Source of the DNA: Patescibacteria group bacterium
GTDB lineage: Bacteria > Patescibacteriota > Microgenomatia > UBA12405
DNA length: 64,000 nt
Reading direction: 5' to 3'
NCBI GenBank assembly: GCA_018902845.1
Contig: JAHIPV010000009.1
Coordinates: 8,950 to 72,949 of the forward strand
Position numbers and translations under genes: made by a program. A model generated the notes under the pieces. It had not been told where the DNA came from. It saw only the letters and a list, made by a program, of their open reading frames with translations, and searched no databases. This document shows positions 1 through 64,000 of this stretch, one piece after another (within the stretch, counting starts at the first letter, position 1; each line of letters starts with the position of its first letter).

Positions 1-145
1 ATGGTAATGAATAAATATAAAAACGGATTAAAAATTTTATATTGTAAAGAAAAAAGAAAAAAATAAATTGTTTTGATAGTATGACCAGAAGGGAAAGAAC
101 CGGTATCGTACCAGGACTGAACCAGGCCTTTGGGAAGTTTCATTT

Positions 146-176
146 GCCCCCCTGCGGGTGACTGCGCTGGTGCTTG
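146..176. repeat. GC-rich repeat module (CCCCTGCGGGTGACTGCGCT type)
   Basis: The same module recurs at 20874-20905, 23925-23960, 30090-30110 and 53036-53070. Confidence 0.8.
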
Positions 177-433
177 TTTTTGATACATTGGCCGTTTCCA
201 GTATGTTTTGTTTTTTAGAAACTTTTCTATAAATTCAGCCAAAACAGTTGCCAGTAAAATTTGCCAAAAAGTGTTGGCGTCTTTTTTGATAAGTAAAAAA
301 GAAATAAAAAATAGAAAAATCCAAATTAAATAGTTGAGAATGACAATGAGATTTTGGCCGAATTTAGAAGAATTAAGTTTTTCAAAAAAATCGGTTTTTG
401 ATTGCCAAAAAAAAATGTTTTTCACTGGAGTTT

Positions 434-2089
434 TTATTTTATAAAAATTAAATATTGAGTTGAAGTGTTATCTTTTGAAATATCGCTTGCTTCAGAAGCT
501 TGGCTATTTTTGTAATCATTAAAAGTATAAGGTGTTTGATCAGTTTTTGAAATTATTGAATAATCTGAATAATCGTTTGTTGTAACGTATATGACTTGAC
601 CGGAAAGAGTTTTTGTGTAATCGGTTTGTTCGAGTTTCTGCCTGTGTAAATTTGGTATAAAATATTGAAGAGAATCATTGATTGAAACAAATTCTTTATG
701 AGCTTTATCTGTAAAATATAAAGTTTTATATTTGTTTTTTGGATCGATGGCTAATATTTTTTCTAATTTTTTTATAAAATTAAAATGAAGAGTTTGTTGG
801 CCTGAAAGCTTGGTGTTTAAATACTGGTTTTGATAGATATAGCCTGTAGATAAAAAAAAGATTAAGTAAGCACAAAGAATTTTTATTATATATTTATTTT
901 TAGTTATTTTTAATTTTTTTAATATTATTACAAAATTAGTGAAAAGAATGGGAAAAATAATTAGAGCGCGATGCAGACGATAATCAACTCCATAATAGCA
1001 ATAGCCGCGAGATATAACAGCAATAACCAAGACAGCAATTGCCCAAAGAGAGGCGAGACTATTTTGCCAAAAAAGGAAAAGTGGGGATAAAATTAAAAAA
1101 ATAAAGATAAAATTGAATACCGGTGAAACAAAATTTATCCCCATGGTTTGAAAAATAAGATGTTTAAAAGCCAATAGAAGGTCACTTGTTAATTCTGTAA
1201 TGTTTTTATCTCCGGTAATCTGAATGTCATTTCTAAATCCTAGAGAAATTAAAAAAAGAAGGAGAGATGAAATAAACAAAAAAATGAAAAAATATTTTTG
1301 TTTTTTATTGATGTTTTTATTAAAAAATAAACAGAAAATAATCATTAAGGAAAAAAAGAAAAGAGATAGGCTTGGTGTGTAAGAAAAAATGAGATAGTAG
1401 AGAATAAAAGCAAAAAGAAAAAGAGGGGTATTTTTTTTATCTTTTATATAATGAAGAAATAATCCACTAATTATAAGGGCAAAAGAAAAAGGGAAAATGC
1501 TCTGTTCAAAACTAAAAAGAAGACGGTTAAAAAAGTCAATGTGAAAAAAGGAGCTTAAAATTAATGCACCGACAAGATCGCCAAAAAGAGAAAAATTAAA
1601 ATATTTTAATATTGCTGAGGAGAAAATGATAAGACCTAAAATAAAATATAAAGCTCCCCCGGTATGAAGATTAATTAGGCTACGTCCAAAGAATAAAGAT
1701 GGTAAGGTCGGTAAAAAATATTGACGAGCAGGATAACCAAAAAGACAGGTTTGACGAAAACCTTTGTCCGGTGATTGTTCAATATGATTAAGAGCGCAGG
1801 CAATTTCTTGAGGGGTTTCTCCGCTTAGGTTTGTTGCTAAAGGAATATTTTTAAAAATAATAAAAAGCAAGAAAATAATTAAGGCTGAAGTAAAAATACT
1901 TTTTTTCTTTGGAATATAAAGGATAATTTCCCAAAAGCATTTACAGGCAAAAATAGCTACATAGAGATAAGAAAAAAACCATAAATAAGTTCCAAATTTG
2001 CCAAAAGGTAAAAATTTTATAGAAAAAATATCGATTATGACCAGTAAAATAAAAGTTAGATAACCGGTAGAAAGATATAGCTTTTTCAC
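434..2089 (-). CDS. GT-C fold membrane glycosyltransferase (ArnT/PMT-like)
   Basis: 551 aa with more than 10 predicted TM helices and a long N-terminal hydrophobic core, as in the GT39/GT83 superfamily. It sits in the glycosylation locus. Confidence 0.5.
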   Translation of the reverse strand: MKKLYLSTGYLTFILLVIIDIFSIKFLPFGKFGTYLWFFSYLYVAIFACKCFWEIILYIPKKKSIFTSALIIFLLFIIFKNIPLATNLSGETPQEIACALNHIEQSPDKGFRQTCLFGYPARQYFLPTLPSLFFGRSLINLHTGGALYFILGLIIFSSAILKYFNFSLFGDLVGALILSSFFHIDFFNRLLFSFEQSIFPFSFALIISGLFLHYIKDKKNTPLFLFAFILYYLIFSYTPSLSLFFFSLMIIFCLFFNKNINKKQKYFFIFLFISSLLLFLISLGFRNDIQITGDKNITELTSDLLLAFKHLIFQTMGINFVSPVFNFIFIFLILSPLFLFWQNSLASLWAIAVLVIAVISRGYCYYGVDYRLHRALIIFPILFTNFVIILKKLKITKNKYIIKILCAYLIFFLSTGYIYQNQYLNTKLSGQQTLHFNFIKKLEKILAIDPKNKYKTLYFTDKAHKEFVSINDSLQYFIPNLHRQKLEQTDYTKTLSGQVIYVTTNDYSDYSIISKTDQTPYTFNDYKNSQASEASDISKDNTSTQYLIFIK

Positions 2090-2107
2090 TAGTCAAGTAT
2101 ACTAGAT

Positions 2108-3334
2108 GTGATGAAAAGGATTTTGATTTCTTGTACTTATTATGAACCAAATATTTCTGGAGTGACTGTATACGCCAGAATTTTGGCTGAAAAGATGGTT
2201 GGTGAAGGCTTTGACATAACCGTATTAAGTTCCAGATTTCAAAAAAACTTGGCAAAACAAAAAACAAAAAATGGAGTGAAAATAAAAAGATCTAGGGTAC
2301 TGTTTAGACTGAGCAAGGGTGTTTTTATGCCATTTTTCTGGCTGGATGCAATAAAAGAAGTTAAAAAAACGGATATTGTCAATTGTCATTTGCCACAAGT
2401 GGAATCTTTTATTTTGGCCATATTGGCAAAAATTTTTAAAAAAAGATTAATAGTAACGCATCATTGTGAATTTGGAATTGATGGGCTTTGGCACAATAAA
2501 ATAATCGGCTTAGTCACCTACCCTTTTCATTTTTTAACTTACTTATTAGCTGACAAAATCGTTTCTTATACAAAAGATTACGCTTATGTCTCAATTTTTT
2601 TGAGATTTTTTAAGAAAAAACTTATTTTTGTTTTACCACCGGCAGTGGTGGGAAAAGAAAATAAATTAAAAATCAAAGAGATCCTTCGGTCGCTAGAGCT
2701 TCCTTGGGATGACGGCGAGAGCGTCATTCTGAGCGGAAGCGAAGAATCCCAAATGAAATGCTTAACTCCCACGGGATCCCTCGACTTCGCTCGGGATGAC
2801 AGTGTCAAAATAATCGGATATGTGGGTAGAATTGGGTGGGAGAAAGGGCTAAATTTTTTGATTATGGCATGTAAAAAAATTAACGAAAAAAGAAAAGTCA
2901 AACTAGTATTGGTAGGGCCATATGAAAATGTGGCCGGAGATGGGAGTTATAAAAAATTAAGAGGATTAATCAAAAAAAATAAAGACTTGGTGGTTTTGCT
3001 TGGAGCAATAGACCATGAGGATTTGGCTAATTTTTATAAAACTTGTGATTGCTTGGTTTTGCCAAGCACTAATAATTTGGAAACTTTTGGGATTGTACAA
3101 ATTGAGGCGATGGTGTCGGGATGCGGTGTAGTGGCGTCTGATTTACCTGGGGTAAGAATGCCGGTTAAATTAACCGGAATGGGAAAAATTGCAAAAATTG
3201 GGGATAGCAATGATCTGGCAAAAAAAATAGAACAAGTTTTGGAGAGTAAGTACAGCAAAAAACAGATTAAAAAAGCTAGGGAGATTTTTAGTTCGGAAAG
3301 ATTTATTAAAGAATATAAAAAGATTTTCTGGTAA
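2108..3334 (+). CDS. Glycosyltransferase family 4 (GT-B fold). The real start is probably the ATG at 2111. Carries an in-frame repeat insertion at 2681-2803.
   Basis: N-terminal Glyco_trans_4-like region and C-terminal Glycos_transf_1 region with motif ETFGIVQIEAMVSGCGVV. The middle segment ELPWDDGESVILSGSEESQMKCLTPTGSLDFARDDS is a translated repeat element. Confidence 0.8.
   Translation: MMKRILISCTYYEPNISGVTVYARILAEKMVGEGFDITVLSSRFQKNLAKQKTKNGVKIKRSRVLFRLSKGVFMPFFWLDAIKEVKKTDIVNCHLPQVESFILAILAKIFKKRLIVTHHCEFGIDGLWHNKIIGLVTYPFHFLTYLLADKIVSYTKDYAYVSIFLRFFKKKLIFVLPPAVVGKENKLKIKEILRSLELPWDDGESVILSGSEESQMKCLTPTGSLDFARDDSVKIIGYVGRIGWEKGLNFLIMACKKINEKRKVKLVLVGPYENVAGDGSYKKLRGLIKKNKDLVVLLGAIDHEDLANFYKTCDCLVLPSTNNLETFGIVQIEAMVSGCGVVASDLPGVRMPVKLTGMGKIAKIGDSNDLAKKIEQVLESKYSKKQIKKAREIFSSERFIKEYKKIFW
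2681..2803. repeat. ~123-bp composite repeat block inserted in frame in the GT4 gene
   Basis: Contains TCCTTCGGTCGC, GTCATTCTGAGCGGAAGCGAAGAATCCC and GGGATCCCTCGACTTCGCTCGGGATGACAG. Confidence 0.85.
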
Positions 3335-3344
3335 AATTGAGTAT

Positions 3345-3551
3345 ATGTATGATTGGAGTACTGACACAACAAGGCTAATAAAGGATAAAGATGCGTGGGA
3401 GAAATGGAAATTAGAGCAAATGATTAATTTTGGTTTAAACGGCAAAAAACTCTCAAAATTAAAATTAAAAAAGTATTGGGATGAATTAGATATAGATCCT
3501 GATAAAAGAAATTATTTAAAGTTTTTGCTATGGGAAGATCCTAATTATTGA
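3345..3551 (+). CDS. Hypothetical small Trp-rich protein
   Basis: 68-aa ORF immediately downstream of the GT4 gene. No recognisable motif. Confidence 0.3.
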   Translation: MYDWSTDTTRLIKDKDAWEKWKLEQMINFGLNGKKLSKLKLKKYWDELDIDPDKRNYLKFLLWEDPNY

Positions 3552-3582
3552 CTTTTGTTAATACTGAGTATATGATATTAAT

Positions 3583-3822
3583 ATGTTGCAATTAATAACA
3601 ATAACACCAAATTGGCAATTTTATATTCCAGGAAATATTAGAAAACAAATAAAATTAAACAGACCAACAAAAGCTAAAATAAGTGTAAAGAATAAAAAAA
3701 TCGTTATTGAACCAATTAAAAGTAAAATATTGACTGGTGCCGGTATGTTTGCCGGCTCTAAGCCAAACAGAAAGATCGATGTTGATAATATCCGGGATTT
3801 TATAGATTATTCGCAATGGTGA
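3583..3822 (+). CDS. AbrB/SpoVT-family antitoxin (VapB-like)
   Basis: 79 aa with a swapped-hairpin-like N-terminus (NWQFYIPGNIRKQIKL). Overlaps the downstream PIN gene by 7 nt. Confidence 0.55.
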   Translation: MLQLITITPNWQFYIPGNIRKQIKLNRPTKAKISVKNKKIVIEPIKSKILTGAGMFAGSKPNRKIDVDNIRDFIDYSQW

Positions 3823-4235
3823 AAATAAAAAAAGTTTTTATTGATACAAATTTTTGGATTCGTTATTTTACTAAAGACAACGAAATTCAATATAAGGCAA
3901 CGGTTGATTTGGTTGAAAAAATTGAGTCTGGTAAGTTTCGTCCTTTTATTTCTGCCATTGTTTTTCTTGAAATTAACTTCGTTCTTTCTCAATTGTACGA
4001 TAAAAATTTAAAGCAAATAAATAAATGCTTTGATTTGATAATGTCATTAAGAAACCTTGTTATTGTAAATAAAACTGATTTTGAAAAAGCTTTAAAATGG
4101 CATAGGAATTTGAAAATTAAACTACCAGATTGCCTAATCGCATCTTGTCTTCCAGATAATTGTGTTTTAGTAAGTTGGGATAAAGATTTTAATAAAATAA
4201 AAGAGATTGATAGTAAAAAACCTAGCGAGTTTTAA
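3816..4235 (+). CDS. vapC: PIN-domain toxin (VapC-like)
   Basis: N-terminal FIDTNFWIRYF motif with acidic residues typical of a PIN domain. 139 aa, translationally coupled to the upstream antitoxin. Confidence 0.7.
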   Translation: MVKIKKVFIDTNFWIRYFTKDNEIQYKATVDLVEKIESGKFRPFISAIVFLEINFVLSQLYDKNLKQINKCFDLIMSLRNLVIVNKTDFEKALKWHRNLKIKLPDCLIASCLPDNCVLVSWDKDFNKIKEIDSKKPSEF

Positions 4236-5029
4236 TTCTTTGTTGCAAATAAAAAGCCTATGTTATTGTGAATTGGGTTTGGGTGAGTTTTGATTTTAAA
4301 ACCATTTTTACTAAAAGTATTGATTAAATCTTTAAGCTTGTTTGTGGGATTAAATAAATGATATTCCATGATAATATTTTCGATTTTTTGATAAGTTTCT
4401 TTGTTTAAATTAAGAAAAATATCAAATTCGGCGCCTTCACAATCACATTTAAGCAAATTACAAGTTTTGATTTTGTTAACTTGAAAATATTTTGATAATG
4501 GCATTGATTTTACTCTCTCTCTCTCTCTCTCTCTCTCGATTCCGACTTCTTGAATTGTCCTCGTGTTTAGAAAGTTGGAACTGTTTATATTCAGAGTTAT
4601 ATTATTATTTGTGGCAATGGCAAGATTGTTTGTAAAAATATTTTTTATTTTATTTTGAGTTATATTTTTTTGTAAAAGTTTACATGATTCAAAGAAAGGT
4701 TCAATTGCATAAATTGTATTAGATTTAGATTTTTTGGCGGCAAAAATTGAAAAATCCCCCACTCCCGCCCCTATGTCAATTATTATCCAGTTTTTTTTAA
4801 TTTTTATTCCAAAAACTTCATAATCTTTTTTTAGATAAGTCTCTGTTAAAACCCACAAATCCATTATGTTTCGCAGTTGGAATTTTGTTTTGTCTTTTAA
4901 AACAATGGTCGTGTTTTTGCTTGTATGAAAAATTTGATTAAAAAATAATTTTGATAGAGAAAAAGTCGGATGTTTAATGTTTGTAAACAAAACAAATAAA
5001 GTTTGAAGATAATAAAATATTTTTTTCAT
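4232..5029 (-). CDS. FkbM-family SAM-dependent methyltransferase. Contains a (CT)12 microsatellite.
   Basis: Motif IIDIGAGVGDFSIFAA and downstream KCDCEGAEFDIF resemble FkbM. The ERERERER run is encoded by (CT)12 at 4513-4537. Confidence 0.7.
   Translation of the reverse strand: MKKIFYYLQTLFVLFTNIKHPTFSLSKLFFNQIFHTSKNTTIVLKDKTKFQLRNIMDLWVLTETYLKKDYEVFGIKIKKNWIIIDIGAGVGDFSIFAAKKSKSNTIYAIEPFFESCKLLQKNITQNKIKNIFTNNLAIATNNNITLNINSSNFLNTRTIQEVGIERERERERVKSMPLSKYFQVNKIKTCNLLKCDCEGAEFDIFLNLNKETYQKIENIIMEYHLFNPTNKLKDLINTFSKNGFKIKTHPNPIHNNIGFLFATKN
4513..4537. repeat. (CT)12 dinucleotide microsatellite inside the FkbM methyltransferase CDS
   Basis: Perfect CT repeat read directly from the sequence. 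It encodes ERERERER on the minus strand. Confidence 0.9.
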
Positions 5030-6936
5030 TTTTTCTTAAAAATTAAAACTTTGGGGTGGTCGTAGACGGTGAAGGCTTCTTCGGATGTGTCGTCGCGGAT
5101 GTAAATACCGGGGTATAGGCATTGGCTATCAATAGTAAACCATTTATTTGTTTTTTCTTTGTAAGGAAAATTGGTGGGGCCGAAATAATAACATTTTTTT
5201 AAAAATGGCAGGTTTATCCCTGGGTAAGAATTAATTTCTATTAATTTTGTAAAACTTAATTTTTCATCAAAGAGGTTTTGGTAAAATTTTGATGTTTGGG
5301 GATATTTGTTTGGTACTGGCGGGATGGAACCCCAAAGACGATTTGATGACATGATCATATAATCGGCATTATTTATAATTGGACTTAATCTTTGCCATTT
5401 TTCTGGTGTGTCTGGATCGTAAAGCGATAGCATTTGACCACTGTAACTGCTGGCAGTTTGTTTTGGTAAGTTTAATGGAAGAGGATCGTCCCAATATTCA
5501 TTTGTAATTAAGGATTCAATGGGAATATTTTTGTAAATCCAGTTTGATGCCTGAACGCGGGAATGAGGGCGGGAATAGATAGATAGAAAAGAAATGCAAA
5601 ATATAAAATGGAAAATAAAAGTAGTAAAAATGAATTTTAAATTAGAGGTTGGCTTGATAGCGAGCAAACATATAAATGGGTAGATTGGTAAAAAATAACG
5701 CATAGTAGTGACAAATTGAGAGCCCTGAAAAAAGAAAAGAAGGATAATCCAAGCCAACAAGAGAAAAACAATAGGATTGTGATTTTTTAAGATTTTGAGT
5801 TTTGTTCCAAAATCAGTGGTTATAAGATTCCTCGACTTCGCTCGGAATGACACGATTGTTTTGAGAGTGAAACTGATAATTTTAAAAAGTGAAATGAAAA
5901 ATAGGATTGATAGAGGTAAACCAATGCCCCAGAAAACAAGATTTTTTAGGGGGAAAAGAATGGGAGTTTTACTTAGCCATTGAACGGCTGGTGGAAACCA
6001 AGCATCTGGATCATTAAACGACTGAAGTGTTTTTAAATTGTCAATAAACTGAGGGTTGGGTTTGATAAGGGAAACAAAAGCGTATGGCTGAACAAGACGA
6101 AAAACAAGAAAAGTAGTTAGCAAAAAGTAAGATCCGAGAAAAATTAACTTGATTAAACGAATGATATTAAAAAAGTTTTTGGTTTTAAAAAAATAAAACA
6201 AAAAGAATAAAGCAATAACTGGAGAAAAAAGAAGAGCAGAAATTTTAGATGCCATGGCAAGACCAAAAAAAATTGGCGAGAGAAGTAAACTCCAGCTCTG
6301 CTGGAGACCTCGAACAAGTCGAGAGATCCCTCGACTACGCTCGGGATGACAGTTTCTTTTTGTTAGCCAGTGAGATAATAGTGTAAAAGTGGCGAAAATA
6401 AAGAAGTTTAAGAAAGTGTCAACGGCAAAAAAATGAGAGAGCTGAATTGGAAAAATACAGGTTGCGTAGAAAAGGCTGGGAAGAAAATATAATAACGGCC
6501 AGGTGTTTTTTGACTTGGGTGAGGTTTTGTTGCGACTGTATAATGGTTGTTTCTTGAAAATTAACTTTGAAATAAGATACAAGGAAAAAATGTTTAGGGA
6601 ATCAAAAAAAGCTGAAAGTGCGCGACCCAGAAAGTGAATTTTACCGTAAGAATCGAGATTTAGTATGGTGGCTAAATATTTTGTCAAAAAAATAGGAAAG
6701 GTGCCATAAACAAAAAACTGATATTCTTTATAGTTGTATGGATTTAGCGGAGAGATATTAGTATTTAGGTATTGTGTAAAGGAAATCGGAAGTTTTATTC
6801 TTTCGGTTACCATGGTCAAAAATCTTTCGTCTGGGTGGAGATGCTGATCGTTGTCCCAATTAATACCGTAAAGACGAAGAGACAAGGCAAAGAGGAAGAT
6901 AAGGATTAAAATTATTTTGTTTTTATGATTTTTCAT
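5026..6936 (-). CDS. GT-C fold membrane glycosyltransferase (PMT/ArnT-like) with two in-frame repeat insertions
   Basis: 636 aa, polytopic, with an HPDERF loop motif after TM1. Repeat-derived segments are HPERSRGISRLVRGLQ (6309-6352) and SFRAKSRN (5827-5854). Confidence 0.55.
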   Translation of the reverse strand: MKNHKNKIILILIFLFALSLRLYGINWDNDQHLHPDERFLTMVTERIKLPISFTQYLNTNISPLNPYNYKEYQFFVYGTFPIFLTKYLATILNLDSYGKIHFLGRALSAFFDSLNIFSLYLISKLIFKKQPLYSRNKTSPKSKNTWPLLYFLPSLFYATCIFPIQLSHFFAVDTFLNFFIFATFTLLSHWLTKRNCHPERSRGISRLVRGLQQSWSLLLSPIFFGLAMASKISALLFSPVIALFFLFYFFKTKNFFNIIRLIKLIFLGSYFLLTTFLVFRLVQPYAFVSLIKPNPQFIDNLKTLQSFNDPDAWFPPAVQWLSKTPILFPLKNLVFWGIGLPLSILFFISLFKIISFTLKTIVSFRAKSRNLITTDFGTKLKILKNHNPIVFLLLAWIILLFFFQGSQFVTTMRYFLPIYPFICLLAIKPTSNLKFIFTTFIFHFIFCISFLSIYSRPHSRVQASNWIYKNIPIESLITNEYWDDPLPLNLPKQTASSYSGQMLSLYDPDTPEKWQRLSPIINNADYMIMSSNRLWGSIPPVPNKYPQTSKFYQNLFDEKLSFTKLIEINSYPGINLPFLKKCYYFGPTNFPYKEKTNKWFTIDSQCLYPGIYIRDDTSEEAFTVYDHPKVLIFKKK

Positions 6937-8660
6937 AAAATTAAGTCTTCTATTTCTTCTTTTGATAAATAATTTTGTTTTTTGTAAATTCTTATAACAG
7001 GATGATCAAATACGGAAAAGGTTTCTTCGGCATTTTCATCTGATAAAAGGAACGGAAAAACTGAAAACTGTTTTAATTTTTCAAATCCCAGTTTACCAGA
7101 AAAAAGAGTTTGGTAATATTTCTGAGAGTATGGAAAAAGGGATCCTTCTCCCGCCACGGCGGGATCAGGATGACGACGGTATTGGTTTTTGAAGATACGG
7201 CGGGATGGTATAAGTATGTAATCACTCTGATGAATCTGTTCTACTAACAGTTTTGGTGAATCAGGATCGCTGTCCAAATTGTAAAAATCAAAATTGTGTA
7301 CGTCTAACTGATGCTGATTAACCGGTACGTTTATAACATTGCCGGCTTCAGAAAGAATTTTTGTATGAGGCAAGAGGTTATTTTTAAGCCAATCAGAGGC
7401 AGTTATGCGAATATCTGGTTTTAAATAAATTGAAAAAAATATAATTCCGGGTAATATTGAAAAAATGATTAATATTTTTGATAAAAATTTGTATTTTTTG
7501 ATCTGTTGAAAAAAAACGATTGATAAAAAAGGAAAAACAAAAAAAATCGGAGACATGAAACGAGACCATTTGGTGTAAAGAAAAGAATTGTAAAAAAAAT
7601 AGACAAGAGCAGGAATGAGAACGACTAGCCAGTTAATTAATGTGTCATCCCGCTTAGCGGGACGTGGTGATCTCGTAGGAAATGTAAAAGATGTGGTTGT
7701 AACTCCGGCGGGATTGCCACGTCGTAAAACTCCTCGCAATGACAGAATTGCTCCAATTATTGCAAATAGCAATACAGGCGGGCCGACGGCGTAGGGGAAA
7801 ATTTTGGTAAATTGAAAAAGAATTGGTGTGGAGTTTAAAAACTGGTTAGTGTAGAACATTTTAGTTTTTCCCATAGCAACAGAGGTTTCATAATTTAAGG
7901 TTGATCTAAAATCAGGTCCGGCAATAAGGTTGAATGGAGAAAAAATTATGAAAAATAGAGTGCTATTGAGTAAAAGAAAAGAAGTGAGAAGAAGTAGGTA
8001 ATTTTTTTTATTTTTTTTAAAAAAAGCAAAAAAAATAGACAAAAGCATTGGACCAAGAAAAAAAAGAGAAGTGATTTTTGAAGCCAAGCCAATACCGGTG
8101 ATAATCGAGGATAAAAATATACTTACCAGAGATTGATTTTGATAAAAATTGAGAGCCAAAAATATGTTTATGGCGAAAACGAAAATAAGCAAGGATTCGG
8201 TGGTACCAAAATGAGCTAATTGTATTAAGGCCGGTGTAAAAATTAAAAATAAAAGCAATAAAACACTTTGTTTAAATGAAAAAAATAATTTTTTGGAAAT
8301 TAAATAAAAAATGAAAACTGAAATTGAAGAAAAAAGAGATGAATAAAACCTCAGCATCAAAACAGAGTTAATAAAATTATTTGGTAGTTTTAATGAATAA
8401 AGAGTGAAAAAAGCCAGATAGAGAGGAAATTGACCATAAGCAAAAAAATGAGGGTTTAAGTCCGTTATTTTTAATTTTGATATAGCAGTGGCCATATTGT
8501 TTTCATCCGGATGAAAAAAATAAGAATCCGCCCAATCAAGTTTATAAAAACGAGTGAGGATAGTAAGAAAAAAGAGAAAAAAGATTAAAAATGTTTTTTT
8601 TGAGAAAAACGCTTCGCTAGATTTTTGGGGCTGTTTTTTAAATAACATAGATAATAGCAA
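6933..8660 (-). CDS. GT-C fold membrane glycosyltransferase (paralog) with an in-frame repeat insertion
   Basis: 575 aa, polytopic, with an FHPDEN loop motif similar to the neighbouring paralog. The segment RRGNPAGVTTTSFTFPTRSPRPAKRDDT is encoded by repeat modules at 7643-7745. Confidence 0.55.
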   Translation of the reverse strand: MLLSMLFKKQPQKSSEAFFSKKTFLIFFLFFLTILTRFYKLDWADSYFFHPDENNMATAISKLKITDLNPHFFAYGQFPLYLAFFTLYSLKLPNNFINSVLMLRFYSSLFSSISVFIFYLISKKLFFSFKQSVLLLLFLIFTPALIQLAHFGTTESLLIFVFAINIFLALNFYQNQSLVSIFLSSIITGIGLASKITSLFFLGPMLLSIFFAFFKKNKKNYLLLLTSFLLLNSTLFFIIFSPFNLIAGPDFRSTLNYETSVAMGKTKMFYTNQFLNSTPILFQFTKIFPYAVGPPVLLFAIIGAILSLRGVLRRGNPAGVTTTSFTFPTRSPRPAKRDDTLINWLVVLIPALVYFFYNSFLYTKWSRFMSPIFFVFPFLSIVFFQQIKKYKFLSKILIIFSILPGIIFFSIYLKPDIRITASDWLKNNLLPHTKILSEAGNVINVPVNQHQLDVHNFDFYNLDSDPDSPKLLVEQIHQSDYILIPSRRIFKNQYRRHPDPAVAGEGSLFPYSQKYYQTLFSGKLGFEKLKQFSVFPFLLSDENAEETFSVFDHPVIRIYKKQNYLSKEEIEDLIL

Positions 8661-9573
8661 TCATCATTAGTCCCCAGGAAAGTACAGAAATCAAAATTGG
8701 TATATCGGTGGCGATTATTTTTTCTGGTCTTTCGCCTTCCTGCATTTCAAAGATTATTTGACCATATCTCATGATACCGATTATGACAGGAAACAAAGTT
8801 ATCATATACCATTTGCGATTAAGGGCTTTTGGGATGTTATTTAAAAGAAATTGATGAATTAATCCATCAAAATGAACCGGTTCTTCAAAAAAAGTGAACA
8901 TAGCGTATGTAATAAGAGTGGCAACGGCAAAAATAGATGAATAAAAATTAAGCAAAGCTTTTGTATAGCCCTGTAAGGCTGGTCTGGTTTTTTTACCGGT
9001 ACCAACCAATTCGCTCCTGCGTTTACCACTGGCGATAAAAAGAGAAAGAAAAATAACCGTAAGCATTAACCAAACCGGAAGATGATAACCAGTGGCCAAT
9101 TCACCAGCATAGACACGAATGATAAAAAATAACGATATGCCCAAAATGTCGAAAAGTGCTTTCTTTTTGAAAACAAATGAGTACATAAATTGAAGACAAA
9201 TAAATAGAAGAGAAGTCACAAAAAATGAGATATTGATTGACAAAGAAATAAAAAGACCCAAGATTGCCAAGAGAAAAGAGACAAAGATAGCTTCGTTTTT
9301 TAATAAAACACCACGAGCCAAGGGGCGGTTACATTTGGTAGGGTGCATTTTATCTTTTTCTATATCTACAATATCGTTAACCAGATAAGACGAAGACGAT
9401 AAAAAAGAAAAAGTGCAAAAAGCCAGAATTGATTTTAACAAAAGACTGGAATCTAGTAGTTGACCGTTGATAATTAAAGCGGCAAAAAGACTGAGATTTT
9501 TTATCCATTGTGTTGGCCTTAAGGCCTCAAAAACGGACAAAAACTTAGAGTTTTTATTATTTTGACCCGACAC
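8638..9573 (-). CDS. UbiA-family prenyl-phosphate phosphoribosyltransferase (decaprenyl-phosphate phosphoribosyltransferase-like)
   Basis: Motif NDIVDIEKDKMHPTKCNRPLARG matches the NDxxDxxxDxxHPxKxxRPxAxG signature of DPPR synthase-type UbiA enzymes. About 8 TM helices. Confidence 0.7.
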   Translation of the reverse strand: MSGQNNKNSKFLSVFEALRPTQWIKNLSLFAALIINGQLLDSSLLLKSILAFCTFSFLSSSSYLVNDIVDIEKDKMHPTKCNRPLARGVLLKNEAIFVSFLLAILGLFISLSINISFFVTSLLFICLQFMYSFVFKKKALFDILGISLFFIIRVYAGELATGYHLPVWLMLTVIFLSLFIASGKRRSELVGTGKKTRPALQGYTKALLNFYSSIFAVATLITYAMFTFFEEPVHFDGLIHQFLLNNIPKALNRKWYMITLFPVIIGIMRYGQIIFEMQEGERPEKIIATDIPILISVLSWGLMMIAIIYVI

Positions 9574-9574
9574 A

Positions 9575-10417
9575 TTACAATAATATCAGAAGTCCTAGCA
9601 AGGAAACAATGGATCCAAATATCATTAAGCCCTTGGTGGGGAAGTCAACACCAGCATCGGGTAGAACTATTCTGGTTGGACTTGGACCTTGGGCTATATA
9701 GACAGGTGTATCGGTTGGTCTTGGAGTGCTGGTTGGCTGTGGAGTTCCTGTGGGGGTATTGGTGGGTGTGTTGGTTGGAGTATTAGTGGGTGTGTTAGTG
9801 GGCGTATTGGTTGGAGTGCTGGTAGGAGCGGTACAGCAAGTAAGGTAAGAAGGGTTGATAATACAAGCATCTTCAAATTGAGACATAGCACAGTAAGAGT
9901 TACCGTCATCAGTATCGATACAAATTAGACCAGATTGACAAGGATTAGACGAATCGTCGCAGGGAGTATAGCCACAGGCATTTGGTTCTGGAGTTGGGGT
10001 GTTGGTTGGAGTATTAGTGGGTGTGTTAGTGGGCGTATTGGTTGGAGTGCTGGTTGGGGCGGTACAACAAGTGATATAGGAAGGGTTGATAATACAAGTG
10101 TCTTCAAATTGAGACATAGCACAGTAAGAGTTGCCATCATCAGCATCGATACAAATTAGACCAGATTGACAAGGATTGGATGAATCATCGCAGGGAGTGT
10201 AACCACAAGCATTTGGCTTTGGAGTTGGAGCGACTACGGTAAAGTTTAAACTACAGGGCAGAGGTGCTTCTTGAGCCTGCGGTCTTTCCGGTACAGTTGG
10301 CTTAACTTCTTCCTGGCTAATTTGTTTTAGCCGTTGAGCAGTCAAAATTGCCACACCGGCCAGAATAATGGTGCTAATCAGGCTAATAATGATGGTTAAT
10401 TTTTTCTTTTTATTCAT
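9575..10417 (-). CDS. Secreted/anchored Cys-rich repeat protein with Thr-Pro linkers. The start is probably the internal Met at 10417.
   Basis: N-terminal TM/signal sequence (MNKKKKLTIIISLISTIILAGV). Two near-identical ~65-aa Cys-rich modules (NACGYTPCDDSSNPCQSGLICID...CC), each followed by TPTNTPTN linkers. Confidence 0.6.
   Translation of the reverse strand: MNKKKKLTIIISLISTIILAGVAILTAQRLKQISQEEVKPTVPERPQAQEAPLPCSLNFTVVAPTPKPNACGYTPCDDSSNPCQSGLICIDADDGNSYCAMSQFEDTCIINPSYITCCTAPTSTPTNTPTNTPTNTPTNTPTPEPNACGYTPCDDSSNPCQSGLICIDTDDGNSYCAMSQFEDACIINPSYLTCCTAPTSTPTNTPTNTPTNTPTNTPTNTPTGTPQPTSTPRPTDTPVYIAQGPSPTRIVLPDAGVDFPTKGLMIFGSIVSLLGLLILL
9735..10225. repeat. Two tandem ~240-bp near-identical repeats encoding the Cys-rich module plus TPTN linker
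   Basis: Long identical stretches, e.g. GGTTGATAATACAAG..TCTTCAAATTGAGACATAGCACAGTAAGAGTT.. appears twice. Confidence 0.85.
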
Positions 10418-10419
10418 AA

Positions 10420-11946
10420 TTATTGGGCTGCCCCCCAGGTGGTACAGTTGCCTTCCTTGCAAACACGGCATTGGACACTATAGGCACCAGGAATATCAAT
10501 AGTGATTGATTGAGAATCAGCCATCCAGTGGTCAGCGCCGGCATAATCAGCAAAACGTAAACTTGTAACAACCCAAGGAATATTATTGTAGTCTCCGGCA
10601 TCAATGTTATAGCGGAAGTCGAACCGATCGGGACCGTAGTTATTGGTGCCAGTATCAACACAAGTAAAATTAACTTCATCACCTAAACTCGGAGTACCAG
10701 ACGGATCCATGGTGATGTCAACACAAGCAAGTTCAGGTAGTGGTGTTGGCGTGGGGGTGTTAGTTGGAGTGCTGGTGGGAGCGGTACAACAAGTGATATA
10801 GGAAGGGTTGATAATACAAGCGTCTTCAAATTGAGACATAGAGCAGTATGAATTGCCATTATCAGCATCGACACAAATTAGACCAGGCTGACAAGGACTG
10901 GATGAATCATCGCAGGGAGTATAGCCACAGGCATTTGGTTCTGGAGTTGGAATTTGTGTAGGAGTATTGGTGGGGGTGGGAGTGGGAGTTCTGGTGGGGG
11001 TGGGAGTTAAGGTAGGGGTGCTGACTCTGGTTGGAGTAGGTGTTGGGATTCTGGTGGGGGTAGGAGTAGTAAGTGTGATGGTTTCAGTACAAACAGAGTT
11101 TGCCTGAGACGGCCAAGAATCGTTTGAAACAGCTGGATTTTTTACAACAACAGAGATATTAGTTCCGTTTAGATTGGCTATATTTGTAAATGTGTGAGTA
11201 GCGGTACAGATAATTTTTTTGGCTCTAGGATCATGACCCATAATTGCCCATGATTGAGTGGTACCGGTAGATGAATCGGGTTGGCAAGTTGATGTAATTC
11301 CTTCGTCTCCGGAAGTCATTGTGGTTGAACCCGATAAGGCAAACTTAAATTTAACTGCACTGCTATTCATAATAATTGAGGCGCAACCTTCGCCATGTGG
11401 ATCACTGATATCACTAGGACAAGCTAGTTTGCTTGTCGCCGGCAATTCACTATAACCTGTTGCTGTTATTGTCAAATTTTCTCCATCAATACGATATTGA
11501 ACATCGATACAATCGTCACAATTTGTGTCATTGTTTCTGTATAAACTGGCGGCACCGTAACCGCTATAAAATTGGTCTTTTTGAAGGGAAGAACATTTAA
11601 CGGGATAATTACCGTAGACATCGGTTGCTTCTCCGCCAACCTGACATGATCCTGGTGGTCCAAAATTTGGACCTCCTAGCGGAGGACTATTTTCACCGTC
11701 TTTTTTTATTCTAGTAATTGAATAGAAATTTGAAGTTTCTCTGCCACAAGGGCCAGAGATATTTCCATTGCACCAGAAACACCAATCCCAGTATTGATCC
11801 AAGGCAACATCGTATGCTTTGTCACGAATATCCTGTTTCTGTTTGACTAAAACAACGCCAGCGACTAGAGATAAGAATAAAAAAAATACCGACAGGACAG
11901 GATATAATTTTTCTGCTGATTTAAATTTTTCGAGTATTTTGGCCAT
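10420..11946 (-). CDS. Secreted Cys-rich surface protein carrying one copy of the same module
   Basis: N-terminal signal/TM, many Cys, a TPTPT linker region, and one copy of the NACGYTPCDDSSSPCQPGLICVD module shared with the downstream gene. Confidence 0.6.
   Translation of the reverse strand: MAKILEKFKSAEKLYPVLSVFFLFLSLVAGVVLVKQKQDIRDKAYDVALDQYWDWCFWCNGNISGPCGRETSNFYSITRIKKDGENSPPLGGPNFGPPGSCQVGGEATDVYGNYPVKCSSLQKDQFYSGYGAASLYRNNDTNCDDCIDVQYRIDGENLTITATGYSELPATSKLACPSDISDPHGEGCASIIMNSSAVKFKFALSGSTTMTSGDEGITSTCQPDSSTGTTQSWAIMGHDPRAKKIICTATHTFTNIANLNGTNISVVVKNPAVSNDSWPSQANSVCTETITLTTPTPTRIPTPTPTRVSTPTLTPTPTRTPTPTPTNTPTQIPTPEPNACGYTPCDDSSSPCQPGLICVDADNGNSYCSMSQFEDACIINPSYITCCTAPTSTPTNTPTPTPLPELACVDITMDPSGTPSLGDEVNFTCVDTGTNNYGPDRFDFRYNIDAGDYNNIPWVVTSLRFADYAGADHWMADSQSITIDIPGAYSVQCRVCKEGNCTTWGAAQ
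10745..10950. repeat. Third copy of the Cys-rich module repeat, in the adjacent gene
   Basis: GGTTGATAATACAAGCGTCTTCAAATTGAGACATAGAGCAGTATGAATTGCC is highly similar to the copies at 9735-10225. Confidence 0.8.
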
Positions 11947-12005
11947 ACTAATAATAGTTTTTTAGATATTTTAATCTTAGATTAATATTTTTTTTAATGC
12001 AAATG

Positions 12006-13337
12006 CTAGATTAATAGTAGTGCGATAATTATTGCAGGAATTGATAAAAGAAGAGGCAGGGTGGTTGGTAAGGTAAAACCGGTAGTTGGAACTTGCGAAT
12101 CAGTACTAGGCTTGGCGGTTCTGATAGTGATGGTTGGAGTTAGACTTGGAGTCTGGGTGGGTGTGGAAGTTGAGGTTGGACTAAGAGTGAGGACAGGAGT
12201 GGGAGTAAAGGTAGAGGTGGGGGTAAGGGTAGGGATATTGGTTGGTTGGGCCGATGAGGAAGCGGTGAACCCGGGATTATCTTGGGCCGCCAAAACAACA
12301 AAACTTTTTGTAATGCTCTCCTTTAATCCAGTTTTCGGATTAAGAAAACTTATTGTCAGACTGTGTTGCCCTGGTGACAGGGACTGGGGAGAGCTCCAGC
12401 GCCAATTTCCACTAGAATCGCTTTGAATTTCTGAATCGAACTGATCGGATGAGTGAAGTTCAATTTTTAGAATAACACCTTGCGGAGCAGTCCCAAAAAA
12501 TTCCGGTTGTTGTGTAGATAAAAATTCACCGTCTTTGGGGTTGATAATATCTAGCTCTTTTTCTATGGCTTGATCTGGCTGTTGTTGTGTAACGGGCATA
12601 TTGCCAATGTCTTGTTCTCTATTGTTATTTTCATCTGAAGAAAATCCGTGACCAATAATAATATCCGGTACCGGATTATTGTTTGATGTATTGCCTGTTA
12701 CTAAAGTAACCTGACCGTCTTTAGAAAGAACGGCAATCTCTTCCTCTACATTTTCCGGTGGGACAAACCAAGAACTTTTTTGAGTGTTATAGCTGATGCT
12801 TAGTGGAATATTCCAGTTACCTTCTGACGTAACAAAAGAGGACATAGGAGCGGAAGAAGGGATATTTAGATAAAGGATGGCGATAGAAGCCGGCTGTTGA
12901 TTTGACTGTATAATTTTTCCCCAGGCTAAATTTGAATCAGGAATAGGGCCATCAAGCTTAGCTGGGGTGCTTATAACAAATTGATCGTTTTCAATTTCCT
13001 TTCCGTTGGCAATGATGGTGTATTGGTAACTTGAATTTTCCTTAAGTCCATTTACCTGAAAATAATGTATTTGGCTTTGAGGTTCAATTAATTGAAAAGA
13101 ATCTAAAACAAGCTGATTGTTTATGCCAAGGTTAACCGAGCATTTCTCTGGCGTTAAAAAAGACAAATCGACAGAGTGATCCGTTAAATTAGTAATTTGT
13201 ATACTTATCGGACTGCAACCGTTACTTGCCTTAGAAGTAAAAATTGCAGTAAGTTTGGTTAAATAGGTAGTAACAAAAACAACAATGATCAAAATGAAAA
13301 TAGCTACAATGGTTGGTATTTTTTTTTCTTTACTCAT
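12006..13337 (-). CDS. Secreted Thr/Pro-rich protein with C-terminal hydrophobic anchor
   Basis: N-terminal TM, a long TPTSTFTPTP linker, and a C-terminal LPTTLP motif followed by a hydrophobic tail. This could be a sorting signal. Confidence 0.5.
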   Translation of the reverse strand: MSKEKKIPTIVAIFILIIVVFVTTYLTKLTAIFTSKASNGCSPISIQITNLTDHSVDLSFLTPEKCSVNLGINNQLVLDSFQLIEPQSQIHYFQVNGLKENSSYQYTIIANGKEIENDQFVISTPAKLDGPIPDSNLAWGKIIQSNQQPASIAILYLNIPSSAPMSSFVTSEGNWNIPLSISYNTQKSSWFVPPENVEEEIAVLSKDGQVTLVTGNTSNNNPVPDIIIGHGFSSDENNNREQDIGNMPVTQQQPDQAIEKELDIINPKDGEFLSTQQPEFFGTAPQGVILKIELHSSDQFDSEIQSDSSGNWRWSSPQSLSPGQHSLTISFLNPKTGLKESITKSFVVLAAQDNPGFTASSSAQPTNIPTLTPTSTFTPTPVLTLSPTSTSTPTQTPSLTPTITIRTAKPSTDSQVPTTGFTLPTTLPLLLSIPAIIIALLLI

Positions 13338-13635
13338 TTGGATTTATAGTCGGCTCCTCTTCTGACCCTAGCGTTGGCTGAAGTATTGAGGACGGAGAGG
13401 CAATAATACTGGGGCGACTAATTGGAACAGAGGTAAATTCATCTCGTTTTTCAATTTCCAACAAAGTGTCGATGTTAAGGTTGGGATCAATTTTTTGCAT
13501 AACTGAACTGGTTTTGATTTGCTGAGATGGACCAATCAGATTAGAGTAACTTTTTTGTACTATCAAGAAAAAAATTAAAAAGAGAGTAAAACTACTGATA
13601 AAAATAAGATATTTAGAGATTTTTTGTTTTTTCAT
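13330..13635 (-). CDS. Small secreted/membrane protein
   Basis: 101 aa with an N-terminal hydrophobic segment, in an operon with the surface proteins. Confidence 0.3.
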   Translation of the reverse strand: MKKQKISKYLIFISSFTLFLIFFLIVQKSYSNLIGPSQQIKTSSVMQKIDPNLNIDTLLEIEKRDEFTSVPISRPSIIASPSSILQPTLGSEEEPTINPNE

Positions 13636-14299
13636 CGTTTTCTGACCAATAGTAAATATTTGTTTTTATGCTGGCATTAAAGACGGCCTCGTCCTCCTGG
13701 CCAGATTGTTTGCTTTTTTTTTGGCTAAGCTCTATCCTGTCAATTTTTATAAGACGGCGATTATTGGAAAAATCCTGAACCAAAAAAGGGATTTTGGAAA
13801 AATTGGTAGTGTTGTCGTCAATGTTGACTGAATAAAAACTAGTCATATCAAAATCAGAAGAGGAAAATTCTTTTTCATCATTTAGATCAAATTTAATCTC
13901 GTTGAGATTAATATCGGAGTTGTGGGCAATATTTTTAAGCTGAATAGCGGCATGAGCAAATCGGGGACTACTGGGAAGACTTGATTCTATCAATGAATAT
14001 TTTTCCTGAATGTCAGAAAATGCATCCTGTGCATAAACCAAATCGTTTATTTTTGAACGCATTTGATCTGAAAGAGACTGTTTGGCACGGATTTCACCAA
14101 CAAGGCTGGAAATAGTGGTAATTGCCGGCCTGACGGCAGAAAAAAGAAAAACGGAAATTAAAAAGAAGGTGGCCGAAATTTCTACTGTTTGACCAAACCT
14201 TTTGTTTTCCCTCTGTTTTGCCAAAAACTCGGTCAGCGAACTGACCTGGGCAACGATGACATTTTTTTTAAGTGGTTTTGTTATTGTTGTTTGTTTCAT
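13613..14299 (-). CDS. Bitopic membrane protein (PilO-like or FtsB-like; uncertain)
   Basis: A single TM helix after about 50 aa, followed by a coiled-coil-rich periplasmic region. Confidence 0.3.
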   Translation of the reverse strand: MKQTTITKPLKKNVIVAQVSSLTEFLAKQRENKRFGQTVEISATFFLISVFLFSAVRPAITTISSLVGEIRAKQSLSDQMRSKINDLVYAQDAFSDIQEKYSLIESSLPSSPRFAHAAIQLKNIAHNSDINLNEIKFDLNDEKEFSSSDFDMTSFYSVNIDDNTTNFSKIPFLVQDFSNNRRLIKIDRIELSQKKSKQSGQEDEAVFNASIKTNIYYWSENDEKTKNL

Positions 14300-14852
14300 T
14301 TTTGAATTCGACTAGAATATCGATGAGGTAATCTCTAGTTTTTGGTTTTTTGCTTATTTTTTCAATAGTTACACTTTTTATATCTTGATTTAGATTTAGG
14401 TTGTCGATAAAATTTGCGATTAATTCGACTTTTGTTGTTGACACAGAAACAACGGCTAAAATTTTGTTATCCTTGGTCGAAAGTGAAAGATTTTTGTATA
14501 GAATATTCGGAGGAGTGCTTTCGGACAGACTAAGCAACTTTGAAGCATAGTCAATGTTGTTGTCGCTTAGTTCTTTTATAGCCTTTAACCTGGCTTGTAG
14601 AGTCGAGTAGTCAACCTCAAAAAGAGCCGTACTTTCCAAAATGGCTTTTTGTTGTCTGATTGACTCTGACAAATCTGAATTTTTCCTGTCCAACCAAAAA
14701 CGAGATACGAAAGCAGCAATAACTATTAATTCGGTAAAAATAATAACTACGCGACCAACCGTAGTTATCCAGCGAATCAGCTTGGCAGTAGATGAGTTAT
14801 TGTCTTGATCTTTAGGTAGAAGCGAAATTTCCCTTTTAAAATTGGCAGGCAT
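14268..14852 (-). CDS. Bitopic membrane protein (PilN-like; uncertain)
   Basis: One N-terminal TM helix followed by a coiled coil. Directly downstream of murJ. Confidence 0.3.
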   Translation of the reverse strand: MPANFKREISLLPKDQDNNSSTAKLIRWITTVGRVVIIFTELIVIAAFVSRFWLDRKNSDLSESIRQQKAILESTALFEVDYSTLQARLKAIKELSDNNIDYASKLLSLSESTPPNILYKNLSLSTKDNKILAVVSVSTTKVELIANFIDNLNLNQDIKSVTIEKISKKPKTRDYLIDILVEFKNETNNNNKTT

Positions 14853-14874
14853 ATATTTTTAAGTATATATGAAT

Positions 14875-16473
14875 TTAGGCAAGACGGTGGAATAAGAACC
14901 GACTAAAATCCTTGGACTCCTTGATATTGAACAAATTACAAATAAAATAGTAAACAAGAAAACCTAAAAATGATGAGGTAAGAAAAAGAGTGGTTAAATT
15001 GAGGGTTTTACTGGTATCTAAAATAAAAAGATCTAAAACTTTCATACTAAACCAAATCGACAAGCCCATGATTAGGGAAGCAAGAAAGATTTTTGATATT
15101 CTTTGGCAAATATGTTTTAAATTAATTTCTTCTACCTTAAGATAAAACAAAGCAAAAAGACCAAAAAGTTGTATGAGGTTTGAAATGGAAGCACTAATAG
15201 CAAGACCCAAAATACCAAGGTTGGTAAACCTAACAAAAAAGAAATTAGCAAAAAGATTAAAAAATACTGATATAAAGGAAACATAGAGCGGTGTTTTTGT
15301 ATTATGCATAGCATAAAAAGATCTGGCAAGAATCTGTGTTACGGATTGAGAAACTATGGTAGGTATCAAAAAAGCCAATGTTTTGGCAGTTAGTAAGGTG
15401 GCAGACCAGGGAAATTGTTTGGCTCCAAAAACTAACCTGACTATAGCAACACGGTGCACTAGCATCAGAACACTAATTGGCAAGATCAAAAAAAGACTTT
15501 GAATGATAGTGTTGATAACAGTTTTTCTAAATGTTTTTAATTTATTTTTAGCAATATTTTTTGAAAGAATAGGTAGAGAAGCTTGGGCTATGGTACTGCC
15601 AAAAATACGACTGGGGAAAAAAACCAGTTGAAGGGCAATGCTTAAAAGGGAAAAAGAACCAGCCGGCAAAAGACTGGCCCAAAGAAGAGTGAAGGTGTTT
15701 TCTATCTCTGTTAAACCTAAACTTATGGCTCTAGGAGCCATTAATCTTAATATTCTTTTAAAACCAGAAAGTTTAGTATCAATAGAAAAAGAGTATTTGA
15801 ACCCGAGTTTTTTTACGAGTGGAATTTGTATGAAAAAATGAAGAAAAGCACCGATAACTACCGAAAAACAGACACCACGCATCCCCCAAACAGGTGAAAT
15901 AAATATGATTCCAAATATGATTGATAAGTTGTAGAGTATGGGGGAGATGGCCGGAATAAGAAAAATTTGATGGGCTTGAATAATTCCCGTTAAAAAATTA
16001 CTAAAAAGGAAGAAAATTTGGGCCGTTAGCAAGATTCTTGTAAAAGAGCTCATTAATGATATCTGCTGTTGATTAAACCCCGGGGCAATCAATCTGGAAA
16101 AAGGAACAGCAAAAATAAAAATGAGCGAGAGAAGTAAAAATAAGGTGATCAAAAGAACATTTATGGTAGTGGTGGCAATTTTGTAAGCCGTTTTTTTGTC
16201 TTTGTGTAAATATCTTGAAAAAACAGGAATGAAAGAGGCAGACAAGGCGCCTGTGACCAAAAGTTTAAAAATCAAATCCGGTAAACGAAAAGCGGCGTTA
16301 TAGGCATCAAGCTGGTCGGCACAACAGGAGAAAAAACGGGATAATAGGAACCTATTGCGTAAAAAGCCCAAAAGAGCAGAGATTGCAAAAGTAATTGACA
16401 ATATCAATGAAGCCGAAAGAATTGTATCTTGTTTTTTTAGGCTGATTTTATTGATTAACTGACTTGGTGACAT
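14875..16473 (-). CDS. murJ: Lipid II flippase MurJ (MviN family)
   Basis: 532 aa with about 14 TM helices. The N-terminus is MviN-like and the overall length and architecture match. Confidence 0.65.
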   Translation of the reverse strand: MSPSQLINKISLKKQDTILSASLILSITFAISALLGFLRNRFLLSRFFSCCADQLDAYNAAFRLPDLIFKLLVTGALSASFIPVFSRYLHKDKKTAYKIATTTINVLLITLFLLLSLIFIFAVPFSRLIAPGFNQQQISLMSSFTRILLTAQIFFLFSNFLTGIIQAHQIFLIPAISPILYNLSIIFGIIFISPVWGMRGVCFSVVIGAFLHFFIQIPLVKKLGFKYSFSIDTKLSGFKRILRLMAPRAISLGLTEIENTFTLLWASLLPAGSFSLLSIALQLVFFPSRIFGSTIAQASLPILSKNIAKNKLKTFRKTVINTIIQSLFLILPISVLMLVHRVAIVRLVFGAKQFPWSATLLTAKTLAFLIPTIVSQSVTQILARSFYAMHNTKTPLYVSFISVFFNLFANFFFVRFTNLGILGLAISASISNLIQLFGLFALFYLKVEEINLKHICQRISKIFLASLIMGLSIWFSMKVLDLFILDTSKTLNLTTLFLTSSFLGFLVYYFICNLFNIKESKDFSRFLFHRLA

Positions 16474-16532
16474 AGATCTACCATTATAATACAGAGATGT
16501 ATAGACGTTGGGAATCAGGAATTAGCAACTTA

Positions 16533-16561
16533 TTGCTTAAGGTTGGAGCTTGAGATAAAAT
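16533..16561 (+). promoter_or_regulatory. Candidate sigma70-type promoter for rpsT-metG (TTGCTT-17-TAAAAT)
   Basis: Read directly from the sequence. The -10 element ends 9 nt before the rpsT ATG. Confidence 0.35.
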
Positions 16562-16570
16562 AGTTAAATT

Positions 16571-16870
16571 ATGCCTCTTACAAAATCAGTTAAAAAAAGT
16601 TTCAGACAATCGACTAGAAATCGAGGAAGAAATAAAGTATTAAAGGAAAAATTCAAAAAAGCCGTAAAGAAGTTTTTGACTGAAACTAATGAAAAGAATT
16701 TAAAGCCGGTTTATTCCTGTTTAGATAAAATAGGCAAAAACGGACTTTTTGCTAAAAATAAAGTGTCTAGATTGAAGGCTAAGTATGCCAGAAAAGTTAA
16801 GGTAAATAATACTGAAAAAAAGATAGTAAAAAAGACTAAAGCAAAAGAAACAAAGACTAAGAAAATGTGA
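16571..16870 (+). CDS. rpsT: 30S ribosomal protein S20
   Basis: 99 aa and basic. The N-terminal KSVKKSFRQSTRNRGRNK pattern is typical of S20. Confidence 0.75.
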   Translation: MPLTKSVKKSFRQSTRNRGRNKVLKEKFKKAVKKFLTETNEKNLKPVYSCLDKIGKNGLFAKNKVSRLKAKYARKVKVNNTEKKIVKKTKAKETKTKKM

Positions 16871-16880
16871 GGGTGTTTTT

Positions 16881-18302
16881 ATGGATAAACAAAAAAAATT
16901 TTATGTTACAACCCCGATCTATTATATAAATGATGTGCCTCATATCGGACACACCTGTACTACTGTAATAGCCGATGTAATGGCTAGATATAGACGACTT
17001 AAGGGAGACAGTGTTTTTTTCTTGACAGGAACTGACGAGCATGGGCAGAAAGTGGCCGAGTCGGCAGAAAAAGATGGTTTAGAACCTCAAGTATATTGCG
17101 ATAAAATTGCCCCAAGATTTAAGAAAGCATGGGTTGATCTTAACATCGGTTTTGATTTTTTTATCAGAACTACTGATTCTAGACACAAAAAGGTAGTTTG
17201 TGATTTACTGCAGAAAGTTTACGACAATGGTGATGTTTATAGGGGAAAATACGAAGGATTGTATTGTGTCGGTTGTGAGAAGTTTCTGACTGAAAGCGAC
17301 TTGGTAGATGGGAAATGCCCTATCCATCCGCCCGAAAGAACTATAGAACAGGTGGAGGAAAATTGGTTTTTTAAATTATCAAAATACGTACCCCAACTGA
17401 TTAAACTTATAGAGAACGATAAGACTAATTACATTTTTCCTGAAGGCAAAAGAACTGAGGTATTATCAAAACTAAAGGGCGGTGTTAATGATATTTCCAT
17501 TTCTAGAGCTAATGTAAAGTGGGGGATTCCTGTGCCTTGGGACAAGACTCAAACAATTTATGTTTGGTTTGATGCTTTGATTAATTACTATAGCGCTACT
17601 CAGTTTGTGGATAAGAAAAAAGATTTTTGGCCAGCTGATTTACATTTATTAGGTAAGGAAATTTTGTGGTTCCATACAGTAATTTGGCAAGCAATGCTGC
17701 TGTCTGCCGGTTTGTTTTTACCCAAAAAAGTCTATATCCATAGTTTTTATATGATTGACGGACAAAAAATGTCAAAGTCGCTTGGAAACATGATCAGTCC
17801 TGGGCAATTGACTGATCTTTTTGGCATAGACGGGACAAAATATTTAATTATGTCTTCCTTTCCGGGTGAAAATGACAGCGATGTGGGAATTGAGAGATTT
17901 AAAGAGAAATATACGGCTGATTTGGCCAATAATTTGGGAAATTTGATATCCAGAGTGGCTAAGCTATCAGAAGGATTGAGTTTTAAAACAGAAAAAGTTG
18001 GGGTGTTTGACAAAAAATTTGATGAATTTTTTGAAAAATTCGATTTTTGTGGAGCAATTAAATATATTTTTGATAAATGGATTGATACTTCAAACGCAGA
18101 ATTAAATAAAATTCAGCCGTGGAAACTAAAAAAGGATGATAAAAAAAGAGTTGAGGTTTTGGAAAAATGTGTAAAAAACTTAAGAAAAACGGCTTTCCAT
18201 TTAAGCGTGATTATGCCAAGTACCGGTGAAAGAATTGAAGAAATTTTTGAGGGAGAAATTAAAGCCCTAAAAAATCCGTTGTTTCCGAGAATAAAAAAAT
18301 AA
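16881..18302 (+). CDS. metG: Methionine--tRNA ligase (compact form)
   Basis: Class I aminoacyl-tRNA synthetase motifs PHIGHTCT (HIGH) and KMSKSLGN (KMSKS). The N-terminus TTPIYYINDVPHIGH is MetRS-like. Confidence 0.85.
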   Translation: MDKQKKFYVTTPIYYINDVPHIGHTCTTVIADVMARYRRLKGDSVFFLTGTDEHGQKVAESAEKDGLEPQVYCDKIAPRFKKAWVDLNIGFDFFIRTTDSRHKKVVCDLLQKVYDNGDVYRGKYEGLYCVGCEKFLTESDLVDGKCPIHPPERTIEQVEENWFFKLSKYVPQLIKLIENDKTNYIFPEGKRTEVLSKLKGGVNDISISRANVKWGIPVPWDKTQTIYVWFDALINYYSATQFVDKKKDFWPADLHLLGKEILWFHTVIWQAMLLSAGLFLPKKVYIHSFYMIDGQKMSKSLGNMISPGQLTDLFGIDGTKYLIMSSFPGENDSDVGIERFKEKYTADLANNLGNLISRVAKLSEGLSFKTEKVGVFDKKFDEFFEKFDFCGAIKYIFDKWIDTSNAELNKIQPWKLKKDDKKRVEVLEKCVKNLRKTAFHLSVIMPSTGERIEEIFEGEIKALKNPLFPRIKK

Positions 18303-18349
18303 ATCTAAAATTTAAAATCTAAATTTCCAAATAAAACTAGAATAATAAC

Positions 18350-18700
18350 TTAGGGAGTTTTTGTGAAGCCTGGAGGAGCGTTAGGGTCAATAATTACTTG
18401 CTGGCCAAAAATACCTGATTCGCCACGACAAACAGCCTGTTTACCTTGGGGTGCCGATGGTTGAGCTGCTAAAGCTTTTTGCCTTTTTCTATCTTGTGTC
18501 GCTATTACATGATCTGCTCCAGCAACGACTTGTGCTCGTGGTTGAGTCGGCCTGAGCTGAGCTGTTGCTTGTCTTTGTTGATCTTGTGCTTGCATTGCTG
18601 CATCAAACTGTTCGCGTTGTTGGGCTGTAAGTGGCATGGTGATATTATAAGGTGTTGTAGATGAAAAAACCATGTTTTGTTGTTGTGAGAATATGGACAA
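18350..18700 (-). CDS. Hypothetical Gln/Ala-rich protein (GC-elevated)
   Basis: 116-aa low-complexity ORF. Local GC is clearly higher than the surrounding sequence. Confidence 0.3.
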   Translation of the reverse strand: MSIFSQQQNMVFSSTTPYNITMPLTAQQREQFDAAMQAQDQQRQATAQLRPTQPRAQVVAGADHVIATQDRKRQKALAAQPSAPQGKQAVCRGESGIFGQQVIIDPNAPPGFTKTP

Positions 18701-18715
18701 AAGACTGGACTGACT

Positions 18716-18752
18716 CCGACGGGATCCTTCGTTATACTCAGGATGACGATGA
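18716..18752. repeat. GC-rich repeat module (GGGATCCTTCG...CAGGATGACG type)
   Basis: Matches modules found at more than 30 sites in the window. Confidence 0.8.
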
Positions 18753-18777
18753 TATTGTTAAATGATAAAATTTTCAA

Positions 18778-19596
18778 ATGATTGATACCCATGCACATTT
18801 GACTGGAATGTTTTGCGACCTGCCTACCGGCAGGCAAGCTGGGAAGGGAGTGGTGGAAGAGGCGAAAATGGCAAGATTGTGGGCTATTGTGTTGGCGGCT
18901 AGTAATATAGAAGAATCCGTGGAAAATATTAAATTGGCTAAAAATTATGACGGGTTTCTGTTTGCTGCTGCCGGTATTCACCCTCAGCAAACTGATGTTG
19001 AAAATAAAGATTCTATTGATAAACAAATAGCTCATTTAGATGAGTTAATAGGCAAAAACAAGAAAAATATAGTGGCTGTTGGTGAGTGCGGACTAGATTA
19101 CTCCCCTGCTCCGGCAGGTGAAAAAGACAGAAGTAGGAGAGGTCAGGAAAAATTGTTTAGAAAACAAATTTGTTTGAGTATGAAATATAAATTGCCTTTA
19201 ATTATTCATGCCAGAAAAGCAATGGACCAAGTTATTGAAATTTTGAGTGAATATAAAAATTTAAAGGGAGTTTTTCATTGTTATGCCGGAGGGAAAAAAA
19301 GGATTAAAAAGGTGTTAGGTTTGGGAGAAGATTGGTATTTTGGAATTGACGGGAACTTGACTTATGATGATGGACTAGTGGAAGTGGTTAAAAAAATACC
19401 AAGAGACAGGTTAATTCTAGAAACGGATTCCCCTCTTTTGACGCCTGAACCTTTTAGAGGAAAGGAAAACAAACCGGCGTATGTTAAGTATGTATATAAA
19501 AAGGTAAGTGAAATATGGGGGGTGGAATTTAAAGAATGCGAGAAATTAATAGACGAGAATGCCAGAAAAATGTTTGGGATTAATCCGTCATCCTGA
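18778..19596 (+). CDS. tatD: TatD-family metal-dependent hydrolase/DNase
   Basis: N-terminal IDTHAHL and GECGLDY motifs. The stop codon lies inside a repeat module. Confidence 0.8.
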   Translation: MIDTHAHLTGMFCDLPTGRQAGKGVVEEAKMARLWAIVLAASNIEESVENIKLAKNYDGFLFAAAGIHPQQTDVENKDSIDKQIAHLDELIGKNKKNIVAVGECGLDYSPAPAGEKDRSRRGQEKLFRKQICLSMKYKLPLIIHARKAMDQVIEILSEYKNLKGVFHCYAGGKKRIKKVLGLGEDWYFGIDGNLTYDDGLVEVVKKIPRDRLILETDSPLLTPEPFRGKENKPAYVKYVYKKVSEIWGVEFKECEKLIDENARKMFGINPSS

Positions 19597-19676
19597 ATGA
19601 AATGAAGGATCCCGTTGGAGTATAACTAATCTCTTTGGGATTCTTCTCCCGCCAAAGGCGGGATCAGAATGACGAG
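19586..19676. repeat. Composite GC-rich repeat block
   Basis: Contains CGTCATCCTGA, GGATCCC and CCCGCCAAAGGCGGGATCAGAATGACG modules. Confidence 0.8.
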
Positions 19677-19693
19677 GTGTGTCAAGAATAACG

Positions 19694-19939
19694 TTATCGA
19701 TTTAGATAATCAGAAAGGATTTGTTCTAGTTCTTTGATATCCGGATATTGATCAATTAGGATTGGTTTGTTATTAATCAATAGAATGGTTTCTCCCTGTA
19801 TACCTAATTCATAGACTCTATGCATATTGGTAATGTGTTCTGGGTCTCGGTCAATTTGGTAGGATTTACATATAGTTTCTATATCTTTAAATAGTTTTTT
19901 ACCTTTGGATGTGCCTCGATCGTAAAGTTGGATATACAT
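19694..19939 (-). CDS. Small thioredoxin-fold protein lacking the CxxC motif
   Basis: 81 aa. The pattern resembles small thioredoxin-like proteins (K-I-E-V...G-V...P-A-L-V-I-N-G), but RGTSKG occupies the position where CxxC is expected. Confidence 0.35.
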   Translation of the reverse strand: MYIQLYDRGTSKGKKLFKDIETICKSYQIDRDPEHITNMHRVYELGIQGETILLINNKPILIDQYPDIKELEQILSDYLNR

Positions 19940-19991
19940 ATGATTTAAATTCTAAATTCTAATATCTAAATTCTAAACAAATTTCTAAAAT

Positions 19992-20975
19992 TTATTTTTC
20001 CGCTAGTTGGCGGAGTGGTAATCCCGACGAGATCGCCACGTCACTTCGTTCCTCGCGATGACAGGTAGAATTTTGCCAGATTTTGAATACATTGGAAAGG
20101 AGCATGGCAATAGTCATGGGGCCGACACCACCAGGAACAGGGGTGATAAAACTGCAGTTATCTGCAACTGATTTAAAATCGACGTCTCCGACTAATTTGG
20201 AAGTTTGGGGATCTTTGTTTGTACCAACATCAATAACTATAGAATTATTTTTGACATAATCGGCAGTTATGAAATTTGGTTTACCGACAGCCGAAATTAA
20301 AATATCTGCTTTTTGGCAAATTTGAATTAAATTCTTTGTATGAGAATGACAAAGGGTGCAGGTGCAATTTTCTGCGTTTAACAGAGCCAAGAGTGGCAAA
20401 CCAACCTCTAAACTTCTTCCAATAATTACCGCATTTTTACCTGATAAAGAAATTTTATAATTTTTTAGGAGTCTGATAATTCCTAATGCCGTAGCCGGGA
20501 TGATGGCGATAGGATCTTGCTGGAATAATAATCCGAGATTAGTGGAGGTCAGACCGTCAGCGTCTTTGTTTGGATTGATTGAATTTAGAATCTCTAATTT
20601 ATTTAGATATTTTGGTAAAGGAAGCTGGACCATAATGGCGGTAATAGAGGGATCTTGATTGAGTTTTTTAATAAGTTTTATGAGATTCGCTTCGCTAGAT
20701 TCTTCACATTCATTCAGAATGACGGGCTGATTGTCGGAATTGATTTGGTTTGAAAAATTATGAACTTTGGTATTTATGCCTATTTGTTTGGCATTTTTTT
20801 GTTTCATTTCAACATATTTTTTGGAAGCTGGGTCAGAGCCGACTAAAATTATGTCAAGTTTAATATTCGTTTGTCCCCCTGCGGGTGACTGCGCTGACGT
20901 TTGCTTTTTTTTAATATCAGTTTTAAGGGTTTCTAGGATTTTTTGAGATAGTTTTTGACCGTCTAGGATTTGCAT
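19992..20975 (-). CDS. folD: Bifunctional methylenetetrahydrofolate dehydrogenase/cyclohydrolase with in-frame repeat insertions
   Basis: MQILDGQKLSQKI N-terminus and FolD-like core. Repeat-encoded segments lie at 20874-20905 (SAQSPAGGQT), at 20688-20725, and in the C-terminal tail (19998-20068). Confidence 0.8.
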   Translation of the reverse strand: MQILDGQKLSQKILETLKTDIKKKQTSAQSPAGGQTNIKLDIILVGSDPASKKYVEMKQKNAKQIGINTKVHNFSNQINSDNQPVILNECEESSEANLIKLIKKLNQDPSITAIMVQLPLPKYLNKLEILNSINPNKDADGLTSTNLGLLFQQDPIAIIPATALGIIRLLKNYKISLSGKNAVIIGRSLEVGLPLLALLNAENCTCTLCHSHTKNLIQICQKADILISAVGKPNFITADYVKNNSIVIDVGTNKDPQTSKLVGDVDFKSVADNCSFITPVPGGVGPMTIAMLLSNVFKIWQNSTCHREERSDVAISSGLPLRQLAEK

Positions 20976-21011
20976 GATTTATTGTAACAGTATGGTTTTT
21001 AATCTCCATAG

Positions 21012-21170
21012 TTTGTCATTCCGACTCCTTCGACTCCGCTCAGGATAAATTCCATGGAGGAATCTCTGAACTTGTTTCAGAAATCCCGCTGTGGCGGGAT
21101 ACCTCAGACAAGCTGAGAGATCCCTCGACTTCGCTCGGGATGACAAGTGCTTCGCTGGCAATGACAAACA
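21012..21170. repeat. Dense composite repeat cluster (~160 bp). A near-identical ~115-bp copy is at 44463-44578.
   Basis: The string TTTGTCATTCCGAC...TTTCAGAAATCCCGC..GGCGGGATACCTCAGACAAGCTGAGAGATCC is shared between the two loci. Confidence 0.85.
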
Positions 21171-21172
21171 TT

Positions 21173-21949
21173 TTATAGTTTGGTTAAGGTTTCGTGACCG
21201 GTGTTGGTAATTAAAACGGTGTGCTCGAATTGAGCCGAAAGGGCATTGTCGATAGTGCGAACCGTCCAACCGTCGTTTTTGTCTATTTCTATTTGCCAAT
21301 TTAAAGAAGCGTTAATCATCGGTTCGACGGTAAAAATCATGCCCGGTTTTAGTATCGGATTTGACGTTGGGTTACTCTTTTTTTCTCGTAGCCAGTGGTG
21401 AAATACAAAAGGTTCTTCGTGAAATTCCAGCCCTACACCATGTCCTCCCAGCTGTCTGACAGAACTAAAGCCAAATTTTGATACGTAGTTTTCTATGGTT
21501 TTGCCGACACAATTATTGAGTAATTTACCTGGTTTTAGGGATTTAATAGCCAGATTCATGACCTTTTTTGTAACATTAATAAGTTTTTGAGTTTGGGGTG
21601 AAATTTTTCCAACCGGAAAAGTAATGGAAGTGTCACCATAAAAACCATTAAGAATAGTGGTAATGTCGATATTTATAATATCTCCTTTTTTTAGGATATC
21701 TTTAGATGAGGGGATGCCATGGCAAACAACGTTGTTAATAGCCACAGAAATACTTTTGGGGAAACCTTTGTAATTTAGAGGAGCTGGAATGGCCTTATTT
21801 TTGATGATAAATTTATGAGCGATCTTGTTTAATTCTTCAGTCGAAATTCCAGGTTTTATATATTTTTTGGTATGAAGTAATATTTTTCTAGCCAATTTAC
21901 AAGATTTCCTGATTTCGTCTATTTGTTTTGGTGTTTTTATAACAATCAC
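21173..21949 (-). CDS. map: Type I methionine aminopeptidase
   Basis: 258 aa with metal-binding MAP-like motifs (FHHW, VFTVEPMI) and a MIVIKTPKQIDEIRK start. Confidence 0.85.
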   Translation of the reverse strand: MIVIKTPKQIDEIRKSCKLARKILLHTKKYIKPGISTEELNKIAHKFIIKNKAIPAPLNYKGFPKSISVAINNVVCHGIPSSKDILKKGDIINIDITTILNGFYGDTSITFPVGKISPQTQKLINVTKKVMNLAIKSLKPGKLLNNCVGKTIENYVSKFGFSSVRQLGGHGVGLEFHEEPFVFHHWLREKKSNPTSNPILKPGMIFTVEPMINASLNWQIEIDKNDGWTVRTIDNALSAQFEHTVLITNTGHETLTKL

Positions 21950-22199
21950 TGGTTGAATTATACTATTTTGGTGATATAATTATTTGTATATGCGAAGACT
22001 AAGAATACCGGTGAAAGGATTTAATGAAAGATGGACGGCTGTTGGAATAGTTGCTTCTGATACAGGTGGTATGTATCCCATATTGAGATACAGTCATGCA
22101 CCAAAACTGGGCGGTGTAGGAGCAGCAATGGATATCAAAGGTGTAAAAGAGTTGATAAGACAAGGCAATGGTTTGCTGCCTGTAGCACGAAGAGGGGGC

Positions 22200-22820
22200 T
22201 TAGTTACCAAAAGAAAGGCAGACTTGGGAGATGTCAAGAAGAGCGAAGCCCTGGTGTTTTAATGTTTTTGTAATTTTTTTGAATAATTTTGACGGATTTT
22301 TTGAATCAACATTTTCGACTAATATAGATGAATTGACGTTTTTTAACAGAGGAACAGGATCGATTGGTTTTAGGGCATAACCAAATGGTGTTGATTTTGT
22401 TTTTGTACCTGTTTTGGTGGTCGGACTAGCTTGTCCAGTGGTCAAACTGTAAAGATGGTTATTGGCAACAAAAACTTTGATGTCATAATTAGCACGAACA
22501 GCAGTAATTAAATGATTGAGACCTTCTCCGTAAGCTCCCCCATCCCCTACTACAACCACAACCGTTAATTTTGGGTTAGCCAATTTAACACCAATGGCGG
22601 TAGGAATAGCCCGACCATGAAGTGAATGAATTCTGTAAGTATTTAAGAAATTGGATATATTGCCGGCACAACCGATATCAGAAACGACCACTATGTTGTG
22701 ATTGGGAATTTTTAATTTAGCAAAGGCTTGTTGAAGACCGGTTAAAAGAAGAAAATTGGGACAGCCCGGACACCAAGTAGGAACTACCTTAGATTTATAA
22801 TTGTAAATTTGGTTTTTCAT
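22200..22820 (-). CDS. 2-oxoacid:ferredoxin oxidoreductase beta (TPP-binding) subunit
   Basis: The PTWCPGCPNF and GDGGAYGEG motifs are characteristic of POR/KOR beta subunits. Confidence 0.75.
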   Translation of the reverse strand: MKNQIYNYKSKVVPTWCPGCPNFLLLTGLQQAFAKLKIPNHNIVVVSDIGCAGNISNFLNTYRIHSLHGRAIPTAIGVKLANPKLTVVVVVGDGGAYGEGLNHLITAVRANYDIKVFVANNHLYSLTTGQASPTTKTGTKTKSTPFGYALKPIDPVPLLKNVNSSILVENVDSKNPSKLFKKITKTLKHQGFALLDISQVCLSFGN

Positions 22821-24535
22821 TTTAATTTTTTAATTAACTCTTCTGGGAAGAAGGGTCGACCGTTGAATTTTAAAATAGTGGCAGTTGGGCTGAAACTGAA
22901 AAGCGACTTGAGTAAAAACCCTAGCCGTGAAGTTTGACTGTTTTCTATGATAATAGTTTTTTTGTATTTTTTGATTGTTTTTTTTATAGAATCATGAAGA
23001 GGCCAAAGAGTTCTTATTTGTAAAAAGGCAAAATTGTCTAGTTTTTTTAGGGCCTCTAAAATAATACCCTTGTTAGAACCCCAGGAAATAATAAGGCTGT
23101 CGGCTTGTTTATTGCCAAAAAGTCTTGGTTTTGGAGCCAATATCTTGGCAGTTTTTAACTTTTTGGCCCTTTTTTGTTGCATTTTGACAGCAACAATTGA
23201 ATCATCAGATGAAAAACCGAATTGGTTATGCTCGGAACTATTGGCTAAAAACTGGCCATTAGTTGTACCCGGCAGGCAACGGGGAGATACTCCTGACCGC
23301 GTAATCCAATTGTAGCGTTTAAAATTTTTTGTAACTGAATTTAAAATTTTGCCACGATTTACTATGACTTTCTCTTTTGATAAATCTGTAGTTGAAGCAC
23401 TGGATTCGGCAATGAATTTGTCGCTTAAAACAATAATTGGCGTCTGTAATTGATCAGCAAGATTCAGTCCGATATTGGCAAAATCAAAACTTTCCTGCTG
23501 ATCGCCGGGAGCGATTACAACTTTAGGGAATTCACCGTGTCCGGAAAAAATAGCATAAAGCAGGTCAGATTGACTGGTCCAAGTCGGCATACCGGTAGCG
23601 GGACCGGGGCGAGAAACCAGATAATAAAGCATGCCGATTTCACTCATTCCGCAAAAGGAAACAGTTTCGTTCATCAAAGCAAAACCTCCACCGGAAGTAC
23701 CAACTGCTGATCTGGCGCCGGCAAAAGCGGCGCCTGCGCTTAAACTGGCGGTGGCTATTTCATCTTCTGGGTGAACAACCGTAATGTTGTAATCTTTGGC
23801 CCTAGAGGCTAAAAAGTGAAGTGTCCCGCTTGATGGGGTCATGGGGTAGGCGGCATAAAAATTTCCTTTACCTTGTAAAAACCCGTAAGCAAAAGCTTGG
23901 TTGCCATCATTAAAACTAGTTAATCTTCCCCCTGCGGATGACTGTGCTTTCGCTTGGTTCGCTTGTTTGGGGATTTTTAGGGTTTGTTGATATTGTTTCA
24001 AATTTTGCTGAGCGTAAATATAACCGATATCAAAAGCGATCAAATTAGTTTTTGTGTTTTTTGAAAAAACTTTTGAAATAAGTGATGTAGCCTGACTTTT
24101 GTCTTGATTTAGAAGAAAAGCTATGATTCCGAAACAAATAATATTAGCGGACAAAGGATTACCAGCTTGAGAAGAAAGTTGAGAAAGTGGCAAATTGATA
24201 AATTTGCCTTTTGAAACTGGATTTTTTTTGTCTGAAAATACAAGAGTGTTTGGGTGAAATTCGTTTTGATGCTGTCGGCAGTGGCCCGGTTTTAACGAGA
24301 AAAAGTAATCTATTTTTTGGTGGGGAGCGTGAACTTTTTGGTATCCGTAGGTGGCTTGATATGTGTTGTGTCCGCCACGAACAAGTGATGGATATTCTGT
24401 ATAATCATGAAAATAAAAACCTAAGGATTGGAAAAATTTTGAAAATAGTTGACCGCCTGATTTGATGCCCATACCTGCCGGACCGGCAAGTTTGATGGAA
24501 AAGTCTTCTTTTATCATTTTGTTTGATTTTAACAT
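22817..24535 (-). CDS. 2-oxoacid:ferredoxin oxidoreductase fused gamma-alpha subunit, with an in-frame repeat insertion
   Basis: N-terminal gamma-like GPAGMGIKSGGQ and alpha-like YPMTPSS. The AQSSAGGRLTSF segment is encoded by a repeat at 23925-23960. Confidence 0.75.
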   Translation of the reverse strand: MLKSNKMIKEDFSIKLAGPAGMGIKSGGQLFSKFFQSLGFYFHDYTEYPSLVRGGHNTYQATYGYQKVHAPHQKIDYFFSLKPGHCRQHQNEFHPNTLVFSDKKNPVSKGKFINLPLSQLSSQAGNPLSANIICFGIIAFLLNQDKSQATSLISKVFSKNTKTNLIAFDIGYIYAQQNLKQYQQTLKIPKQANQAKAQSSAGGRLTSFNDGNQAFAYGFLQGKGNFYAAYPMTPSSGTLHFLASRAKDYNITVVHPEDEIATASLSAGAAFAGARSAVGTSGGGFALMNETVSFCGMSEIGMLYYLVSRPGPATGMPTWTSQSDLLYAIFSGHGEFPKVVIAPGDQQESFDFANIGLNLADQLQTPIIVLSDKFIAESSASTTDLSKEKVIVNRGKILNSVTKNFKRYNWITRSGVSPRCLPGTTNGQFLANSSEHNQFGFSSDDSIVAVKMQQKRAKKLKTAKILAPKPRLFGNKQADSLIISWGSNKGIILEALKKLDNFAFLQIRTLWPLHDSIKKTIKKYKKTIIIENSQTSRLGFLLKSLFSFSPTATILKFNGRPFFPEELIKKLK

Positions 24536-24540
24536 CCCAA

Positions 24541-24662
24541 CGGAATTGTTTCGTCATTCTGAGCGGGAGCGAAGAATCCCAAAGTGAGTTTTGATTCCTA
24601 TGGGATCCTTCGGTCGTAAGACTTACTCAGGATGACGGGGGTGTATTCAGGATGACGGATGG
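24541..24662. repeat. Composite GC-rich repeat block
   Basis: Contains GTCATTCTGAGCGGGAGCGAAGAATCCC, GGGATCCTTCGG and two CAGGATGACGG modules. Confidence 0.85.
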
Positions 24663-24670
24663 CAAGTTGT

Positions 24671-26401
24671 TTAATCTTTTCGTGATTGGAGTTGCCAGAA
24701 ACGGGAGTAAAGACTGTCAGGGTTTTTTAGAAGCTGGTAATGAGAACCAATTTCTTTTATTTTCCCATGCTTCATAACAACAATTTTTTCAGCTTTGATA
24801 ACAGTAGAAAGACGATGAGCAATAATAAGGGTGGTTTTGTTTTTGGTAGCTTTCCAAAAAGCATCCTGAATTTGTTTTTCCAAGACAGAATCAAGTTGGG
24901 AAGTGGCTTCATCAAAAATAACAATATCGGGATTTGACAAAATCATTCGGGCAATGGCCAATCGTTGTTTTTGACCTCCGGAAAGTTTAACACCCCTTTC
25001 CCCTACCCTGGTTTTATATTTCTTTGGCAAGGTTGAAATAAAATTGTGTAAATTGGCCATTTTGGCGGCAGAAACAACTTCTTTTTGGGTTGTTTTGTCT
25101 CTGCCATAAGCAATGTTGTAGGCAATGCTGTTGTTAAACATAATTGGTTCTTGTGGCACTACCCCTATGAAAGATCGAAGTTGATTTTTGCTAAATTTTT
25201 TTATATTAATGTTATCCAATAATATTTCTCCTTTATCCGGATCATAAAAACGCATCAAAAGCTTGATTAGGGTAGTTTTTCCCACTCCGGAACGGCCAAC
25301 AAAAGCAATAGATTGACCCTGCCGAATTTTTAAATTTATATTTTTGACGGCTTTTTTGGTGGTTTCCGGATATGTAAAAGAGAGATTTTTGAATTCGATT
25401 TCTCCTGTGGCCGATATTTTTTTGACCGGATTAACCGGATCTTTGACTAGAGTATCTTTGTCTAAAACTGAAAAATATTTCTTTAGATCGGTTTGGTCTT
25501 TGGCAATATTTCGAAATTGATAAACCAATTCAAAAAAATTCTCATAAAAAACGGTAATAAAACCAAAAATCATTAGATATTCTCCCGGTGAAATAATGGA
25601 ATTTGTTAATTGTTTTAAAGCAACTAACAATGTTAAAAAAAGCATCAGATTGCCCAAGATACCAACCGTTACTCCTATAACTCTGAAAGAATTGGCAAAA
25701 TTCCAAAACTTTTTCATCCAAGTAATATAGAGATTCTTTAATCTTTTTAACTCCCATGTTTCTTTGGCAAAGAGTTTGACTGTTTCAAAATTAATAAGAT
25801 TATCGACTATTGCATGAGAAAGACGGTCTTCTTCTTTATTAAACTCCCGTCTTGTTTTTATGTTGTGCCTAATTAATAAACGAGCCAGGAATATATTTCC
25901 AATAAATGACAGAATTAAAAAAATCGAGATTTGCCAATTGATATTAAAAAAGAAAAAAAGGACAACAAAAAATTTTATTGCTATTCTGGTTAATCTTATA
26001 TTGATACTATGGTGAAAACTCCAAAATGCGTTGTCTCCTCTTTTTATAGCGCTAATAAGTGAACCGGTGCTTTTGCTTAAGTGGAAAGCAAAGTCCAAAT
26101 CTTGGATTTTTTTGAAAACTGTTAATCTGGCATCTCTGACCGCAAGGGAAAGAAACTTGTCTCCCAACCAATAAGTGAGATTGTCAAAAAGCAGGCTTAA
26201 TAAACGAATAAAAACAAATAATATTAATGTTTTGAAAAGTATTTCAAAATTTTGACTCGAAATGTTATCAGTGAAAAGTTTTAGGAAATAAGGTTGGATA
26301 CTTTCGGTAATACTAAGACCGATTAGGGCGAAAAGAAAAAGAAAGAATTGTTTCTTGTAGCGAAAAATGAAGCGGTAGTAATTTTTGTAAACTTTGAACA
26401 T
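24671..26401 (-). CDS. ABC transporter permease/ATP-binding protein (MsbA-like exporter)
   Basis: An N-terminal 6-TM domain, then Walker A GRSGVGKTT, the signature LSGGQKQR and Walker B IVIFDEATS. Confidence 0.85.
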   Translation of the reverse strand: MFKVYKNYYRFIFRYKKQFFLFLFALIGLSITESIQPYFLKLFTDNISSQNFEILFKTLILFVFIRLLSLLFDNLTYWLGDKFLSLAVRDARLTVFKKIQDLDFAFHLSKSTGSLISAIKRGDNAFWSFHHSINIRLTRIAIKFFVVLFFFFNINWQISIFLILSFIGNIFLARLLIRHNIKTRREFNKEEDRLSHAIVDNLINFETVKLFAKETWELKRLKNLYITWMKKFWNFANSFRVIGVTVGILGNLMLFLTLLVALKQLTNSIISPGEYLMIFGFITVFYENFFELVYQFRNIAKDQTDLKKYFSVLDKDTLVKDPVNPVKKISATGEIEFKNLSFTYPETTKKAVKNINLKIRQGQSIAFVGRSGVGKTTLIKLLMRFYDPDKGEILLDNINIKKFSKNQLRSFIGVVPQEPIMFNNSIAYNIAYGRDKTTQKEVVSAAKMANLHNFISTLPKKYKTRVGERGVKLSGGQKQRLAIARMILSNPDIVIFDEATSQLDSVLEKQIQDAFWKATKNKTTLIIAHRLSTVIKAEKIVVMKHGKIKEIGSHYQLLKNPDSLYSRFWQLQSRKD

Positions 26402-26476
26402 AAGTTAGATATAAAATGTACTTTTGATAATATCATTGTTTTAGATATTTTTTGGAACGTAATAAATTTTTTGAAT

Positions 26477-27670
26477 TTAAACGTACTTTGAATTTTTTAG
26501 TTTGTCTGGTAGCAAATTGGTGTTTTTATCTGGATATTTTTTATAGCCTTTGCCATATCCGATTTCTTTCATCAGTTTAGTTGGAGCATTGCGTAAATTA
26601 AGCGGAATGGGAAGATTGCCAAAGTTTTTTACATCTTCTTGGGCGGAACGGAGGGCGTCGTAGCAGGAGCGATTTTTGGGGCTTTTGGCTAAATAGATAA
26701 CAGCATGGGCCAAATTGATAGCACACTCGGGATAACCAATTTTTTCAACAGCTTGAAAAGTTTGATTAGCAAGCATGAGAGCTGATGAATTGGCAATACC
26801 TATATCCTCTGAAGCAAAAATAATCATACGGCGGGCAATGAATTTTGGATCCTCTCCTGCGTCAACCATTCTGGCAAGGTAGTAAATGGCGGCATTACAA
26901 TCAGAAGCCCGCATGGATTTTATAAAAGCTGAAATGGTGTTGTAATGCTCCTCCCCTTTTTTATCAAAACGCAGAAACTTGTTTTGAAGAGTTGAAACAA
27001 AATTTTTTAGACTAAGATCGTTATAAAGGGTAAAAGTATTGTCAATCATGGTAATGGTTTGACGGGCGTCACCATTGGCCATTTGGATCAACCAGTCCCT
27101 GGCTGGTTTGGTTATTTTTATAGATTTTGCAGTAGCCGAATGACGGTTTATTTCTGAAATTACTCGATTTATGATTTGACCTATTTCTTTGTCAGAAAGC
27201 TGATTTAAAATAAAAACCCGACAACGAGAAAGAAGTGGAGAAATAATTTCAAAACTGGGATTTTCGGTAGTGGCACCAATTAAAGTGAGTTGACCTGACT
27301 CAACATAAGGCAAGAGAAAATCCTGCTGAGCCTTGTTAAACCGGTGGATTTCATCCAAAAATAATACTTTTGAAATGAGAGACGGCTGTGAAACCTGGTC
27401 TGAATTTAATATTTTTTTGATATCGTTTTTTCCGGCTGAAACAGCTGAAAGCTGATGGATTTGAACACCCGCATTTTTGGCCAAAATTTTGGCTAAGGTG
27501 GTCTTGCCTACTCCCGGCGGTCCCCAAAAAATCAGGGAAAATAAAAGTTGTTTGTCGTAAACGATACGGATAGGTTTATCAAGTCCAACTAAGTGTGATT
27601 GTCCTATAAATTCGTCTAAATTTTTGGGGCGGATTAAATCGGCCAAGGGCTGATGAGTATTGAGAGGCAT
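26477..27670 (-). CDS. rarA: Replication-associated recombination protein A (AAA+ ATPase)
   Basis: FWGPPGVGKTTLAKILA Walker A and an MgsA-type C-terminal domain. Confidence 0.85.
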   Translation of the reverse strand: MPLNTHQPLADLIRPKNLDEFIGQSHLVGLDKPIRIVYDKQLLFSLIFWGPPGVGKTTLAKILAKNAGVQIHQLSAVSAGKNDIKKILNSDQVSQPSLISKVLFLDEIHRFNKAQQDFLLPYVESGQLTLIGATTENPSFEIISPLLSRCRVFILNQLSDKEIGQIINRVISEINRHSATAKSIKITKPARDWLIQMANGDARQTITMIDNTFTLYNDLSLKNFVSTLQNKFLRFDKKGEEHYNTISAFIKSMRASDCNAAIYYLARMVDAGEDPKFIARRMIIFASEDIGIANSSALMLANQTFQAVEKIGYPECAINLAHAVIYLAKSPKNRSCYDALRSAQEDVKNFGNLPIPLNLRNAPTKLMKEIGYGKGYKKYPDKNTNLLPDKLKNSKYV

Positions 27671-28644
27671 TGATTAGTTTAGCATGGAGTTTGGTAAATA
27701 TTCGGGTGAGGTATAATCCCTCTATGGATATTTACTACAAGTCAGTCAACGACAAGGAGCTAAAGTCTATAGAACAGACAAGAAAGGGAGTATGGATTGA
27801 TTTTCAAAATATTTCCAAAAAAGATTTAAAGCAAATTGTTTTACTAACAGGTCTCAAGCACGAAGATGTGGATGATGCCTTGGATAGGTTTGAATTGCCA
27901 AGAATCGAAAAAAGAGGTGGCAATATTATAATTTTTTTGAGAGTTCTTGACGATAATCCGAACGACCGGGTGACTGAAACCTTTGTTGTCATTTTGACTG
28001 ATGAAATACTTATTACGGCTTGTACAGGAGAAAACGAATTGGTAAAAAGAATGCTTGAAAGAAAAGACGAGGACTTAAATACTACCCAAAAATCGAAATT
28101 GCTTTTGCAAATTTTGTCAGAATTGTCCCGAGATTACACCAAAGAAATAAAAAACATTAATAACCAAGTATTAAAGCAAAGAAAGGAAATTGAACAAGCT
28201 GATGAAAGCGACATAAAAAGACTTTTGATAAATGAAGAAAAACTAAATCAGTTGTTGTCTTCGCTGATACCGACAAAGAATGTTTTTGAGGCCATTATTC
28301 AGAAAAAATATGTCAGGTTTTATGAGTACGACAGAGATTTGTTTGAGGATGTTTTTATAAATATTAAACAATCAGTTGATACTTGTTTGGTTAATTTAAA
28401 AAGTGTGATCAGTATCAGGAGCGCTTATCAGACAATTGACAGCAATAGATTAAACCAGACAATGAAACTGCTGACTTCATTTACGATTATATTGACAATT
28501 CCGACGATATTGTCGAGTTTTTACGGAATGAATGTAAAACTGCCAGTTGATCAAAATCCGTTAGCTTGGTTGTTTTTGATGGGACTGGCTATTTTTGTGT
28601 CCTTACTGACTTATGCGGTTTTTAGATTAAAGAGGTGGTTGTAA
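27670..28644 (+). CDS. corA: CorA-family Mg/Co transporter
   Basis: C-terminal YGMN motif (FYGMNVKLP) followed by two TM helices. Confidence 0.8.
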   Translation: MISLAWSLVNIRVRYNPSMDIYYKSVNDKELKSIEQTRKGVWIDFQNISKKDLKQIVLLTGLKHEDVDDALDRFELPRIEKRGGNIIIFLRVLDDNPNDRVTETFVVILTDEILITACTGENELVKRMLERKDEDLNTTQKSKLLLQILSELSRDYTKEIKNINNQVLKQRKEIEQADESDIKRLLINEEKLNQLLSSLIPTKNVFEAIIQKKYVRFYEYDRDLFEDVFINIKQSVDTCLVNLKSVISIRSAYQTIDSNRLNQTMKLLTSFTIILTIPTILSSFYGMNVKLPVDQNPLAWLFLMGLAIFVSLLTYAVFRLKRWL

Positions 28645-28697
28645 AATTAGCTAGTTGATTTTTTCCAAAGAATTTAAGATTTTTGAGATTTGTCTTT

Positions 28698-29000
28698 TTA
28701 GTTTTGGAAGGTCTTTTTTTCATAGATAACTTTTTGCTCTTTTAATATGATATCTCTTAGCAATGGATGGATGGATTTGTATGTTAGAAGATCGACTTTT
28801 TTTCCCAATTCGTCTTCCAGGGCGAACTGTAATCTAACCAAGTCAAGCAAGCTCTTTCCATCCTCAAGTTCAACCAACAAGTCAATATCGCTGGTATTTT
28901 TTGCTTCTTTTCTGACCACAGAACCAAAGAGAGCAGCCTTTAACGCCCCTTGAGATTTTAGAATGGGAGTAATCTTATTGCTAATATCTTGGATTGTCAT
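28698..29000 (-). CDS. Nucleotidyltransferase (MNT-like), solo
   Basis: The GSVVRKEAKNTSDIDLLVE motif is of the minimal nucleotidyltransferase type. No adjacent HEPN partner of at least 60 aa was found. Confidence 0.6.
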   Translation of the reverse strand: MTIQDISNKITPILKSQGALKAALFGSVVRKEAKNTSDIDLLVELEDGKSLLDLVRLQFALEDELGKKVDLLTYKSIHPLLRDIILKEQKVIYEKKTFQN

Positions 29001-29081
29001 GATTAAATTTTAGCACGAAAGAAAGAAGAGATAGACATTAATGAGATTGGGCGGAGAATGTAAAATGTAAGATTGATTCCA

Positions 29082-29160
29082 ACGGGATTGCTACGTCGTG
29101 AGATTCCTCGCAATGACAGCAAAGGTTTTGGGGTTGGAGTTGGGTTGGAGTTGGGTTAGA
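29082..29160. repeat. GC-rich repeat module plus a short tandem GGGTTGGAGTTG repeat
   Basis: CCACGTCGTGAGATTCCTCGCAATGACAG followed by (GGTTGGAGTTGG)-like units. Confidence 0.7.
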
Positions 29161-29161
29161 G

Positions 29162-30034
29162 TTAACTGGGTATTTTTCTTTTTTGGAAGAATTTTATGAC
29201 TAGGAAAATTACTATTAGTATCGGCGAGTAGACAAGAGCCCAGATAAATAAATTGCCCAGTGATCTTAAGTTTAAAATTAGAGATCTGACGGCTGTTTTG
29301 AAAATTACTTTTGGCCTCCAAGCTTTGGTGGGACTGTAGGGCAATTCAAGTTCGTCAGTTGATAAATAAACCATGATTTTGGTTAGTTTGGCAGATTGGC
29401 TTAGATATTCCTGACGACCCCTGAGGCTGTCTATTTGCTGTTGCAGGCTAACCAATTCTCTTTGAACATTAAGAAGATCTGGAATTTTACTAGCCTGAGA
29501 AAAAATTTCTTCAAATTTTGATTTCGTTTTGTAGAGAACCTCCAACTTTGCGTCCAAATCTTCATATTCATCTGTAACATCACGGCCGTAAACTGTTTCT
29601 GAAACTACCTTTACTGCCATGGATCTGAGCTGGTCTAAAATCTGCTGGCGATTATCTGACGGAACACGAATGGTGATATTGCCTGAATCAGCGCCTTCCG
29701 GCGAAGAAAGATGGGAATCAACCATGTAGCCGTTTGTTTGTGTGGCCATGTTTTCAATTTCATCGATCGTCTGCCTGACATTTTTTACCAAAAGCGAAAG
29801 GTTGGTGTCTTTTGTAACCATCCTAGGCTGGCTTTGACTTGGGGGTGTTTCGGGAAGCATTTTTGAGGAAGATTCCAGCAAGGCAAAATTTGAGCCAGAA
29901 TCGGTTGATTGAAGTGATGAGGCTGATTGGAATGCTTGAGCTTGTTTAATTAAATAGGCGATGATAATAAGTAGTGTGAGGGTAAACCAGTTTTTTTTGA
30001 GCCATTTAATAATGGACATGTTTAAGTTTAACAC
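29162..30034 (-). CDS. DUF4349-like membrane-anchored protein
   Basis: N-terminal TM, a central coiled-coil/alpha-beta region and a C-terminal TM. The architecture matches the DUF4349 family pattern. Confidence 0.5.
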   Translation of the reverse strand: MLNLNMSIIKWLKKNWFTLTLLIIIAYLIKQAQAFQSASSLQSTDSGSNFALLESSSKMLPETPPSQSQPRMVTKDTNLSLLVKNVRQTIDEIENMATQTNGYMVDSHLSSPEGADSGNITIRVPSDNRQQILDQLRSMAVKVVSETVYGRDVTDEYEDLDAKLEVLYKTKSKFEEIFSQASKIPDLLNVQRELVSLQQQIDSLRGRQEYLSQSAKLTKIMVYLSTDELELPYSPTKAWRPKVIFKTAVRSLILNLRSLGNLFIWALVYSPILIVIFLVIKFFQKRKIPS

Positions 30035-30063
30035 ATTATTTAAATTATTAACCGAAAGTGTTT

Positions 30064-30225
30064 GGTTCCCAGGGGATCCTTCTCCCCCTGCGGGTGATCA
30101 GGATGACGGATAGCAAGCGTCATTCTGAGCGAGAGCGAAGAATCTCAAAGTAAGTTTTGAATTCTATGGGATCCTTCTCCCCCTGCGGGTGATCAGGATG
30201 ACGGGTGATTCGCAATGACAGGTAT
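30064..30225. repeat. Dense composite repeat cluster
   Basis: Two copies of GGGATCCTTCTCCCCCTGCGGGTGATCAGGATGACGG flank a GTCATTCTGAGCGAGAGCGAAGAATCTC module. Confidence 0.85.
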
Positions 30226-30379
30226 GTTAGAATATTTTATGTTTTTGAAAAACTTAAGCCCTTTGCTATCTGTTGTTTTTGGAATTTTGGTTTTATTGAA
30301 TCCAAAATTATTGTCGACTTTAATCGGAATTTATCTGATTATTGTTGGTCTTTTGGGACTTGGTTTAATTAATTTTTAG
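30224..30379 (+). CDS. Small membrane protein (DUF3096-like)
   Basis: About 51 aa (or 46 aa from the second ATG). The hydrophobic segment LIGIYLIIVGLLGL resembles DUF3096. It is below the ORF-track size cutoff. Confidence 0.4.
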   Translation: MLEYFMFLKNLSPLLSVVFGILVLLNPKLLSTLIGIYLIIVGLLGLGLINF

Positions 30380-30383
30380 TTTT

Positions 30384-30866
30384 TCAGGCGAGTTTTGACA
30401 GTGCGAGTTCGATTTTGTCTGTGGCCTTTTCTATTGAAGTATGTGATAAAAAAGCTAATTCTTCGGCAAGCTGTTTTAAGGCTAATTTAAAGATATTTTT
30501 TCTGCTGGTAGCAAAAGGCCTGGTGGGATCTTTTTGTTCTATCCAAAGTCTTTTTAAGATTGAAACGGTTTGATTGATGTCGTTGGAATCAAGTAGGTTT
30601 CTGGCTGTATTGATGTCAAGTGGCAAAGCTAATTCTCTTTTGACTGATAAAAATTTTATTGCTTCGTTTATTTCCTTTCTGGTAACAGGTTTTCTTATAT
30701 TAGTTTTGGAGATACTTGAAATGGGAATTGAAGAAGTTAAAAGCGTGTCTTTGTCTTCTTTAAAGAACGGTTCAAAAAAAATAATATCTTTTTTGATTTT
30801 GTAGATTTTGTATACCCGTCCTCCGTCGACCAGTTTATCTCCCATTTTAAACGAAATTTTGTCCAT
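30384..30866 (-). CDS. CarD/CdnL-family RNAP-binding transcription regulator
   Basis: 160 aa with an N-terminal MGDKLVDGGRVYKI Tudor-like start. The C-terminal ILKRLWIEQKD...ELAFL segment resembles the CarD C-terminal domain. Confidence 0.55.
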   Translation of the reverse strand: MDKISFKMGDKLVDGGRVYKIYKIKKDIIFFEPFFKEDKDTLLTSSIPISSISKTNIRKPVTRKEINEAIKFLSVKRELALPLDINTARNLLDSNDINQTVSILKRLWIEQKDPTRPFATSRKNIFKLALKQLAEELAFLSHTSIEKATDKIELALSKLA

Positions 30867-30886
30867 TCTTTGTTATTCTAACACAG

Positions 30887-31639
30887 TTAAACGGCCGGTC
30901 TCCAAAATTCGAAATACATTGTCGTATTTTCTGCAATTGGTTGCAAAAGATTGAGAATTTTTTCGATATTTTGCAAATAGAAAGGAGAAGATGCTCCAAA
31001 ATTATTTTTACTGAAGGCCAATCCGGGAGCAACATAAATCATGCTGTGGATACGGCAGGGGGGAATATTGTTTAAGCGGGGGTTTTCGTACTTAACAGTA
31101 AAGAAAATGTGATCGCCAAATCTTAAATTGCTGGGTCTTTTAATTTTTTGATAATTATCAATGACAAAATTGACGTGGTCTTCGTTTGTCTTTTTTAACC
31201 TATCAATATAATCCGGGTTGTGAAAAAGTATGGCCGAAGAATGAGGCCCGGTAAGAAGAGACAATTCGGCCCTAGCATAACCGTAAAGTTTCCTTAAATG
31301 TTTTGGCAATAACTCTTTGACACGAATTTTGATGTTTTTTGGTGAATTTTTACTAGCTTTTTTGACCGATAAATTGGTAATTTCCAAATTAGAACAATAT
31401 ATACCCTTAAAAAGAGGCTCATTTCTCTTGAGTAAAAGACGATCGGTGTTACTTAAAAGTTTTTCTGGTGGATTCTCAATCGCTTTAAGTTTTTGCGGTT
31501 TTATTTGTAGCTTGACAAGGCCCGGATTTTGAAGCCATTGAGATGGCAACCCCAGCTCCATTTTTTGGGCTTGGTGTTTATCAAAAGTGACAGGTTGTGA
31601 TTTGAAAGGCCTGGAGTTAAAAATAGGATCAATTGACAT
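30887..31639 (-). CDS. Hypothetical protein
   Basis: 250 aa with no recognisable motif, immediately downstream of the Cas4-like nuclease. Confidence 0.35.
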   Translation of the reverse strand: MSIDPIFNSRPFKSQPVTFDKHQAQKMELGLPSQWLQNPGLVKLQIKPQKLKAIENPPEKLLSNTDRLLLKRNEPLFKGIYCSNLEITNLSVKKASKNSPKNIKIRVKELLPKHLRKLYGYARAELSLLTGPHSSAILFHNPDYIDRLKKTNEDHVNFVIDNYQKIKRPSNLRFGDHIFFTVKYENPRLNNIPPCRIHSMIYVAPGLAFSKNNFGASSPFYLQNIEKILNLLQPIAENTTMYFEFWRPAV

Positions 31640-31674
31640 TAATGCTTATTTTAACATTTTTTTTGGCTTTTTGC

Positions 31675-32541
31675 TTAAAAAATTGTACTTTCTTTTTTGT
31701 CAGGCGTAGAAATAGGCAAAATATAGACATCGCTACCGTAATTATCGGTGGCAACAAGTTTTCCCTTCTTTTGTAAAATAGCTTCAAAGGGTTTGCAGGC
31801 AAAACAACCACCTTCTTTGTGGCATTTGAAGCTTTGCAATTGGCGAGCCAGTTTAATTTTTTTGGCAATTTGTAGAACTTTTTGTTCAGATTTTTTTAGA
31901 TTTGGCAGTTTTTTTGGCACCAGTTTATCACTTAAATCAAGATACCAATAGCTGGCTTTTTTGACTTTTCTTTTTTGGCAATTGTGAACCAAAAGATGAT
32001 AAATCGGTAATTGGAGAGAATCGGAGTCTTGCCTGCTTTTGCCGGTTTTAAAGTCAATTAAGTGAACCGAATCAATGTCAGGCAAATATTCCAACCAATC
32101 GATTTTACCGCAGAGAATAATGTTGTCTTTTTCCGATAACCAGAAATAAGGCAAATCCTCTGTGATTTTTACAGCTAGTTTTTGAATCGGCCCGGGGTTG
32201 TCAATCACCCTTTGAATCATTTTTTGGCCACGGATTTTATATTTTAGTTCAACATCAGGATCAGTAAAACCACCTTTTTCTCCAGATACCTGCTTCCATG
32301 CTTGTTCGAATTTCTCTAAAAGAGGTTGTTTGAAACGTTTATTAACAGGCAAAAGAGAAAGTGACTCTATGACTTTGTGGACTGCTTGACCCAAGCTCAT
32401 GGCCGGATTAATTATTTTAATTTTGTGGTTAGTGACAGGATCTTTGTAAACATTTTTTAGATAGTAGGCGCGGGGACATTGAAGGTAATCATTTATGGAA
32501 GAATGAGAAACCCAAACGGCAGTGTATTTGTCTTGAGGCAT
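31675..32541 (-). CDS. Cas4/RecB-like PD-(D/E)XK nuclease with Fe-S cysteines (orphan)
   Basis: One N-terminal Cys (YLQCPRAY), then a GKIDWLE Asp, an IDFKTGK E/DxK motif, a QLPIYHLL QhxxY motif, and a C-terminal CHKEGGCFAC three-Cys cluster. Confidence 0.65.
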   Translation of the reverse strand: MPQDKYTAVWVSHSSINDYLQCPRAYYLKNVYKDPVTNHKIKIINPAMSLGQAVHKVIESLSLLPVNKRFKQPLLEKFEQAWKQVSGEKGGFTDPDVELKYKIRGQKMIQRVIDNPGPIQKLAVKITEDLPYFWLSEKDNIILCGKIDWLEYLPDIDSVHLIDFKTGKSRQDSDSLQLPIYHLLVHNCQKRKVKKASYWYLDLSDKLVPKKLPNLKKSEQKVLQIAKKIKLARQLQSFKCHKEGGCFACKPFEAILQKKGKLVATDNYGSDVYILPISTPDKKESTIF

Positions 32542-32584
32542 GAGTTTATATTAACATGACTGGTTTGTTGATTTTGATGTAATA

Positions 32585-33835
32585 TTGGACATTGATATGA
32601 CTAAAAAATCCGATGAGTTTTTAAATTTTGCCGATATTTTAAACAACAAAGAAACTGATGAATTGTTAAGAAAAATTAAGCTTGGTCGCAAAGATGATTC
32701 TGCTAGTAAGAAAAAAATAAAAATTAAAGATTTATGCAGAATGAGGGATTATAGATTACAGGCGCTGGTGAATTGGGTTAAGTTGTTTGGTAAAAAGGGG
32801 TATTGGGATTATAAGTGGTTGCTGAGATATGGATGGGAATGGATAAGACCAAAGTGGATAAACAAAAATGGTAGAGAAATTTCTTGGCGATTGATATTGT
32901 TTCCAAATTCAGAGGTCAGGAGATTCCTCCACTTCGGTCGGAATGACAAGATTAATAAATTTTCTCGGATTTTTGATTTAAGGGATATTGGGAGGGTTAG
33001 GAAAGAAGTACTAAAATTGGGTAAATTTGATCCTCTGTGGTTTGCCAGAATTTTTGAGCCAGAAACTAAGGGAATCAGAGCTTGGGAATATGGAATGTTG
33101 TTAAATTATTTCAAAAAGAAAAACAAAAAGATATTAGATATCGGTAGTGGCGGAAGTTTACTGCCTGATTTTTTGGCTAGTAGCGGGGCGAAGGTGACCA
33201 GTATTGATATTGAGAAACCAATGGAAAAAAGACCCGTCTTTGCCAAAGGCTACGACGAGGCAAAGGAAAAAAAACTGGCGAAGGTGGAGTTTGTGGTTGG
33301 GGATATGACGAAATTACCATTTAAAAAAAATAGTTTTGATGCAGTAATTTGCATTTCGGCTATCGAACATTTGGACACAAAAATGGAAGGTGGTTTTTAT
33401 TCCAAAAAAGAATATTGGAATAGGACAATAAGAGCATTGAGAGAAATGGCGAGAGTGACTAAAAAAAATGGGTTGTTTTATTTGACAACTGATTTTTATT
33501 TAAAAAGACAGAAGACGGACAATTGGAGTGATTTAAATAAATTGATGAATAAAGATGATTTTGATTACGACGGGATCCTTCTCCGCCAACTGGCGGATCA
33601 GGATGACGGTGTGAAAAGACAGGGTGACGGTGTGAAAAGACAGGGTGACGGTGTGAAAATTAGAGGGGCGTATGAGTGGAAGAGATTAAAAATGTTTTTG
33701 AGTGAATTAAATAAAGCAGAGTTAAAAATTAAGACAGATGTTGATAAATATAAAAAATTATTAATGAAAGATAAAAATAGATCGAATTATAGAGGCAGGT
33801 ATTTTACTACCGTAGCTTTTGTTGGCCTAGGATGA
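32585..33835 (+). CDS. Class I SAM-dependent methyltransferase with in-frame repeat insertions
   Basis: ILDIGSGGSLLPDFLA motif I and a VVGDMTKLPF..FDAVICISAIEHL segment. Inserted segments are EVRRFLHFGRNDK (32912-32950) and DGILLRQLADQDDGVKRQGDGVKRQGDGVK (33568-33668). Confidence 0.65.
   Translation: MDIDMTKKSDEFLNFADILNNKETDELLRKIKLGRKDDSASKKKIKIKDLCRMRDYRLQALVNWVKLFGKKGYWDYKWLLRYGWEWIRPKWINKNGREISWRLILFPNSEVRRFLHFGRNDKINKFSRIFDLRDIGRVRKEVLKLGKFDPLWFARIFEPETKGIRAWEYGMLLNYFKKKNKKILDIGSGGSLLPDFLASSGAKVTSIDIEKPMEKRPVFAKGYDEAKEKKLAKVEFVVGDMTKLPFKKNSFDAVICISAIEHLDTKMEGGFYSKKEYWNRTIRALREMARVTKKNGLFYLTTDFYLKRQKTDNWSDLNKLMNKDDFDYDGILLRQLADQDDGVKRQGDGVKRQGDGVKIRGAYEWKRLKMFLSELNKAELKIKTDVDKYKKLLMKDKNRSNYRGRYFTTVAFVGLG
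32912..32950. repeat. 39-bp repeat element, in frame in the methyltransferase (same element as 53611-53650)
   Basis: GAGGTCAGGAGATTCCTCCACTTCGGTCGGAATGACAAG against GAGGTCAGGAGATCCCTCGACTTCGCTCGGGATGACAAG. Confidence 0.85.
33606..33668. repeat. Three 21-bp tandem repeats (GACGGTGTGAAAAGACAGGGT), in frame
   Basis: Read directly from the sequence. Encodes three DGVKRQG heptads. Confidence 0.85.
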
Positions 33836-34373
33836 TGATGATGTCGCTGGTGTTACTGTCGGGCAGTGTTTCTTTTTGATTAATTAAAAAGTTTTTTTCT
33901 ATTATTTGATAAATCGAAGTTTTTAGGTTTTCGGGTATAAAGCTTTTACTTTTGACTATAGTATTTTGAGAATTATCGGTGTTGCCAATTTGAGTAACAA
34001 GGATTTGCTGGTTTTTTTCTAGTTCTTCTTTTAGCCCGGAAGCAATACCGGAAATGCCACTGGCATTAAAAATTTGAACAGTAAACTGAACGGTTTTGCT
34101 TGTGACGGTTGGAGTGGTTATTTTATCAGAATCGGGTTGGACGGATGCCTGTTCTGTGTTGTTGTTTTCGAAACTAAAAGGAGTTTTGGATTCCGAAAAT
34201 TCAATGGCCTTTTTGAATAAAGACAGGTCTATATCTATGCCGTTTTCTTCAAATATTTTTTTATTTGTAGGTTTTCTTTCTATGGAAAAATAATAAAAGA
34301 ACATAAAAATATTGAAAATAATAGTAAAAGATCCAAAAGCAGTTATTATCAATAATTTAAGTCTGGTATTCAT
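33807..34373 (-). CDS. LytR_C-domain protein (cell envelope-related)
   Basis: N-terminal TM. The C-terminal VQIFNASGISGIASGL...IIILGQ segment matches the LytR C-terminal domain pattern. Confidence 0.5.
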   Translation of the reverse strand: MNTRLKLLIITAFGSFTIIFNIFMFFYYFSIERKPTNKKIFEENGIDIDLSLFKKAIEFSESKTPFSFENNNTEQASVQPDSDKITTPTVTSKTVQFTVQIFNASGISGIASGLKEELEKNQQILVTQIGNTDNSQNTIVKSKSFIPENLKTSIYQIIEKNFLINQKETLPDSNTSDIIIILGQQKLR

Positions 34374-35017
34374 TAATAAAAACTGTCATTAACATATAAA
34401 TTGGCTTTTATAATGAGGTCAGCGTTTGATACAAAAGAATCGGTGCTTTTTAGTGATATATTTTCTATTTCAATTAAAAAATCAGCATCTAAAAAAGATT
34501 CTAAAAAAGAAATAATTTTGGTTGGTTTGGCTGTGGCTTCCAAAATAAAGGGGAGATATTTTTGTTTTTTATTAGCAATCGGCTCATCTGACTCAAAACT
34601 CAATTCCAATTTTTCAAAGGAAGAAGAAGCCTTGTTTATGGAGCTAATGAGGTCAATTAATTTTTCTTGATTAGGAAAAAGCTTGTCTAGGCCGTCAGTT
34701 TTTTTCAAAAATTCTTTTGAAAAACCATTTTTGCTTAATTCCTGCTGAAAATCAAAGGCTGATTTTGTTTGGGCATAATCATCTAAGACTCTTTTGGAAA
34801 TAAGGACGAAAACAATGTTAAGAAAAATGATTAAAAATAAAGTGATGAATGTGAAAAATGAATGTTTGGCTGATTTTACTATTGACTGATTTTGTTTTAT
34901 TTTGTTGGCAACTTTAACAGGACTATTATCTGTTAATTTTATCGACGGTTCCGTTGTTGTTTTGGCGGAATCATTGTTAGTAGTTACCGATTGAACTGGT
35001 TTTATTTTTTGGATCAT
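34373..35017 (-). CDS. PilO-like bitopic membrane protein
   Basis: One TM helix at about residue 55 and a periplasmic domain. Adjacent to pilM. Confidence 0.4.
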   Translation of the reverse strand: MIQKIKPVQSVTTNNDSAKTTTEPSIKLTDNSPVKVANKIKQNQSIVKSAKHSFFTFITLFLIIFLNIVFVLISKRVLDDYAQTKSAFDFQQELSKNGFSKEFLKKTDGLDKLFPNQEKLIDLISSINKASSSFEKLELSFESDEPIANKKQKYLPFILEATAKPTKIISFLESFLDADFLIEIENISLKSTDSFVSNADLIIKANLYVNDSFY

Positions 35018-35020
35018 TTT

Positions 35021-36421
35021 TTACAATGTTTTTAATACTAACTTCATTCTAAACTCTACCTGGGAAGCTTTTTCTAAAGAGGAAACCGGAAGAGTAACTT
35101 GATTGATAAAATCTTTTTCTTCCAAGGTTTCTTTTAATTTAAGTAGATCTAGTCTTGTTTTGGCTCTTCCCGTAAATATAAATTCTTTTTTGGCAGAGTC
35201 AAAGTTAATACCAGTGATCTCTATGTTGTCAAAAGAAGATGCTAAAAATTCTTTTATTGTTTGGATCAAAAGGTTGTTTTGATCCGAAATTTGATTAACA
35301 AGAGATATTTTGTTTTTGTAAAAAGAAAATTTGTCAATACTAGCTGTAACAGAAGAATAGACTGGGTCCAGATTTTCTTTCAGGTTTTTGTTTTTGTTTT
35401 GGCAATTGAAATAAAGAAAAAGCAGAAAAAAACTCAAGAAAGAAACGGAGACGATAAAAAAGAGAGAAAAACTGTTTATAAGCCTATCTTTGGATAAATT
35501 TTTGTATTTTTGAGAAAGTGAATATGGCAAGATGTTAATAGTTTTTGTATCTTCAGGAAGAGTAACGTTTTTTTGGGCTAAAGAAATTAAAACTGCCAGT
35601 TCGGATTCTCTATTACTGGGGATGTTTTTTATTTTATTGGAAAGAAGAATGGTTTCCAGATTTAGTTTTTCTTTAATTTCTTTTAGAAGTGAATCAGAAC
35701 ACTTTTTGCCACAGAGATAGATTTTAGGAGGATTTTGTTTCCTTTTTTTTAGGTAAAAATTTTTCATTTCCTGAATAGTGTCCATGAAATGATTGTTTTT
35801 TCCAACCACAGAACAAGCCTTGATACTTGTTTTGCTACCTAAAACCAAAACCGTAGAAATTTCGTCAATTTCGGCAACAAAACTTAGTTTTTGATTTTCT
35901 TTTGGCAAAAGTCGAAAAAGAGAAATCGCGGTGCTTTCAAAGGCTACCGGCTTTAAACCTGCTTTGATAAGAATTTTGGTAAAGGCATTAATTATTTTTT
36001 TGGGAACAGCACTAACAACAATGTTTAGCTTGTTTTCTTTTTTTTTGGTCAACATCCAGTCAAGATACAGTTTTTGATATGAAATAGGCAAAAAAGTATC
36101 TGCCTGAAATTTGATAGCCTGATCAATTTCTGATAGTTCAATATCCGGCAGAGTTAAAGTGTGGACAAAGGCCTTGACTTCCGAAATACCAACAATAACG
36201 GAGGCATCGTCAATTTTTAGTTGGGACTTAATTTGTTCCAAAACAGAAAGAAGCTGAACGCTATCTTTTATTTGACCATTTTGGATGGTTTGTTCGGATA
36301 AGGGAAATTCGTAAAAAAGCTCCAGACTGTCCCCTCTTTTGTTTAATTTGGCAACTTTTATGTTTTGATCCGTAAAAAGAAAGGCTAAATATCTTTTTTG
36401 GGCTCCCCTAAATGCATCCAT
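35021..36421 (-). CDS. pilM: Type IV pilus assembly protein PilM fused to a PilN-like C-terminal segment
   Basis: An actin-like ATPase-fold N-terminal ~300 aa is followed by a TM helix and a ~130-aa periplasmic tail. Confidence 0.65.
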   Translation of the reverse strand: MDAFRGAQKRYLAFLFTDQNIKVAKLNKRGDSLELFYEFPLSEQTIQNGQIKDSVQLLSVLEQIKSQLKIDDASVIVGISEVKAFVHTLTLPDIELSEIDQAIKFQADTFLPISYQKLYLDWMLTKKKENKLNIVVSAVPKKIINAFTKILIKAGLKPVAFESTAISLFRLLPKENQKLSFVAEIDEISTVLVLGSKTSIKACSVVGKNNHFMDTIQEMKNFYLKKRKQNPPKIYLCGKKCSDSLLKEIKEKLNLETILLSNKIKNIPSNRESELAVLISLAQKNVTLPEDTKTINILPYSLSQKYKNLSKDRLINSFSLFFIVSVSFLSFFLLFLYFNCQNKNKNLKENLDPVYSSVTASIDKFSFYKNKISLVNQISDQNNLLIQTIKEFLASSFDNIEITGINFDSAKKEFIFTGRAKTRLDLLKLKETLEEKDFINQVTLPVSSLEKASQVEFRMKLVLKTL

Positions 36422-36446
36422 GGTAGATAAATCTTAACACGCGCAA

Positions 36447-36830
36447 CTAGTTTAGTTTTTTAAAGTCTTTGTCAAAGGAGAAAACTTCGGCTTGGTTAGT
36501 CTGGGCGCAGACAAAAAGATATGCATCTACTAAATCAATATTTTTGTTTTGATAAATAACCGTAGCTTGTTTTAACTCTTCTTTGTTATTAATTACCAAA
36601 AAATTCATACTCAAAATGATTTTTAGATGAGTAACAACATCCTTTTTGTTTCTTTTGTAAACACTTTTTAATACGTAAGCGAATTCAAAAAGAATTTGTG
36701 GAATTGTAAATAATTTACAATTATTTTTTTGGGCTTGCAAAAAATATTTTCGGGCTAAATTGGATTGTCTTGTATTGTCGTTTAAAAAATATCTTAAAAA
36801 AACGTTAGTATCCACGTATAGCTTTTTCAT
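36447..36830 (-). CDS. vapC: PIN-domain toxin (VapC-like), paralog of 3816-4235
   Basis: MKKLYVDTNVFLRYF N-terminus; 127 aa. Confidence 0.7.
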   Translation of the reverse strand: MKKLYVDTNVFLRYFLNDNTRQSNLARKYFLQAQKNNCKLFTIPQILFEFAYVLKSVYKRNKKDVVTHLKIILSMNFLVINNKEELKQATVIYQNKNIDLVDAYLFVCAQTNQAEVFSFDKDFKKLN

Positions 36831-37102
36831 TTTTGCTTATTGGAAAATTTCTTTAAAACATAGTTTTGAGCGGCCGTTTCTTCGATTTTGATTACCTGAT
36901 CTGTAGATTTGTTTTTTATTGCTAAACCGGATAAAGATCCCTGCATGTCTAATAAATTTGGAATTGGCTGAATAATAATCTTTCCATCAAGAATTGTCAT
37001 AAAAAAATTCGATGGAATTTTTATGCCTAATTTTTTCCTGATTTTGGCTGGAATACTGATTTGTCCTTGCCTGGTAATTCTGCCTGTACTTACTGCGATC
37101 AT
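36827..37102 (-). CDS. AbrB/SpoVT-family antitoxin
   Basis: The GRITRQGQISIPAKIRKKLGI segment is a swapped-hairpin motif. Overlaps the PIN gene by 4 nt. Confidence 0.6.
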   Translation of the reverse strand: MIAVSTGRITRQGQISIPAKIRKKLGIKIPSNFFMTILDGKIIIQPIPNLLDMQGSLSGLAIKNKSTDQVIKIEETAAQNYVLKKFSNKQK

Positions 37103-37148
37103 GTAATGAGTTTACATAAATTTAATGCGTTTGTCAAGTTGCATTAAA

Positions 37149-37529
37149 TTATCTTTCTTCTATTGGTGAGAATTGGTAGGTGCCGGAGGAGAAGGTAACC
37201 GTAAGACCAACCATGCGAGAACGTTGGTTTTGCTGACAAAATGAATTAATGTCTTTACCTCCTGTTATGTCGCTAACTTGAGTGGTGCAAGAGATATTGT
37301 CTTCATTAATAGTTTCCCCTGCAAAAGTAGGATCGCGAAGACTCCTTAGGGCGGCGTTTTCTAGATGACCCTCGGCTCTATTTAATAAAATCAAGCCTTG
37401 ACTGTATTCGTTGTCAAGGCTTAACGAAGAAAGACTAAAAGCTGAAGTTTGAAGAATCAAGGAGGTAATAATGGCACTAACAAAAACAAGAATAATCATT
37501 GCCTGTCCCGATTGTTTTTTGTATTTCAT
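37149..37529 (-). CDS. Minor pilin/pseudopilin-like protein
   Basis: N-terminal hydrophobic helix following GQAMIILVF. 126 aa, in the pilin gene run. Confidence 0.4.
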   Translation of the reverse strand: MKYKKQSGQAMIILVFVSAIITSLILQTSAFSLSSLSLDNEYSQGLILLNRAEGHLENAALRSLRDPTFAGETINEDNISCTTQVSDITGGKDINSFCQQNQRSRMVGLTVTFSSGTYQFSPIEER

Positions 37530-37990
37530 GGTAAGGTGGTGGCACTTTGAAAGTGATAGGAGTAAGTTCTGCCTGTCAGATCAAAGCTAATTTTAACAGT
37601 AGGGTGATTTGCGGAAGGACCAAAATGAGTAAAGGTAAGATTTTTGACTTGAACCAAGCTGTCGGTGAGTTTAAAAGTTTGGCCATCTTCGGTTTTTTCT
37701 AAGGCATTGTCGTCGTCTAATTGATAAGTAGTGGCGCCGGCGTTGAGAAAAAGATAGTCGTCACTCTCCCCAATAGTTGGGTAATTTACAGAATTGGCTT
37801 TTTTGACTGTTTGGTGAAAATCAAAAAGAATTCTTTGTCCATTAGTGTAAATTTCAGCCCGAGCTAATTGATTAACTCTCTGTATGGTGATTTGAGAGTA
37901 AAAAGAGTAAAGAGCTACCATGATCGTTACTAACAGGGCAGAGTAGATTATCATTTCGATGATGGTAGTACCTTTGTTTTTATAGCTCAT
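37526..37990 (-). CDS. Type IV pilin-like protein
   Basis: Prepilin-like N-terminus KGTTIIEMIIYSALL with Glu at +5. Confidence 0.55.
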   Translation of the reverse strand: MSYKNKGTTIIEMIIYSALLVTIMVALYSFYSQITIQRVNQLARAEIYTNGQRILFDFHQTVKKANSVNYPTIGESDDYLFLNAGATTYQLDDDNALEKTEDGQTFKLTDSLVQVKNLTFTHFGPSANHPTVKISFDLTGRTYSYHFQSATTLP

Positions 37991-39540
37991 GGTGAATAGT
38001 TGACTGAAAAATCATAAAGAATGGGGGTGTTTTGGCCATCAATACTTTTTAAAAATGCCTTATATCTAAAATAGCGACCAATATTGGCACCTAAATAAAT
38101 CCCCTGCCCCTCTGAATCAGTATAAAGATCGTCGGAAAGATCAGTGCCGGCAGGACCATGATAAAGCCATGGACCATCTGCGTTTTCAGAGATAGCCGTT
38201 TGGAAACCGATCAAGGTATTTGGAAATGTTTGGCCAGAAAAACTGATTCTATTAAAAGCAGAAGATTGATTGGTATCCAAAACTGAAGAAATTAAGGTGC
38301 CTTCTGTAAAAAATCCTCCAACCCCGCCGGTTAAATCCATGGCATCAACATAAAAAATAAGAGTTGGGTCTGAATGATCCATTATTTTGGAAAAATATAT
38401 GGCTTCTAAATTATTTTCATAATCTTCCCCTATTTGTTCGTAATCTAAGCTGATTTCTGTCCAAGTTACAGGGGGTATAGTGATAGTCCTCTCGTCCCAT
38501 TGGCCATAAACAGCCGTAACATCTATTTCAATTTCATCTGGAGTGGGATTATAGGCATAAAAATGAAGATTGCGAAAACCGATGGTACAGATCTCATCAT
38601 AATTAAAAATTTTTACCCACGATCGCCATGAACCGGAACTGGGGGAATAAAGTTGGATTTTCATGGAATAACTTGATTCATTGTAAGTAAAATCGGCGGA
38701 GTTGGTGGATATAACACCATTAGAAAAAAATGTTAAAAATTTACACAAAAGCCATTCCCAAAAACCAAGTCCGCTACAATTGGTGCGCCAACCGTTTTGT
38801 AATTGGTCATCATAGATAAGAGATTCAGGTGAACCTCCCTGGCAACCTCCAAGAAGTTCTATTTCCCCGTTATTTATTGTGGGATCAGTGATTTTTACCA
38901 GATCCATTTGACCACCTTCGAAATCGGAAACCGTGCTTTGCTGCCAGGATAAATTATCGTAATAGCGAGTTAAATATTTACTTTGGGTAATTTGACTCGG
39001 ATGTAAACCTGTCCACGAACAGGTGGCTGCTATTTTTTTTGTTGACAAATCAAGGGTTCCGGAAGAATCAACAATGTCACCATTTTGATTGCGATAAACA
39101 GGACTAATGTCTATATAACGGGTAAAATTATCGACAAGCTCCCCGCTGGTAGTAGAGACAAGAGATAAAATTCCACCATCTTCATTAATAATGTAACGAC
39201 CGTTATTTAACAAATTCCAGTCAGCGTGTTGAATATTTTTTGTTTTTTCTAAATATTCAAGATTTAGAGCCGTGGCTTTGGTTTTTTCTTTACCAATCTC
39301 GGCAGTTTCTTGAGAGACAAAAAATAGTCTGGTGACGGCAAAAATAATTGTTGATAAAACTCCTATACATACAAGTATTTCTACTATTGAAAAAGCAAAT
39401 TGCTTGTCATTGCGAGGTAGTCTTTTAGTTCGTTTCAGAAATCCGCCTTTGGCGGATACTTCGCATTCGCGAGAGATCCCTCGACTTCGCTCGGGATGAC
39501 AGAATGGTTTGCTCGGGATGACACTAGTTTTATTTTTCAT
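37987..39540 (-). CDS. Large pilin-like protein whose leader region is encoded by repeat elements
   Basis: FAFSIVEILVCIGVL is a prepilin-like helix. The preceding ~45 aa (HPERSRGISRECEVSAKGGF...) are a translation of repeat modules at 39406-39525. Confidence 0.5.
   Translation of the reverse strand: MKNKTSVIPSKPFCHPERSRGISRECEVSAKGGFLKRTKRLPRNDKQFAFSIVEILVCIGVLSTIIFAVTRLFFVSQETAEIGKEKTKATALNLEYLEKTKNIQHADWNLLNNGRYIINEDGGILSLVSTTSGELVDNFTRYIDISPVYRNQNGDIVDSSGTLDLSTKKIAATCSWTGLHPSQITQSKYLTRYYDNLSWQQSTVSDFEGGQMDLVKITDPTINNGEIELLGGCQGGSPESLIYDDQLQNGWRTNCSGLGFWEWLLCKFLTFFSNGVISTNSADFTYNESSYSMKIQLYSPSSGSWRSWVKIFNYDEICTIGFRNLHFYAYNPTPDEIEIDVTAVYGQWDERTITIPPVTWTEISLDYEQIGEDYENNLEAIYFSKIMDHSDPTLIFYVDAMDLTGGVGGFFTEGTLISSVLDTNQSSAFNRISFSGQTFPNTLIGFQTAISENADGPWLYHGPAGTDLSDDLYTDSEGQGIYLGANIGRYFRYKAFLKSIDGQNTPILYDFSVNYSP
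39406..39525. repeat. Composite GC-rich repeat block inside the 5-prime end of a pilin-like gene
   Basis: Contains GTCATTGCGAGG, AAATCCGCCTTTGGCGGAT and GAGATCCCTCGACTTCGCTCGGGATGACAG modules. Confidence 0.85.
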
Positions 39541-40001
39541 TCTATATTTACAATTCCTAATTTATTAATTGATATTAATTTACTTTGGCCAGTGGTTATA
39601 TCCCGTAAAGTAAAATTTGACGGAGAAGAGTAATTATTTAAATAACCGCTTACTTTGACAAAGGTGGCTGTTTGGTTTGGTAAATTTATATCGACTATTT
39701 GAAGTGTAGAAGGCAGTGTTTTTTCTTGATTCTCGGGATCTGTGGGGGAAAAAGTTTCCCCCCTAAAAAGAACGTAACGACTGGAATCTAAATAAAGGGC
39801 GGACTGGATGCCATTAATTGTCTGGCTTTTGGCCTGATAAATAGTAGACTTGATTTCTGTAGCAAAAAGCTCCAGTTGGTTTTTTCTTTCTAGATTAGAA
39901 AAAGAAAGAATACTAATACCAAAAAGAACGGCCATAAATGACATGACCAGAACAACTTCAACCATGGTAACTCCTCTGTTTTTATTTATTTTAATTTTCA
40001 T
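39537..40001 (-). CDS. Type IV pilin-like protein
   Basis: RGVTMVEVVLVMSFMAVL is a class III signal sequence with Glu at +5. Confidence 0.6.
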   Translation of the reverse strand: MKIKINKNRGVTMVEVVLVMSFMAVLFGISILSFSNLERKNQLELFATEIKSTIYQAKSQTINGIQSALYLDSSRYVLFRGETFSPTDPENQEKTLPSTLQIVDINLPNQTATFVKVSGYLNNYSSPSNFTLRDITTGQSKLISINKLGIVNIE

Positions 40002-40020
40002 TGGTCATTATGAATTATTG

Positions 40021-40101
40021 CCGTCATCCTGAATTTAATTCAGGATCCTTTCGAGATCAAAACTTCCCTTGGGATCCTTCACTGTGTTCAGGATGACGTT
40101 G
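40021..40101. repeat. GC-rich repeat block
   Basis: CGTCATCCTGAATTTAATTCAGGATCC plus GGGATCCTTCAC..TTCAGGATGACG. Confidence 0.8.
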
Positions 40102-40111
40102 TAATTTTGTT

Positions 40112-41326
40112 TTAGTTGGGTTGCAGTTTGCCAATAAGGCTATAAATTGGCGAAATAAATGTTAGAACCATAAAGCCAACGGCAATGCCAACAATAATCA
40201 TCAAAATAGGTTCGAGAAGAGTGATGAAATTCTTTAAGGAATTTTCTACTTCCTCCTGATAAAAAGTAGCAGTGTCTAGCAAAGTTTTTTCTAGGGTTCC
40301 GGTTTTTTCTCCAACGGCAACCATTTGGGTCATTAATGAAGGAAAAATTTTTGCCCGCAAAAAAACTTCGGTGAGAGAAGTTCCTTGTGAAATTTCTTTG
40401 GCAAATTGGTCGGCTAGTTTTTTTTTGCCAGGAAGAATCAAGGACTGACAAGCAATTTCCAGTGATTCCCCTATAGAAACGCCCCCTTTAAGCAGGGCAG
40501 AAAGGCTTTGGTTAAAACGAGTTAGGTTGTAATGAAGCAGAATATCCTTAAGGACGGGCAACTTGCTGGTTATCAAATAGATTAATCTTCCTCCTTTTTT
40601 GCTTCTGAAAAAAAGTGTTAGAAGAAATATTAATACAGGAACAGAAAGAAGAACAGCGAGACTGTTTTTTTGCATAAAAAGGCTGATGTTTAATAAAAGC
40701 TTAGTTAAAGGAGGAAGCTCTACATTAAGATTAGTAAAAACCTTGCCAAGTCGGGGAAGAACAAAAGTTAGCATGAGCAGACCAATGGCAAGCATAAGGC
40801 TGATAATTATGGCCGGATAAAGAAGAGAGCCTATAACTTTTTTGCGTAAATCTTCTTCCCTTTTGAATTGAATGGATAAATGGTTAAAAGACTGGTCTAA
40901 TGTCCCAGATATTTCACCTGTTTTAACCATGGCAAGAAATATATCGTCAAAAAACTTTGGATATTTTCCGAAACTGGAATGAAGGGAAGAACCTTTTCTG
41001 ATAGAAAAACTTATATCTTGAAGTACTTTTTTGACAGTTTTGTTTTCTGTACCCTTGATTAAAAGATTGACCGATTCTTCCAAAGGTAGGCCGGCATTCA
41101 TCATGGTGGAAAGATAGCGACAAATAGAGATTTTTTCTTTAACAGGAAATTTACCCGAAATTTTTATGTCTGCTGACAGAGAGCCTTCTTTTTGTTCTTT
41201 TAAAACAAGGACCTGATAACCTTTGTCCTTGAGGAGGGACTCGGCTTCTTTTTCCGATGAAGCATTGATGATATCGGCGATCAATTTTCCTTTTTTGTCA
41301 GTGGCTTTGTACTTAAAAAGGGGCAT
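40112..41326 (-). CDS. pilC: Type IV pilus assembly platform protein PilC (GspF family). The start is probably the internal Met at 41326.
   Basis: MPLFKYKATDKKGK N-terminus, two T2SSF-like repeats and three TM helices. The track ORF extends 25 codons further upstream. Confidence 0.85.
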   Translation of the reverse strand: MPLFKYKATDKKGKLIADIINASSEKEAESLLKDKGYQVLVLKEQKEGSLSADIKISGKFPVKEKISICRYLSTMMNAGLPLEESVNLLIKGTENKTVKKVLQDISFSIRKGSSLHSSFGKYPKFFDDIFLAMVKTGEISGTLDQSFNHLSIQFKREEDLRKKVIGSLLYPAIIISLMLAIGLLMLTFVLPRLGKVFTNLNVELPPLTKLLLNISLFMQKNSLAVLLSVPVLIFLLTLFFRSKKGGRLIYLITSKLPVLKDILLHYNLTRFNQSLSALLKGGVSIGESLEIACQSLILPGKKKLADQFAKEISQGTSLTEVFLRAKIFPSLMTQMVAVGEKTGTLEKTLLDTATFYQEEVENSLKNFITLLEPILMIIVGIAVGFMVLTFISPIYSLIGKLQPN

Positions 41327-41362
41327 TAAATAAGAATAGCATGGGAATAAGTTTTTTGGGTG

Positions 41363-41391
41363 TTGACTAAGAATACGGATTGTTGTAGAAT
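41363..41391 (+). promoter_or_regulatory. Candidate promoter TTGACT-17-TAGAAT with a TTGTACAA palindrome, upstream of abiEi
   Basis: Read directly from the sequence. The AbiEi ATG at 41403 is about 12 nt from the -10 element. Confidence 0.4.
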
Positions 41392-41402
41392 TGTACAACA
41401 AA

Positions 41403-42002
41403 ATGAAATATATAGATTTTTTAAGACATTTTGATAAGAGACAAATAATATCTACCCAAAATGTTAGAAATAAATTTGGAAATATAGATAGGCATCATTT
41501 TAGCGTTTGGGTTAAAAAAGGCTGGCTTGTTGCAATTAAAAAAGGTTTTTATGCTTTACCGCAGAAAGATTTAGACGTGCATTTAATTGCAAACAGAGTC
41601 AATAAATCATATATATCTTTGGAATATGCTTTGTCTTTTTACCAAATAATTCCCGAAATAACTCGCGTGATTACCAGTGTTTCTTGCGAAAGAGCAGAAA
41701 AATTTGAAAATGATTTTGGGACTTTCAGTTATTATAAAATTAAGTCTGATTTGTTTACCGGTTATGTAAAGAGAGAGTCAAAACTTAAGGATGTGTTTTT
41801 TAAAATAGCAAGCCCTGAAAAGGCGTTGTTTGATTTGGTTTATTTTAGGGACGATTTAAGAAGTAAAAATGACTTAATAGAATTAAGGTTAAATTTAGAA
41901 AAAAAAATAGATTTGAGAAAAGTCTATAGTTATGTTGAATTAATTCAATCAAAAATAATAAAAAAACGATTATTAAATTTTTTTGATTACTTAAATGCTT
42001 GA
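41403..42002 (+). CDS. AbiEi-family antitoxin/transcriptional regulator
   Basis: N-terminal wHTH-like region and the segment NRVNKSYISLEYALSFYQIIPE. Paired with the downstream AbiEii gene. The track start at 41391 is a TTG. Confidence 0.55.
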   Translation: MKYIDFLRHFDKRQIISTQNVRNKFGNIDRHHFSVWVKKGWLVAIKKGFYALPQKDLDVHLIANRVNKSYISLEYALSFYQIIPEITRVITSVSCERAEKFENDFGTFSYYKIKSDLFTGYVKRESKLKDVFFKIASPEKALFDLVYFRDDLRSKNDLIELRLNLEKKIDLRKVYSYVELIQSKIIKKRLLNFFDYLNA

Positions 42003-42834
42003 TTTTAAAGAGATAAAAAAATATTTTCCTTTAAATGAGTCCCGTTTAGACAGGGCGGTATTAGTGGAATATTTGCAATACAAAATATTAGAGATTTTGT
42101 TTGAATCTAAATTTGGTGAAAAATTGGTTTTTATGGGTGGAACTAGCGCGAGAATTATTTATGGAAATGATAGATTTTCTGAAGATTTGGATTTAGACGG
42201 ATATGCTTTAAAAAAAGATGATTTTGGTTTGATGATAAAAAATTTAGCGTTGAATTTAAAAAGAGAAGCCTTTGAAGTTGAATATAGAAATGTTTATAAA
42301 GGAGTGTTTAGGTGCTATTTAAAATTTCTAAATTTATTGCAAAAATTTAATTTGACAGATTATGAAACTGAAAAAATATTGATACAACTTGATATTAATC
42401 AAAAAAAGGGAAAAGTAAAATTTGAAACAAGAATTATTAATAAATTTGATGTTTTTGCTGAAATTAGAGTATATCCAATAGACATGCTTTTATCTCAAAA
42501 AATAATTGCACTTTTAAACAGAAAGCGACCTAAAGGCAGAGATATTTATGATATTGTTTTTTTGTTTTCAAAAACACAACCTGAGTGGAATTTATTGAAA
42601 AAAGAAATTGGTATAGAAGGAAAGTCAGAATTGAAAGAAAAATTTGAAATTTTTTGTGAAAAAAATGATTTGAAAAAATTGGCTAGAGATGTAGAGCCTT
42701 TTTTGATTAAATCAAAAAAAATTATTCAGGTGGAAAAATTTAGAGATTGGGTAAAAACAAGTTATTCTTTGGTGGCGGCGAAGATTTCTTCGATAGTAGT
42801 AAATCCAGAGGCAATTTTGTCAAAACCGTCTTGA
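41995..42834 (+). CDS. AbiEii/AbiGii-family nucleotidyltransferase toxin (DUF1814)
   Basis: The motif MGGTSARIIYGNDRFSEDLDLD is typical of AbiEii. The 3-prime end overlaps the pilB 3-prime end by 73 nt on the opposite strand. Confidence 0.7.
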   Translation: MLDFKEIKKYFPLNESRLDRAVLVEYLQYKILEILFESKFGEKLVFMGGTSARIIYGNDRFSEDLDLDGYALKKDDFGLMIKNLALNLKREAFEVEYRNVYKGVFRCYLKFLNLLQKFNLTDYETEKILIQLDINQKKGKVKFETRIINKFDVFAEIRVYPIDMLLSQKIIALLNRKRPKGRDIYDIVFLFSKTQPEWNLLKKEIGIEGKSELKEKFEIFCEKNDLKKLARDVEPFLIKSKKIIQVEKFRDWVKTSYSLVAAKISSIVVNPEAILSKPS

Positions 42835-44456
42835 AGCATGGTTACCATACCAGCCTTGACAGCGGCTTTTTTGATTTCTTCTTCGTTGGTCATTTTGAGA
42901 GTAAGTTGGCGAATCTCATCGTTAACTTCCATAACCTCGTAAATACCGACCCGCCCCCTGTATCCAGTTTGATTACATTTTTCACAACCCTTGCCTTTGT
43001 AAAACTTTTGTTTGTCAAAATTTTTACCAAGAGATTTATTGATATGGTCTAATGTTTCTTGACTGGGTTTGAATTCTCCAACACAAGCGGGACAAATACG
43101 GCGGACAAGTCTTTGGGCAATAACTATATTGATAGTGGAAGATAGTAAATATCCTTCGGTACCCATATCCAAAAAACGGGGAATTGCGCCAGGAGCAGAA
43201 TTAGTGTGAAGTGTAGAAAGAACCAGATGGCCGGTAAGAGCCGAATGGACGGCCATATTGGCAGTTTCGGTATCTCTAATTTCACCGACCATGATAATGT
43301 CAGGATCGTGCCTAAGTAAAGATCTAAGACCAACATTAAAATCTAAACCTGTTTTGTGATTGACCTGGATTTGACTGATACGAGGCATACTATACTCAAC
43401 CGGATCCTCAATGGTACAAATTTTGACCTTGATTGTATTAAGAATGTTTAAAATACTATAAAGAGTAGTGGTTTTGCCTGATCCTGTGGGTCCGGTAACC
43501 AGAATCATACCGTTAGGTTTTTTGATGTTTCTTTTGACTATTTCCAAACTAACTGCCGATAAACCGAGTTCTTCTAAATTTAAGGGGCGCGAAGAGGTTG
43601 GTAGAAGTCTTAAAACAATATTTTCTCCAAAAAAACTGGGTATAATAGAAACACGTATACCTATTGAGATTTCATCTACCTTGAATTTGAAACGACCATC
43701 TTGAGGCACCCTATGTTCGTCAATTTTTAGATTAGATAAAACTTTTATTCTGGCAACTATAGCCGGCTGAATGTCTTTGGGAAGAATCAAAACATCAGAC
43801 AATACACCGTCAACTCTCAATCTAACAATAAGAGAGTCTGATTGGGTTTCAAAATGAAGGTCGGAAGCATTTTCGGCGGCAGCATATTCAAGTATGGCAT
43901 CTAAAATTTTTACTACCGGCAAATTGGTAGCTACTTTAAGCAACTTTTCTACCGTGTCTTTTTCTGTAACAGAACCGGCTTTTTTTATATTTTGGGTAAT
44001 AATATCTTTAAACTTTTTTTTGATGTCACGCTTATATTGGTTTAAAGCTCTGGCAAGGTCAGCCGGACTGGTAAAAAAAACAGAAACAGGAAGGTCAACT
44101 TGACGTTTGGCGGTTTCTAGGGCTTCAAAGTTTTGCGGATCTTCCATGGCCAAAGACAGTCCCTTGTCGGTTTTTTCAAATGGAATCATGCGATAACGAC
44201 GGGCTAGGTTTTCCGGTATCAGATCTAATATTTCATCAGGGATTAAGTAGTTTTTTAGCGGTACATAGGGAAGATTTAAGCTTTCTGCGACAAGACGGGT
44301 CAAAACCTCTTCTGACAAAAGACCCCTAAAAACAAGCGTATCGGCCAAAGATCTGTCTAAATCCTTGGAGGCTTTATAGGCTTCTTCCAAATCTTGACTT
44401 GAAAGAAACTTGTTTTTTTTTAAAATTTCGTAAAGTGTTTCTTCGTATTTTTTCAT
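42762..44456 (-). CDS. pilB: Type IV pilus assembly ATPase PilB (GspE family)
   Basis: GSPII_E N-terminal domain, Walker A VTGPTGSGKTTT, Asp box, and a C-terminal CxxC zinc motif pair (CPAC, CEKC). Confidence 0.9.
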   Translation of the reverse strand: MKKYEETLYEILKKNKFLSSQDLEEAYKASKDLDRSLADTLVFRGLLSEEVLTRLVAESLNLPYVPLKNYLIPDEILDLIPENLARRYRMIPFEKTDKGLSLAMEDPQNFEALETAKRQVDLPVSVFFTSPADLARALNQYKRDIKKKFKDIITQNIKKAGSVTEKDTVEKLLKVATNLPVVKILDAILEYAAAENASDLHFETQSDSLIVRLRVDGVLSDVLILPKDIQPAIVARIKVLSNLKIDEHRVPQDGRFKFKVDEISIGIRVSIIPSFFGENIVLRLLPTSSRPLNLEELGLSAVSLEIVKRNIKKPNGMILVTGPTGSGKTTTLYSILNILNTIKVKICTIEDPVEYSMPRISQIQVNHKTGLDFNVGLRSLLRHDPDIIMVGEIRDTETANMAVHSALTGHLVLSTLHTNSAPGAIPRFLDMGTEGYLLSSTINIVIAQRLVRRICPACVGEFKPSQETLDHINKSLGKNFDKQKFYKGKGCEKCNQTGYRGRVGIYEVMEVNDEIRQLTLKMTNEEEIKKAAVKAGMVTMLQDGFDKIASGFTTIEEIFAATKE

Positions 44457-44462
44457 GATAGT

Positions 44463-44578
44463 TTGTCATTCCGACCGAAGTGGAGGAATCCCTGAATTTA
44501 TTTCAGAAATCCCGCCATAGGCGGGATACCTCAGACAAGCTGAGAGATCCTTCGGCTACGCTCAGGATGACGGAGGCA
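44463..44578. repeat. Composite repeat element, second copy of the 21012-21170 family
   Basis: Near-identical string shared with 21012-21170. Confidence 0.85.
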
Positions 44579-44930
44579 GGTAATTTTTGATTTTTTCCAA
44601 CAGTTCAAGCGGATTTAAGTCTGCTTTTAATATAAATTCTTTGGCTCCGTTTTCTAGAGCCTCTTTTTTGGCATCTTGGCTCATTAGATTAGTATAAAGC
44701 AGGACGGTTGTATTTTTGTTTATTCCTTTTTTGATTTCTTTAAGAAGATTTAAGCCGTCAATTTTTGGAAGCATGATATCAAGCAAGATCAGATCAAACT
44801 TATCCTTTATTTTTTCTAAAGCATCTTGTCCGTCTAAAGACAAGTGAACTTGGTGCTGATCTTTTTGCAATTTGGTGGAATATATTTTGGAATTAAGCAT
44901 GTCGTCGTCGACGATAAGGAGTTTAGCCAT
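44562..44930 (-). CDS. Single-domain response regulator (REC only)
   Basis: LLIVDDD...LILLDIMLPKIDGLNLLKEIKK receiver motifs; 122 aa. Confidence 0.75.
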   Translation of the reverse strand: MAKLLIVDDDMLNSKIYSTKLQKDQHQVHLSLDGQDALEKIKDKFDLILLDIMLPKIDGLNLLKEIKKGINKNTTVLLYTNLMSQDAKKEALENGAKEFILKADLNPLELLEKIKNYLPPSS

Positions 44931-45111
44931 GAATTGTGGTGTTTTTTATTAAATTAATTAAATCCTGATTAGAATCATAGGCTTTTTGAAGTAGATTGGA
45001 GTTTTTGTCTGATTGTTTTTTGTCATCCAAAATAAGAGCCAAGCAATTTTTTATAATAGATAATTTTCCCAAAAAATCGTGAGAGTTTACTTTTATATTC
45101 ATGTTGTTTCT

Positions 45112-45177
45112 AAAATCCGCCCTTGGCGGATATCTCGCATTCGCGAGAGATCCCTCCGCTACGGTCGGGATGACAAT
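45112..45177. repeat. GC-rich repeat block
   Basis: AAATCCGCCCTTGGCGGAT plus GAGATCCCTCCGCTACGGTCGGGATGACA. Confidence 0.8.
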
Positions 45178-45179
45178 AA

Positions 45180-45572
45180 CTAATTAATTTTTAAAAAACG
45201 GTTAACATTTTCGATAAACTCACCTGGAGTTAGGTCGCTTTTGATAAGATAGCCGGCTACTCCCATAGCAACACTATCTGCAATGGCGGTATCTTTGCTC
45301 AGGTTGGTTAAAACCACAATTTTGCCATTGGCTTTTTTTGGTTTGGGATCATTTTTTAACTTTTTTAAGATTTCTAGGCCATCGATTTTGGGAAGCATGA
45401 TATCAAGTAAGATCAGATCATAACCACCTTTTAAAATAGCCAAATAACCATCGTAGCCATTGGCAGCTTGATCAACGGAAAAACCTTCTTCGGTCAAAAT
45501 GTCAACATAAAGCTCCCTTAAATAAATTTCATCTTCAACAACTAGTATTTTTTTGTTTGATAAGTTAGTCAT
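45180..45572 (-). CDS. Single-domain response regulator (REC only)
   Basis: KILVVEDE...LILLDIMLPKIDGLEILKKLK; 130 aa. Confidence 0.75.
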   Translation of the reverse strand: MTNLSNKKILVVEDEIYLRELYVDILTEEGFSVDQAANGYDGYLAILKGGYDLILLDIMLPKIDGLEILKKLKNDPKPKKANGKIVVLTNLSKDTAIADSVAMGVAGYLIKSDLTPGEFIENVNRFLKIN

Positions 45573-47709
45573 TGTATTTTGGAAGAGAAAAAATAAAAGT
45601 GCTTCCTTCGCCTACTTTTGATTGTACCCATATTCTACCCTTATGCAAACCAATGATTTGTTTTGCTATATAAAGACCCAGTCCAGTACCGGGAGTTTCG
45701 GCTAGTTTGGCAAACGAGCCACCAAGGCGTCCAAATTTTTTGAAAAGGTTTGGCATGCTTCTTTTGGGAATTCCGGGGCCGGTATCCTTGATACTGGTTT
45801 CTATTTTGCCATTTTTGTCTTGGAAAAAAATCTGGACAGAGCCTTTTGGCGGGGTGAATTTAATGGCATTGCTGATTATGTTTTGGAGGACTTCTGTTAT
45901 TTTGTGTTCGTCGGCTCTGGTAAAAGATTTAAACTCTGGTTTTTCAAAAGAGAATTTTATTTGCTTTTCGTCGGCTTTTATTTTTAGTTCATCAAAAACT
46001 TGCTTGGCCAATAAGGCAAGATCTAATTTGACAAAGTTAAGATCAAGACGACGGCCTTCGATTCTGGAAATAGTAAGCATATCTTTAACTAGGGTTATTG
46101 TTCTTTCGGTTGATATATAAGCCCTGTTTAGATTTGTTGTGAGTTTTTGGCTGAGTTCTTTTTTGTGTTTATTAAGCGCCAGCCATAAGTAGCTTTTTAT
46201 GGCGGTCATTGGAGTTCGAAGTTCATGAGAAGCAATTGAAACAAATTCGTCTTTTAGAGAAGATAATTCTTTTAATCTTAAATTGGCTTTTTTAAGCTTA
46301 AGAGTAGCTTTGTCGATTTCTCCTCTAAGGGTTTCACTAAATTGCTGAATTTCGTAATAAGCCAGTGAGTTTTGGATAGCTACTGCCATTTGAGAAGCCA
46401 AAATTTCTAAAATCTCTATATCTTGTGATGAGTAAATATCACCAGAAGATTTTTCTCCTAAAAGTAAAAGTCCTATTTTCTTGTTTTCGATTTTTAAGGA
46501 AATTGAAAAAGCAGTTTGGGTCTGGTACATGGCTTTTTTACTTGATGTTTCATCCAGTTCTTCTAAAACGATGACATTTTTGGGAGATTTGTAAAGGGTT
46601 AATATGCTTTTTTCATTAAGATTTATATTATCAGGATAAGTGTGAAGAGATAACTTCTTGGATAGGTTTTTATTTTTAAGAAAAATAGCTCCGTAAGAAA
46701 TTTTCATTTCTTCAGTTAGTTTCTGTAAAAAAAATTGATTTAAATCTTTTAGAAGAATGGTAGAAGACATGAGTTTTCCCATGTTTTTTAAAAGTTTTTC
46801 CGGGTGATACCTTTTTTTATAAAATATCTCATCGGTGTTTTTTTCTAAGTAGCTTCTTAGTGGTTGAAAAGAGAAAGCCATTATTAGAGATAAAAAGGTG
46901 GAAAGTATAAACTCTTGTTTACTGGTCATATTGACCATAAGAAAATTACCAAGAATAGAAAAGGTTCCGGCATAAAGACCGGCGAGAATGGTTAAAAGGA
47001 GAAAATAAATGAGAAGTTTGACAAAGATAAGGCGAATATCAAGAAGCCTGTGTTTAATTATGGCATAGCTAATAATGGCGATCATAAAGGTGATAAATAT
47101 AGGGCCTATGTGAATATATTTGTAGTTACCAAAAAGAGGAAGAAAAATATTAAAAGGAAGAGCACCTATTAAAGGAAAAAAAACAGACAAAAGAATAAGA
47201 CGAAGTTGAGCTTTTTGAAAACCTCGAGAATTAAGGAATTTTTTAACAAGTTTGATTACAGCCCAAGCAAAAAAAATACAAAAATAAAGAATCCAAAAAG
47301 GATAGATTGGCCCAAGAGAAACTACTGGGCCGTGAGGACTTGGATTTATTTTTTGAATAAAAAAATTTGAAAAGATGAGAAGATAGATTATAAAAGTGGG
47401 TATGCCGGCAAATACAAGGTTTTGGTTTTTTGAAGGTAGTTTTTTTTCAGTAAGAATATGAGCGAAATAAACAAAAGAAGACGGAACTAAAGTGCCTGAA
47501 ATATAAATAAGTCGATCCCAAAACAGAGCCACGGGGATGTTGGTAGAAGCGCGAAAAAAGGCAATGGAAAGTGGCCAAAGAGAAGCATTAAGAATAAAAA
47601 TAGCAAAGGAACTATTGGTGGTATTTTTTTGATTACGAAAATATACGATAAAAGCAAGGACTAGGTTAACGAAACTAATGAAAAGAAGAAAAAGACTAAT
47701 AAAATCCAT
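45565..47709 (-). CDS. Sensor histidine kinase with a polytopic N-terminal sensor domain and a GAF-like region
   Basis: About 8 N-terminal TM helices, a central GAF-like region, the HisKA H-box SHELRTPMTAI, and HATPase_c with G-boxes. Confidence 0.8.
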   Translation of the reverse strand: MDFISLFLLFISFVNLVLAFIVYFRNQKNTTNSSFAIFILNASLWPLSIAFFRASTNIPVALFWDRLIYISGTLVPSSFVYFAHILTEKKLPSKNQNLVFAGIPTFIIYLLIFSNFFIQKINPSPHGPVVSLGPIYPFWILYFCIFFAWAVIKLVKKFLNSRGFQKAQLRLILLSVFFPLIGALPFNIFLPLFGNYKYIHIGPIFITFMIAIISYAIIKHRLLDIRLIFVKLLIYFLLLTILAGLYAGTFSILGNFLMVNMTSKQEFILSTFLSLIMAFSFQPLRSYLEKNTDEIFYKKRYHPEKLLKNMGKLMSSTILLKDLNQFFLQKLTEEMKISYGAIFLKNKNLSKKLSLHTYPDNINLNEKSILTLYKSPKNVIVLEELDETSSKKAMYQTQTAFSISLKIENKKIGLLLLGEKSSGDIYSSQDIEILEILASQMAVAIQNSLAYYEIQQFSETLRGEIDKATLKLKKANLRLKELSSLKDEFVSIASHELRTPMTAIKSYLWLALNKHKKELSQKLTTNLNRAYISTERTITLVKDMLTISRIEGRRLDLNFVKLDLALLAKQVFDELKIKADEKQIKFSFEKPEFKSFTRADEHKITEVLQNIISNAIKFTPPKGSVQIFFQDKNGKIETSIKDTGPGIPKRSMPNLFKKFGRLGGSFAKLAETPGTGLGLYIAKQIIGLHKGRIWVQSKVGEGSTFIFSLPKYND

Positions 47710-47744
47710 TAAGAAATTTTAGCATGAGAAGAAAATAACTTGCC

Positions 47745-48707
47745 TTAACTCAATGTAACTCTAGCTACAACGGATTGGTCAAAAAGGGTTTTGCCGACTT
47801 CTTCTACTTTTAAGCCTCTTTGTCCGAGTTCTTCTTTAAGTTCTGCAACCGTCCACAAAGGTGAATATCGTTGAAATTTTTCGCCAAAATTAATCATTGC
47901 GGGAACAGCAAATAACGCTCGCAAAGTTTGTCTTGTTTTACCGGGTTTGGCTATATCTCTAGGAAAAATTTGGGTCATAAATGCAATACCGAGTGCTTTT
48001 GAATCAAACTTGCCGGCTTCAAGCATGTGGAGCCAAAATTCCTCCGCAGTACTGCCGTTTTTGATTGCACCTTTAATAATTCTTGTCATAGTCTCTGGAT
48101 CAGTGTAGGTTAATGCCCAACTGCTATAATCGAGTGCTGGCGCCCCTGGGTGTTGCTCTGAAATTCTTCTGCGCTTTTCTACTGGAAATGGATCATAGAA
48201 ATTATAATCGACAATTTCATGTGGCATTCCAAGTCTATCAAGTCTTGTTCTCGCCAAGCCATTGGCTCCTCTGCTATCATCGTAGCTCAAATATTTAACT
48301 GGCTGAGATTTTCTAAAATATCTGGCGTCAAAACCACCTCCATCTCCCCAAGAAGAAACAATGCTTCCTTTTCTTGGTTTAATGTGTCCAACCATTTGAG
48401 CTCCTACCCCAAGAACCTGCATCATATCTGCAAATTTCGGTTTACCTTGACCCTCTTCACCCATTCTAAATCCAACGATATCTTGGTTCCAAAATTGACG
48501 AGTTTCTGCTCTAATTCTGGCTTCGACAAGTTCCCTATCTCCCCCAACCAGATGGTGAATTTTAGACAGCTCTCCTACACCAAGACCGTCAATTCCTTTT
48601 GTATTATAAAGCCTAAGCAATCCTTGTACGTCTGTTGGTCTGGGTGGTAGTGTTGTTTTTTCTTTTCCGAACATCAGCTTATAGCTAAGATTATAGCACA
48701 GCCCCAA
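47745..48707 (-). CDS. Hypothetical protein, GC-elevated (~42% against ~32% locally)
   Basis: 320 aa with no recognisable motif. Composition is atypical relative to its neighbours. Confidence 0.35.
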   Translation of the reverse strand: MGLCYNLSYKLMFGKEKTTLPPRPTDVQGLLRLYNTKGIDGLGVGELSKIHHLVGGDRELVEARIRAETRQFWNQDIVGFRMGEEGQGKPKFADMMQVLGVGAQMVGHIKPRKGSIVSSWGDGGGFDARYFRKSQPVKYLSYDDSRGANGLARTRLDRLGMPHEIVDYNFYDPFPVEKRRRISEQHPGAPALDYSSWALTYTDPETMTRIIKGAIKNGSTAEEFWLHMLEAGKFDSKALGIAFMTQIFPRDIAKPGKTRQTLRALFAVPAMINFGEKFQRYSPLWTVAELKEELGQRGLKVEEVGKTLFDQSVVARVTLS

Positions 48708-48735
48708 AAAAGCGAGGCGATTGAAATAAGAAACC

Positions 48736-48765
48736 GAAAAGAGAGGATTACTCCTCTCTTTTTAA
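48736..48765. terminator. Bidirectional rho-independent terminator hairpin downstream of the major pilin gene
   Basis: AAAGAGAGGA-TTAC-TCCTCTCTTT is a 10-bp stem, flanked by T-runs on both strands. Confidence 0.55.
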
Positions 48766-48806
48766 AGTCTAGACAGCCACGGAGGACTATCCCTACATTG
48801 TCTTCT

Positions 48807-49259
48807 TTATCTGGTAGCACTAATAGTGGTTGTGGCCAATTCTGTTCCTGGTGCGCTGACTGTAATACGATTTGCAGTAGCATCGGCTATACAAATATCA
48901 TACAAAGTATCAGCGGCAGTACCATTAACCGGATCCATTGGAATATCGGCAACGTAAGTTGGGGCTACAACAGCACCTAAATCAGCGCCTCCCACGGCTG
49001 TACCAATATTATCGGCTCCAACGGAACAAAGTGTAGCAATTCCGGCTGGAAGAGCACCGTTGTTGACCGGATCAGCCATATAAGCACTGACTGCAGTGAT
49101 AATAGTGTTAACGTCGGCTCTTCTTTGTGTGTCTCTGGCTTGAGCCATTTGTCTAGCTGGATTGACAGCTACTAAAACAACGGCGGCTAAAATTCCCAAG
49201 ATACCAATAACAACCAAAAGTTCAACTAATGTAAAAGCTTTTTGTTTTTTTATAATCAT
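48807..49259 (-). CDS. pilA: Type IV major pilin (PilA-like)
   Basis: KAFTLVELLVVIGILGILAAVVLVAV is a class III signal sequence and N-terminal helix with Glu at +5. 150 aa, with a GGAGGTG RBS 8 nt upstream. Confidence 0.8.
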   Translation of the reverse strand: MIIKKQKAFTLVELLVVIGILGILAAVVLVAVNPARQMAQARDTQRRADVNTIITAVSAYMADPVNNGALPAGIATLCSVGADNIGTAVGGADLGAVVAPTYVADIPMDPVNGTAADTLYDICIADATANRITVSAPGTELATTTISATR

Positions 49260-49370
49260 AATCTAAGAATTTTCACCTCCCTTTATATATTTTTAAGCAA
49301 ACGGAAATGTTAAAAAAGTTTGCGGGTCTGTATTTAGAGTAAAGCCAAGAAGGGTAGGTTGTCAAGGGTT

Positions 49371-49820
49371 TTATAGGTTTAGTGACTGTTCTTTTTCTAT
49401 TCTTTGATGAATTTTGATTAGTTTTTCTGGAATTTTTTGGTTGGATTTGGAAAGATAATCGTAAACGGCTTGGGCAAAGGCGTCAATGGCCAGCAGAGAA
49501 CAATGAATTTTAATCGGAGGAAGACCACCGAGTGATTTTACGATAGTGGATTTGTTGATTTTTAGGGCCTGATTGACGGTTTTGTTTTTGGCAAGTTCGG
49601 TTATGATACTGCTGTTGGCAATGGCGGCAGCGCAACCAAGAGTCTGGAATTTTATGTCTTTAATGATGGGTTGATTTTTTTTGTTTTTGGCTATTTTTAT
49701 ATAAAGGTACATGACGTCGCCACAAACTATATTACCAACCTTACCTATCCCGTCTGGATTTTTTATTTGACCACGATTGCGTGGGTTTTGAAAATGGTCT
49801 AAAACTTTTTTTGAATACAT
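49371..49820 (-). CDS. iscU: Fe-S cluster scaffold protein IscU/NifU-like
   Basis: YSKKVLDHFQNPRNRGQI, GDVMYLYI and three conserved Cys positions (CGD, C, C). Confidence 0.8.
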   Translation of the reverse strand: MYSKKVLDHFQNPRNRGQIKNPDGIGKVGNIVCGDVMYLYIKIAKNKKNQPIIKDIKFQTLGCAAAIANSSIITELAKNKTVNQALKINKSTIVKSLGGLPPIKIHCSLLAIDAFAQAVYDYLSKSNQKIPEKLIKIHQRIEKEQSLNL

Positions 49821-49839
49821 ATATTTAAAATTTAAAAAA

Positions 49840-50107
49840 CGCTTCGCTAGATCCTTCGATCGTAAAACTCACTCAGGATGACGAAATTTTGTCATTGCGA
49901 GGATCCGCTAGCTGGCGGAGACGTGGCAATCCCCGCCTGCAACGCTGTAGCAACTGCGGGCAGGCCGTTGGGATTTTGATCACGTTTTTTTACATTTCCG
50001 ACGGGATCACCACGTCACTTCGTTCCTCGTGATGACAGCGGCTTGTCATTGCTACGTCTACGGGCGACCGCAAGGGTCGCCCCTACAAAGGGTCGGCAAT
50101 GACAGCT
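49840..50107. repeat. Dense array of at least 8 concatenated GC-rich repeat modules (~270 bp) between iscU and iscS
   Basis: Contains GCTTCGCTAGATCCTTCG, CAGGATGACG, GTCATTGCGAGG, CCACGTCACTTCGTTCCTCGTGATGACAG, GGGCGACCGCAAGGGTCGCCCC and others. Confidence 0.85.
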
Positions 50108-51249
50108 TAAAAAGGGGAAAGCCGGCGGAGGTCTTTGATTATTTTTGGTAAAACTTTGATTAAATAATTAATTTCTTTTTTGGTAGTCCAACGACCAAAA
50201 CTGATTCTTATTGATCCGTGAGTTTGAGAAGGTTTCAGTCCACAAGCAAGAAGGACGTGAGAAGGTTTTAAATTATTTGAAGAACAGGCAGAACCGGTTG
50301 AAACAGCGATTCCCAGCTGATCAAGTTTTAACAAAATTGATTCGCCTTCAACGTTATCGAAACGAAAACTGGCAATGTTTGGGAGAGAGAATTTGAGATG
50401 GCCATTAAGATGAGAATTGGGAATTTTTTTGAGAATATTTTTTATAAGATGATGGCGGAGTTTGAACAATCTTTGGGATTCTGAAACAAGTTCAGAATGA
50501 CGAATGGTTGCTGTTTTGGCAAAGGCCGAAACAAGAGGAAGATTTACAGTTGAAGACCTTAAGGTATTTTCGTGACCGCCACCGTGTAAAAGTGGGGTAA
50601 TATTGGTTCCTTTTTTGATATAAAGCAGGGCAATTCCTTTGGGGCCATAAACTTTGTGAGATGAAGCTGTCAAAAGATCAATATTCATTTTTTTTACATT
50701 TATGGGAATTTTGCCAAAAGTCTGAGAGGCGTCGGTGTGAAAATATATATTAAGTTTGCAACAAATTTTTCCAATTTCTTCTATAGGCTCTATGGTTCCA
50801 ATTTCGTTATTGGCGTGCATGATAGAAACTAAAATTGTCTTTTTGGTGATAGATTTTTTAACATCACTAGGATTAACCCGACCAAATTTATCAACGGGAA
50901 TTTTGGTAATTTTGAATCCTTGAGTTTTTAGCCAATCGGCTGAGTTTAAAATACAGTCATGTTCGATAGAAGAAATGATGATGTGATTGCCTTTGTTTTT
51001 GTTGGCAAAAGCAATGCCCTTTAGAACAGTATTATTTGACTCGGTGGCCGAAGAAGTAAAAATTATCTCCGATGGGTCTGCTTTAATAAATTTGGCTATA
51101 TTTTTGCGATTTTTTTCTAAGATTTTTTTGGCTTTTTGACCAGATTGGTGCAAAGAAGAAGTGTTGGCAAAGTTGGAAAAATATGAAGAAAGGTGTTTTA
51201 TGATAATTGGATCAATTGGGGTGGTGGAAGCGTAATCTAAGTAAATCAT
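50107..51249 (-). CDS. iscS: Cysteine desulfurase (IscS/NifS family)
   Basis: MIYLDYASTTP N-terminus, the PLP-lysine region SSHKVYGPKG, and the active-site GSACSS. Confidence 0.85.
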   Translation of the reverse strand: MIYLDYASTTPIDPIIIKHLSSYFSNFANTSSLHQSGQKAKKILEKNRKNIAKFIKADPSEIIFTSSATESNNTVLKGIAFANKNKGNHIIISSIEHDCILNSADWLKTQGFKITKIPVDKFGRVNPSDVKKSITKKTILVSIMHANNEIGTIEPIEEIGKICCKLNIYFHTDASQTFGKIPINVKKMNIDLLTASSHKVYGPKGIALLYIKKGTNITPLLHGGGHENTLRSSTVNLPLVSAFAKTATIRHSELVSESQRLFKLRHHLIKNILKKIPNSHLNGHLKFSLPNIASFRFDNVEGESILLKLDQLGIAVSTGSACSSNNLKPSHVLLACGLKPSQTHGSIRISFGRWTTKKEINYLIKVLPKIIKDLRRLSPF

Positions 51250-51623
51250 GCGTCAGCTAGAGTCAATGAATTAAGAGAAGAAAACCAAGTTTTGTAAATT
51301 TTGAACCAAATTTTTTTGGCTTTACAGACTGATTGTTTAGGGCAGATATTTTCCATACAAGCAACCGGAAGAATTTTTTTTTCTAGGGCTTTGATTATTT
51401 GTCCAATTTTTATTTGATTGGCCGGTTTAGACAAAAAATAGCCACCCGTAGTTCCCCTTTTTACTTTTAACAAACCAGCTTTTTTGAGTGTGAGGAAAAT
51501 TTTGGCCAAATAATTTTCCGGAATTTTTTCTTCTTTTGAAATTTTTTTTATAGAAGAAAGTTTATTGTCTTTTAGATAAATCATGGCTATAAGGCCATAA
51601 CGGGTTTTGGTTGATATTTTCAT
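51246..51623 (-). CDS. iscR: Rrf2-family transcriptional regulator (IscR-like)
   Basis: KISTKTRYGLIAMIYL N-terminal wHTH and three Cys near the C-terminus (CMENICPKQSVC). Confidence 0.75.
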   Translation of the reverse strand: MKISTKTRYGLIAMIYLKDNKLSSIKKISKEEKIPENYLAKIFLTLKKAGLLKVKRGTTGGYFLSKPANQIKIGQIIKALEKKILPVACMENICPKQSVCKAKKIWFKIYKTWFSSLNSLTLADA

Positions 51624-51696
51624 ATATTTGAATTACGACTATTTTTGTCAGGATTAGTTTAGCAAAGACGACTGTTTTGGTCAAGTATTGACTGAT

Positions 51697-53178
51697 TTAT
51701 TCTGAAAAAAGTTGGACGGTGTAGATAAAGATTTCTGTTTTAGGATCAAGATAACAGTCTGAGCGCAGACCCATTTTTTGAGAGCAAAGCTGGGAGAGAA
51801 ATTCTTTTTTTGTCCAGCCGGTTTCTGTGGCCACTTGGGGCAAAAAAGTACCGGTACAATTGACATACTTTAGATAAACTCCGTGTTTGCCCATTTTAAT
51901 CTGCTTAATAGAATTAATTTTTTTTAGAGGTGAGAGAATAGAAATTTCTATTTTTATATCTTTTAGCTCTTGTTTTGTTAACGGAGGAAAACGAGGATCA
52001 TGAAAAGCCGAAGCTATGGTCGTTTTGGCTATTGTAGGCAGGAGTGTTCGATTAGCGACAAAACTGCCTATACAGCCTCTTAGTTGGCCATGTTTTTTTA
52101 GAGTAATAAAGATTCCTCTTTTTTTGGAACGTAATAAATTCTTCGAATTTAAACGTTCCTTTGGGGTTTTCCCTGTTTTTGTATAAGTTTCCAGGACTTG
52201 GCGGGAGTAATTTAAAAGAAATTTTTGTTCTTGAGAGGAGAGTTCGTGGGATTTATGTTCCGATGGGATTGCCGCGTCGTTGCGGGCGACCGCAAGGGTC
52301 GCCCCTACAGAAGACTGACTACTGCTCTTGTAAAAAGCGATAGAGGCGTAGCCGACTACCCTGTTTCCGTCCCCTGTTATTTTTCCGGAATTAGTGAGAT
52401 GCAGTAATTTACTTTTATTTATTTTTAAATTCTTGGCTACCAGTAAAGCAACCTCTATAGGTTGGCTGGCACAGGCGAAAGTATCAACATTTGGATAAGT
52501 TTGTTTTAGTTGAGAGAGTGTGTTTACGAATCGTTTGTGTTTAAGAGTCAGAATTGCATCAGTGGTTTTTTTGTCTACAATTTGGGCGGTTTTTTGTTTA
52601 GGATAATGAGAAAGATCGGAGGAAATAATTAAGAGGGTATTGTTGTTCAAATTGTCTGAAATTTTTTGAGCTAGTAATTTAAGATCTTTTTGGCTGGCTT
52701 GGCCGATTAGGATGGGAATGATTTGGAAATTTTTTAATACTTCTTGCAAAAAAGGTAGTTGAACTTCCAAAGAATGTTCTTGTTGATGGGCTTGTTTATC
52801 AACAAAAATGTTTTTGTCTGTAAGCTTGGCAATAAAATTTTTGCTGATTTTGATTTTGCCTAGTGGCGTTTGCCAAAAATCACTGTCATCTATGGCAATT
52901 CCTCTGAAAAAAGCTGAATGACTAACACCTAGAAGAACAATGTGCTTAAAATTATAGTTTTCGATTTGACGAAAGGCATGAGCCGCCACTTGGCCGGAAT
53001 AATCATAGCCGGCGTGAGGGACTATAAGAATTTTGGGGGGCTTCCCCCTCCGGGTGACTGCGCCAAGGCTTGTGTTTTTGATATTAACTTTATTTAAAAA
53101 TTTTTGAATAGTGGAAGAAAGTTTTTTGGCCGAATTGGGATAAAACTGGCCGGCAACAACAGGCTGACGAATTAGCAT
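51697..53178 (-). CDS. AmmeMemoRadiSam system fusion: Memo-like protein B N-terminal domain plus AMMECR1 protein A C-terminal domain, with in-frame repeat insertions
   Basis: ILIVPHAGYDYSG is Memo-like. GCIGSF...DPRFPPLT is the AMMECR1 signature. The linker SSVGATLAVARNDAAIPS is encoded by the repeat at 52262-52320. The N-terminal SLGAVTRRGKPPK is encoded by the repeat at 53036-53070. Confidence 0.7.
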   Translation of the reverse strand: MLIRQPVVAGQFYPNSAKKLSSTIQKFLNKVNIKNTSLGAVTRRGKPPKILIVPHAGYDYSGQVAAHAFRQIENYNFKHIVLLGVSHSAFFRGIAIDDSDFWQTPLGKIKISKNFIAKLTDKNIFVDKQAHQQEHSLEVQLPFLQEVLKNFQIIPILIGQASQKDLKLLAQKISDNLNNNTLLIISSDLSHYPKQKTAQIVDKKTTDAILTLKHKRFVNTLSQLKQTYPNVDTFACASQPIEVALLVAKNLKINKSKLLHLTNSGKITGDGNRVVGYASIAFYKSSSQSSVGATLAVARNDAAIPSEHKSHELSSQEQKFLLNYSRQVLETYTKTGKTPKERLNSKNLLRSKKRGIFITLKKHGQLRGCIGSFVANRTLLPTIAKTTIASAFHDPRFPPLTKQELKDIKIEISILSPLKKINSIKQIKMGKHGVYLKYVNCTGTFLPQVATETGWTKKEFLSQLCSQKMGLRSDCYLDPKTEIFIYTVQLFSE

Positions 53179-53215
53179 ATGATAATAGTATAGTTGAATT
53201 CTGCAAAGCAGAATA

Positions 53216-53260
53216 TCTCGAACAAGTCGAGAGATCCCTCCGCTTCGGTCGGGATGACAA
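53216..53260. repeat. GC-rich repeat module in the divergent promoter region of the AmmeMemoRadiSam genes
   Basis: CTCGAACAAGTCGAGAGATCCCTCCGCTTCGGTCGGGATGACAAT; compare 6309-6352. Confidence 0.85.
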
Positions 53261-53280
53261 TAATATCTGTATTAAAAAAA

Positions 53281-54330
53281 ATGAAAAAAGCAAAGACATT
53301 GTACAAAAAATTAGATAAGAATACGGTGCAGTGCAGGGCTTGCAATTGGTATTGCAAGATTAAAGAAGGAAATGTGGGGATATGTGGAGTAAGGCAAAAC
53401 AATAGTGGAGAGTTGTGTTTGTTGGTGGATGGAAAAATAATTAGCTTAGCGGTAGATCCGATTGAAAAAAAGCCTTTGTTTCATTTTTTGCCGGCAAGTA
53501 AAACTTTATCTTTTGGAACTTTGGGGTGTAATTTTGGTTGCGCTTTTTGCCAGAATTGGCAACAATCGCAAGGAATAAAGGGGAAATTATGGTTGCTTTT
53601 AAATTATTCAGAGGTCAGGAGATCCCTCGACTTCGCTCGGGATGACAAGACTCCTAAAGAGATTGTAGAAAAAGCCGAGAAATTGGGGTGTGAGTCAATT
53701 GCTTATACCTACAACGAGCCAACGATTTTTGTTGAATATGCTTATGAAACGATGAAGCTGGCAAAAAAGGCGGGTATAAAAAATGTATGGGTGTCTAATG
53801 GATTCATGTCAGATGAGAGTTTTGAGCTAATAAAAGATTTGATTGACGGCATTAATATTGATTTAAAAAGTATAAATAGTGACTTTTATAGAAAAATTTG
53901 TAAAGGAAAATTAGAACCGGTTTTGAAAAATATTAAGAAATTTTATAAGGCTGGAATTTGGATAGAGTTGACTACTATGATAATTGCCGGCGAAAACGAC
54001 TCCCCTGCTGAGTTAAAAAAAATTGCTGAGTTTATTGCTAATCTTTCTTGCGACATTCCTTGGCACGTAACCGCTTTTCATCCTGATTATAAAATGATGG
54101 ACAAAGAAGCTACTAGCTTGGAAAAATTGGAAGAGGCATGGCAAATTGGTAAAAAATCTGGCTTAAAGTATATTTATACCGGCAATGTTTGGGGTGGAAA
54201 AAATTCAACATATTGTGTGGAATGTGGAAATTTGCTAATAGATAGGGGGGATTATGGATCAGGAAAAGTTTTGGGGTTGGCAGATGGAAAATGTGAAGAG
54301 TGTGGCCAGAAAATTAGTGGAGCGTGGTAG
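53281..54330 (+). CDS. AmmeMemoRadiSam system radical SAM enzyme, with an in-frame repeat insertion. The ATG at 53281 is preferred over the TTG at 53194.
   Basis: GTLGCNFGCAFCQNW is a radical-SAM Cys motif. The segment EVRRSLDFARDDK is encoded by the repeat at 53611-53650. The upstream extension from 53194 only reads through a repeat. Confidence 0.75.
   Translation: MKKAKTLYKKLDKNTVQCRACNWYCKIKEGNVGICGVRQNNSGELCLLVDGKIISLAVDPIEKKPLFHFLPASKTLSFGTLGCNFGCAFCQNWQQSQGIKGKLWLLLNYSEVRRSLDFARDDKTPKEIVEKAEKLGCESIAYTYNEPTIFVEYAYETMKLAKKAGIKNVWVSNGFMSDESFELIKDLIDGINIDLKSINSDFYRKICKGKLEPVLKNIKKFYKAGIWIELTTMIIAGENDSPAELKKIAEFIANLSCDIPWHVTAFHPDYKMMDKEATSLEKLEEAWQIGKKSGLKYIYTGNVWGGKNSTYCVECGNLLIDRGDYGSGKVLGLADGKCEECGQKISGAW
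53611..53650. repeat. 39-bp repeat element, in frame in the radical SAM gene
   Basis: See 32912-32950. Confidence 0.85.
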
Positions 54331-54742
54331 AAAGTAATTTTTCTAATTTGTTTATACAAGATTGGGTGTTGATAAAAAGAATGGTGGTTATGCCAAGTTC
54401 TTGGGCTGAGTCAATGTTTCGAGTTATGTCATCAACAAAAATACATTGATCTGGACTAAGATTGAGCTTGTTTAGGGCTAGTTGAAAAATTTTGTGATTT
54501 GGTTTAAAAAGACCGGTTTCTTGGGAGATAAAAATTTGATCAAAAAGATCATCTAGGGAAAAATTTGAAAGTCGTTTGAATTTTTGCCTAATGGTGGATG
54601 AAGTGTTTGATATGACAACGGTTTTTACACTGGCCTTCTTTAGTTTTTTTATTGTTTGTATTAATTCTAAATTAGGACGGGAATTTGGCAAAATCAAAAC
54701 ATTGCTAATATCAAAAATAACGGCCTTGTAGTCTGTTTTCAT
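54314..54742 (-). CDS. HAD-superfamily hydrolase (small)
   Basis: AVIFDISNVLI motif I-like start and VDD near the C-terminus; 142 aa. Confidence 0.5.
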   Translation of the reverse strand: MKTDYKAVIFDISNVLILPNSRPNLELIQTIKKLKKASVKTVVISNTSSTIRQKFKRLSNFSLDDLFDQIFISQETGLFKPNHKIFQLALNKLNLSPDQCIFVDDITRNIDSAQELGITTILFINTQSCINKLEKLLSTTLH

Positions 54743-54744
54743 TA

Positions 54745-55086
54745 AAAAATTAAAAATACTTTGACAAAACGATCCAGAAAAGAATTATAAAAATATAGGC
54801 TATTAGCCAGATGGTAGTGCTGATAACCAGTTTTATGGCTTTGACAGTCTGCTTTTTTTTCCAAAAAAGAATGAATGGATAGCCTAAGGTTAACAGGGCT
54901 GAAATTAAAGCGGAGACGACAAAAAGAATAAGAAATAGAAGCGGGCCAAGAAAATTTGGTGCTTTGCCAAAAAGGTTGTTTCCGTATAAAAAAAGAAGAC
55001 CGATTAAAGAACAGTAGGCAAATAGTCCAGTAGCTTGTAAAAAAGCAATGAGATTTAAAGACAGTTTCTTTTTGTTTCTGATAAGT
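54745..55086 (-). pseudogene. Polytopic membrane protein ORF (~113 codons) with no in-frame ATG/GTG start. Possible pseudogene or fragment.
   Basis: The open frame LIRNKKKLSLNLIAFLQATGLF...IILFWIVLSKYF contains no Met. It lies between the HAD gene and the left boundary of the insertion cassette. Confidence 0.25.
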
Positions 55087-55132
55087 TATGATAACAAATA
55101 TTGAGCTGAAAGGCTGTTTTATAGGAAAAAGG

Positions 55133-55190
55133 AATAACGCTTCGCTAGATCCTTCGTCCGATCAATCGGACTCAGGATGACAAATAGGGG
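55133..55190. repeat. GC-rich repeat block abutting the left direct repeat of the cassette
   Basis: GCTTCGCTAGATCCTTCGTCCGATCAATCGGACTCAGGATGACA. Confidence 0.8.
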
Positions 55191-55193
55191 TTG

Positions 55194-55220
55194 TTCGTAA
55201 CGGAGGGCGTCGATGGGATT
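55194..55220. repeat. Left 27-bp direct repeat (TTCGTAACGGAGGGCGTCGATGGGATT), copy of the FtsX permease 3-prime end
   Basis: Identical to 57982-58008. The reverse complement encodes NPIDALRYE but lacks the stop codon. Confidence 0.9.
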
Positions 55221-55235
55221 ACTCTGATTTTAAGC

Positions 55236-55526
55236 TTAAAATTGTACTGAAGCCTTACCCTGTACAAACTGGCGAATTAAAGCATTTAACAATGTTTGAT
55301 ATGGAACATTGTTTCTTTTCGCTTTTGCCTTTACTTTGATTAAGTCTCCTTGATTAACACGGATTGTTATTCTTTTTGATTTTTGCAATTCTTCGTAATT
55401 TTTGACTGCTTCTTTAAAAAGATTTTTAGCATGACTTAGATTAGAAGTACTGACAAATTCTTCTCTTTGTAAGGCTTTTTCGATTCTTTTTTCTTGTTTG
55501 TCTAATTTTGGATTAATTTTTTTCAT
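55236..55526 (-). CDS. BrnA-like antitoxin (CopG/RHH-like)
   Basis: C-terminal ITIRVNQGDLIKVKAKAKRNNVPYQTLLNALIRQ resembles BrnA; compare DVPYQSLLKIFL in 61840-62118. Confidence 0.5.
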   Translation of the reverse strand: MKKINPKLDKQEKRIEKALQREEFVSTSNLSHAKNLFKEAVKNYEELQKSKRITIRVNQGDLIKVKAKAKRNNVPYQTLLNALIRQFVQGKASVQF

Positions 55527-55531
55527 GATTT

Positions 55532-55816
55532 TTATTTCCTTTTTAAATATTTATTTGTTAATACTCTACTCGGATAAACTGTCTTTAAGAAAATTGTTTT
55601 TTTTCTTTTATCGATTACATAAGGTACAGCATAAATATAATTTTTAATCTTAATTATTAATATTCTTTGTTTTGGATACTTTTTTTTATTTTTGTGTTTT
55701 AAGTTATCGAGAATTTTATTATTCTTAATGGCGTTAATTACTTGATCAAAACCAACGCCTCGAGTTTGTTGAAGTAATAAATTTTTTTCTTCACTAAACT
55801 CTATACTTAAATTCAC
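55532..55816 (-). CDS. BrnT-like toxin (DUF497-like), GTG start
   Basis: IEFSEEKNLLLQQTRGVGFDQV resembles the BrnT N-terminal FEWDxxKxxxNxxKHGVxFEE. Gene order is toxin first, then antitoxin. Confidence 0.45.
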   Translation of the reverse strand: MNLSIEFSEEKNLLLQQTRGVGFDQVINAIKNNKILDNLKHKNKKKYPKQRILIIKIKNYIYAVPYVIDKRKKTIFLKTVYPSRVLTNKYLKRK

Positions 55817-55823
55817 TGTTTAT

Positions 55824-55852
55824 ATTTTAGCATTGTGTACATCCGTTGTCAA
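55824..55852 (-). promoter_or_regulatory. Candidate promoter TTGACA-17-TAAAAT (minus strand) for the BrnT-like gene, with a TGTGTACA palindrome in the spacer
   Basis: Read directly from the sequence. Confidence 0.4.
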
Positions 55853-55921
55853 TACGTTAAATAAATTAAAAAGAGAAGTTGAAAAAACTAAAGTTTTTTT
55901 TTAGTTGAGTTAAAATAGGTT

Positions 55922-56746
55922 ATGTTAATGGACGTTAAAGAAGGATTGAAAAACTTAAAAGAACAAGAGAGACAGATACCTGAAATTGAAAGAAAAGCAG
56001 TGGTAGGTTTAGTTAGAGAAATGACTATGCCCTTGAACCTAAGAGATGGTCTTTTTGATACAGCCGTAACGAGATTTACAGACGTGTGTGACCATTTGAG
56101 AGTTGTTTTTGTTTTTCCTGTTCCTGGTGAAGTGCCGGACTTAACGATAGTTGAAGATGATGGGTTATCAAAAATTGTAGTGGAAGAACATAAAATAGCA
56201 AAATCCCAAGTGGAAACAAACAATCTTTTTGGGCCTAAGGTTGATGAAGTAATAACGTTAATTAAGATTAGAGATGATTTATCATTAGCTGAACTTGGGA
56301 AATTGATAAAAACTATTAGAGAACTAAGCAAGTCTCCTTTGTGGAGTGGAAAAGATCAACAGCAGGCTGATGAATGGCAGGAGGGAGTTAGAGAGTATAG
56401 CTCAAACTTGAGATGGGCCGGATTGGCCATGATGGAGGTACAAAAACAAGCAAATGGAAAACAAGCAAAAGAAACGAGCGATTTTGACGATTTTTATCGT
56501 AAATCAGTTGAGATTGTTTTTAAATTAGGCCAAGCTATTGATTTAGATCGAAGGAACGGTTCAGTCCCGACCTTGGATGAAGCTTGTGAAGAATTAAAGA
56601 GAAATAAAACGGATGAATATGGAGAAGCATTGCAACAGGGTTTGCAATATGCCAGATATGCGGGTAAATCAAAAAGACAATTAGAGTTTGCTGATATGGC
56701 TAGGCTTTATCAGAGAGTAAAGAAGAATAAAAGAATTGCCTGTTGA
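55922..56746 (+). CDS. Hypothetical protein (cassette gene 1)
   Basis: 274 aa, acidic, no TM and no recognisable motif. Overlaps the next gene by 11 nt. Confidence 0.4.
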   Translation: MLMDVKEGLKNLKEQERQIPEIERKAVVGLVREMTMPLNLRDGLFDTAVTRFTDVCDHLRVVFVFPVPGEVPDLTIVEDDGLSKIVVEEHKIAKSQVETNNLFGPKVDEVITLIKIRDDLSLAELGKLIKTIRELSKSPLWSGKDQQQADEWQEGVREYSSNLRWAGLAMMEVQKQANGKQAKETSDFDDFYRKSVEIVFKLGQAIDLDRRNGSVPTLDEACEELKRNKTDEYGEALQQGLQYARYAGKSKRQLEFADMARLYQRVKKNKRIAC

Positions 56747-57401
56747 TTTTGCAGAAGCTGTGGTTTTGCGAGGAATAGAACAGATGTATCAAGAGTTGCC
56801 AGTACCAAAATGGGTTAAGGCTTTAATAAGGGCTGATTTAGAAGATGAAAATCAACTAAAACAAATTACTCAAGCAATTGATCAGGAACTTGGATCAGGA
56901 GTGGTTGGACAAATAATTCACGAGTTTTTGAGTTATGAAAAGTATCAACGGTATTGTTTTGATGAAAATGAGAAAAAAAAAGAAGACGTAAAATTAATGG
57001 AGTTACTAATAAAAAATGAAAGTAAAAAAGATATCAAGGCGTTGTTAATTAGATATCAAGACCACTTACAAAGCCTGGGATTAGGTAAAGATAATATTGT
57101 CCGGTTTAGCGACTGGCTAGAAGACCCTGAGTTTTTTGATAAAGAGAAGAAAGCCAAATTATTAAGAGAGTCGAGTAAAAAGTTTGGATGGGAAAAAGAT
57201 AAGAATGTTAGAAACCTCGATGATGTGAATGGTTATTATCAAAATCTCTTAAAAACAGCGGATGAAGAAGAAATAAGAGAGTTATTAAAGGAACAAACTC
57301 GCTTTCAAAAAACCATGATGATTATGATTGTTGATGAAATGAGAATTAATTATGGTGGCTGGGAAGGACTTTGTTGTTGGCTAGGTCTGCTATGGCATTA
57401 G
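56736..57401 (+). CDS. Hypothetical protein (cassette gene 2)
   Basis: 221 aa with no recognisable motif. Overlaps the next gene by 31 nt. Confidence 0.4.
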   Translation: MPVDFAEAVVLRGIEQMYQELPVPKWVKALIRADLEDENQLKQITQAIDQELGSGVVGQIIHEFLSYEKYQRYCFDENEKKKEDVKLMELLIKNESKKDIKALLIRYQDHLQSLGLGKDNIVRFSDWLEDPEFFDKEKKAKLLRESSKKFGWEKDKNVRNLDDVNGYYQNLLKTADEEEIRELLKEQTRFQKTMMIMIVDEMRINYGGWEGLCCWLGLLWH

Positions 57402-57988
57402 GGATAAATCTTGAAAAAATTAGTGGTGCTGATACTTTTGGTCACACGACGCTATCTGTTAAATGGGCTGATGGTGATGAAAATGTTGTGGAGGCAAGTG
57501 CTTATAAAGGAAGTGAGCTGGTTGATATAAAAGAAGTTGCAGATCCAAATGGACTACTGCAAAAAGGAGAAAGAGTCGTAAAAAGATTGAGTGGTAAAAG
57601 ATATCTTTTGGTTGATATTCGAAAATATCTTGCTTCTCGTGTTTTAGTAAATTTACAAATTTGCTTGGATACGAATTCTTTGTTGAAAAAATTTCAGCAA
57701 GAAATTTTTTTCAACTCAGCTGATATAAATAATTGGTTCGCCGATAGACACAGTCAGGGACATAAAACTATGGCGAGTATTACCAGAGCTACTGGTAAAA
57801 AGAAAGATGAAATCGATCGGATGCTTGATAGATTAACGTTTTTGTGTCCAAATTATTATAGAGCCAGTGGAGAAGGAGATGAATTATCTGGAGAGTATTC
57901 TGATTACCCTGATTTCCAGAAAATGATGAGAAGGTTGTTTAAAGAAAGAAGTGAGGAGAAAGGAGAAAAGAATAGGTTTTATTCGTAA
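57371..57988 (+). CDS. Hypothetical protein (cassette gene 3)
   Basis: 205 aa with no recognisable motif. Its stop codon lies inside the right direct repeat. Confidence 0.4.
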   Translation: MLLARSAMALGINLEKISGADTFGHTTLSVKWADGDENVVEASAYKGSELVDIKEVADPNGLLQKGERVVKRLSGKRYLLVDIRKYLASRVLVNLQICLDTNSLLKKFQQEIFFNSADINNWFADRHSQGHKTMASITRATGKKKDEIDRMLDRLTFLCPNYYRASGEGDELSGEYSDYPDFQKMMRRLFKERSEEKGEKNRFYS

Positions 57989-59166
57989 CGGAGGGCGTCG
58001 ATGGGATTTAGCTCTGAAGCTTTTTTGGCTGGATACCAGCCAAAAAGCAGACCGACGGCGGCCGATACACCGACAGCCAAAAGAATTGATTTTAGACTAA
58101 CTATAAAATGTATACCCATAGCGGTAGAAGCAAAATATGTCAAAACCGCTCCGATTATGACTCCAAATATTCCTCCAAACAAAGTTAAAACCAGCGATTC
58201 GATTAAGAATTGAGATAAAATATCTTTTCTTTTGGCTCCGATGGCCTTAAGAAGGCCAATGTCTTTGGTCCTTTCTGTGACAGTAACCAGCATTATATTC
58301 ATAATTCCGATTCCTCCGACCAAGAGCGATATGGCGGCAATTCCGGATAATACGGTGGTCAAAACTCCGGTAACACTACTCATTGATTCAATCATTTGCT
58401 GAGGACTTCTAAGATCAAAGTCTGCATTATCAGGATCACTTATTTCATGTCTTTCCAGAAGTAAGTTTTCAATATTTGTTAAAGTTTGCTCCATTATTTG
58501 GTTGTCAATTACTCTGACGGAAATACTACTGTAGTAATCGTGTCCAAATAATATTTTTTGAGCTGTAGATATGGGTATTATGACACTGGAGCTGTCTTTG
58601 ATAACTCCTACAATTTTGAAAGTCTTGCCGTCAATTCTGATTTTTTGGCCAACTACCATAGCTCCTTGGCCAAATAAATCTTCAACAAGCTCATCGCCCA
58701 GTACTACACTTCTGGTCATACTATATATACTACTTTGATTCAAAAAATCGCCCTGAGAAAACTCTAATGATTGAATTTGAGCATAGTCGTATTCGACTCC
58801 ATTTATGGAAGAAGAGGTGGAATTTTCTTCAAAAACTAGATTTTTTTGACCACTGACTATTCCACTGACCGCTTCTATGTTTGGCAATTCTAAAATAGCC
58901 GTAGTATCTTCTTTTACCAATGTATCAAAGGTTCCGCCTGTCATGCCCGGTCCCCTTCTGGCTCTACCCGGAGATACGGTTATGACATTGGTTCCAAAAG
59001 TAGAAATTTGATCAACAATTGACTGAGTGGAACCTTCTCCCAGGGACATAATGGTAATGACAGATCCAATGCCGATAACAATTCCCAACATTGTCAGCAT
59101 GGTTCGGGCAAGGTTGCTTTTGAGTTCGGTTAAAGCCAATATTATTAATTCTTTTATATCAATCAT
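57979..59166 (-). CDS. ABC transporter permease (MacB/FtsX family)
   Basis: N-terminal TM, a large periplasmic domain and a C-terminal FtsX-like 3-TM bundle; 395 aa. Confidence 0.8.
   Translation of the reverse strand: MIDIKELIILALTELKSNLARTMLTMLGIVIGIGSVITIMSLGEGSTQSIVDQISTFGTNVITVSPGRARRGPGMTGGTFDTLVKEDTTAILELPNIEAVSGIVSGQKNLVFEENSTSSSINGVEYDYAQIQSLEFSQGDFLNQSSIYSMTRSVVLGDELVEDLFGQGAMVVGQKIRIDGKTFKIVGVIKDSSSVIIPISTAQKILFGHDYYSSISVRVIDNQIMEQTLTNIENLLLERHEISDPDNADFDLRSPQQMIESMSSVTGVLTTVLSGIAAISLLVGGIGIMNIMLVTVTERTKDIGLLKAIGAKRKDILSQFLIESLVLTLFGGIFGVIIGAVLTYFASTAMGIHFIVSLKSILLAVGVSAAVGLLFGWYPAKKASELNPIDALRYE
57982..58008. repeat. Right 27-bp direct repeat, the native 3-prime end of the FtsX permease gene
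   Basis: The reverse complement encodes PIDALRYE followed by a stop. Confidence 0.9.
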
Positions 59167-59887
59167 GTGTAATAAAACTGGCGGTTTTTAATTTATAATC
59201 ACGGCTCTCGACTAGTCCGTCTGTAATTTTTATTATTCTTTTGGCAAAGGCAGCAATGTCATCTTCGTGTGTAATTACAACAACAGTACTGCCTTTTTTG
59301 TTTAATTGAACAAGAAATTTCATAACTTCATGAGCCGTCTTTGTATCTAAATTACCTGTTGGCTCATCGGCCAAGATTATGGATGGATTCATGGTTAAGG
59401 CTCTGGCTATAGCTACTCTTTGTATTTGTCCTCCTGATATATGATTGGATAAATTGGAAGCCTTGTCTGCTAGACCTACAATTTTTAGCACTTCCATAGC
59501 TCTTTTTTTTCTTTTTTCTTCCGGGTATCCGGCATAAAGCATGGGCCTTTCTACATTTTTTAATACTGTAGTTCTGGGCAGGAGGTTATAAGATTGAAAA
59601 ATGAAACCTATTTGTTTGTTTCTAATTTCAGCTAATTCGTCAGGGTTATAATGAGAAATATTTTTTCCATTTAAAAAGTATTTTCCTGAAGTTGGAGAAT
59701 CAAGAGCTCCCATCAAATTCATAATGGTTGATTTGCCCGAGCCTGAGTGTCCGATGATAGCCACAAATTCCCCTTTGTTGATTTTTATATCTATTCCTTT
59801 TAATGCCTGATATTTAACTGGTCCGGTTATATAAGTTTTTGTTATTTGTTCAAACTTAATGATTGGATTGTTTTTGTTTTTTTTCAT
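59159..59887 (-). CDS. ABC transporter ATP-binding protein (MacB/LolD-like)
   Basis: Walker A GHSGSGKST, signature ISGGQIQR, Walker B ILADEPTGNLD. Confidence 0.85.
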   Translation of the reverse strand: MKKNKNNPIIKFEQITKTYITGPVKYQALKGIDIKINKGEFVAIIGHSGSGKSTIMNLMGALDSPTSGKYFLNGKNISHYNPDELAEIRNKQIGFIFQSYNLLPRTTVLKNVERPMLYAGYPEEKRKKRAMEVLKIVGLADKASNLSNHISGGQIQRVAIARALTMNPSIILADEPTGNLDTKTAHEVMKFLVQLNKKGSTVVVITHEDDIAAFAKRIIKITDGLVESRDYKLKTASFITHD

Positions 59888-61077
59888 CTCATTCCGCCCA
59901 TGGGCAATATCCCTCCGCTACTGCCGGAGTCTTGGGATGAATCAGTTGTTTGGCTTGTAATTATTTCATCTCCCTCGGATATGCCTTTTAGTATTTCTGT
60001 TTTGCTATCACCCACTATGCCTATTTCAACGGGTATATATAACAATTCTCCGCTTTTTTTGTCCAAAACTTGGACGGCTTTTTCACCTTGATAAGTTTTT
60101 ATAGCGCTATTGGTGACAGCCAGAACATCTTGGGCACTTTTTGTTTCTATATCAATCTGAACCGTCATACCAGCTTTTATATTTTCTTCAACTTGGCCCA
60201 AATTTACATAAATATTATAGGTAATAATACCCGATGTGTCAGTGCCAATATCGTCAACTCTGTCAACTATGCCTTCAATTTCGGATCCCTTTAAGGCGTC
60301 AACAATGACAGTGGCTTTTTGGCCGGCTTGAATATCGCTTATGTCACTTTCAGATACTGCTAGTTTTGCCCAAGAATCAGAGTTGTTTTTTATCATTAGG
60401 GCTATGGTTTCAGGGTTAACTTCCTGTCCGGCTGAAAGAGCTAAATTAGCTATTGTTCCGCTTATTGGCGATTTTATTATTCCGCTGGTTACCTCCTGAT
60501 AGCTTAGCCAAGCTGCGCTTAGGGCCACTTGGGCTTTTTTTATAACTTGCTGTTGATTAAGATAATTGGCTTCTGCGGCCAGCCAATCGGCATGTTGTTG
60601 AATGTAAGTGGGATCATTTTCCAATAAATCACGAGCAACGGCATCGTTTATAAATTTTTGGTTGGCTGAAAAAGAATTTGATTGAAGTGTATATTGAGCA
60701 GACTTGGCTGATTCCAGAGTATTTTTGGCTCCCAGGTAAGACGAATAAGCCGTGCTTTTTTCGGCTTGACTAGCGGTACTTTTTACTTTGAACAATGATT
60801 GTCCGCTTTTTACCATGTCTTGATTTTTTACATATACTTCTTCCACCACACCGGTGATAGTTGAGTTGATATCCGCTTTACCGCTGGTTAAAATTTCACC
60901 AGTTTCAGACACTAGGCTAACTACATTGCCTTTTTTAACTTTTTCAGTTTTGTAAGTTACCGCTTCTTTTTTGCTACCTAAGGTTTTGCTTAGCAAAATT
61001 GCTATTAACACTAAGCCGATTAGCAGTAATATTTTGTTTCTTTTTGATAGCTTTTTGAATTTTTCAATTATTTTCAT
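59884..61077 (-). CDS. HlyD/MacA-family periplasmic adaptor subunit
   Basis: N-terminal TM, coiled-coil hairpin, and biotinyl/lipoyl-like and beta-barrel domains; 397 aa. Confidence 0.7.
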   Translation of the reverse strand: MKIIEKFKKLSKRNKILLLIGLVLIAILLSKTLGSKKEAVTYKTEKVKKGNVVSLVSETGEILTSGKADINSTITGVVEEVYVKNQDMVKSGQSLFKVKSTASQAEKSTAYSSYLGAKNTLESAKSAQYTLQSNSFSANQKFINDAVARDLLENDPTYIQQHADWLAAEANYLNQQQVIKKAQVALSAAWLSYQEVTSGIIKSPISGTIANLALSAGQEVNPETIALMIKNNSDSWAKLAVSESDISDIQAGQKATVIVDALKGSEIEGIVDRVDDIGTDTSGIITYNIYVNLGQVEENIKAGMTVQIDIETKSAQDVLAVTNSAIKTYQGEKAVQVLDKKSGELLYIPVEIGIVGDSKTEILKGISEGDEIITSQTTDSSQDSGSSGGILPMGGMR

Positions 61078-61111
61078 GTTTGATTTTGAGACTGTTAAGA
61101 TACGGCGCTTT

Positions 61112-61157
61112 GCGCCTAGATTCTTCCCCCGCCATGGCGGGGTCAGAATGACGTAGA
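61112..61157. repeat. GC-rich repeat module
   Basis: CGCCTAGATTCTTCCCCCGCCATGGCGGGGTCAGAATGACG. Confidence 0.8.
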
Positions 61158-61158
61158 G

Positions 61159-61476
61159 TTATGGATGCATTCGCATTATACCCCTGCCCATCGGAAACAT
61201 ACCGGATCCTTCCGAAGGCCTTTCTCCGCTATCCATTCTTTGTTGACGCATGTCCTGCATTTTTTGGTTGATTTCTTCTTCCGTTAATCCATCTTCTCGC
61301 CACTTTTCCATCATTATATCTCTTTGCTTTTGCATCAACTCCCTTCTGGCTGCCAAAATTTTTTTGGATTTATAAAATTTGTAGCCTGCTAAAACCGTTA
61401 ATACAATAAGCCCTGTTAATAGCCATTTTAACCAAGGTTTTTTTGTGCTTTTTTCTTTTGTCATAATTTGAATCAT
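61159..61476 (-). CDS. Small membrane-anchored periplasmic protein, possible Spy/CpxP-like (LTXXQ-like motif)
   Basis: N-terminal TM, Gln/Met-rich, and an LTEEEINQKMQDMRQQ segment. Confidence 0.35.
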   Translation of the reverse strand: MIQIMTKEKSTKKPWLKWLLTGLIVLTVLAGYKFYKSKKILAARRELMQKQRDIMMEKWREDGLTEEEINQKMQDMRQQRMDSGERPSEGSGMFPMGRGIMRMHP

Positions 61477-61522
61477 TTTATCACTAAAAAACTGAGAAAA
61501 AGCTGAAAGATTTTCTTACTTG

Positions 61523-61560
61523 TTGACAACACTTGTTTTGTATATTATGATAATATACAA
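61523..61560 (+). promoter_or_regulatory. brnTA promoter TTGACA-17-TATGAT with an overlapping 8-bp inverted repeat operator (TTGTATAT-N7-ATATACAA)
   Basis: Read directly from the sequence. The palindrome spans the -10 element and reaches the start codon. Confidence 0.55.
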
Positions 61561-61853
61561 TGGATTTGTTAAGTAAACTAGAAGGTTTCGACTGGAACAG
61601 AGGAAATGTTAAAAAAAATTGGATAAAACATAAAGTAAATGCAAAAGAAGCTGAAGAAGTTTTTTTTAATAAACCATTGCTTGTTAATTTTGATCAAGAA
61701 CATTCGAAAAAAGAAAAAAGATTTCGAGTGCTTGGCAGAACCAATAAGAAAAGAAGATTATTTATTTCTTTTACTTTAAGAAAGAAAAAAATTAGAATTA
61801 TTTCTGCTCGAGATATGAGCAAGAAAGAAAGGATAAATTATGAAAAAGTTTAA
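61560..61853 (+). CDS. brnT: BrnT toxin (DUF497)
   Basis: FDWNRGNVKKNWIKHKVNAKEAEEVF and IRIISARDMSKKER are the hallmark BrnT motifs. Confidence 0.75.
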   Translation: MDLLSKLEGFDWNRGNVKKNWIKHKVNAKEAEEVFFNKPLLVNFDQEHSKKEKRFRVLGRTNKKRRLFISFTLRKKKIRIISARDMSKKERINYEKV

Positions 61854-62118
61854 AAAGATACCAAAATTTAAAAATGAGAATGAAGAAAGAGAGTTTTGGG
61901 CGACTCATGATTCTACTGAATATGTTGACTGGAGTAAGGCTGTTAAAAATCCGGTTTTCCCCAATCTCAAGCCTTCTACTGAAACTATTTCTTTGAGACT
62001 GCCAAAATATTTATTAGCAAGGCTCAAAGAATTGGCCAATTCTAAAGATGTTCCCTATCAATCATTGTTGAAAATATTTTTGTCTGAAAGAATAGATAAA
62101 GAAATCCAGACGGCCTGA
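61840..62118 (+). CDS. brnA: BrnA antitoxin
   Basis: ISLRLPKYLLARLKELANSKDVPYQSLLKIFL is a BrnA-type RHH C-terminus. Overlaps brnT by 14 nt. Confidence 0.7.
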   Translation: MKKFKKIPKFKNENEEREFWATHDSTEYVDWSKAVKNPVFPNLKPSTETISLRLPKYLLARLKELANSKDVPYQSLLKIFLSERIDKEIQTA

Positions 62119-62169
62119 AAAAACAAAAACACCCTCATTGAAAGAGAGTGTTTTTGTTAGAGACAGGTA

Positions 62170-62607
62170 TTATTTGAAAAATTTTCTTCCTCTGTTACCA
62201 AAGGAATGAAATAATTCCATATCAATACCATTTTCTTCTGCCCATGTACGCATTTCTTGTTGATGCTGTTTTCCGGCTTCGCCACATTCGGCCATAAGTT
62301 CTTCCTTTTTGGCTAGAAAAGCTTCTTTTTGTTCCTGAGTAATTTTGCCGTCAGAGACAGCTTGGTCTAGTCTTTCTTCTAAACCGGCTCTCATCTGTTG
62401 TTGTCTTTGTTGTCTGTGCTCATCAAAAACCTGTTTAACTTCATCTCCGTTTAAATTGAAACGATCGATAAGTTTTTGGACTAATGGCGGATAGGTGCTG
62501 TCGTCGTTGGCGTTAACTACTTTGATTCCAAAAACCATGACTGAAACTAAAAGGGCTAAAACCAAAGTTGTAATAGCGAGTTTCTTTGTGTTCATTTGTT
62601 CCCTCAC
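62170..62607 (-). CDS. Periplasmic LTXXQ-motif (Spy/CpxP-like) protein
   Basis: Signal/TM, Gln-rich helices and a KITQEQKEAFLAKKEEL segment; 145 aa. Confidence 0.4.
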   Translation of the reverse strand: MREQMNTKKLAITTLVLALLVSVMVFGIKVVNANDDSTYPPLVQKLIDRFNLNGDEVKQVFDEHRQQRQQQMRAGLEERLDQAVSDGKITQEQKEAFLAKKEELMAECGEAGKQHQQEMRTWAEENGIDMELFHSFGNRGRKFFK

Positions 62608-62666
62608 CTCCTTTTATTTATTAATTGCTAATAAGAGGATGATAGGAAAGGAAACTGAGAAGAGGC

Positions 62667-63668
62667 TTAAGAAAGCGGGAGGCGGAGGGTGAAGGTGGAG
62701 CCGTGACGGATTTCGCTTTTTACACTAATTGAGCCTTGGTGTTGGGTGATTATTTTTTTTGCTAATGATAAGCCTAATCCAAAACCCATTTGTTTTGATC
62801 GTGAAACGTCTACACGATAAAAACGATCGAAAATGTGAGGAATATGTTGTTTTGAAATTCCAATACCAGTATCTTTGATTTTTAATATTAAGTATTTTTT
62901 GGTCGTTTGGGTTGCGACAAGGACTGAGCCTTTTTTTGGCGTATATTTTATGGCATTGTCCAGCAATATTATTAAGAGTTCTGTTAGCAAATCGCTATCT
63001 CCTCTTACTGTTTGGTTTTTTGGTTCTGGGCTTATACGGACTTTAATTTTTTTCTGTTTGGCTAAAGGATCAATGCTTTTTAAGGCTTTGTTGACAACAT
63101 CGGCGATTTTTGTTGTTTTTAATTTTAGGTTGTTACTATTATCATCCTGTTTGGCAAGACGCAAAAGATTGTTTGTTAAAGAATTTAAATTATTTACATC
63201 ACTTAAATTACTTTTTAATATTTCTTTGGTTTGTTTTGAAAGTTTTTTGGTTCGTAAATCTACCTCCATGGAAGTTTTTAGAGCTGTTAAGGGAGTACGA
63301 AGTTCGTGGGAAGCGTCGGCTATAAATGTTTTTTGTTTTTTCATTGCTTTTTCTATTGGCTTTAGAGTTTTGCCTGCCAAAAAATAACCGGCAGTAGCAG
63401 AAAAAAACAATATGACTCCGTTGGTGTAGATCAAAAGAAAAAGGAGACTTTTTTGGGCATTTTTTAAATCCTGATCCAAAAGGCTGTGCAAAGGCGGAGG
63501 GACTCTTTCTGTGTTAAATCTTCTTTCGATATTGGTAAGGCTTCTTTTGAGTTGAAAATTGACTCTGGTGTAAATGAACAAGGAAAAAACACCCGAAATA
63601 ATCATGATGATGACTAGATAGTAGATGGTTAGTTTGATTCTGGCTGATTTAAACATTCTGTTTATCAC
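62667..63668 (-). CDS. Sensor histidine kinase (two TM helices, HisKA, HATPase_c)
   Basis: SHELRTPLTAL H-box, N-box LDNAIKYTP, and G-boxes DTGIGI and GFGLGLSLAKKI. Confidence 0.8.
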   Translation of the reverse strand: MINRMFKSARIKLTIYYLVIIMIISGVFSLFIYTRVNFQLKRSLTNIERRFNTERVPPPLHSLLDQDLKNAQKSLLFLLIYTNGVILFFSATAGYFLAGKTLKPIEKAMKKQKTFIADASHELRTPLTALKTSMEVDLRTKKLSKQTKEILKSNLSDVNNLNSLTNNLLRLAKQDDNSNNLKLKTTKIADVVNKALKSIDPLAKQKKIKVRISPEPKNQTVRGDSDLLTELLIILLDNAIKYTPKKGSVLVATQTTKKYLILKIKDTGIGISKQHIPHIFDRFYRVDVSRSKQMGFGLGLSLAKKIITQHQGSISVKSEIRHGSTFTLRLPLS

Positions 63669-64000
63669 TAATTTTGTAACCGAAACCTCTGATGGTGTGA
63701 ATTAGGGGTTTTTTGTTTTTAAAGGCCTTGTCGAGCTTATTTCTCAAATAACCGACATAAACTTCGACCGTATTGGGTAAAACATCGGCATCATAATTCC
63801 AAACATGATTAATAATTTGGTCTTTGCTTAAAATTTGTTCTTTGTGCTGTAAAAAATATTGTAATAAGGCGAATTCTTTTTTTGATAAATTTATGTTTTT
63901 TTGTCCGCGTTTTACTTGGTAAGTTATTGTATTAAGTGTCAGGTCAGATACTGAAAGTATGGATCCTGTATTGTTTTTTGGTCTTCTGGATAGGGCCTTG
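63649..64000 (-). CDS. OmpR-family response regulator (C-terminal part only; the start lies beyond the window end)
   Basis: Reverse translation gives ...LSKDQIINHVWNYDADVLPNTVEVYVGYLRNKLDKAFKNKKPLIHTIRGFGYKISDK, a winged-helix DNA-binding domain. Overlaps the kinase start. Confidence 0.7.
   Translation of the reverse strand, partial: KALSRRPKNNTGSILSVSDLTLNTITYQVKRGQKNINLSKKEFALLQYFLQHKEQILSKDQIINHVWNYDADVLPNTVEVYVGYLRNKLDKAFKNKKPLIHTIRGFGYKISDKQNV

Follow-up and report, generated by a model that had tools for sequence, protein, structure and literature searches.

Does the presence of an abortive-infection gene pair inside a type IV pilus operon indicate that the two are functionally linked, or is the position an accident of insertion? 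This question is raised by a stretch of 64,000 nucleotides (contig JAHIPV010000009.1, positions 8,950 to 72,949; referred to here as the window) from an uncultured groundwater bacterium of the Patescibacteria, which is Woesebacteria-like. Its source groundwater samples are those behind the GCA_018895715.1 series. The original prediction placed an AbiE pair between pilC and pilB, on the strand opposite to the pilus genes, and we found both open reading frames where they had been placed (Table 1). The two toxin-antitoxin genes alone occupy the pilB-pilC interval. The antitoxin gene comes first, and its stop codon (42000-42002) and the abiEii ATG (41995) overlap by 8 nt. The start of pilC is the ATG at 41326 and not the TTG at 41401, since the alignment of homologues begins at Met-1 of the 404-aa form; the gene now lies 1435 nt from pilB, and the spacer between them is the opposite-strand cassette. 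The alignment of PilB with relatives extends to residue 564, and the dN/dS values of pilB and pilC relative to a sister lineage are 0.05 and 0.07, respectively. The same pilus operon also contains a second toxin-antitoxin pair, VapBC, which is missing from the sister lineage.

Table 1. Features in and around the pilB-pilC interval (positions are those of the window)
Feature	Position	Strand	Basis
pilC, pilus platform protein, T2SSF, 404 aa from ATG at 41326	40112-41326	-	Pfam T2SSF 1.8e-53
Cassette promoter/operator region	41352-41402	+	-35 box, -10 box, 22-bp dyad
AbiEi	41403-42002 (ORF 41391/41403-42002)	+	PADLOC and fold searches
abiEii, 279-aa DUF1814 nucleotidyltransferase toxin	41995-42834	+	Pfam, PADLOC, motifs, model
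abiEii read-through tail	42763-42834	+	antisense to last 23 pilB codons
pilB, type IV pilus assembly ATPase, intact	42762-44456	-	Pfam T2SSE 3.9e-129 and MshEN

Identity of the gene pair

The toxin that had been predicted was confirmed by profile searches. AbiEii scored 69.4 bits against the Pfam family DUF1814 (PF08843; cut-off 22.5; 5.7e-19) and matched the PADLOC AbiEii profile over residues 1-254 (2.4e-74). The motifs I-IV of AbiE toxins, defined as hG[G/S], R..DhD, K..A...R, and +DxxD (Dy et al. 2014, PMC3985639), are intact (GG48-49, R60-x-S62-x-D64-x-D66, K169...R176, and R182-D183-x-x-D186), and their residues are invariant or nearly so in an alignment of 39 homologues. S62 is likewise invariant in the alignment and lies two residues past R60, as T65 lies past R63 in the Streptococcus agalactiae toxin; by this analogy it would be the putative phosphoacceptor.

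For AbiEi, the Pfam profile named in the original prediction, AbiEi_4, did not support the assignment, as the score of 15.3 bits is below the gathering score of 25. The NCBIfam TAA_AbiEi score (30; 3e-7) is also below its cut-off of 150. The identity of AbiEi is nevertheless sustained by the PADLOC AbiEi profile, which matches over its full length (1e-50), and by two structural comparisons. The AbiEi family profile matches 6Y8Q, the structure of S. agalactiae AbiEi, nearly over its full length (residues 32-196; E = 0.0023), while a single-sequence phmmer search against the PDB gave no match, the family profile being needed to reach 6Y8Q. The AlphaFold model of AbiEi (pLDDT 92.8) also has 6Y8Q as its best Foldseek match (E = 6e-8, TM 0.50). 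Homologues of 35-40% identity bear PF13338. Of 80 relatives, 72 have AbiEi immediately in front of AbiEii, and in the remaining 8 a contig end interrupts the locus. Overall, these profile and model comparisons support the pair being an AbiEi/AbiEii module with a DUF1814-type toxin.

[quoted passage not shown] 2014, PMC3985639), and a 2026 preprint proposes that AbiE is type VII (10.64898/2026.01.19.700257). Similar to these systems, the window cassette is a bicistronic operon that starts with the antitoxin gene and has an inverted repeat in its promoter. The AbiEi it encodes is about 195-200 aa long, combines a winged helix-turn-helix with a C-terminal domain and has the 6Y8Q fold; its toxin shows the DUF1814 motifs I-IV, and a Ser/Thr stands two residues past the motif II arginine. 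Unlike them, it is near-leaderless, chromosomal and located inside a Patescibacteria pilus operon, and its AbiEii carries a 23-aa read-through tail. Furthermore, identity to 6Y8Q is only about 17%, and only one dyad, of 22 bp, overlaps the -10 box, in contrast to the two 23-bp repeats, 3 nt apart, of S. agalactiae. The AbiEii model (pLDDT 89.6) shares the DUF1814 fold with its top Foldseek matches (probability 1.00; E 1e-9 to 1e-6), which are JHP933 of Helicobacter pylori and MenT3/TglT and MenT4 of the Mycobacterium tuberculosis MenAT systems (MenT1/3/4 with MenA), and its active-site motif, RFSEDLD, is identical to that of JHP933. These proteins are distant in sequence (11-18% identity), and their tRNA acceptor-stem target and nucleotide specificity need not apply to the window protein. 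A further comparison is with AbiE cassettes elsewhere in Patescibacteria (L092, L093 and 80 metagenome loci), which belong to the same subfamily (43-69% identity), share the promoter-abiEi-abiEii unit and in many copies have an inverted repeat upstream. These differ from the window cassette in their surroundings, which are leuS, tmk, M16 peptidase and other contexts, none of them beside pilus genes. The window cassette is an ordinary member of the known AbiE family that shows some micro-evolutionary change.

Promoter and proposed regulation

The original prediction gave abiEi a promoter of its own, and this part held. A -35 box (TTGACT, 41363-41368) and a -10 box (TAGAAT, 41386-41391) are separated by a 17-nt spacer and match the consensus at 10 of 12 positions. 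Promoter-like matches in this AT-rich region occur at chance level (9 found vs 9.7 expected). The layout TTGAyT-17-TAgAAT-11-ATG is common to the sister lineage (L089/L090) and to two cassettes of 66-69% identity, L092 and L093. Since the ATG follows the -10 box after only 11 nt, the abiE mRNA would be nearly leaderless.

A palindrome in this promoter had also been predicted, as a sign of autoregulation. The 8-bp palindrome TTGTACAA is present at 41390-41397 but is not conserved, as it is broken in the sister lineage, where it reads TTATACAA. It forms part of a larger 22-bp dyad with the halves TTGTTGTAGAA and TTGTACAACAA (41380-41401), which overlaps the -10 box. In each of the two lineages, 10 of the 11 positions of the dyad are paired, the sole substitution being at the central pair that was already mismatched, and an equally good dyad arose in 4 of 2000 shuffles. 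This conserved dyad is a candidate AbiEi operator.

By analogy with the family, a sigma-70-type promoter would drive a nearly leaderless bicistronic abiE mRNA, and the winged helix of AbiEi would bind the 22-bp dyad that overlaps the -10 box and thereby repress its own operon. AbiEi might neutralise AbiEii by inducing auto-phosphorylation at the active-site Ser/Thr, S62 here, as has been proposed for the S. agalactiae pair (bioRxiv 10.64898/2026.01.19.700257). If neutralisation failed, the DUF1814 nucleotidyltransferase would be expected to block translation, which could result in addiction to the cassette and, possibly, abortive infection. We infer the toxicity of AbiEii and any role in phage defence from its relatives. 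In E. coli, the AbiE pair of S. agalactiae failed to protect against 32 coliphages, and a defence role is thus not guaranteed for any given AbiE.

Insertion, possible exchange and the pilB overlap

That the pair was inserted between pilC and pilB is supported by the spacing of these genes in relatives. Among 80 pilB relatives, from Woesebacteria and others, the gap between pilB and a pilC directly downstream is usually 1-10 nt, and searches by tblastn and profile HMM of the 951 kb around the 80 pilB genes found AbiE near none of them. The sister lineage, represented by the KKE45 genome, has the same insertion, with flanking genes that are approximately 15% different. The GC content of the cassette is 26% vs 37-38% in the flanks (third-position GC 0.20 vs 0.33), similar to the low-GC offset in other hosts. 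The cassette spans approximately 1.41 kb (roughly 41352-42765) and is made up of the promoter/operator, abiEi and abiEii, with neither a recombinase nor a 3' UTR. Two cassettes of 66-69% identity (L092 and L093) flank tmk on either side in a leuS-tmk-M16 peptidase neighbourhood, a placement that indicates cassette mobility. Our data thus make it highly likely that the AbiE cassette was acquired horizontally and came to lie, in the opposite orientation, precisely between the stop codon of pilB and the start codon of pilC as a tolerated selfish insertion.

No recombinase or transposase was found between pilB and pilC, and a search around the cassette for a target-site duplication or terminal inverted repeats returned only AT-rich chance matches. 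AbiEii relatives were not found in viral contigs, and there is therefore no sign that the cassette is phage-borne. A mobile element of the autonomous kind, be it an IS, a transposon or an integron cassette, was rejected, as no recombinase, no flanking repeat that stands out and no viral-contig relative was found. An Rfam scan of 40000-45200 (E <= 1) gave two sub-threshold chance matches and no known RNA element in or beside the cassette.

When the window and sister lineages are compared, the cassette, with a dS of about 0.24, shows approximately half the divergence of the flanking genes although the junction is identical, which hints at exchange between related lineages. Recombinase-free toxin-antitoxin cassettes may be swapped between related Patescibacteria by transformation and recombination. 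AT-rich composition was rejected as the reason why synonymous sites in the cassette are so little diverged, since the GC3 gap was judged, by reasoning and not from a model, too small for a 2.5-3.7-fold effect. Mosaic divergence inside the cassette was borderline only (dispersion 1.57, p about 0.03-0.05) and is not relied on.

The antisense overlap of 73 nt between abiEii and pilB that had been predicted is present (42762-42834), and its origin can be traced to a single base. AbiEii of the sister lineage is 256 aa long, and its TAG overlaps the pilB stop by 4 nt. The other listed AbiEii homologues are 255-265 aa long, and the ancestral end of abiEii is at 42765 (256 aa). In the window, this TAG (42763-42765) has become TAT by a change of base 42765, and the loss of the stop extends the gene through 23 sense codons (42763-42831) to a new stop at 42832-42834, giving rise to the overlap. 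The same base belongs to the last codon of pilB, which specifies Asp in the sister lineage and Glu in the window. By sequence comparison, the overlap is a derived, lineage-specific accident and no design feature. Disorder is predicted for the AbiEii tail (pLDDT below 50), which probably does no harm; S. agalactiae AbiEii with a C-terminal tag is still toxic (PMC3985639).

Relation to the pilus operon

The suggestion that placement in the pilus operon is more than coincidence found no support in the comparison of loci. According to this hypothesis, the site was selected, and pilus expression or pilus-dependent phage entry is tied to toxin activation, or pilC is under AbiEi control. The arrangement is kept in two lineages, the candidate AbiEi operator lies 54-75 nt upstream of pilC, and, from the geometry of the sequence, any pil read-through that reaches pilC would necessarily be antisense to the entire abiE mRNA. 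On the + strand, abiEii and pilB are not separated by any terminator-like site, and it is therefore plausible that abiE transcription runs antisense into pilB. VapBC, in the same operon, can be counted on this side as well. However, AbiE occurs in none of the 80 pilB loci, neither pilB nor pilC occurs in any of 80 loci of AbiEii relatives (574 kb), and the closest relatives of the cassette adjoin leuS/tmk. The pilB-pilC junction in relatives sometimes holds unrelated small genes (one ORF is GIY-YIG-like, another resembles a four-helix bundle), which suggests that the site is permissive. Furthermore, VapBC is not shared with the sister lineage, and the overlap with pilB arose by point mutation. 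We consider functional coupling very unlikely, and the location is best read, from these comparisons of loci, as a tolerated insertion at a permissive junction that has no functional link to the pilus. Retention at one junction in two lineages, with VapBC nearby, may be compatible with a local advantage.

On the - strand, neither the 76-nt spacer between pilC and abiEi (41327-41402) nor the 5' end of abiEi showed a convincing promoter for pilC. Three 9/12 promoter matches within abiEii and a weak hairpin at 41824-41812 are no more than chance would produce. An argument that pilC is uncoupled because it is missing a Shine-Dalgarno sequence was dropped, since no gene of the operon has a clear one. 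Our search of the literature found no report of AbiE inside pilus operons, while AbiE itself has been reported from Patescibacteria genomes. That the cassette may be wired into the operon, taken jointly with its exchange between lineages as a more modest second reading, is a proposal that we regard as very unlikely. If true, mutual control of pilus expression and the toxin-antitoxin pair would allow an abortive response to pilus-binding phages that depends on the state of the pilus.

We also asked whether the cassette could be a decaying, non-functional relic, with the lost stop codon as its first erosion. The native abiEii stop is indeed gone in the window lineage, and AbiEi falls under the curated Pfam and NCBIfam thresholds. 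However, both open reading frames are intact in two lineages with dN/dS values of 0.23 for AbiEi and 0.14 for AbiEii, the catalytic and phosphoacceptor residues are all invariant, promoter and dyad are conserved, and both models are confident (pLDDT 90-93). The tail is predicted to be disordered, and a characterised homologue tolerates C-terminal tags. Decay is thus a very improbable explanation; the intact frames, purifying selection and retained catalytic and phosphoacceptor positions indirectly support a functional cassette. A chimera of assembly or binning, in which an AbiE contig was joined to a pilus operon, could be suspected from the metagenome-assembled source and the sharp GC drop at the cassette but deserves next to no credence. 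The exact 279-aa AbiEii recurs, with arrangement and junctions unchanged, on 14 contigs; these belong to several independent assemblies (NCBI, ENA and Logan) and derive from independent samples and assemblers, which rules out an assembly artefact. The sister lineage, too, has the same junctions despite its flank difference.

As a tolerated insertion, the locus is a clean worked example of a minimal cassette that splits the tight pilB-pilC junction of a streamlined genome and leaves both neighbours unharmed. It illustrates that a single base change can abolish a stop codon and yield a long antisense gene overlap, and that such overlaps, as well as patterns of a "defence gene in receptor operon", can be accidents of insertion. 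If the cassette is exchanged between lineages, the locus would also be modestly informative on the spread of defence and toxin-antitoxin genes among bacteria that are uncultured and naturally competent.

An AbiE pair within the pilus operon

The pil operon spans 47709 down to 33810 in the window and lies entirely on the minus strand apart from an AbiE cassette. Reading from 47709, there is a HisKA_7TM kinase gene, then two response-regulator genes and pilB; after the cassette come pilC, four ORFs, a PIN/MazE-type VapBC pair, and genes for PilM, a PilO-like protein and a LytR_C protein. Two plus-strand genes, abiEi and abiEii, occupy the region 41327-42761 with minus-strand pilus genes on either side, as in the original prediction. 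We preferred the ATG at 41403 as the abiEi start over an upstream TTG at 41391 because alignments with homologues begin at Met-1 and the upstream codon sits within the -10 box; pilC is taken in its 404-aa form, with relatives aligning from the ATG at 41326. The DNA is from a metagenome-assembled genome of the Patescibacteria (GCA_018895715.1, contig JAHIMY010000014), and the closest pilB relatives of the window are from Woesebacteria. Since 14 contigs of independent assemblies have an identical AbiEii protein in an identical gene arrangement, the placement is not an artefact. The four ORFs downstream of pilC, with no Pfam match recorded, are read as pseudopilin-like proteins or minor pilins. 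The first ~50 residues (~39400-39540) of a 517-aa ORF read '...FCHPERSRGISRECEVS...' before a prepilin-like hydrophobic segment; this N-terminus resembles translation running through a repeat element like the 26-nt one upstream of pilB, so the true start is probably further downstream. A sub-threshold Rfam match to P9 (E = 0.22) falls on a terminator-like hairpin further upstream.

Features of the locus and of comparison loci
Feature	Position	Strand	Description
abiEi	41403-42002	+	199 aa
abiEii	41995-42834	+	279 aa; ATG overlaps abiEi stop by 8 nt
pilC	40112-41326	-	T2SSF, 1.8e-53
pilB	42762-44456	-	T2SSE 3.9e-129, plus MshEN
22-bp dyad	41380-41401		overlaps -10 box
abiEii/pilB overlap	42762-42834		73 nt
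VapC	36447-36830	-	PIN domain
Antitoxin	36827-37102	-	MazE/AbrB-type
517-aa ORF	37987-39540	-	
Spacer upstream of pilB	44457-44561		105 nt
26-nt repeat	44465-44490	+	in spacer region
26-nt repeat	44546-44571	-	in spacer region
26-nt repeat, further copies	5826-5851, 6325-6350, 32922-32947, 53233-53258		
59-aa ORF	44923-45102		
Terminator-like hairpin	~45103-45132	-	CCGCC-AAG-GGCGG then ATTTT; between 59-aa ORF and response-regulator gene
Response-regulator gene	45180-45572		
L010 junction ORF	7674-8070		132 aa; four-helix-bundle-like (by eye)
L023 junction ORF	3728-4015		95 aa; GIY-YIG-like (by eye)
L092 cassette	5340-6771		upstream of tmk
L093 cassette	5340-6777		downstream of tmk

AbiEii scored 69.4 bits against Pfam PF08843 (cut-off 22.5) and matched the PADLOC AbiEii profile end to end (2.4e-74). 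The motifs defined as essential to AbiEii by Dy et al. (PMC3985639) are all invariant or nearly so in an alignment of 39 homologues (G48-G49; R60 ... D64-x-D66; K169 ... R176; R182-D183-x-x-D186). S62 corresponds to T65, the phosphoacceptor in S. agalactiae, and the AlphaFold model (pLDDT 89.6) best matched JHP933, MenT3/TglT and MenT4. AbiEi scored weakly against curated libraries (15.3 bits against 25 for Pfam AbiEi_4; 30 against 150 for NCBIfam). AbiEi matched the PADLOC AbiEi profile over its full length (1e-50), and its homologues at 35-40% identity carry PF13338. A 45-sequence AbiEi family profile matched the S. agalactiae AbiEi crystal structure 6Y8Q (residues 32-196; E = 0.0023), which was also the top Foldseek match of the AbiEi model (pLDDT 92.8; E = 6e-8). 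The AbiE assignment of the pair stands despite the sub-cut-off AbiEi scores in Pfam and NCBIfam.

Insertion and divergence of the cassette

Sequence comparison indicates that the cassette is an insertion at the pilB-pilC junction. In the 80 pilB relatives compared, all from species-representative genomes, pilC usually comes straight after pilB, with a gap of 1-10 nt in most Woesebacteria-like loci (e.g., "...GAA TAA T ATG CC..."), and AbiE was found near pilB in none of the 80 (tblastn; profile HMMs over 951 kb). The window gap is 1435 nt, wholly cassette, beside untruncated pilB and pilC. GC content is 26% in the cassette and 37-38% in the flanks; related cassettes are 2-11 GC points below their own hosts' flanks. 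The nearest non-sister cassettes (L092 and L093; AbiEii 67-69% identical) lie on opposite sides of tmk in related genomes sharing a leuS...tmk...M16 peptidase...mreB neighbourhood, with PIN-domain genes nearby, which suggests that recombinase-free cassettes hop locally or are acquired repeatedly. Both copies have the window cassette's promoter and extend no further than the stop codon of abiEii, so the mobile unit comprises just the promoter and the two abiE genes. A search at the cassette found neither a recombinase nor terminal repeats nor a duplication, and no relatives of it were found in viral contigs.

A sister lineage (L089-L091; flanks ~85% identical) carries the cassette at the identical junction. 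The window cassette (41352-42764) is about half as diverged from L090 as the flanking pil genes, and its borders are where identity to the sister steps. Nucleotide mismatches with the sister are 7.2% in the cassette and 15.9% and 15.3% in pilC and pilB. Third-position mismatches are 15% and 12% for AbiEi and AbiEii (dS 0.25 and 0.22; dN/dS 0.23 and 0.14) and 33% and 35% for pilC and pilB (dS 0.85 and 0.89; dN/dS 0.07 and 0.05). Both abiEi and abiEii are under purifying selection, and the cassette sequences coalesce more recently than the flanks. Our data suggest that the cassette was exchanged or replaced between related populations after their divergence; two independent site-specific insertions at this junction are less likely. 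Within the cassette, identity to L090 switches between stretches at 96-99% and stretches at 83-88%, an unevenness of borderline significance. We reason that biased composition on its own is probably too weak to cause the divergence gap between cassette and flanks.

Promoter, putative operator and the AbiEii tail

The predicted promoter, TTGACT-17-TAGAAT, matches 10/12 consensus positions and was the best promoter-like site of the region in a scan, in AT-rich DNA where such sites occur at chance frequency. It is supported by the layout TTGAyT-17-TAgAAT, 11 nt, ATG being conserved in the sister lineage, L092 and L093, and the 11 nt imply a near-leaderless mRNA. The palindrome proposed with it, TTGTACAA, was not retained, reading TTATACAA in the sister. 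The conserved element is instead a 22-bp dyad (TTGTTGTAGAA/TTGTACAACAA) pairing at 10/11 positions in window and sister alike; 4/2000 shuffles gave a dyad as good. More distant cassettes have different inverted repeats between promoter and ATG, which fits operators co-evolving with their own AbiEi, whose binding we infer.

The antisense overlap of abiEii with pilB has the predicted length and is not part of a design. The sister AbiEii is 256 aa, other homologues listed being 255-265 aa, and its TAG stop overlaps the pilB TAA by 4 nt. Base 42765 is G in the sister and T in the window, turning TAG into TAT (Tyr) and the last PilB residue from Asp into Glu; abiEii is therefore 23 codons longer, and this extension is antisense to the 3' end of pilB. 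Since the stop is present in the sister and lost in the window, the overlap is a derived accident. Tail residues 258-279 have pLDDT < 50 and are predicted to be disordered, and the extension is probably tolerated because S. agalactiae AbiEii with a C-terminal tag was still toxic (PMC3985639).

Pilus location and expected function

The suggestion that the pilus location is more than coincidence found no support in either survey: neither pilB nor pilC was near AbiEii relatives at any of 80 metagenome loci (574 kb, up to 10 kb flank), where AbiEi was always the upstream partner if the contig allowed. The pilB-pilC junction of some relatives holds other small genes, named by eye: besides the L010 and L023 ORFs, L042 (titled Planctomycetia), L052 (Patescibacteria group) and L067 (Omnitrophota) have PilZ-like ORFs. 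In some Komeilibacteria-like loci (L047, L055, L072, L083) a response regulator and a pilT-like ATPase are present. A second toxin-antitoxin pair, VapBC (GC ~30%), sits between pilM and the four Pfam-less ORFs, and the sister lacks this ~735-nt unit entirely (window 36392..37150 = L089 944..969). Because AbiE-pil association does not recur, other genes occupy the junction and VapBC is absent from the sister, our data fit small selfish genes settling in permissive junctions rather than a defense link specific to pili. Functional cross-talk between pilus and AbiE through convergent transcription may occur, as no terminator was found between abiEii and pilB; we found no evidence for it, and the location is apparently incidental. 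The spacer upstream of pilB, with two inverted copies of the repeat GTCATYCCGAsCGAAGyGGAGGRATC, looks like a miniature inverted-repeat element; ~117 nt there are missing in the sister, where the end of the response-regulator gene and pilB share 4 nt.

The comparisons here establish the gene content, the catalytic and phosphoacceptor residues, the conservation of the promoter and the dyad, and the purifying selection on both genes. The family (PMC3985639; bioRxiv 10.64898/2026.01.19.700257) suggests that AbiEi would repress the abiE operon at the 22-bp dyad and neutralize AbiEii, probably via induced auto-phosphorylation of S62. AbiE has been argued to be type VII rather than type IV because AbiEi neutralizes in this way (bioRxiv 10.64898/2026.01.19.700257). 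Un-neutralized AbiEii would act as a nucleotidyltransferase halting translation, and its toxicity would stabilize the cassette and possibly abort phage infection. A defense role for the window cassette is not assured, since S. agalactiae AbiE gave E. coli no protection against 32 phages tested. The pair is AbiE, a well-known family already reported in Patescibacteria genomes, in an unusual location.

Follow-up and report, generated by a model that had tools for sequence, protein, structure and literature searches.

In frameshifted bacterial pseudogenes, adjacent open reading frames (ORFs) that lie in different frames jointly cover one ancestral gene, homology to intact relatives crosses the nominal starts of the pieces, and constraint on the sequence is relaxed. 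We find the same pattern in the genome of a Patescibacteria group bacterium, in three ORFs of a 64,000-nt stretch of contig JAHIPV010000009.1 (hereafter, the window). Their distant relatives form an unnamed family of ~700-aa proteins, each encoded by one uninterrupted ORF, that are homologous to the window copy in colinear order over the whole length. By comparison with this family, the coding sequence of the window copy runs through three frames and lacks blocks of ~34 aa and 25 aa. The three ORFs are most likely the remnant of one gene of ~700 residues that was recently fragmented by two deletions and is now a pseudogene, probably inactive. Their layout is as follows.

55922–56746, forward strand: ORF1, 274 aa, ATG start, frame 2
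56736–57401, forward strand: ORF2, 221 aa, TTG start, frame 0
57371–57988, forward strand: ORF3, 205 aa, TTG start, frame 2

A preliminary description of this DNA had given the ORFs these same coordinates and sizes, with overlaps of 11 nt (ORF1/ORF2) and 31 nt (ORF2/ORF3) and no transmembrane segments. All of this is present exactly so, including the lack of predicted transmembrane segments in the three ORFs. The gene callers of the public records start ORF3 at the ATG at 57392 instead, which yields a protein of 198 aa and an ORF2/ORF3 overlap of 10 nt. Open runs of such length do not arise by chance, as the longest spans 274 codons and the maximum reached in 2000 shuffles of the region was just 134 codons (mean, 62). 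The slight elevation in GC ascribed earlier to the ORFs was not borne out: their GC content (0.354) equals the window mean (0.354) and falls at the 45th percentile among windows of the same size, and the sole unusual part of the surrounding cassette is an adjacent putative toxin-antitoxin pair (0.255). Searched singly against Pfam, NCBIfam, PHROG and PADLOC, the ORFs matched no family. Candidate identities as PC4, WhiA HTH, GrxB and Cas11 that surfaced in these collections were rejected as sub-threshold noise.

The ORFs sit in a 2.8-kb cassette bounded by a 38-nt direct repeat, whose two copies are 92% identical and share an exact 27-mer (55194–55220 and 57982–58008) for which 0 matches would be expected by chance. 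The cassette and its borders comprise the following features.

55148–55183: hairpin repeat element (computed fold) adjoining the left repeat copy
55183–55220: left repeat copy, with the orphan last 9 codons of macB (NPIDALRYE) plus 11 nt and the stop changed to CAA
55236–55526, reverse strand: CopG/BrnA-type antitoxin gene, 96 aa (CopG_antitoxin PF12441, 29.7 bits against a cut-off of 28, E 1.1e-6)
55532–55816, reverse strand: toxin-like gene (DUF4258/BrnT-like/RelE-fold nuclease-like), 94 aa (PHROG 38250, E 4.9e-8)
57971–58008: right repeat copy, the true macB 3' end and also the last residues and stop of ORF3
57979–59166, reverse strand: MacB/FtsX-type ABC permease gene, macB (Pfam MacB_PCD E 2.2e-42, FtsX E 1.2e-23)

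The right repeat copy holds the macB stop codon (57979–57981, reverse strand) and also, as had been noted before, the end of ORF3 (TAA, 57986–57988); macB converges on ORF3 and overlaps it by 10 nt. The antitoxin gene also matched BrnA_antitoxin (E 9.7e-5) in Pfam. The toxin-like gene, 5 nt away on the same strand, scored below the Pfam cut-offs for DUF4258 (19.4 against 25 bits, E 0.0014) and BrnT_toxin (12.8 against 34.5 bits, E 0.15). Searches of Pfam, NCBIfam, PHROG and PADLOC identified no recombinase/integrase, excisionase or transfer gene among the five ORFs of the cassette. No empty site was found among the relatives recovered; the cassette is present in every recovered contig that spans macB to the HAD gene. 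Matches to the 27-mer in unrelated metagenome-assembled genomes of Fibrobacteres and Nitrospirota were considered as empty sites and rejected as macB 3' ends, the coincidence reflecting codon-level agreement in the conserved NPIDALRYE* C-terminus. One contig (L028) was considered as carrying a different junction 5' of the HAD gene and was also rejected, as it is colinear with the window and merely ends there.

An exhaustive phmmer search with ORF3 of 1.84 billion representative proteins returned four matches in all. A sister strain of the same organism supplied one of them, a protein of 198 aa with 93% identity to ORF3. The remaining matches are longer proteins, to whose C-termini ORF3 aligns.

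P0004: 750 aa, JGI 3300014914, intact single-ORF homolog
P0005: 694 aa, Logan SRR21686407, intact single-ORF homolog
P0006: 716 aa, ENA metagenomes, intact single-ORF homolog

The family, unnamed and represented by four clusters among 1.84 billion representatives, is very rare. Two MAFFT alignments match ORF1 to the N-terminal part of the three intact proteins, ORF2 to the middle and ORF3 to the C-terminal part, at 32–36% identity over more than 600 columns. Further, P0005 searched against the window with tblastn produced three ordered alignments, in frames 2, 0 and 2, that cover its residues 28–671 with a sum E of 7e-84. ORF1 matches the N-terminal ~230–280 residues of the family, where long helices follow an alpha/beta region, and in its frame residues 28–229 of P0005 align to 56081–56731, residues 1–262 of P0006 to 55928–56734 and residues 27–278 of P0004 to 55973–56725. 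ORF2 is the helical middle, with residues 264–473 of P0005 aligning to 56724–57362 at 39% identity. ORF3 is the C-terminal part, in which His25 (within GHTTLSVKW) and Glu41 are kept, the conserved Cys is gone and a helical tail follows. The window and the family share the motifs DVCDHL, GDEITVIK and LGxAIxLDR, then LRGxExxYQxLPIP, LGLGKxNIxxFSxWLEDPxFF and MRxNYGGW, all three within ORF2, and further GR...LG, H, D/E and RLxxLxPD.

The genes for P0004, P0005 and P0006 stand alone in unrelated neighbourhoods and not beside macB or toxin-antitoxin genes. The idea that the trio might recur next to toxin-antitoxin, Abi or RM genes is thus not supported by its intact homologs, which have no such neighbours and offer nothing in favour of a defence trio. 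In a word-index search of 5.8 billion proteins, ORF1 and ORF2 each matched itself alone, and the single other copy of ORF3 as a separate gene is that of the sister strain, its distant homologs being fused. A tblastn search with the fused protein gave no match in phage and plasmid collections; no related locus was present in the viral contigs scanned, and the metagenome contigs yielded just the P0004 contig again.

The homology changes frame at two places.

56721–56746, forward strand: junction 1, where homology passes from frame 2 to frame 0
57350–57401, forward strand: junction 2, where homology leaves frame 0 and resumes in frame 2 at nt 57359–57362

At junction 1, the tblastn alignments abut at 56724–56731 and ~34 aa of the intact homologs (P0005 230–263; alignment gap columns ~302–345), a linker of variable length in the family, are missing. 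The homology in frame 0 (RIKELPVDF against QIKKIPEAM) starts 5' of the nominal TTG of ORF2 at 56736, and the missing block fits an out-of-frame deletion. At junction 2, residue 473 of P0005 ends at 57362 and residue 499 begins at 57359, so that the last G of the TGG codon of NYGGW is shared with the GGA of the GRT motif. The 25 aa missing between these two motifs (P0005 474–498; alignment gap columns 575–602) form the block F..LqDtSPS.I..R.qL.C, which includes a conserved Cys; its absence fits a deletion of 3n+1 nt. The core of the block, DTSPS..I..R..L.C, is conserved in all three intact homologs immediately before the invariant GR; it is the most conserved motif of the family and is absent from every frame of the window. 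By parsimony, the three intact homologs suggest that both blocks were deleted in the lineage of the window. Hence the earlier suggestion of an ancestral single gene broken by frameshifts holds as far as the one gene is concerned, but the breaks appear to be deletions of ~100 nt and ~75 nt rather than 1-nt shifts.

The second block bears on what the gene may once have encoded. The C-terminal domain of the family probably adopts a transglutaminase/arylamine-N-acetyltransferase (NAT) fold (papain-like, Cys-His-Asp). The intact homologs share a conserved Cys-His-Asp pattern, which in P0005 consists of C498, H524 and D540; in P0004, the third residue is Glu. The conserved Cys is presumably the nucleophile. 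The ORFs had been described as having no obvious catalytic motif, which is correct for the ORFs as they stand but not for their intact homologs, in which Cys...His...Asp/Glu is conserved. Pfam provided no match to Transglut_core, Acetyltransf_2 or any other curated profile for the ORFs, the fused reconstructions or the intact homologs. Likewise, neither a PDB sequence search with the fused reconstructions nor a family-profile search returned a transglutaminase or other match, and Foldseek found no match in BFVD. A fused ORF2C-ORF3 construct was modelled by single-sequence AF2 with a pLDDT of 34, too low for the model to be of use. As the presumed nucleophile has been deleted, the ancestral enzymatic activity should be gone even if the pieces are translated.

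These results are consistent with the following course of events. The ancestral gene would have encoded a soluble protein of ~700 residues that began with an alpha/beta region, continued through a long helical middle and ended in a transglutaminase/NAT-like domain. Two internal deletions (~100 nt and ~75 nt), neither a multiple of three, would have shifted the frame from 2 to 0 and back to 2 in this Patescibacteria lineage. With the second, the conserved Cys would have been lost in a block of 25 residues, together with the motif that precedes it. Downstream, the old frames would still be free of new stops, hence the three abutting ORFs with short overlaps. The fragments are presumably without function. 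The length of the fragments and the barely decayed conserved positions point to a very recent event: the window copy keeps 83 of the 109 positions common to the three intact homologs (76%), a share that falls inside the 64–81% seen for the intact proteins.

The break is evolutionarily recent and fixed in the population. The same three-ORF split, free of stop codons, is found in the sister strain (L017). Between the two strains, ORF3 accumulated 16 nonsynonymous and 9 synonymous changes (omega 0.42) and the adjacent MacB 3 nonsynonymous and 13 synonymous changes (omega 0.064). ORF3 is under relaxed constraint relative to MacB (Fisher p = 0.009 on the substitution counts). The omega of ORF3 is nominally below 1 (one-sided p = 0.043), and some residual function of the pieces is therefore possible. 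That none of the three fragments has been closed by a stop codon in either strain runs counter to a pseudogene. The 41 SNPs are clustered and look like an imported recombination tract, whose divergence may be older than the gene break.

We consider it unlikely that the locus is a true three-gene operon, that is, an ancestral gene split through coupled or overlapping starts into cooperating subunits, perhaps Cys-less and linked to the toxin-antitoxin pair. The unbroken frames in both strains, the 76% of conserved positions kept and the nominally low omega of ORF3 all agree with such an operon, but ORF3 remains far less constrained than the adjacent MacB, by the same Fisher test. The position of junction 1, within the variable linker of the family, also speaks for an operon; junction 2, by contrast, interrupts the predicted catalytic domain instead of separating two domains, and the most conserved motif, with the Cys, is deleted there. 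The stop/start overlaps (11 and 31 nt) have the geometry of coupled genes, yet are equally expected after a frameshift, and homology extends 5' of both nominal starts, as expected of a shifted frame and not of an evolved start. Motifs resembling Shine-Dalgarno (SD) sequences precede possible internal starts (GAGGA before the ATG at 56784 and GGAAGGA before the TTG codons at 57371–57377). They carry little weight for or against, since the majority of genes in this genome are without SD motifs (median duplex energy, +0.4 kcal/mol). Outside the sister strain, the pieces occur as separate genes in no other genome searched. The preliminary description had put three translationally coupled genes first and had also reckoned that homologs that are always fused would make the locus a pseudogene; with every distant homolog (P0004, P0005 and P0006) encoded by a single ORF, the former reading loses its support and the latter gains it.

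A bolder proposal is that the intact family represents a new, very rare class of Cys-His-Asp (transglutaminase/NAT-like) enzymes, possibly effectors, and that the fragments persist beside the toxin-antitoxin pair as an expressed, Cys-less split pseudoenzyme. Such a live pseudoenzyme would explain the open frames and the conserved positions that were kept, but we regard the proposal as quite unlikely. Programmed ribosomal frameshifting, with a +1 shift at 56736–56746 followed by a -1 shift at 57371–57401, would join the frames (2, 0, 2) across their short overlaps, and the two compensating shifts would produce one polypeptide of ~689 aa. Reading through 56721–56746 and 57350–57401, however, we identified neither an X XXY YYZ heptamer nor a prfB-like CUU UGA. 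The frame changes coincide with the missing 34 and 25 residues, the fused product would still be without the Cys motif, and the intact homologs need no such shifts. We know of no gene in which programmed shifts occur in both directions and deem this explanation highly improbable. The chance that a sequencing or assembly artefact conceals one intact gene is negligible. A-rich runs often give rise to indel errors, and junction 1 contains such a run (AATAAAAGAA), but the breaks are losses of ~75–100 nt and not 1-nt errors, and they recur in the diverged sister strain. The ORF sequence is shared without change by at least 13 independent assemblies of this genome; over the region 54314–59166, at least 10 independently assembled contigs, obtained from different samples and with different pipelines (NCBI, ENA, Logan and JGI), are 100% identical, and two others differ at one position.

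One gene disrupted by two deletions is, then, the reading that we retain, and it has practical consequences for annotation. The entries now listed as 'hypothetical proteins' (e.g., KKC08_05295 and KKC08_05300) are best combined into a single record that marks the gene as disrupted; the ORFs should neither add three to the tally of orphan genes nor be put forward as a new defence trio. The function of this rare family could be studied with the intact homologs. Nothing in this outcome would surprise a specialist; the cassette, presumably mobile, illustrates on a small scale insertion and decay within the reduced genome of a member of the Patescibacteria.

Like integrase-less, att-flanked elements (CIME-like relics), the cassette is bounded by repeats that duplicate the 3' end of its target; macB keeps an intact end, and the block carries the low-GC putative toxin-antitoxin pair. 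It differs from such relics in having no integrase, excisionase or transfer gene. By fold, the putative relatives of the intact family include NATs (7qi3, 4dmo and 1gx3), TglA (9crn), LapG (4fgo), SseI (4g29) and protein-glutaminase (2zk9). Compared with this transglutaminase/NAT superfamily, the domain of the family, predicted with no more than moderate model confidence, forms part of a far larger, helical protein, and the window copy is without the Cys. Finally, the locus departs from the usual frameshifted pseudogene in that its fragments are unusually long for 35% GC (205–274 codons) and their conserved positions have barely decayed.

The three overlapping open reading frames on the + strand (ORF1, ORF2 and ORF3) are real, and sequence comparisons identify them as pieces of a single gene, which two out-of-frame deletions have apparently split among three frames. 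The gene belongs to a very rare and uncharacterised family of ~700-aa proteins. One of these deletions takes out a cysteine that is probably catalytic, in a putative transglutaminase/NAT-like domain. The evidence points to an ordinary pseudogene of recent origin within a small insertion cassette. The coordinates of the three ORFs and their 11- and 31-nt overlaps were reproduced:

55922-56746, + strand: ORF1, 274 aa, ATG start, frame 2
56736-57401, + strand: ORF2, 221 aa, TTG start, frame 0
57371-57988, + strand: ORF3, 205 aa, TTG start, frame 2

The longest open run in the region is 274 codons, and the open runs are not expected by chance at 35% GC because the maximum in shuffled sequences (n = 2000) was only 134 (mean, 62). 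The GC and AT skews of the + strand are both strongly positive, which fits coding sequence. Searches against Pfam, NCBIfam, PHROGs and PADLOC gave zero family matches for any of the ORFs and, as the preliminary description held, none has a transmembrane segment. The GC elevation also claimed there is absent: the GC content of the ORFs (0.354) is exactly the window mean, and the sole unusual value is that of the adjacent toxin-antitoxin pair (0.255).

Word-index searches of 5.8 billion proteins with ORF1 and ORF2 matched the query proteins alone. An exhaustive phmmer search of 1.84 billion representative proteins with ORF3 as query returned four matches:

P0003: 198 aa, from a sister strain, 93% identical to ORF3
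P0004: 750 aa, C-terminus matches ORF3 (ORF3 5-197 vs P0004 549-740, E 1.1e-15)
P0005: 694 aa, C-terminus matches ORF3
P0006: 716 aa, C-terminus matches ORF3

The three ORFs are colinear along the long proteins P0004, P0005 and P0006, with 32-36% identity across >600 columns of the MAFFT alignments (A1 and A2). A tblastn search of the window with P0005 produced three ordered alignments (sum E 7e-84):

P0005 28-229: window 56081-56731, ORF1 frame
P0005 264-473: window 56724-57362, ORF2 frame
P0005 499-671: window 57359-57862, ORF3 frame

Because ORF1-ORF3 cover in order proteins that are a single fused ORF in all three distant homologs, their reading as three translationally coupled genes is wrong. 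The other possibility raised at the time, a single ancestral gene that was broken, is right, the breaks being two out-of-frame deletions. Nor do TA, Abi or RM genes accompany the intact homologs, whose neighbourhoods are unrelated, and searches of phage, plasmid and viral-contig collections brought up no relatives of the broken gene. On the contig carrying P0004 (L020), a small HTH_17/MerR (excisionase-like) gene at 6356-6631 follows the P0004 gene and precedes ruvB; this neighbour might signal a mobile context for that copy.

Twelve or more contigs of independent assembly (NCBI, ENA, Logan, JGI) carry the locus, among them, by exact look-up, JAHIMY010000014.1 of GCA_018895715.1. Across 54314-59166, ten contigs show 100% identity with the window, and two more differ at a single position. 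This identity across independent assemblies rules out assembly error as the source of the frame breaks, which are therefore real. In the window DNA the tblastn alignments abut, but nothing there matches P0005 residues 230-263 and 474-498. Hence, each frame change falls on a missing block, of ~34 aa at the ORF1/ORF2 boundary (junction 1, 56721-56746) and of 25 aa at the ORF2/ORF3 boundary (junction 2, 57350-57401). As all three homologs retain these blocks although their mutual identity is just 30-35%, the parsimonious reading is that the window lineage lost them by deletion. The block missing at junction 1 is a linker of varying length among homologs, and homology in the ORF2 frame (RIKELPVDF vs QIKKIPEAM) begins upstream of the nominal TTG start. 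At junction 2, the lost block is the family's most conserved motif, F..LqDtSPS.I..R.qL.C, whose final Cys directly precedes an invariant GR. The final G of TGG (conserved NYGGW) here doubles as a G of GGA (conserved GRT), as would be expected from a deletion of 3n+1 nt.

The sister strain (L017, GCA_018817965.1) shares all three ORFs and both junctions, so the deletions are older than the split between the two and fixed. The only differences in ORF1 are three successive substitutions (GAA to AGG, 56733-56735) at junction 1, just upstream of the ORF2 TTG. Across 54959-59427, the strains differ at 45 positions, 41 of them inside 57520-58153, a tract of ~630 nt that spans ORF3 and the 3' end of macB; elsewhere in the 4.5 kb compared, the two are nearly identical. 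The tract resembles a segment acquired by recombination from a more distant relative in which ORF3 likewise lay beside macB. Within it, nonsynonymous and synonymous changes number 16 and 9 in ORF3 (omega 0.42; one-sided p = 0.043 vs neutrality) and 3 and 13 in MacB (omega 0.064), a difference with Fisher p = 0.009. The window copy retains 76% of the positions shared by the three intact homologs, whose own range is 64-81%. Taken together, the shared split, the ORF3/MacB contrast and this retention point to recent inactivation and relaxed constraint.

Conceivably, the fragments are still produced and have some role. SD-like motifs are present upstream of possible internal starts but carry no information, given that such motifs are missing from most genes of this genome; in the window, most genes have no Shine-Dalgarno motif and the median anti-SD duplex energy is +0.4 kcal/mol (53 genes). 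Programmed frameshifting is unlikely to join the three frames, as no slippery site was spotted on reading the sequence, two shifts of opposite sign would be required and the product would still be without the conserved blocks.

The broken gene lies inside a 2.8-kb block between 38-nt direct repeats (27 nt exact):

55183-55220: left direct repeat, orphan copy, stop codon now CAA, adjoins a hairpin repeat element
55236-55526: CopG/BrnA-type antitoxin gene (Pfam score above cut-off)
55532-55816: small DUF4258/BrnT-like toxin gene (PHROG E 4.9e-8)
57971-58008: right direct repeat, true macB 3' end
57979-59166, - strand: MacB/FtsX permease gene, last nine codons NPIDALRYE

The right repeat also provides the end of ORF3, which terminates inside it as first described. 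No recombinase gene is among the genes of the block, and no empty site was seen, the block being present in all recovered contigs that span the locus. It resembles the remnant, devoid of an integrase, of an insertion at the 3' end of macB. The exact 27-nt sequence also terminates macB in unrelated Fibrobacteres and Nitrospirota MAGs (L015 511-537 and L016 7054-7080), a match attributable to codon-level identity of the conserved NPIDALRYE-stop C-terminus. The - strand also has an open frame (~54744-55085) that lies between the left repeat and the HAD gene; its product would be small and very hydrophobic (...LIGLLFLYGNNLFGKAPNFLGPLLFLILFVVSALISALLTLGYPFILFW...). This frame lacks an ATG, GTG or TTG near its 5' end, goes uncalled on full contigs and may be a gene that lost its 5' part to the cassette insertion.

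A second toxin-antitoxin pair (~61560-62118, + strand; canonical BrnT toxin and CopG antitoxin) lies on the far side of the macA-ABC-macB operon, placing the efflux operon between two toxin-antitoxin modules that are not close paralogs. A dispersed hairpin-type repeat of ~35 nt (consensus like GATCCCTCCGCTTCGGTCGGGATGACAA) occurs at 53226-53260, 53614-53648 and 55148-55183, with more copies near 2775-2801, 5813-5855, 6309-6351, 21099-21147, 32907-32959, 39473-39501 and 45130-45179. Two copies are in frame within a radical-SAM ORF (53194-54330), translated as ..RDPSASVGMT.. and ..RRSLDFARDDKT.., and the length that gene callers give this gene varies between strains (349 vs 296 aa).

What is mildly new here is confined to the definition of the rare ~700-aa family and its tentative fold assignment. 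Sequence-profile searches gave no identification for the family. An AF2 model of P0005, built on a four-sequence alignment, has a mean pLDDT of 57, rising to 70-89 in blocks of its C-terminal half. Past the Cys, the model predicts a helix and then beta-strands with an invariant His (H524) and, 16 positions beyond, an acidic residue (Asp in P0005, D540, and in P0006; Glu in P0004 and the window). The His and the Glu both survive in the window, as H25 and E41 of ORF3. A Foldseek search of the PDB with the model returned no significant match; the highest-probability match, itself not significant, was the NAT-like amide synthase GdmF. Also listed were eight arylamine N-acetyltransferases, the transglutaminase-like TglA, a TGase, SseI, LapG, three protein-glutaminases and PeiW. 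Because these are all Cys-His-Asp enzymes of the papain/transglutaminase fold, our moderately confident inference is that the family's C-terminal domain is a divergent member of this fold, with the Cys lost from the window as its nucleophile.
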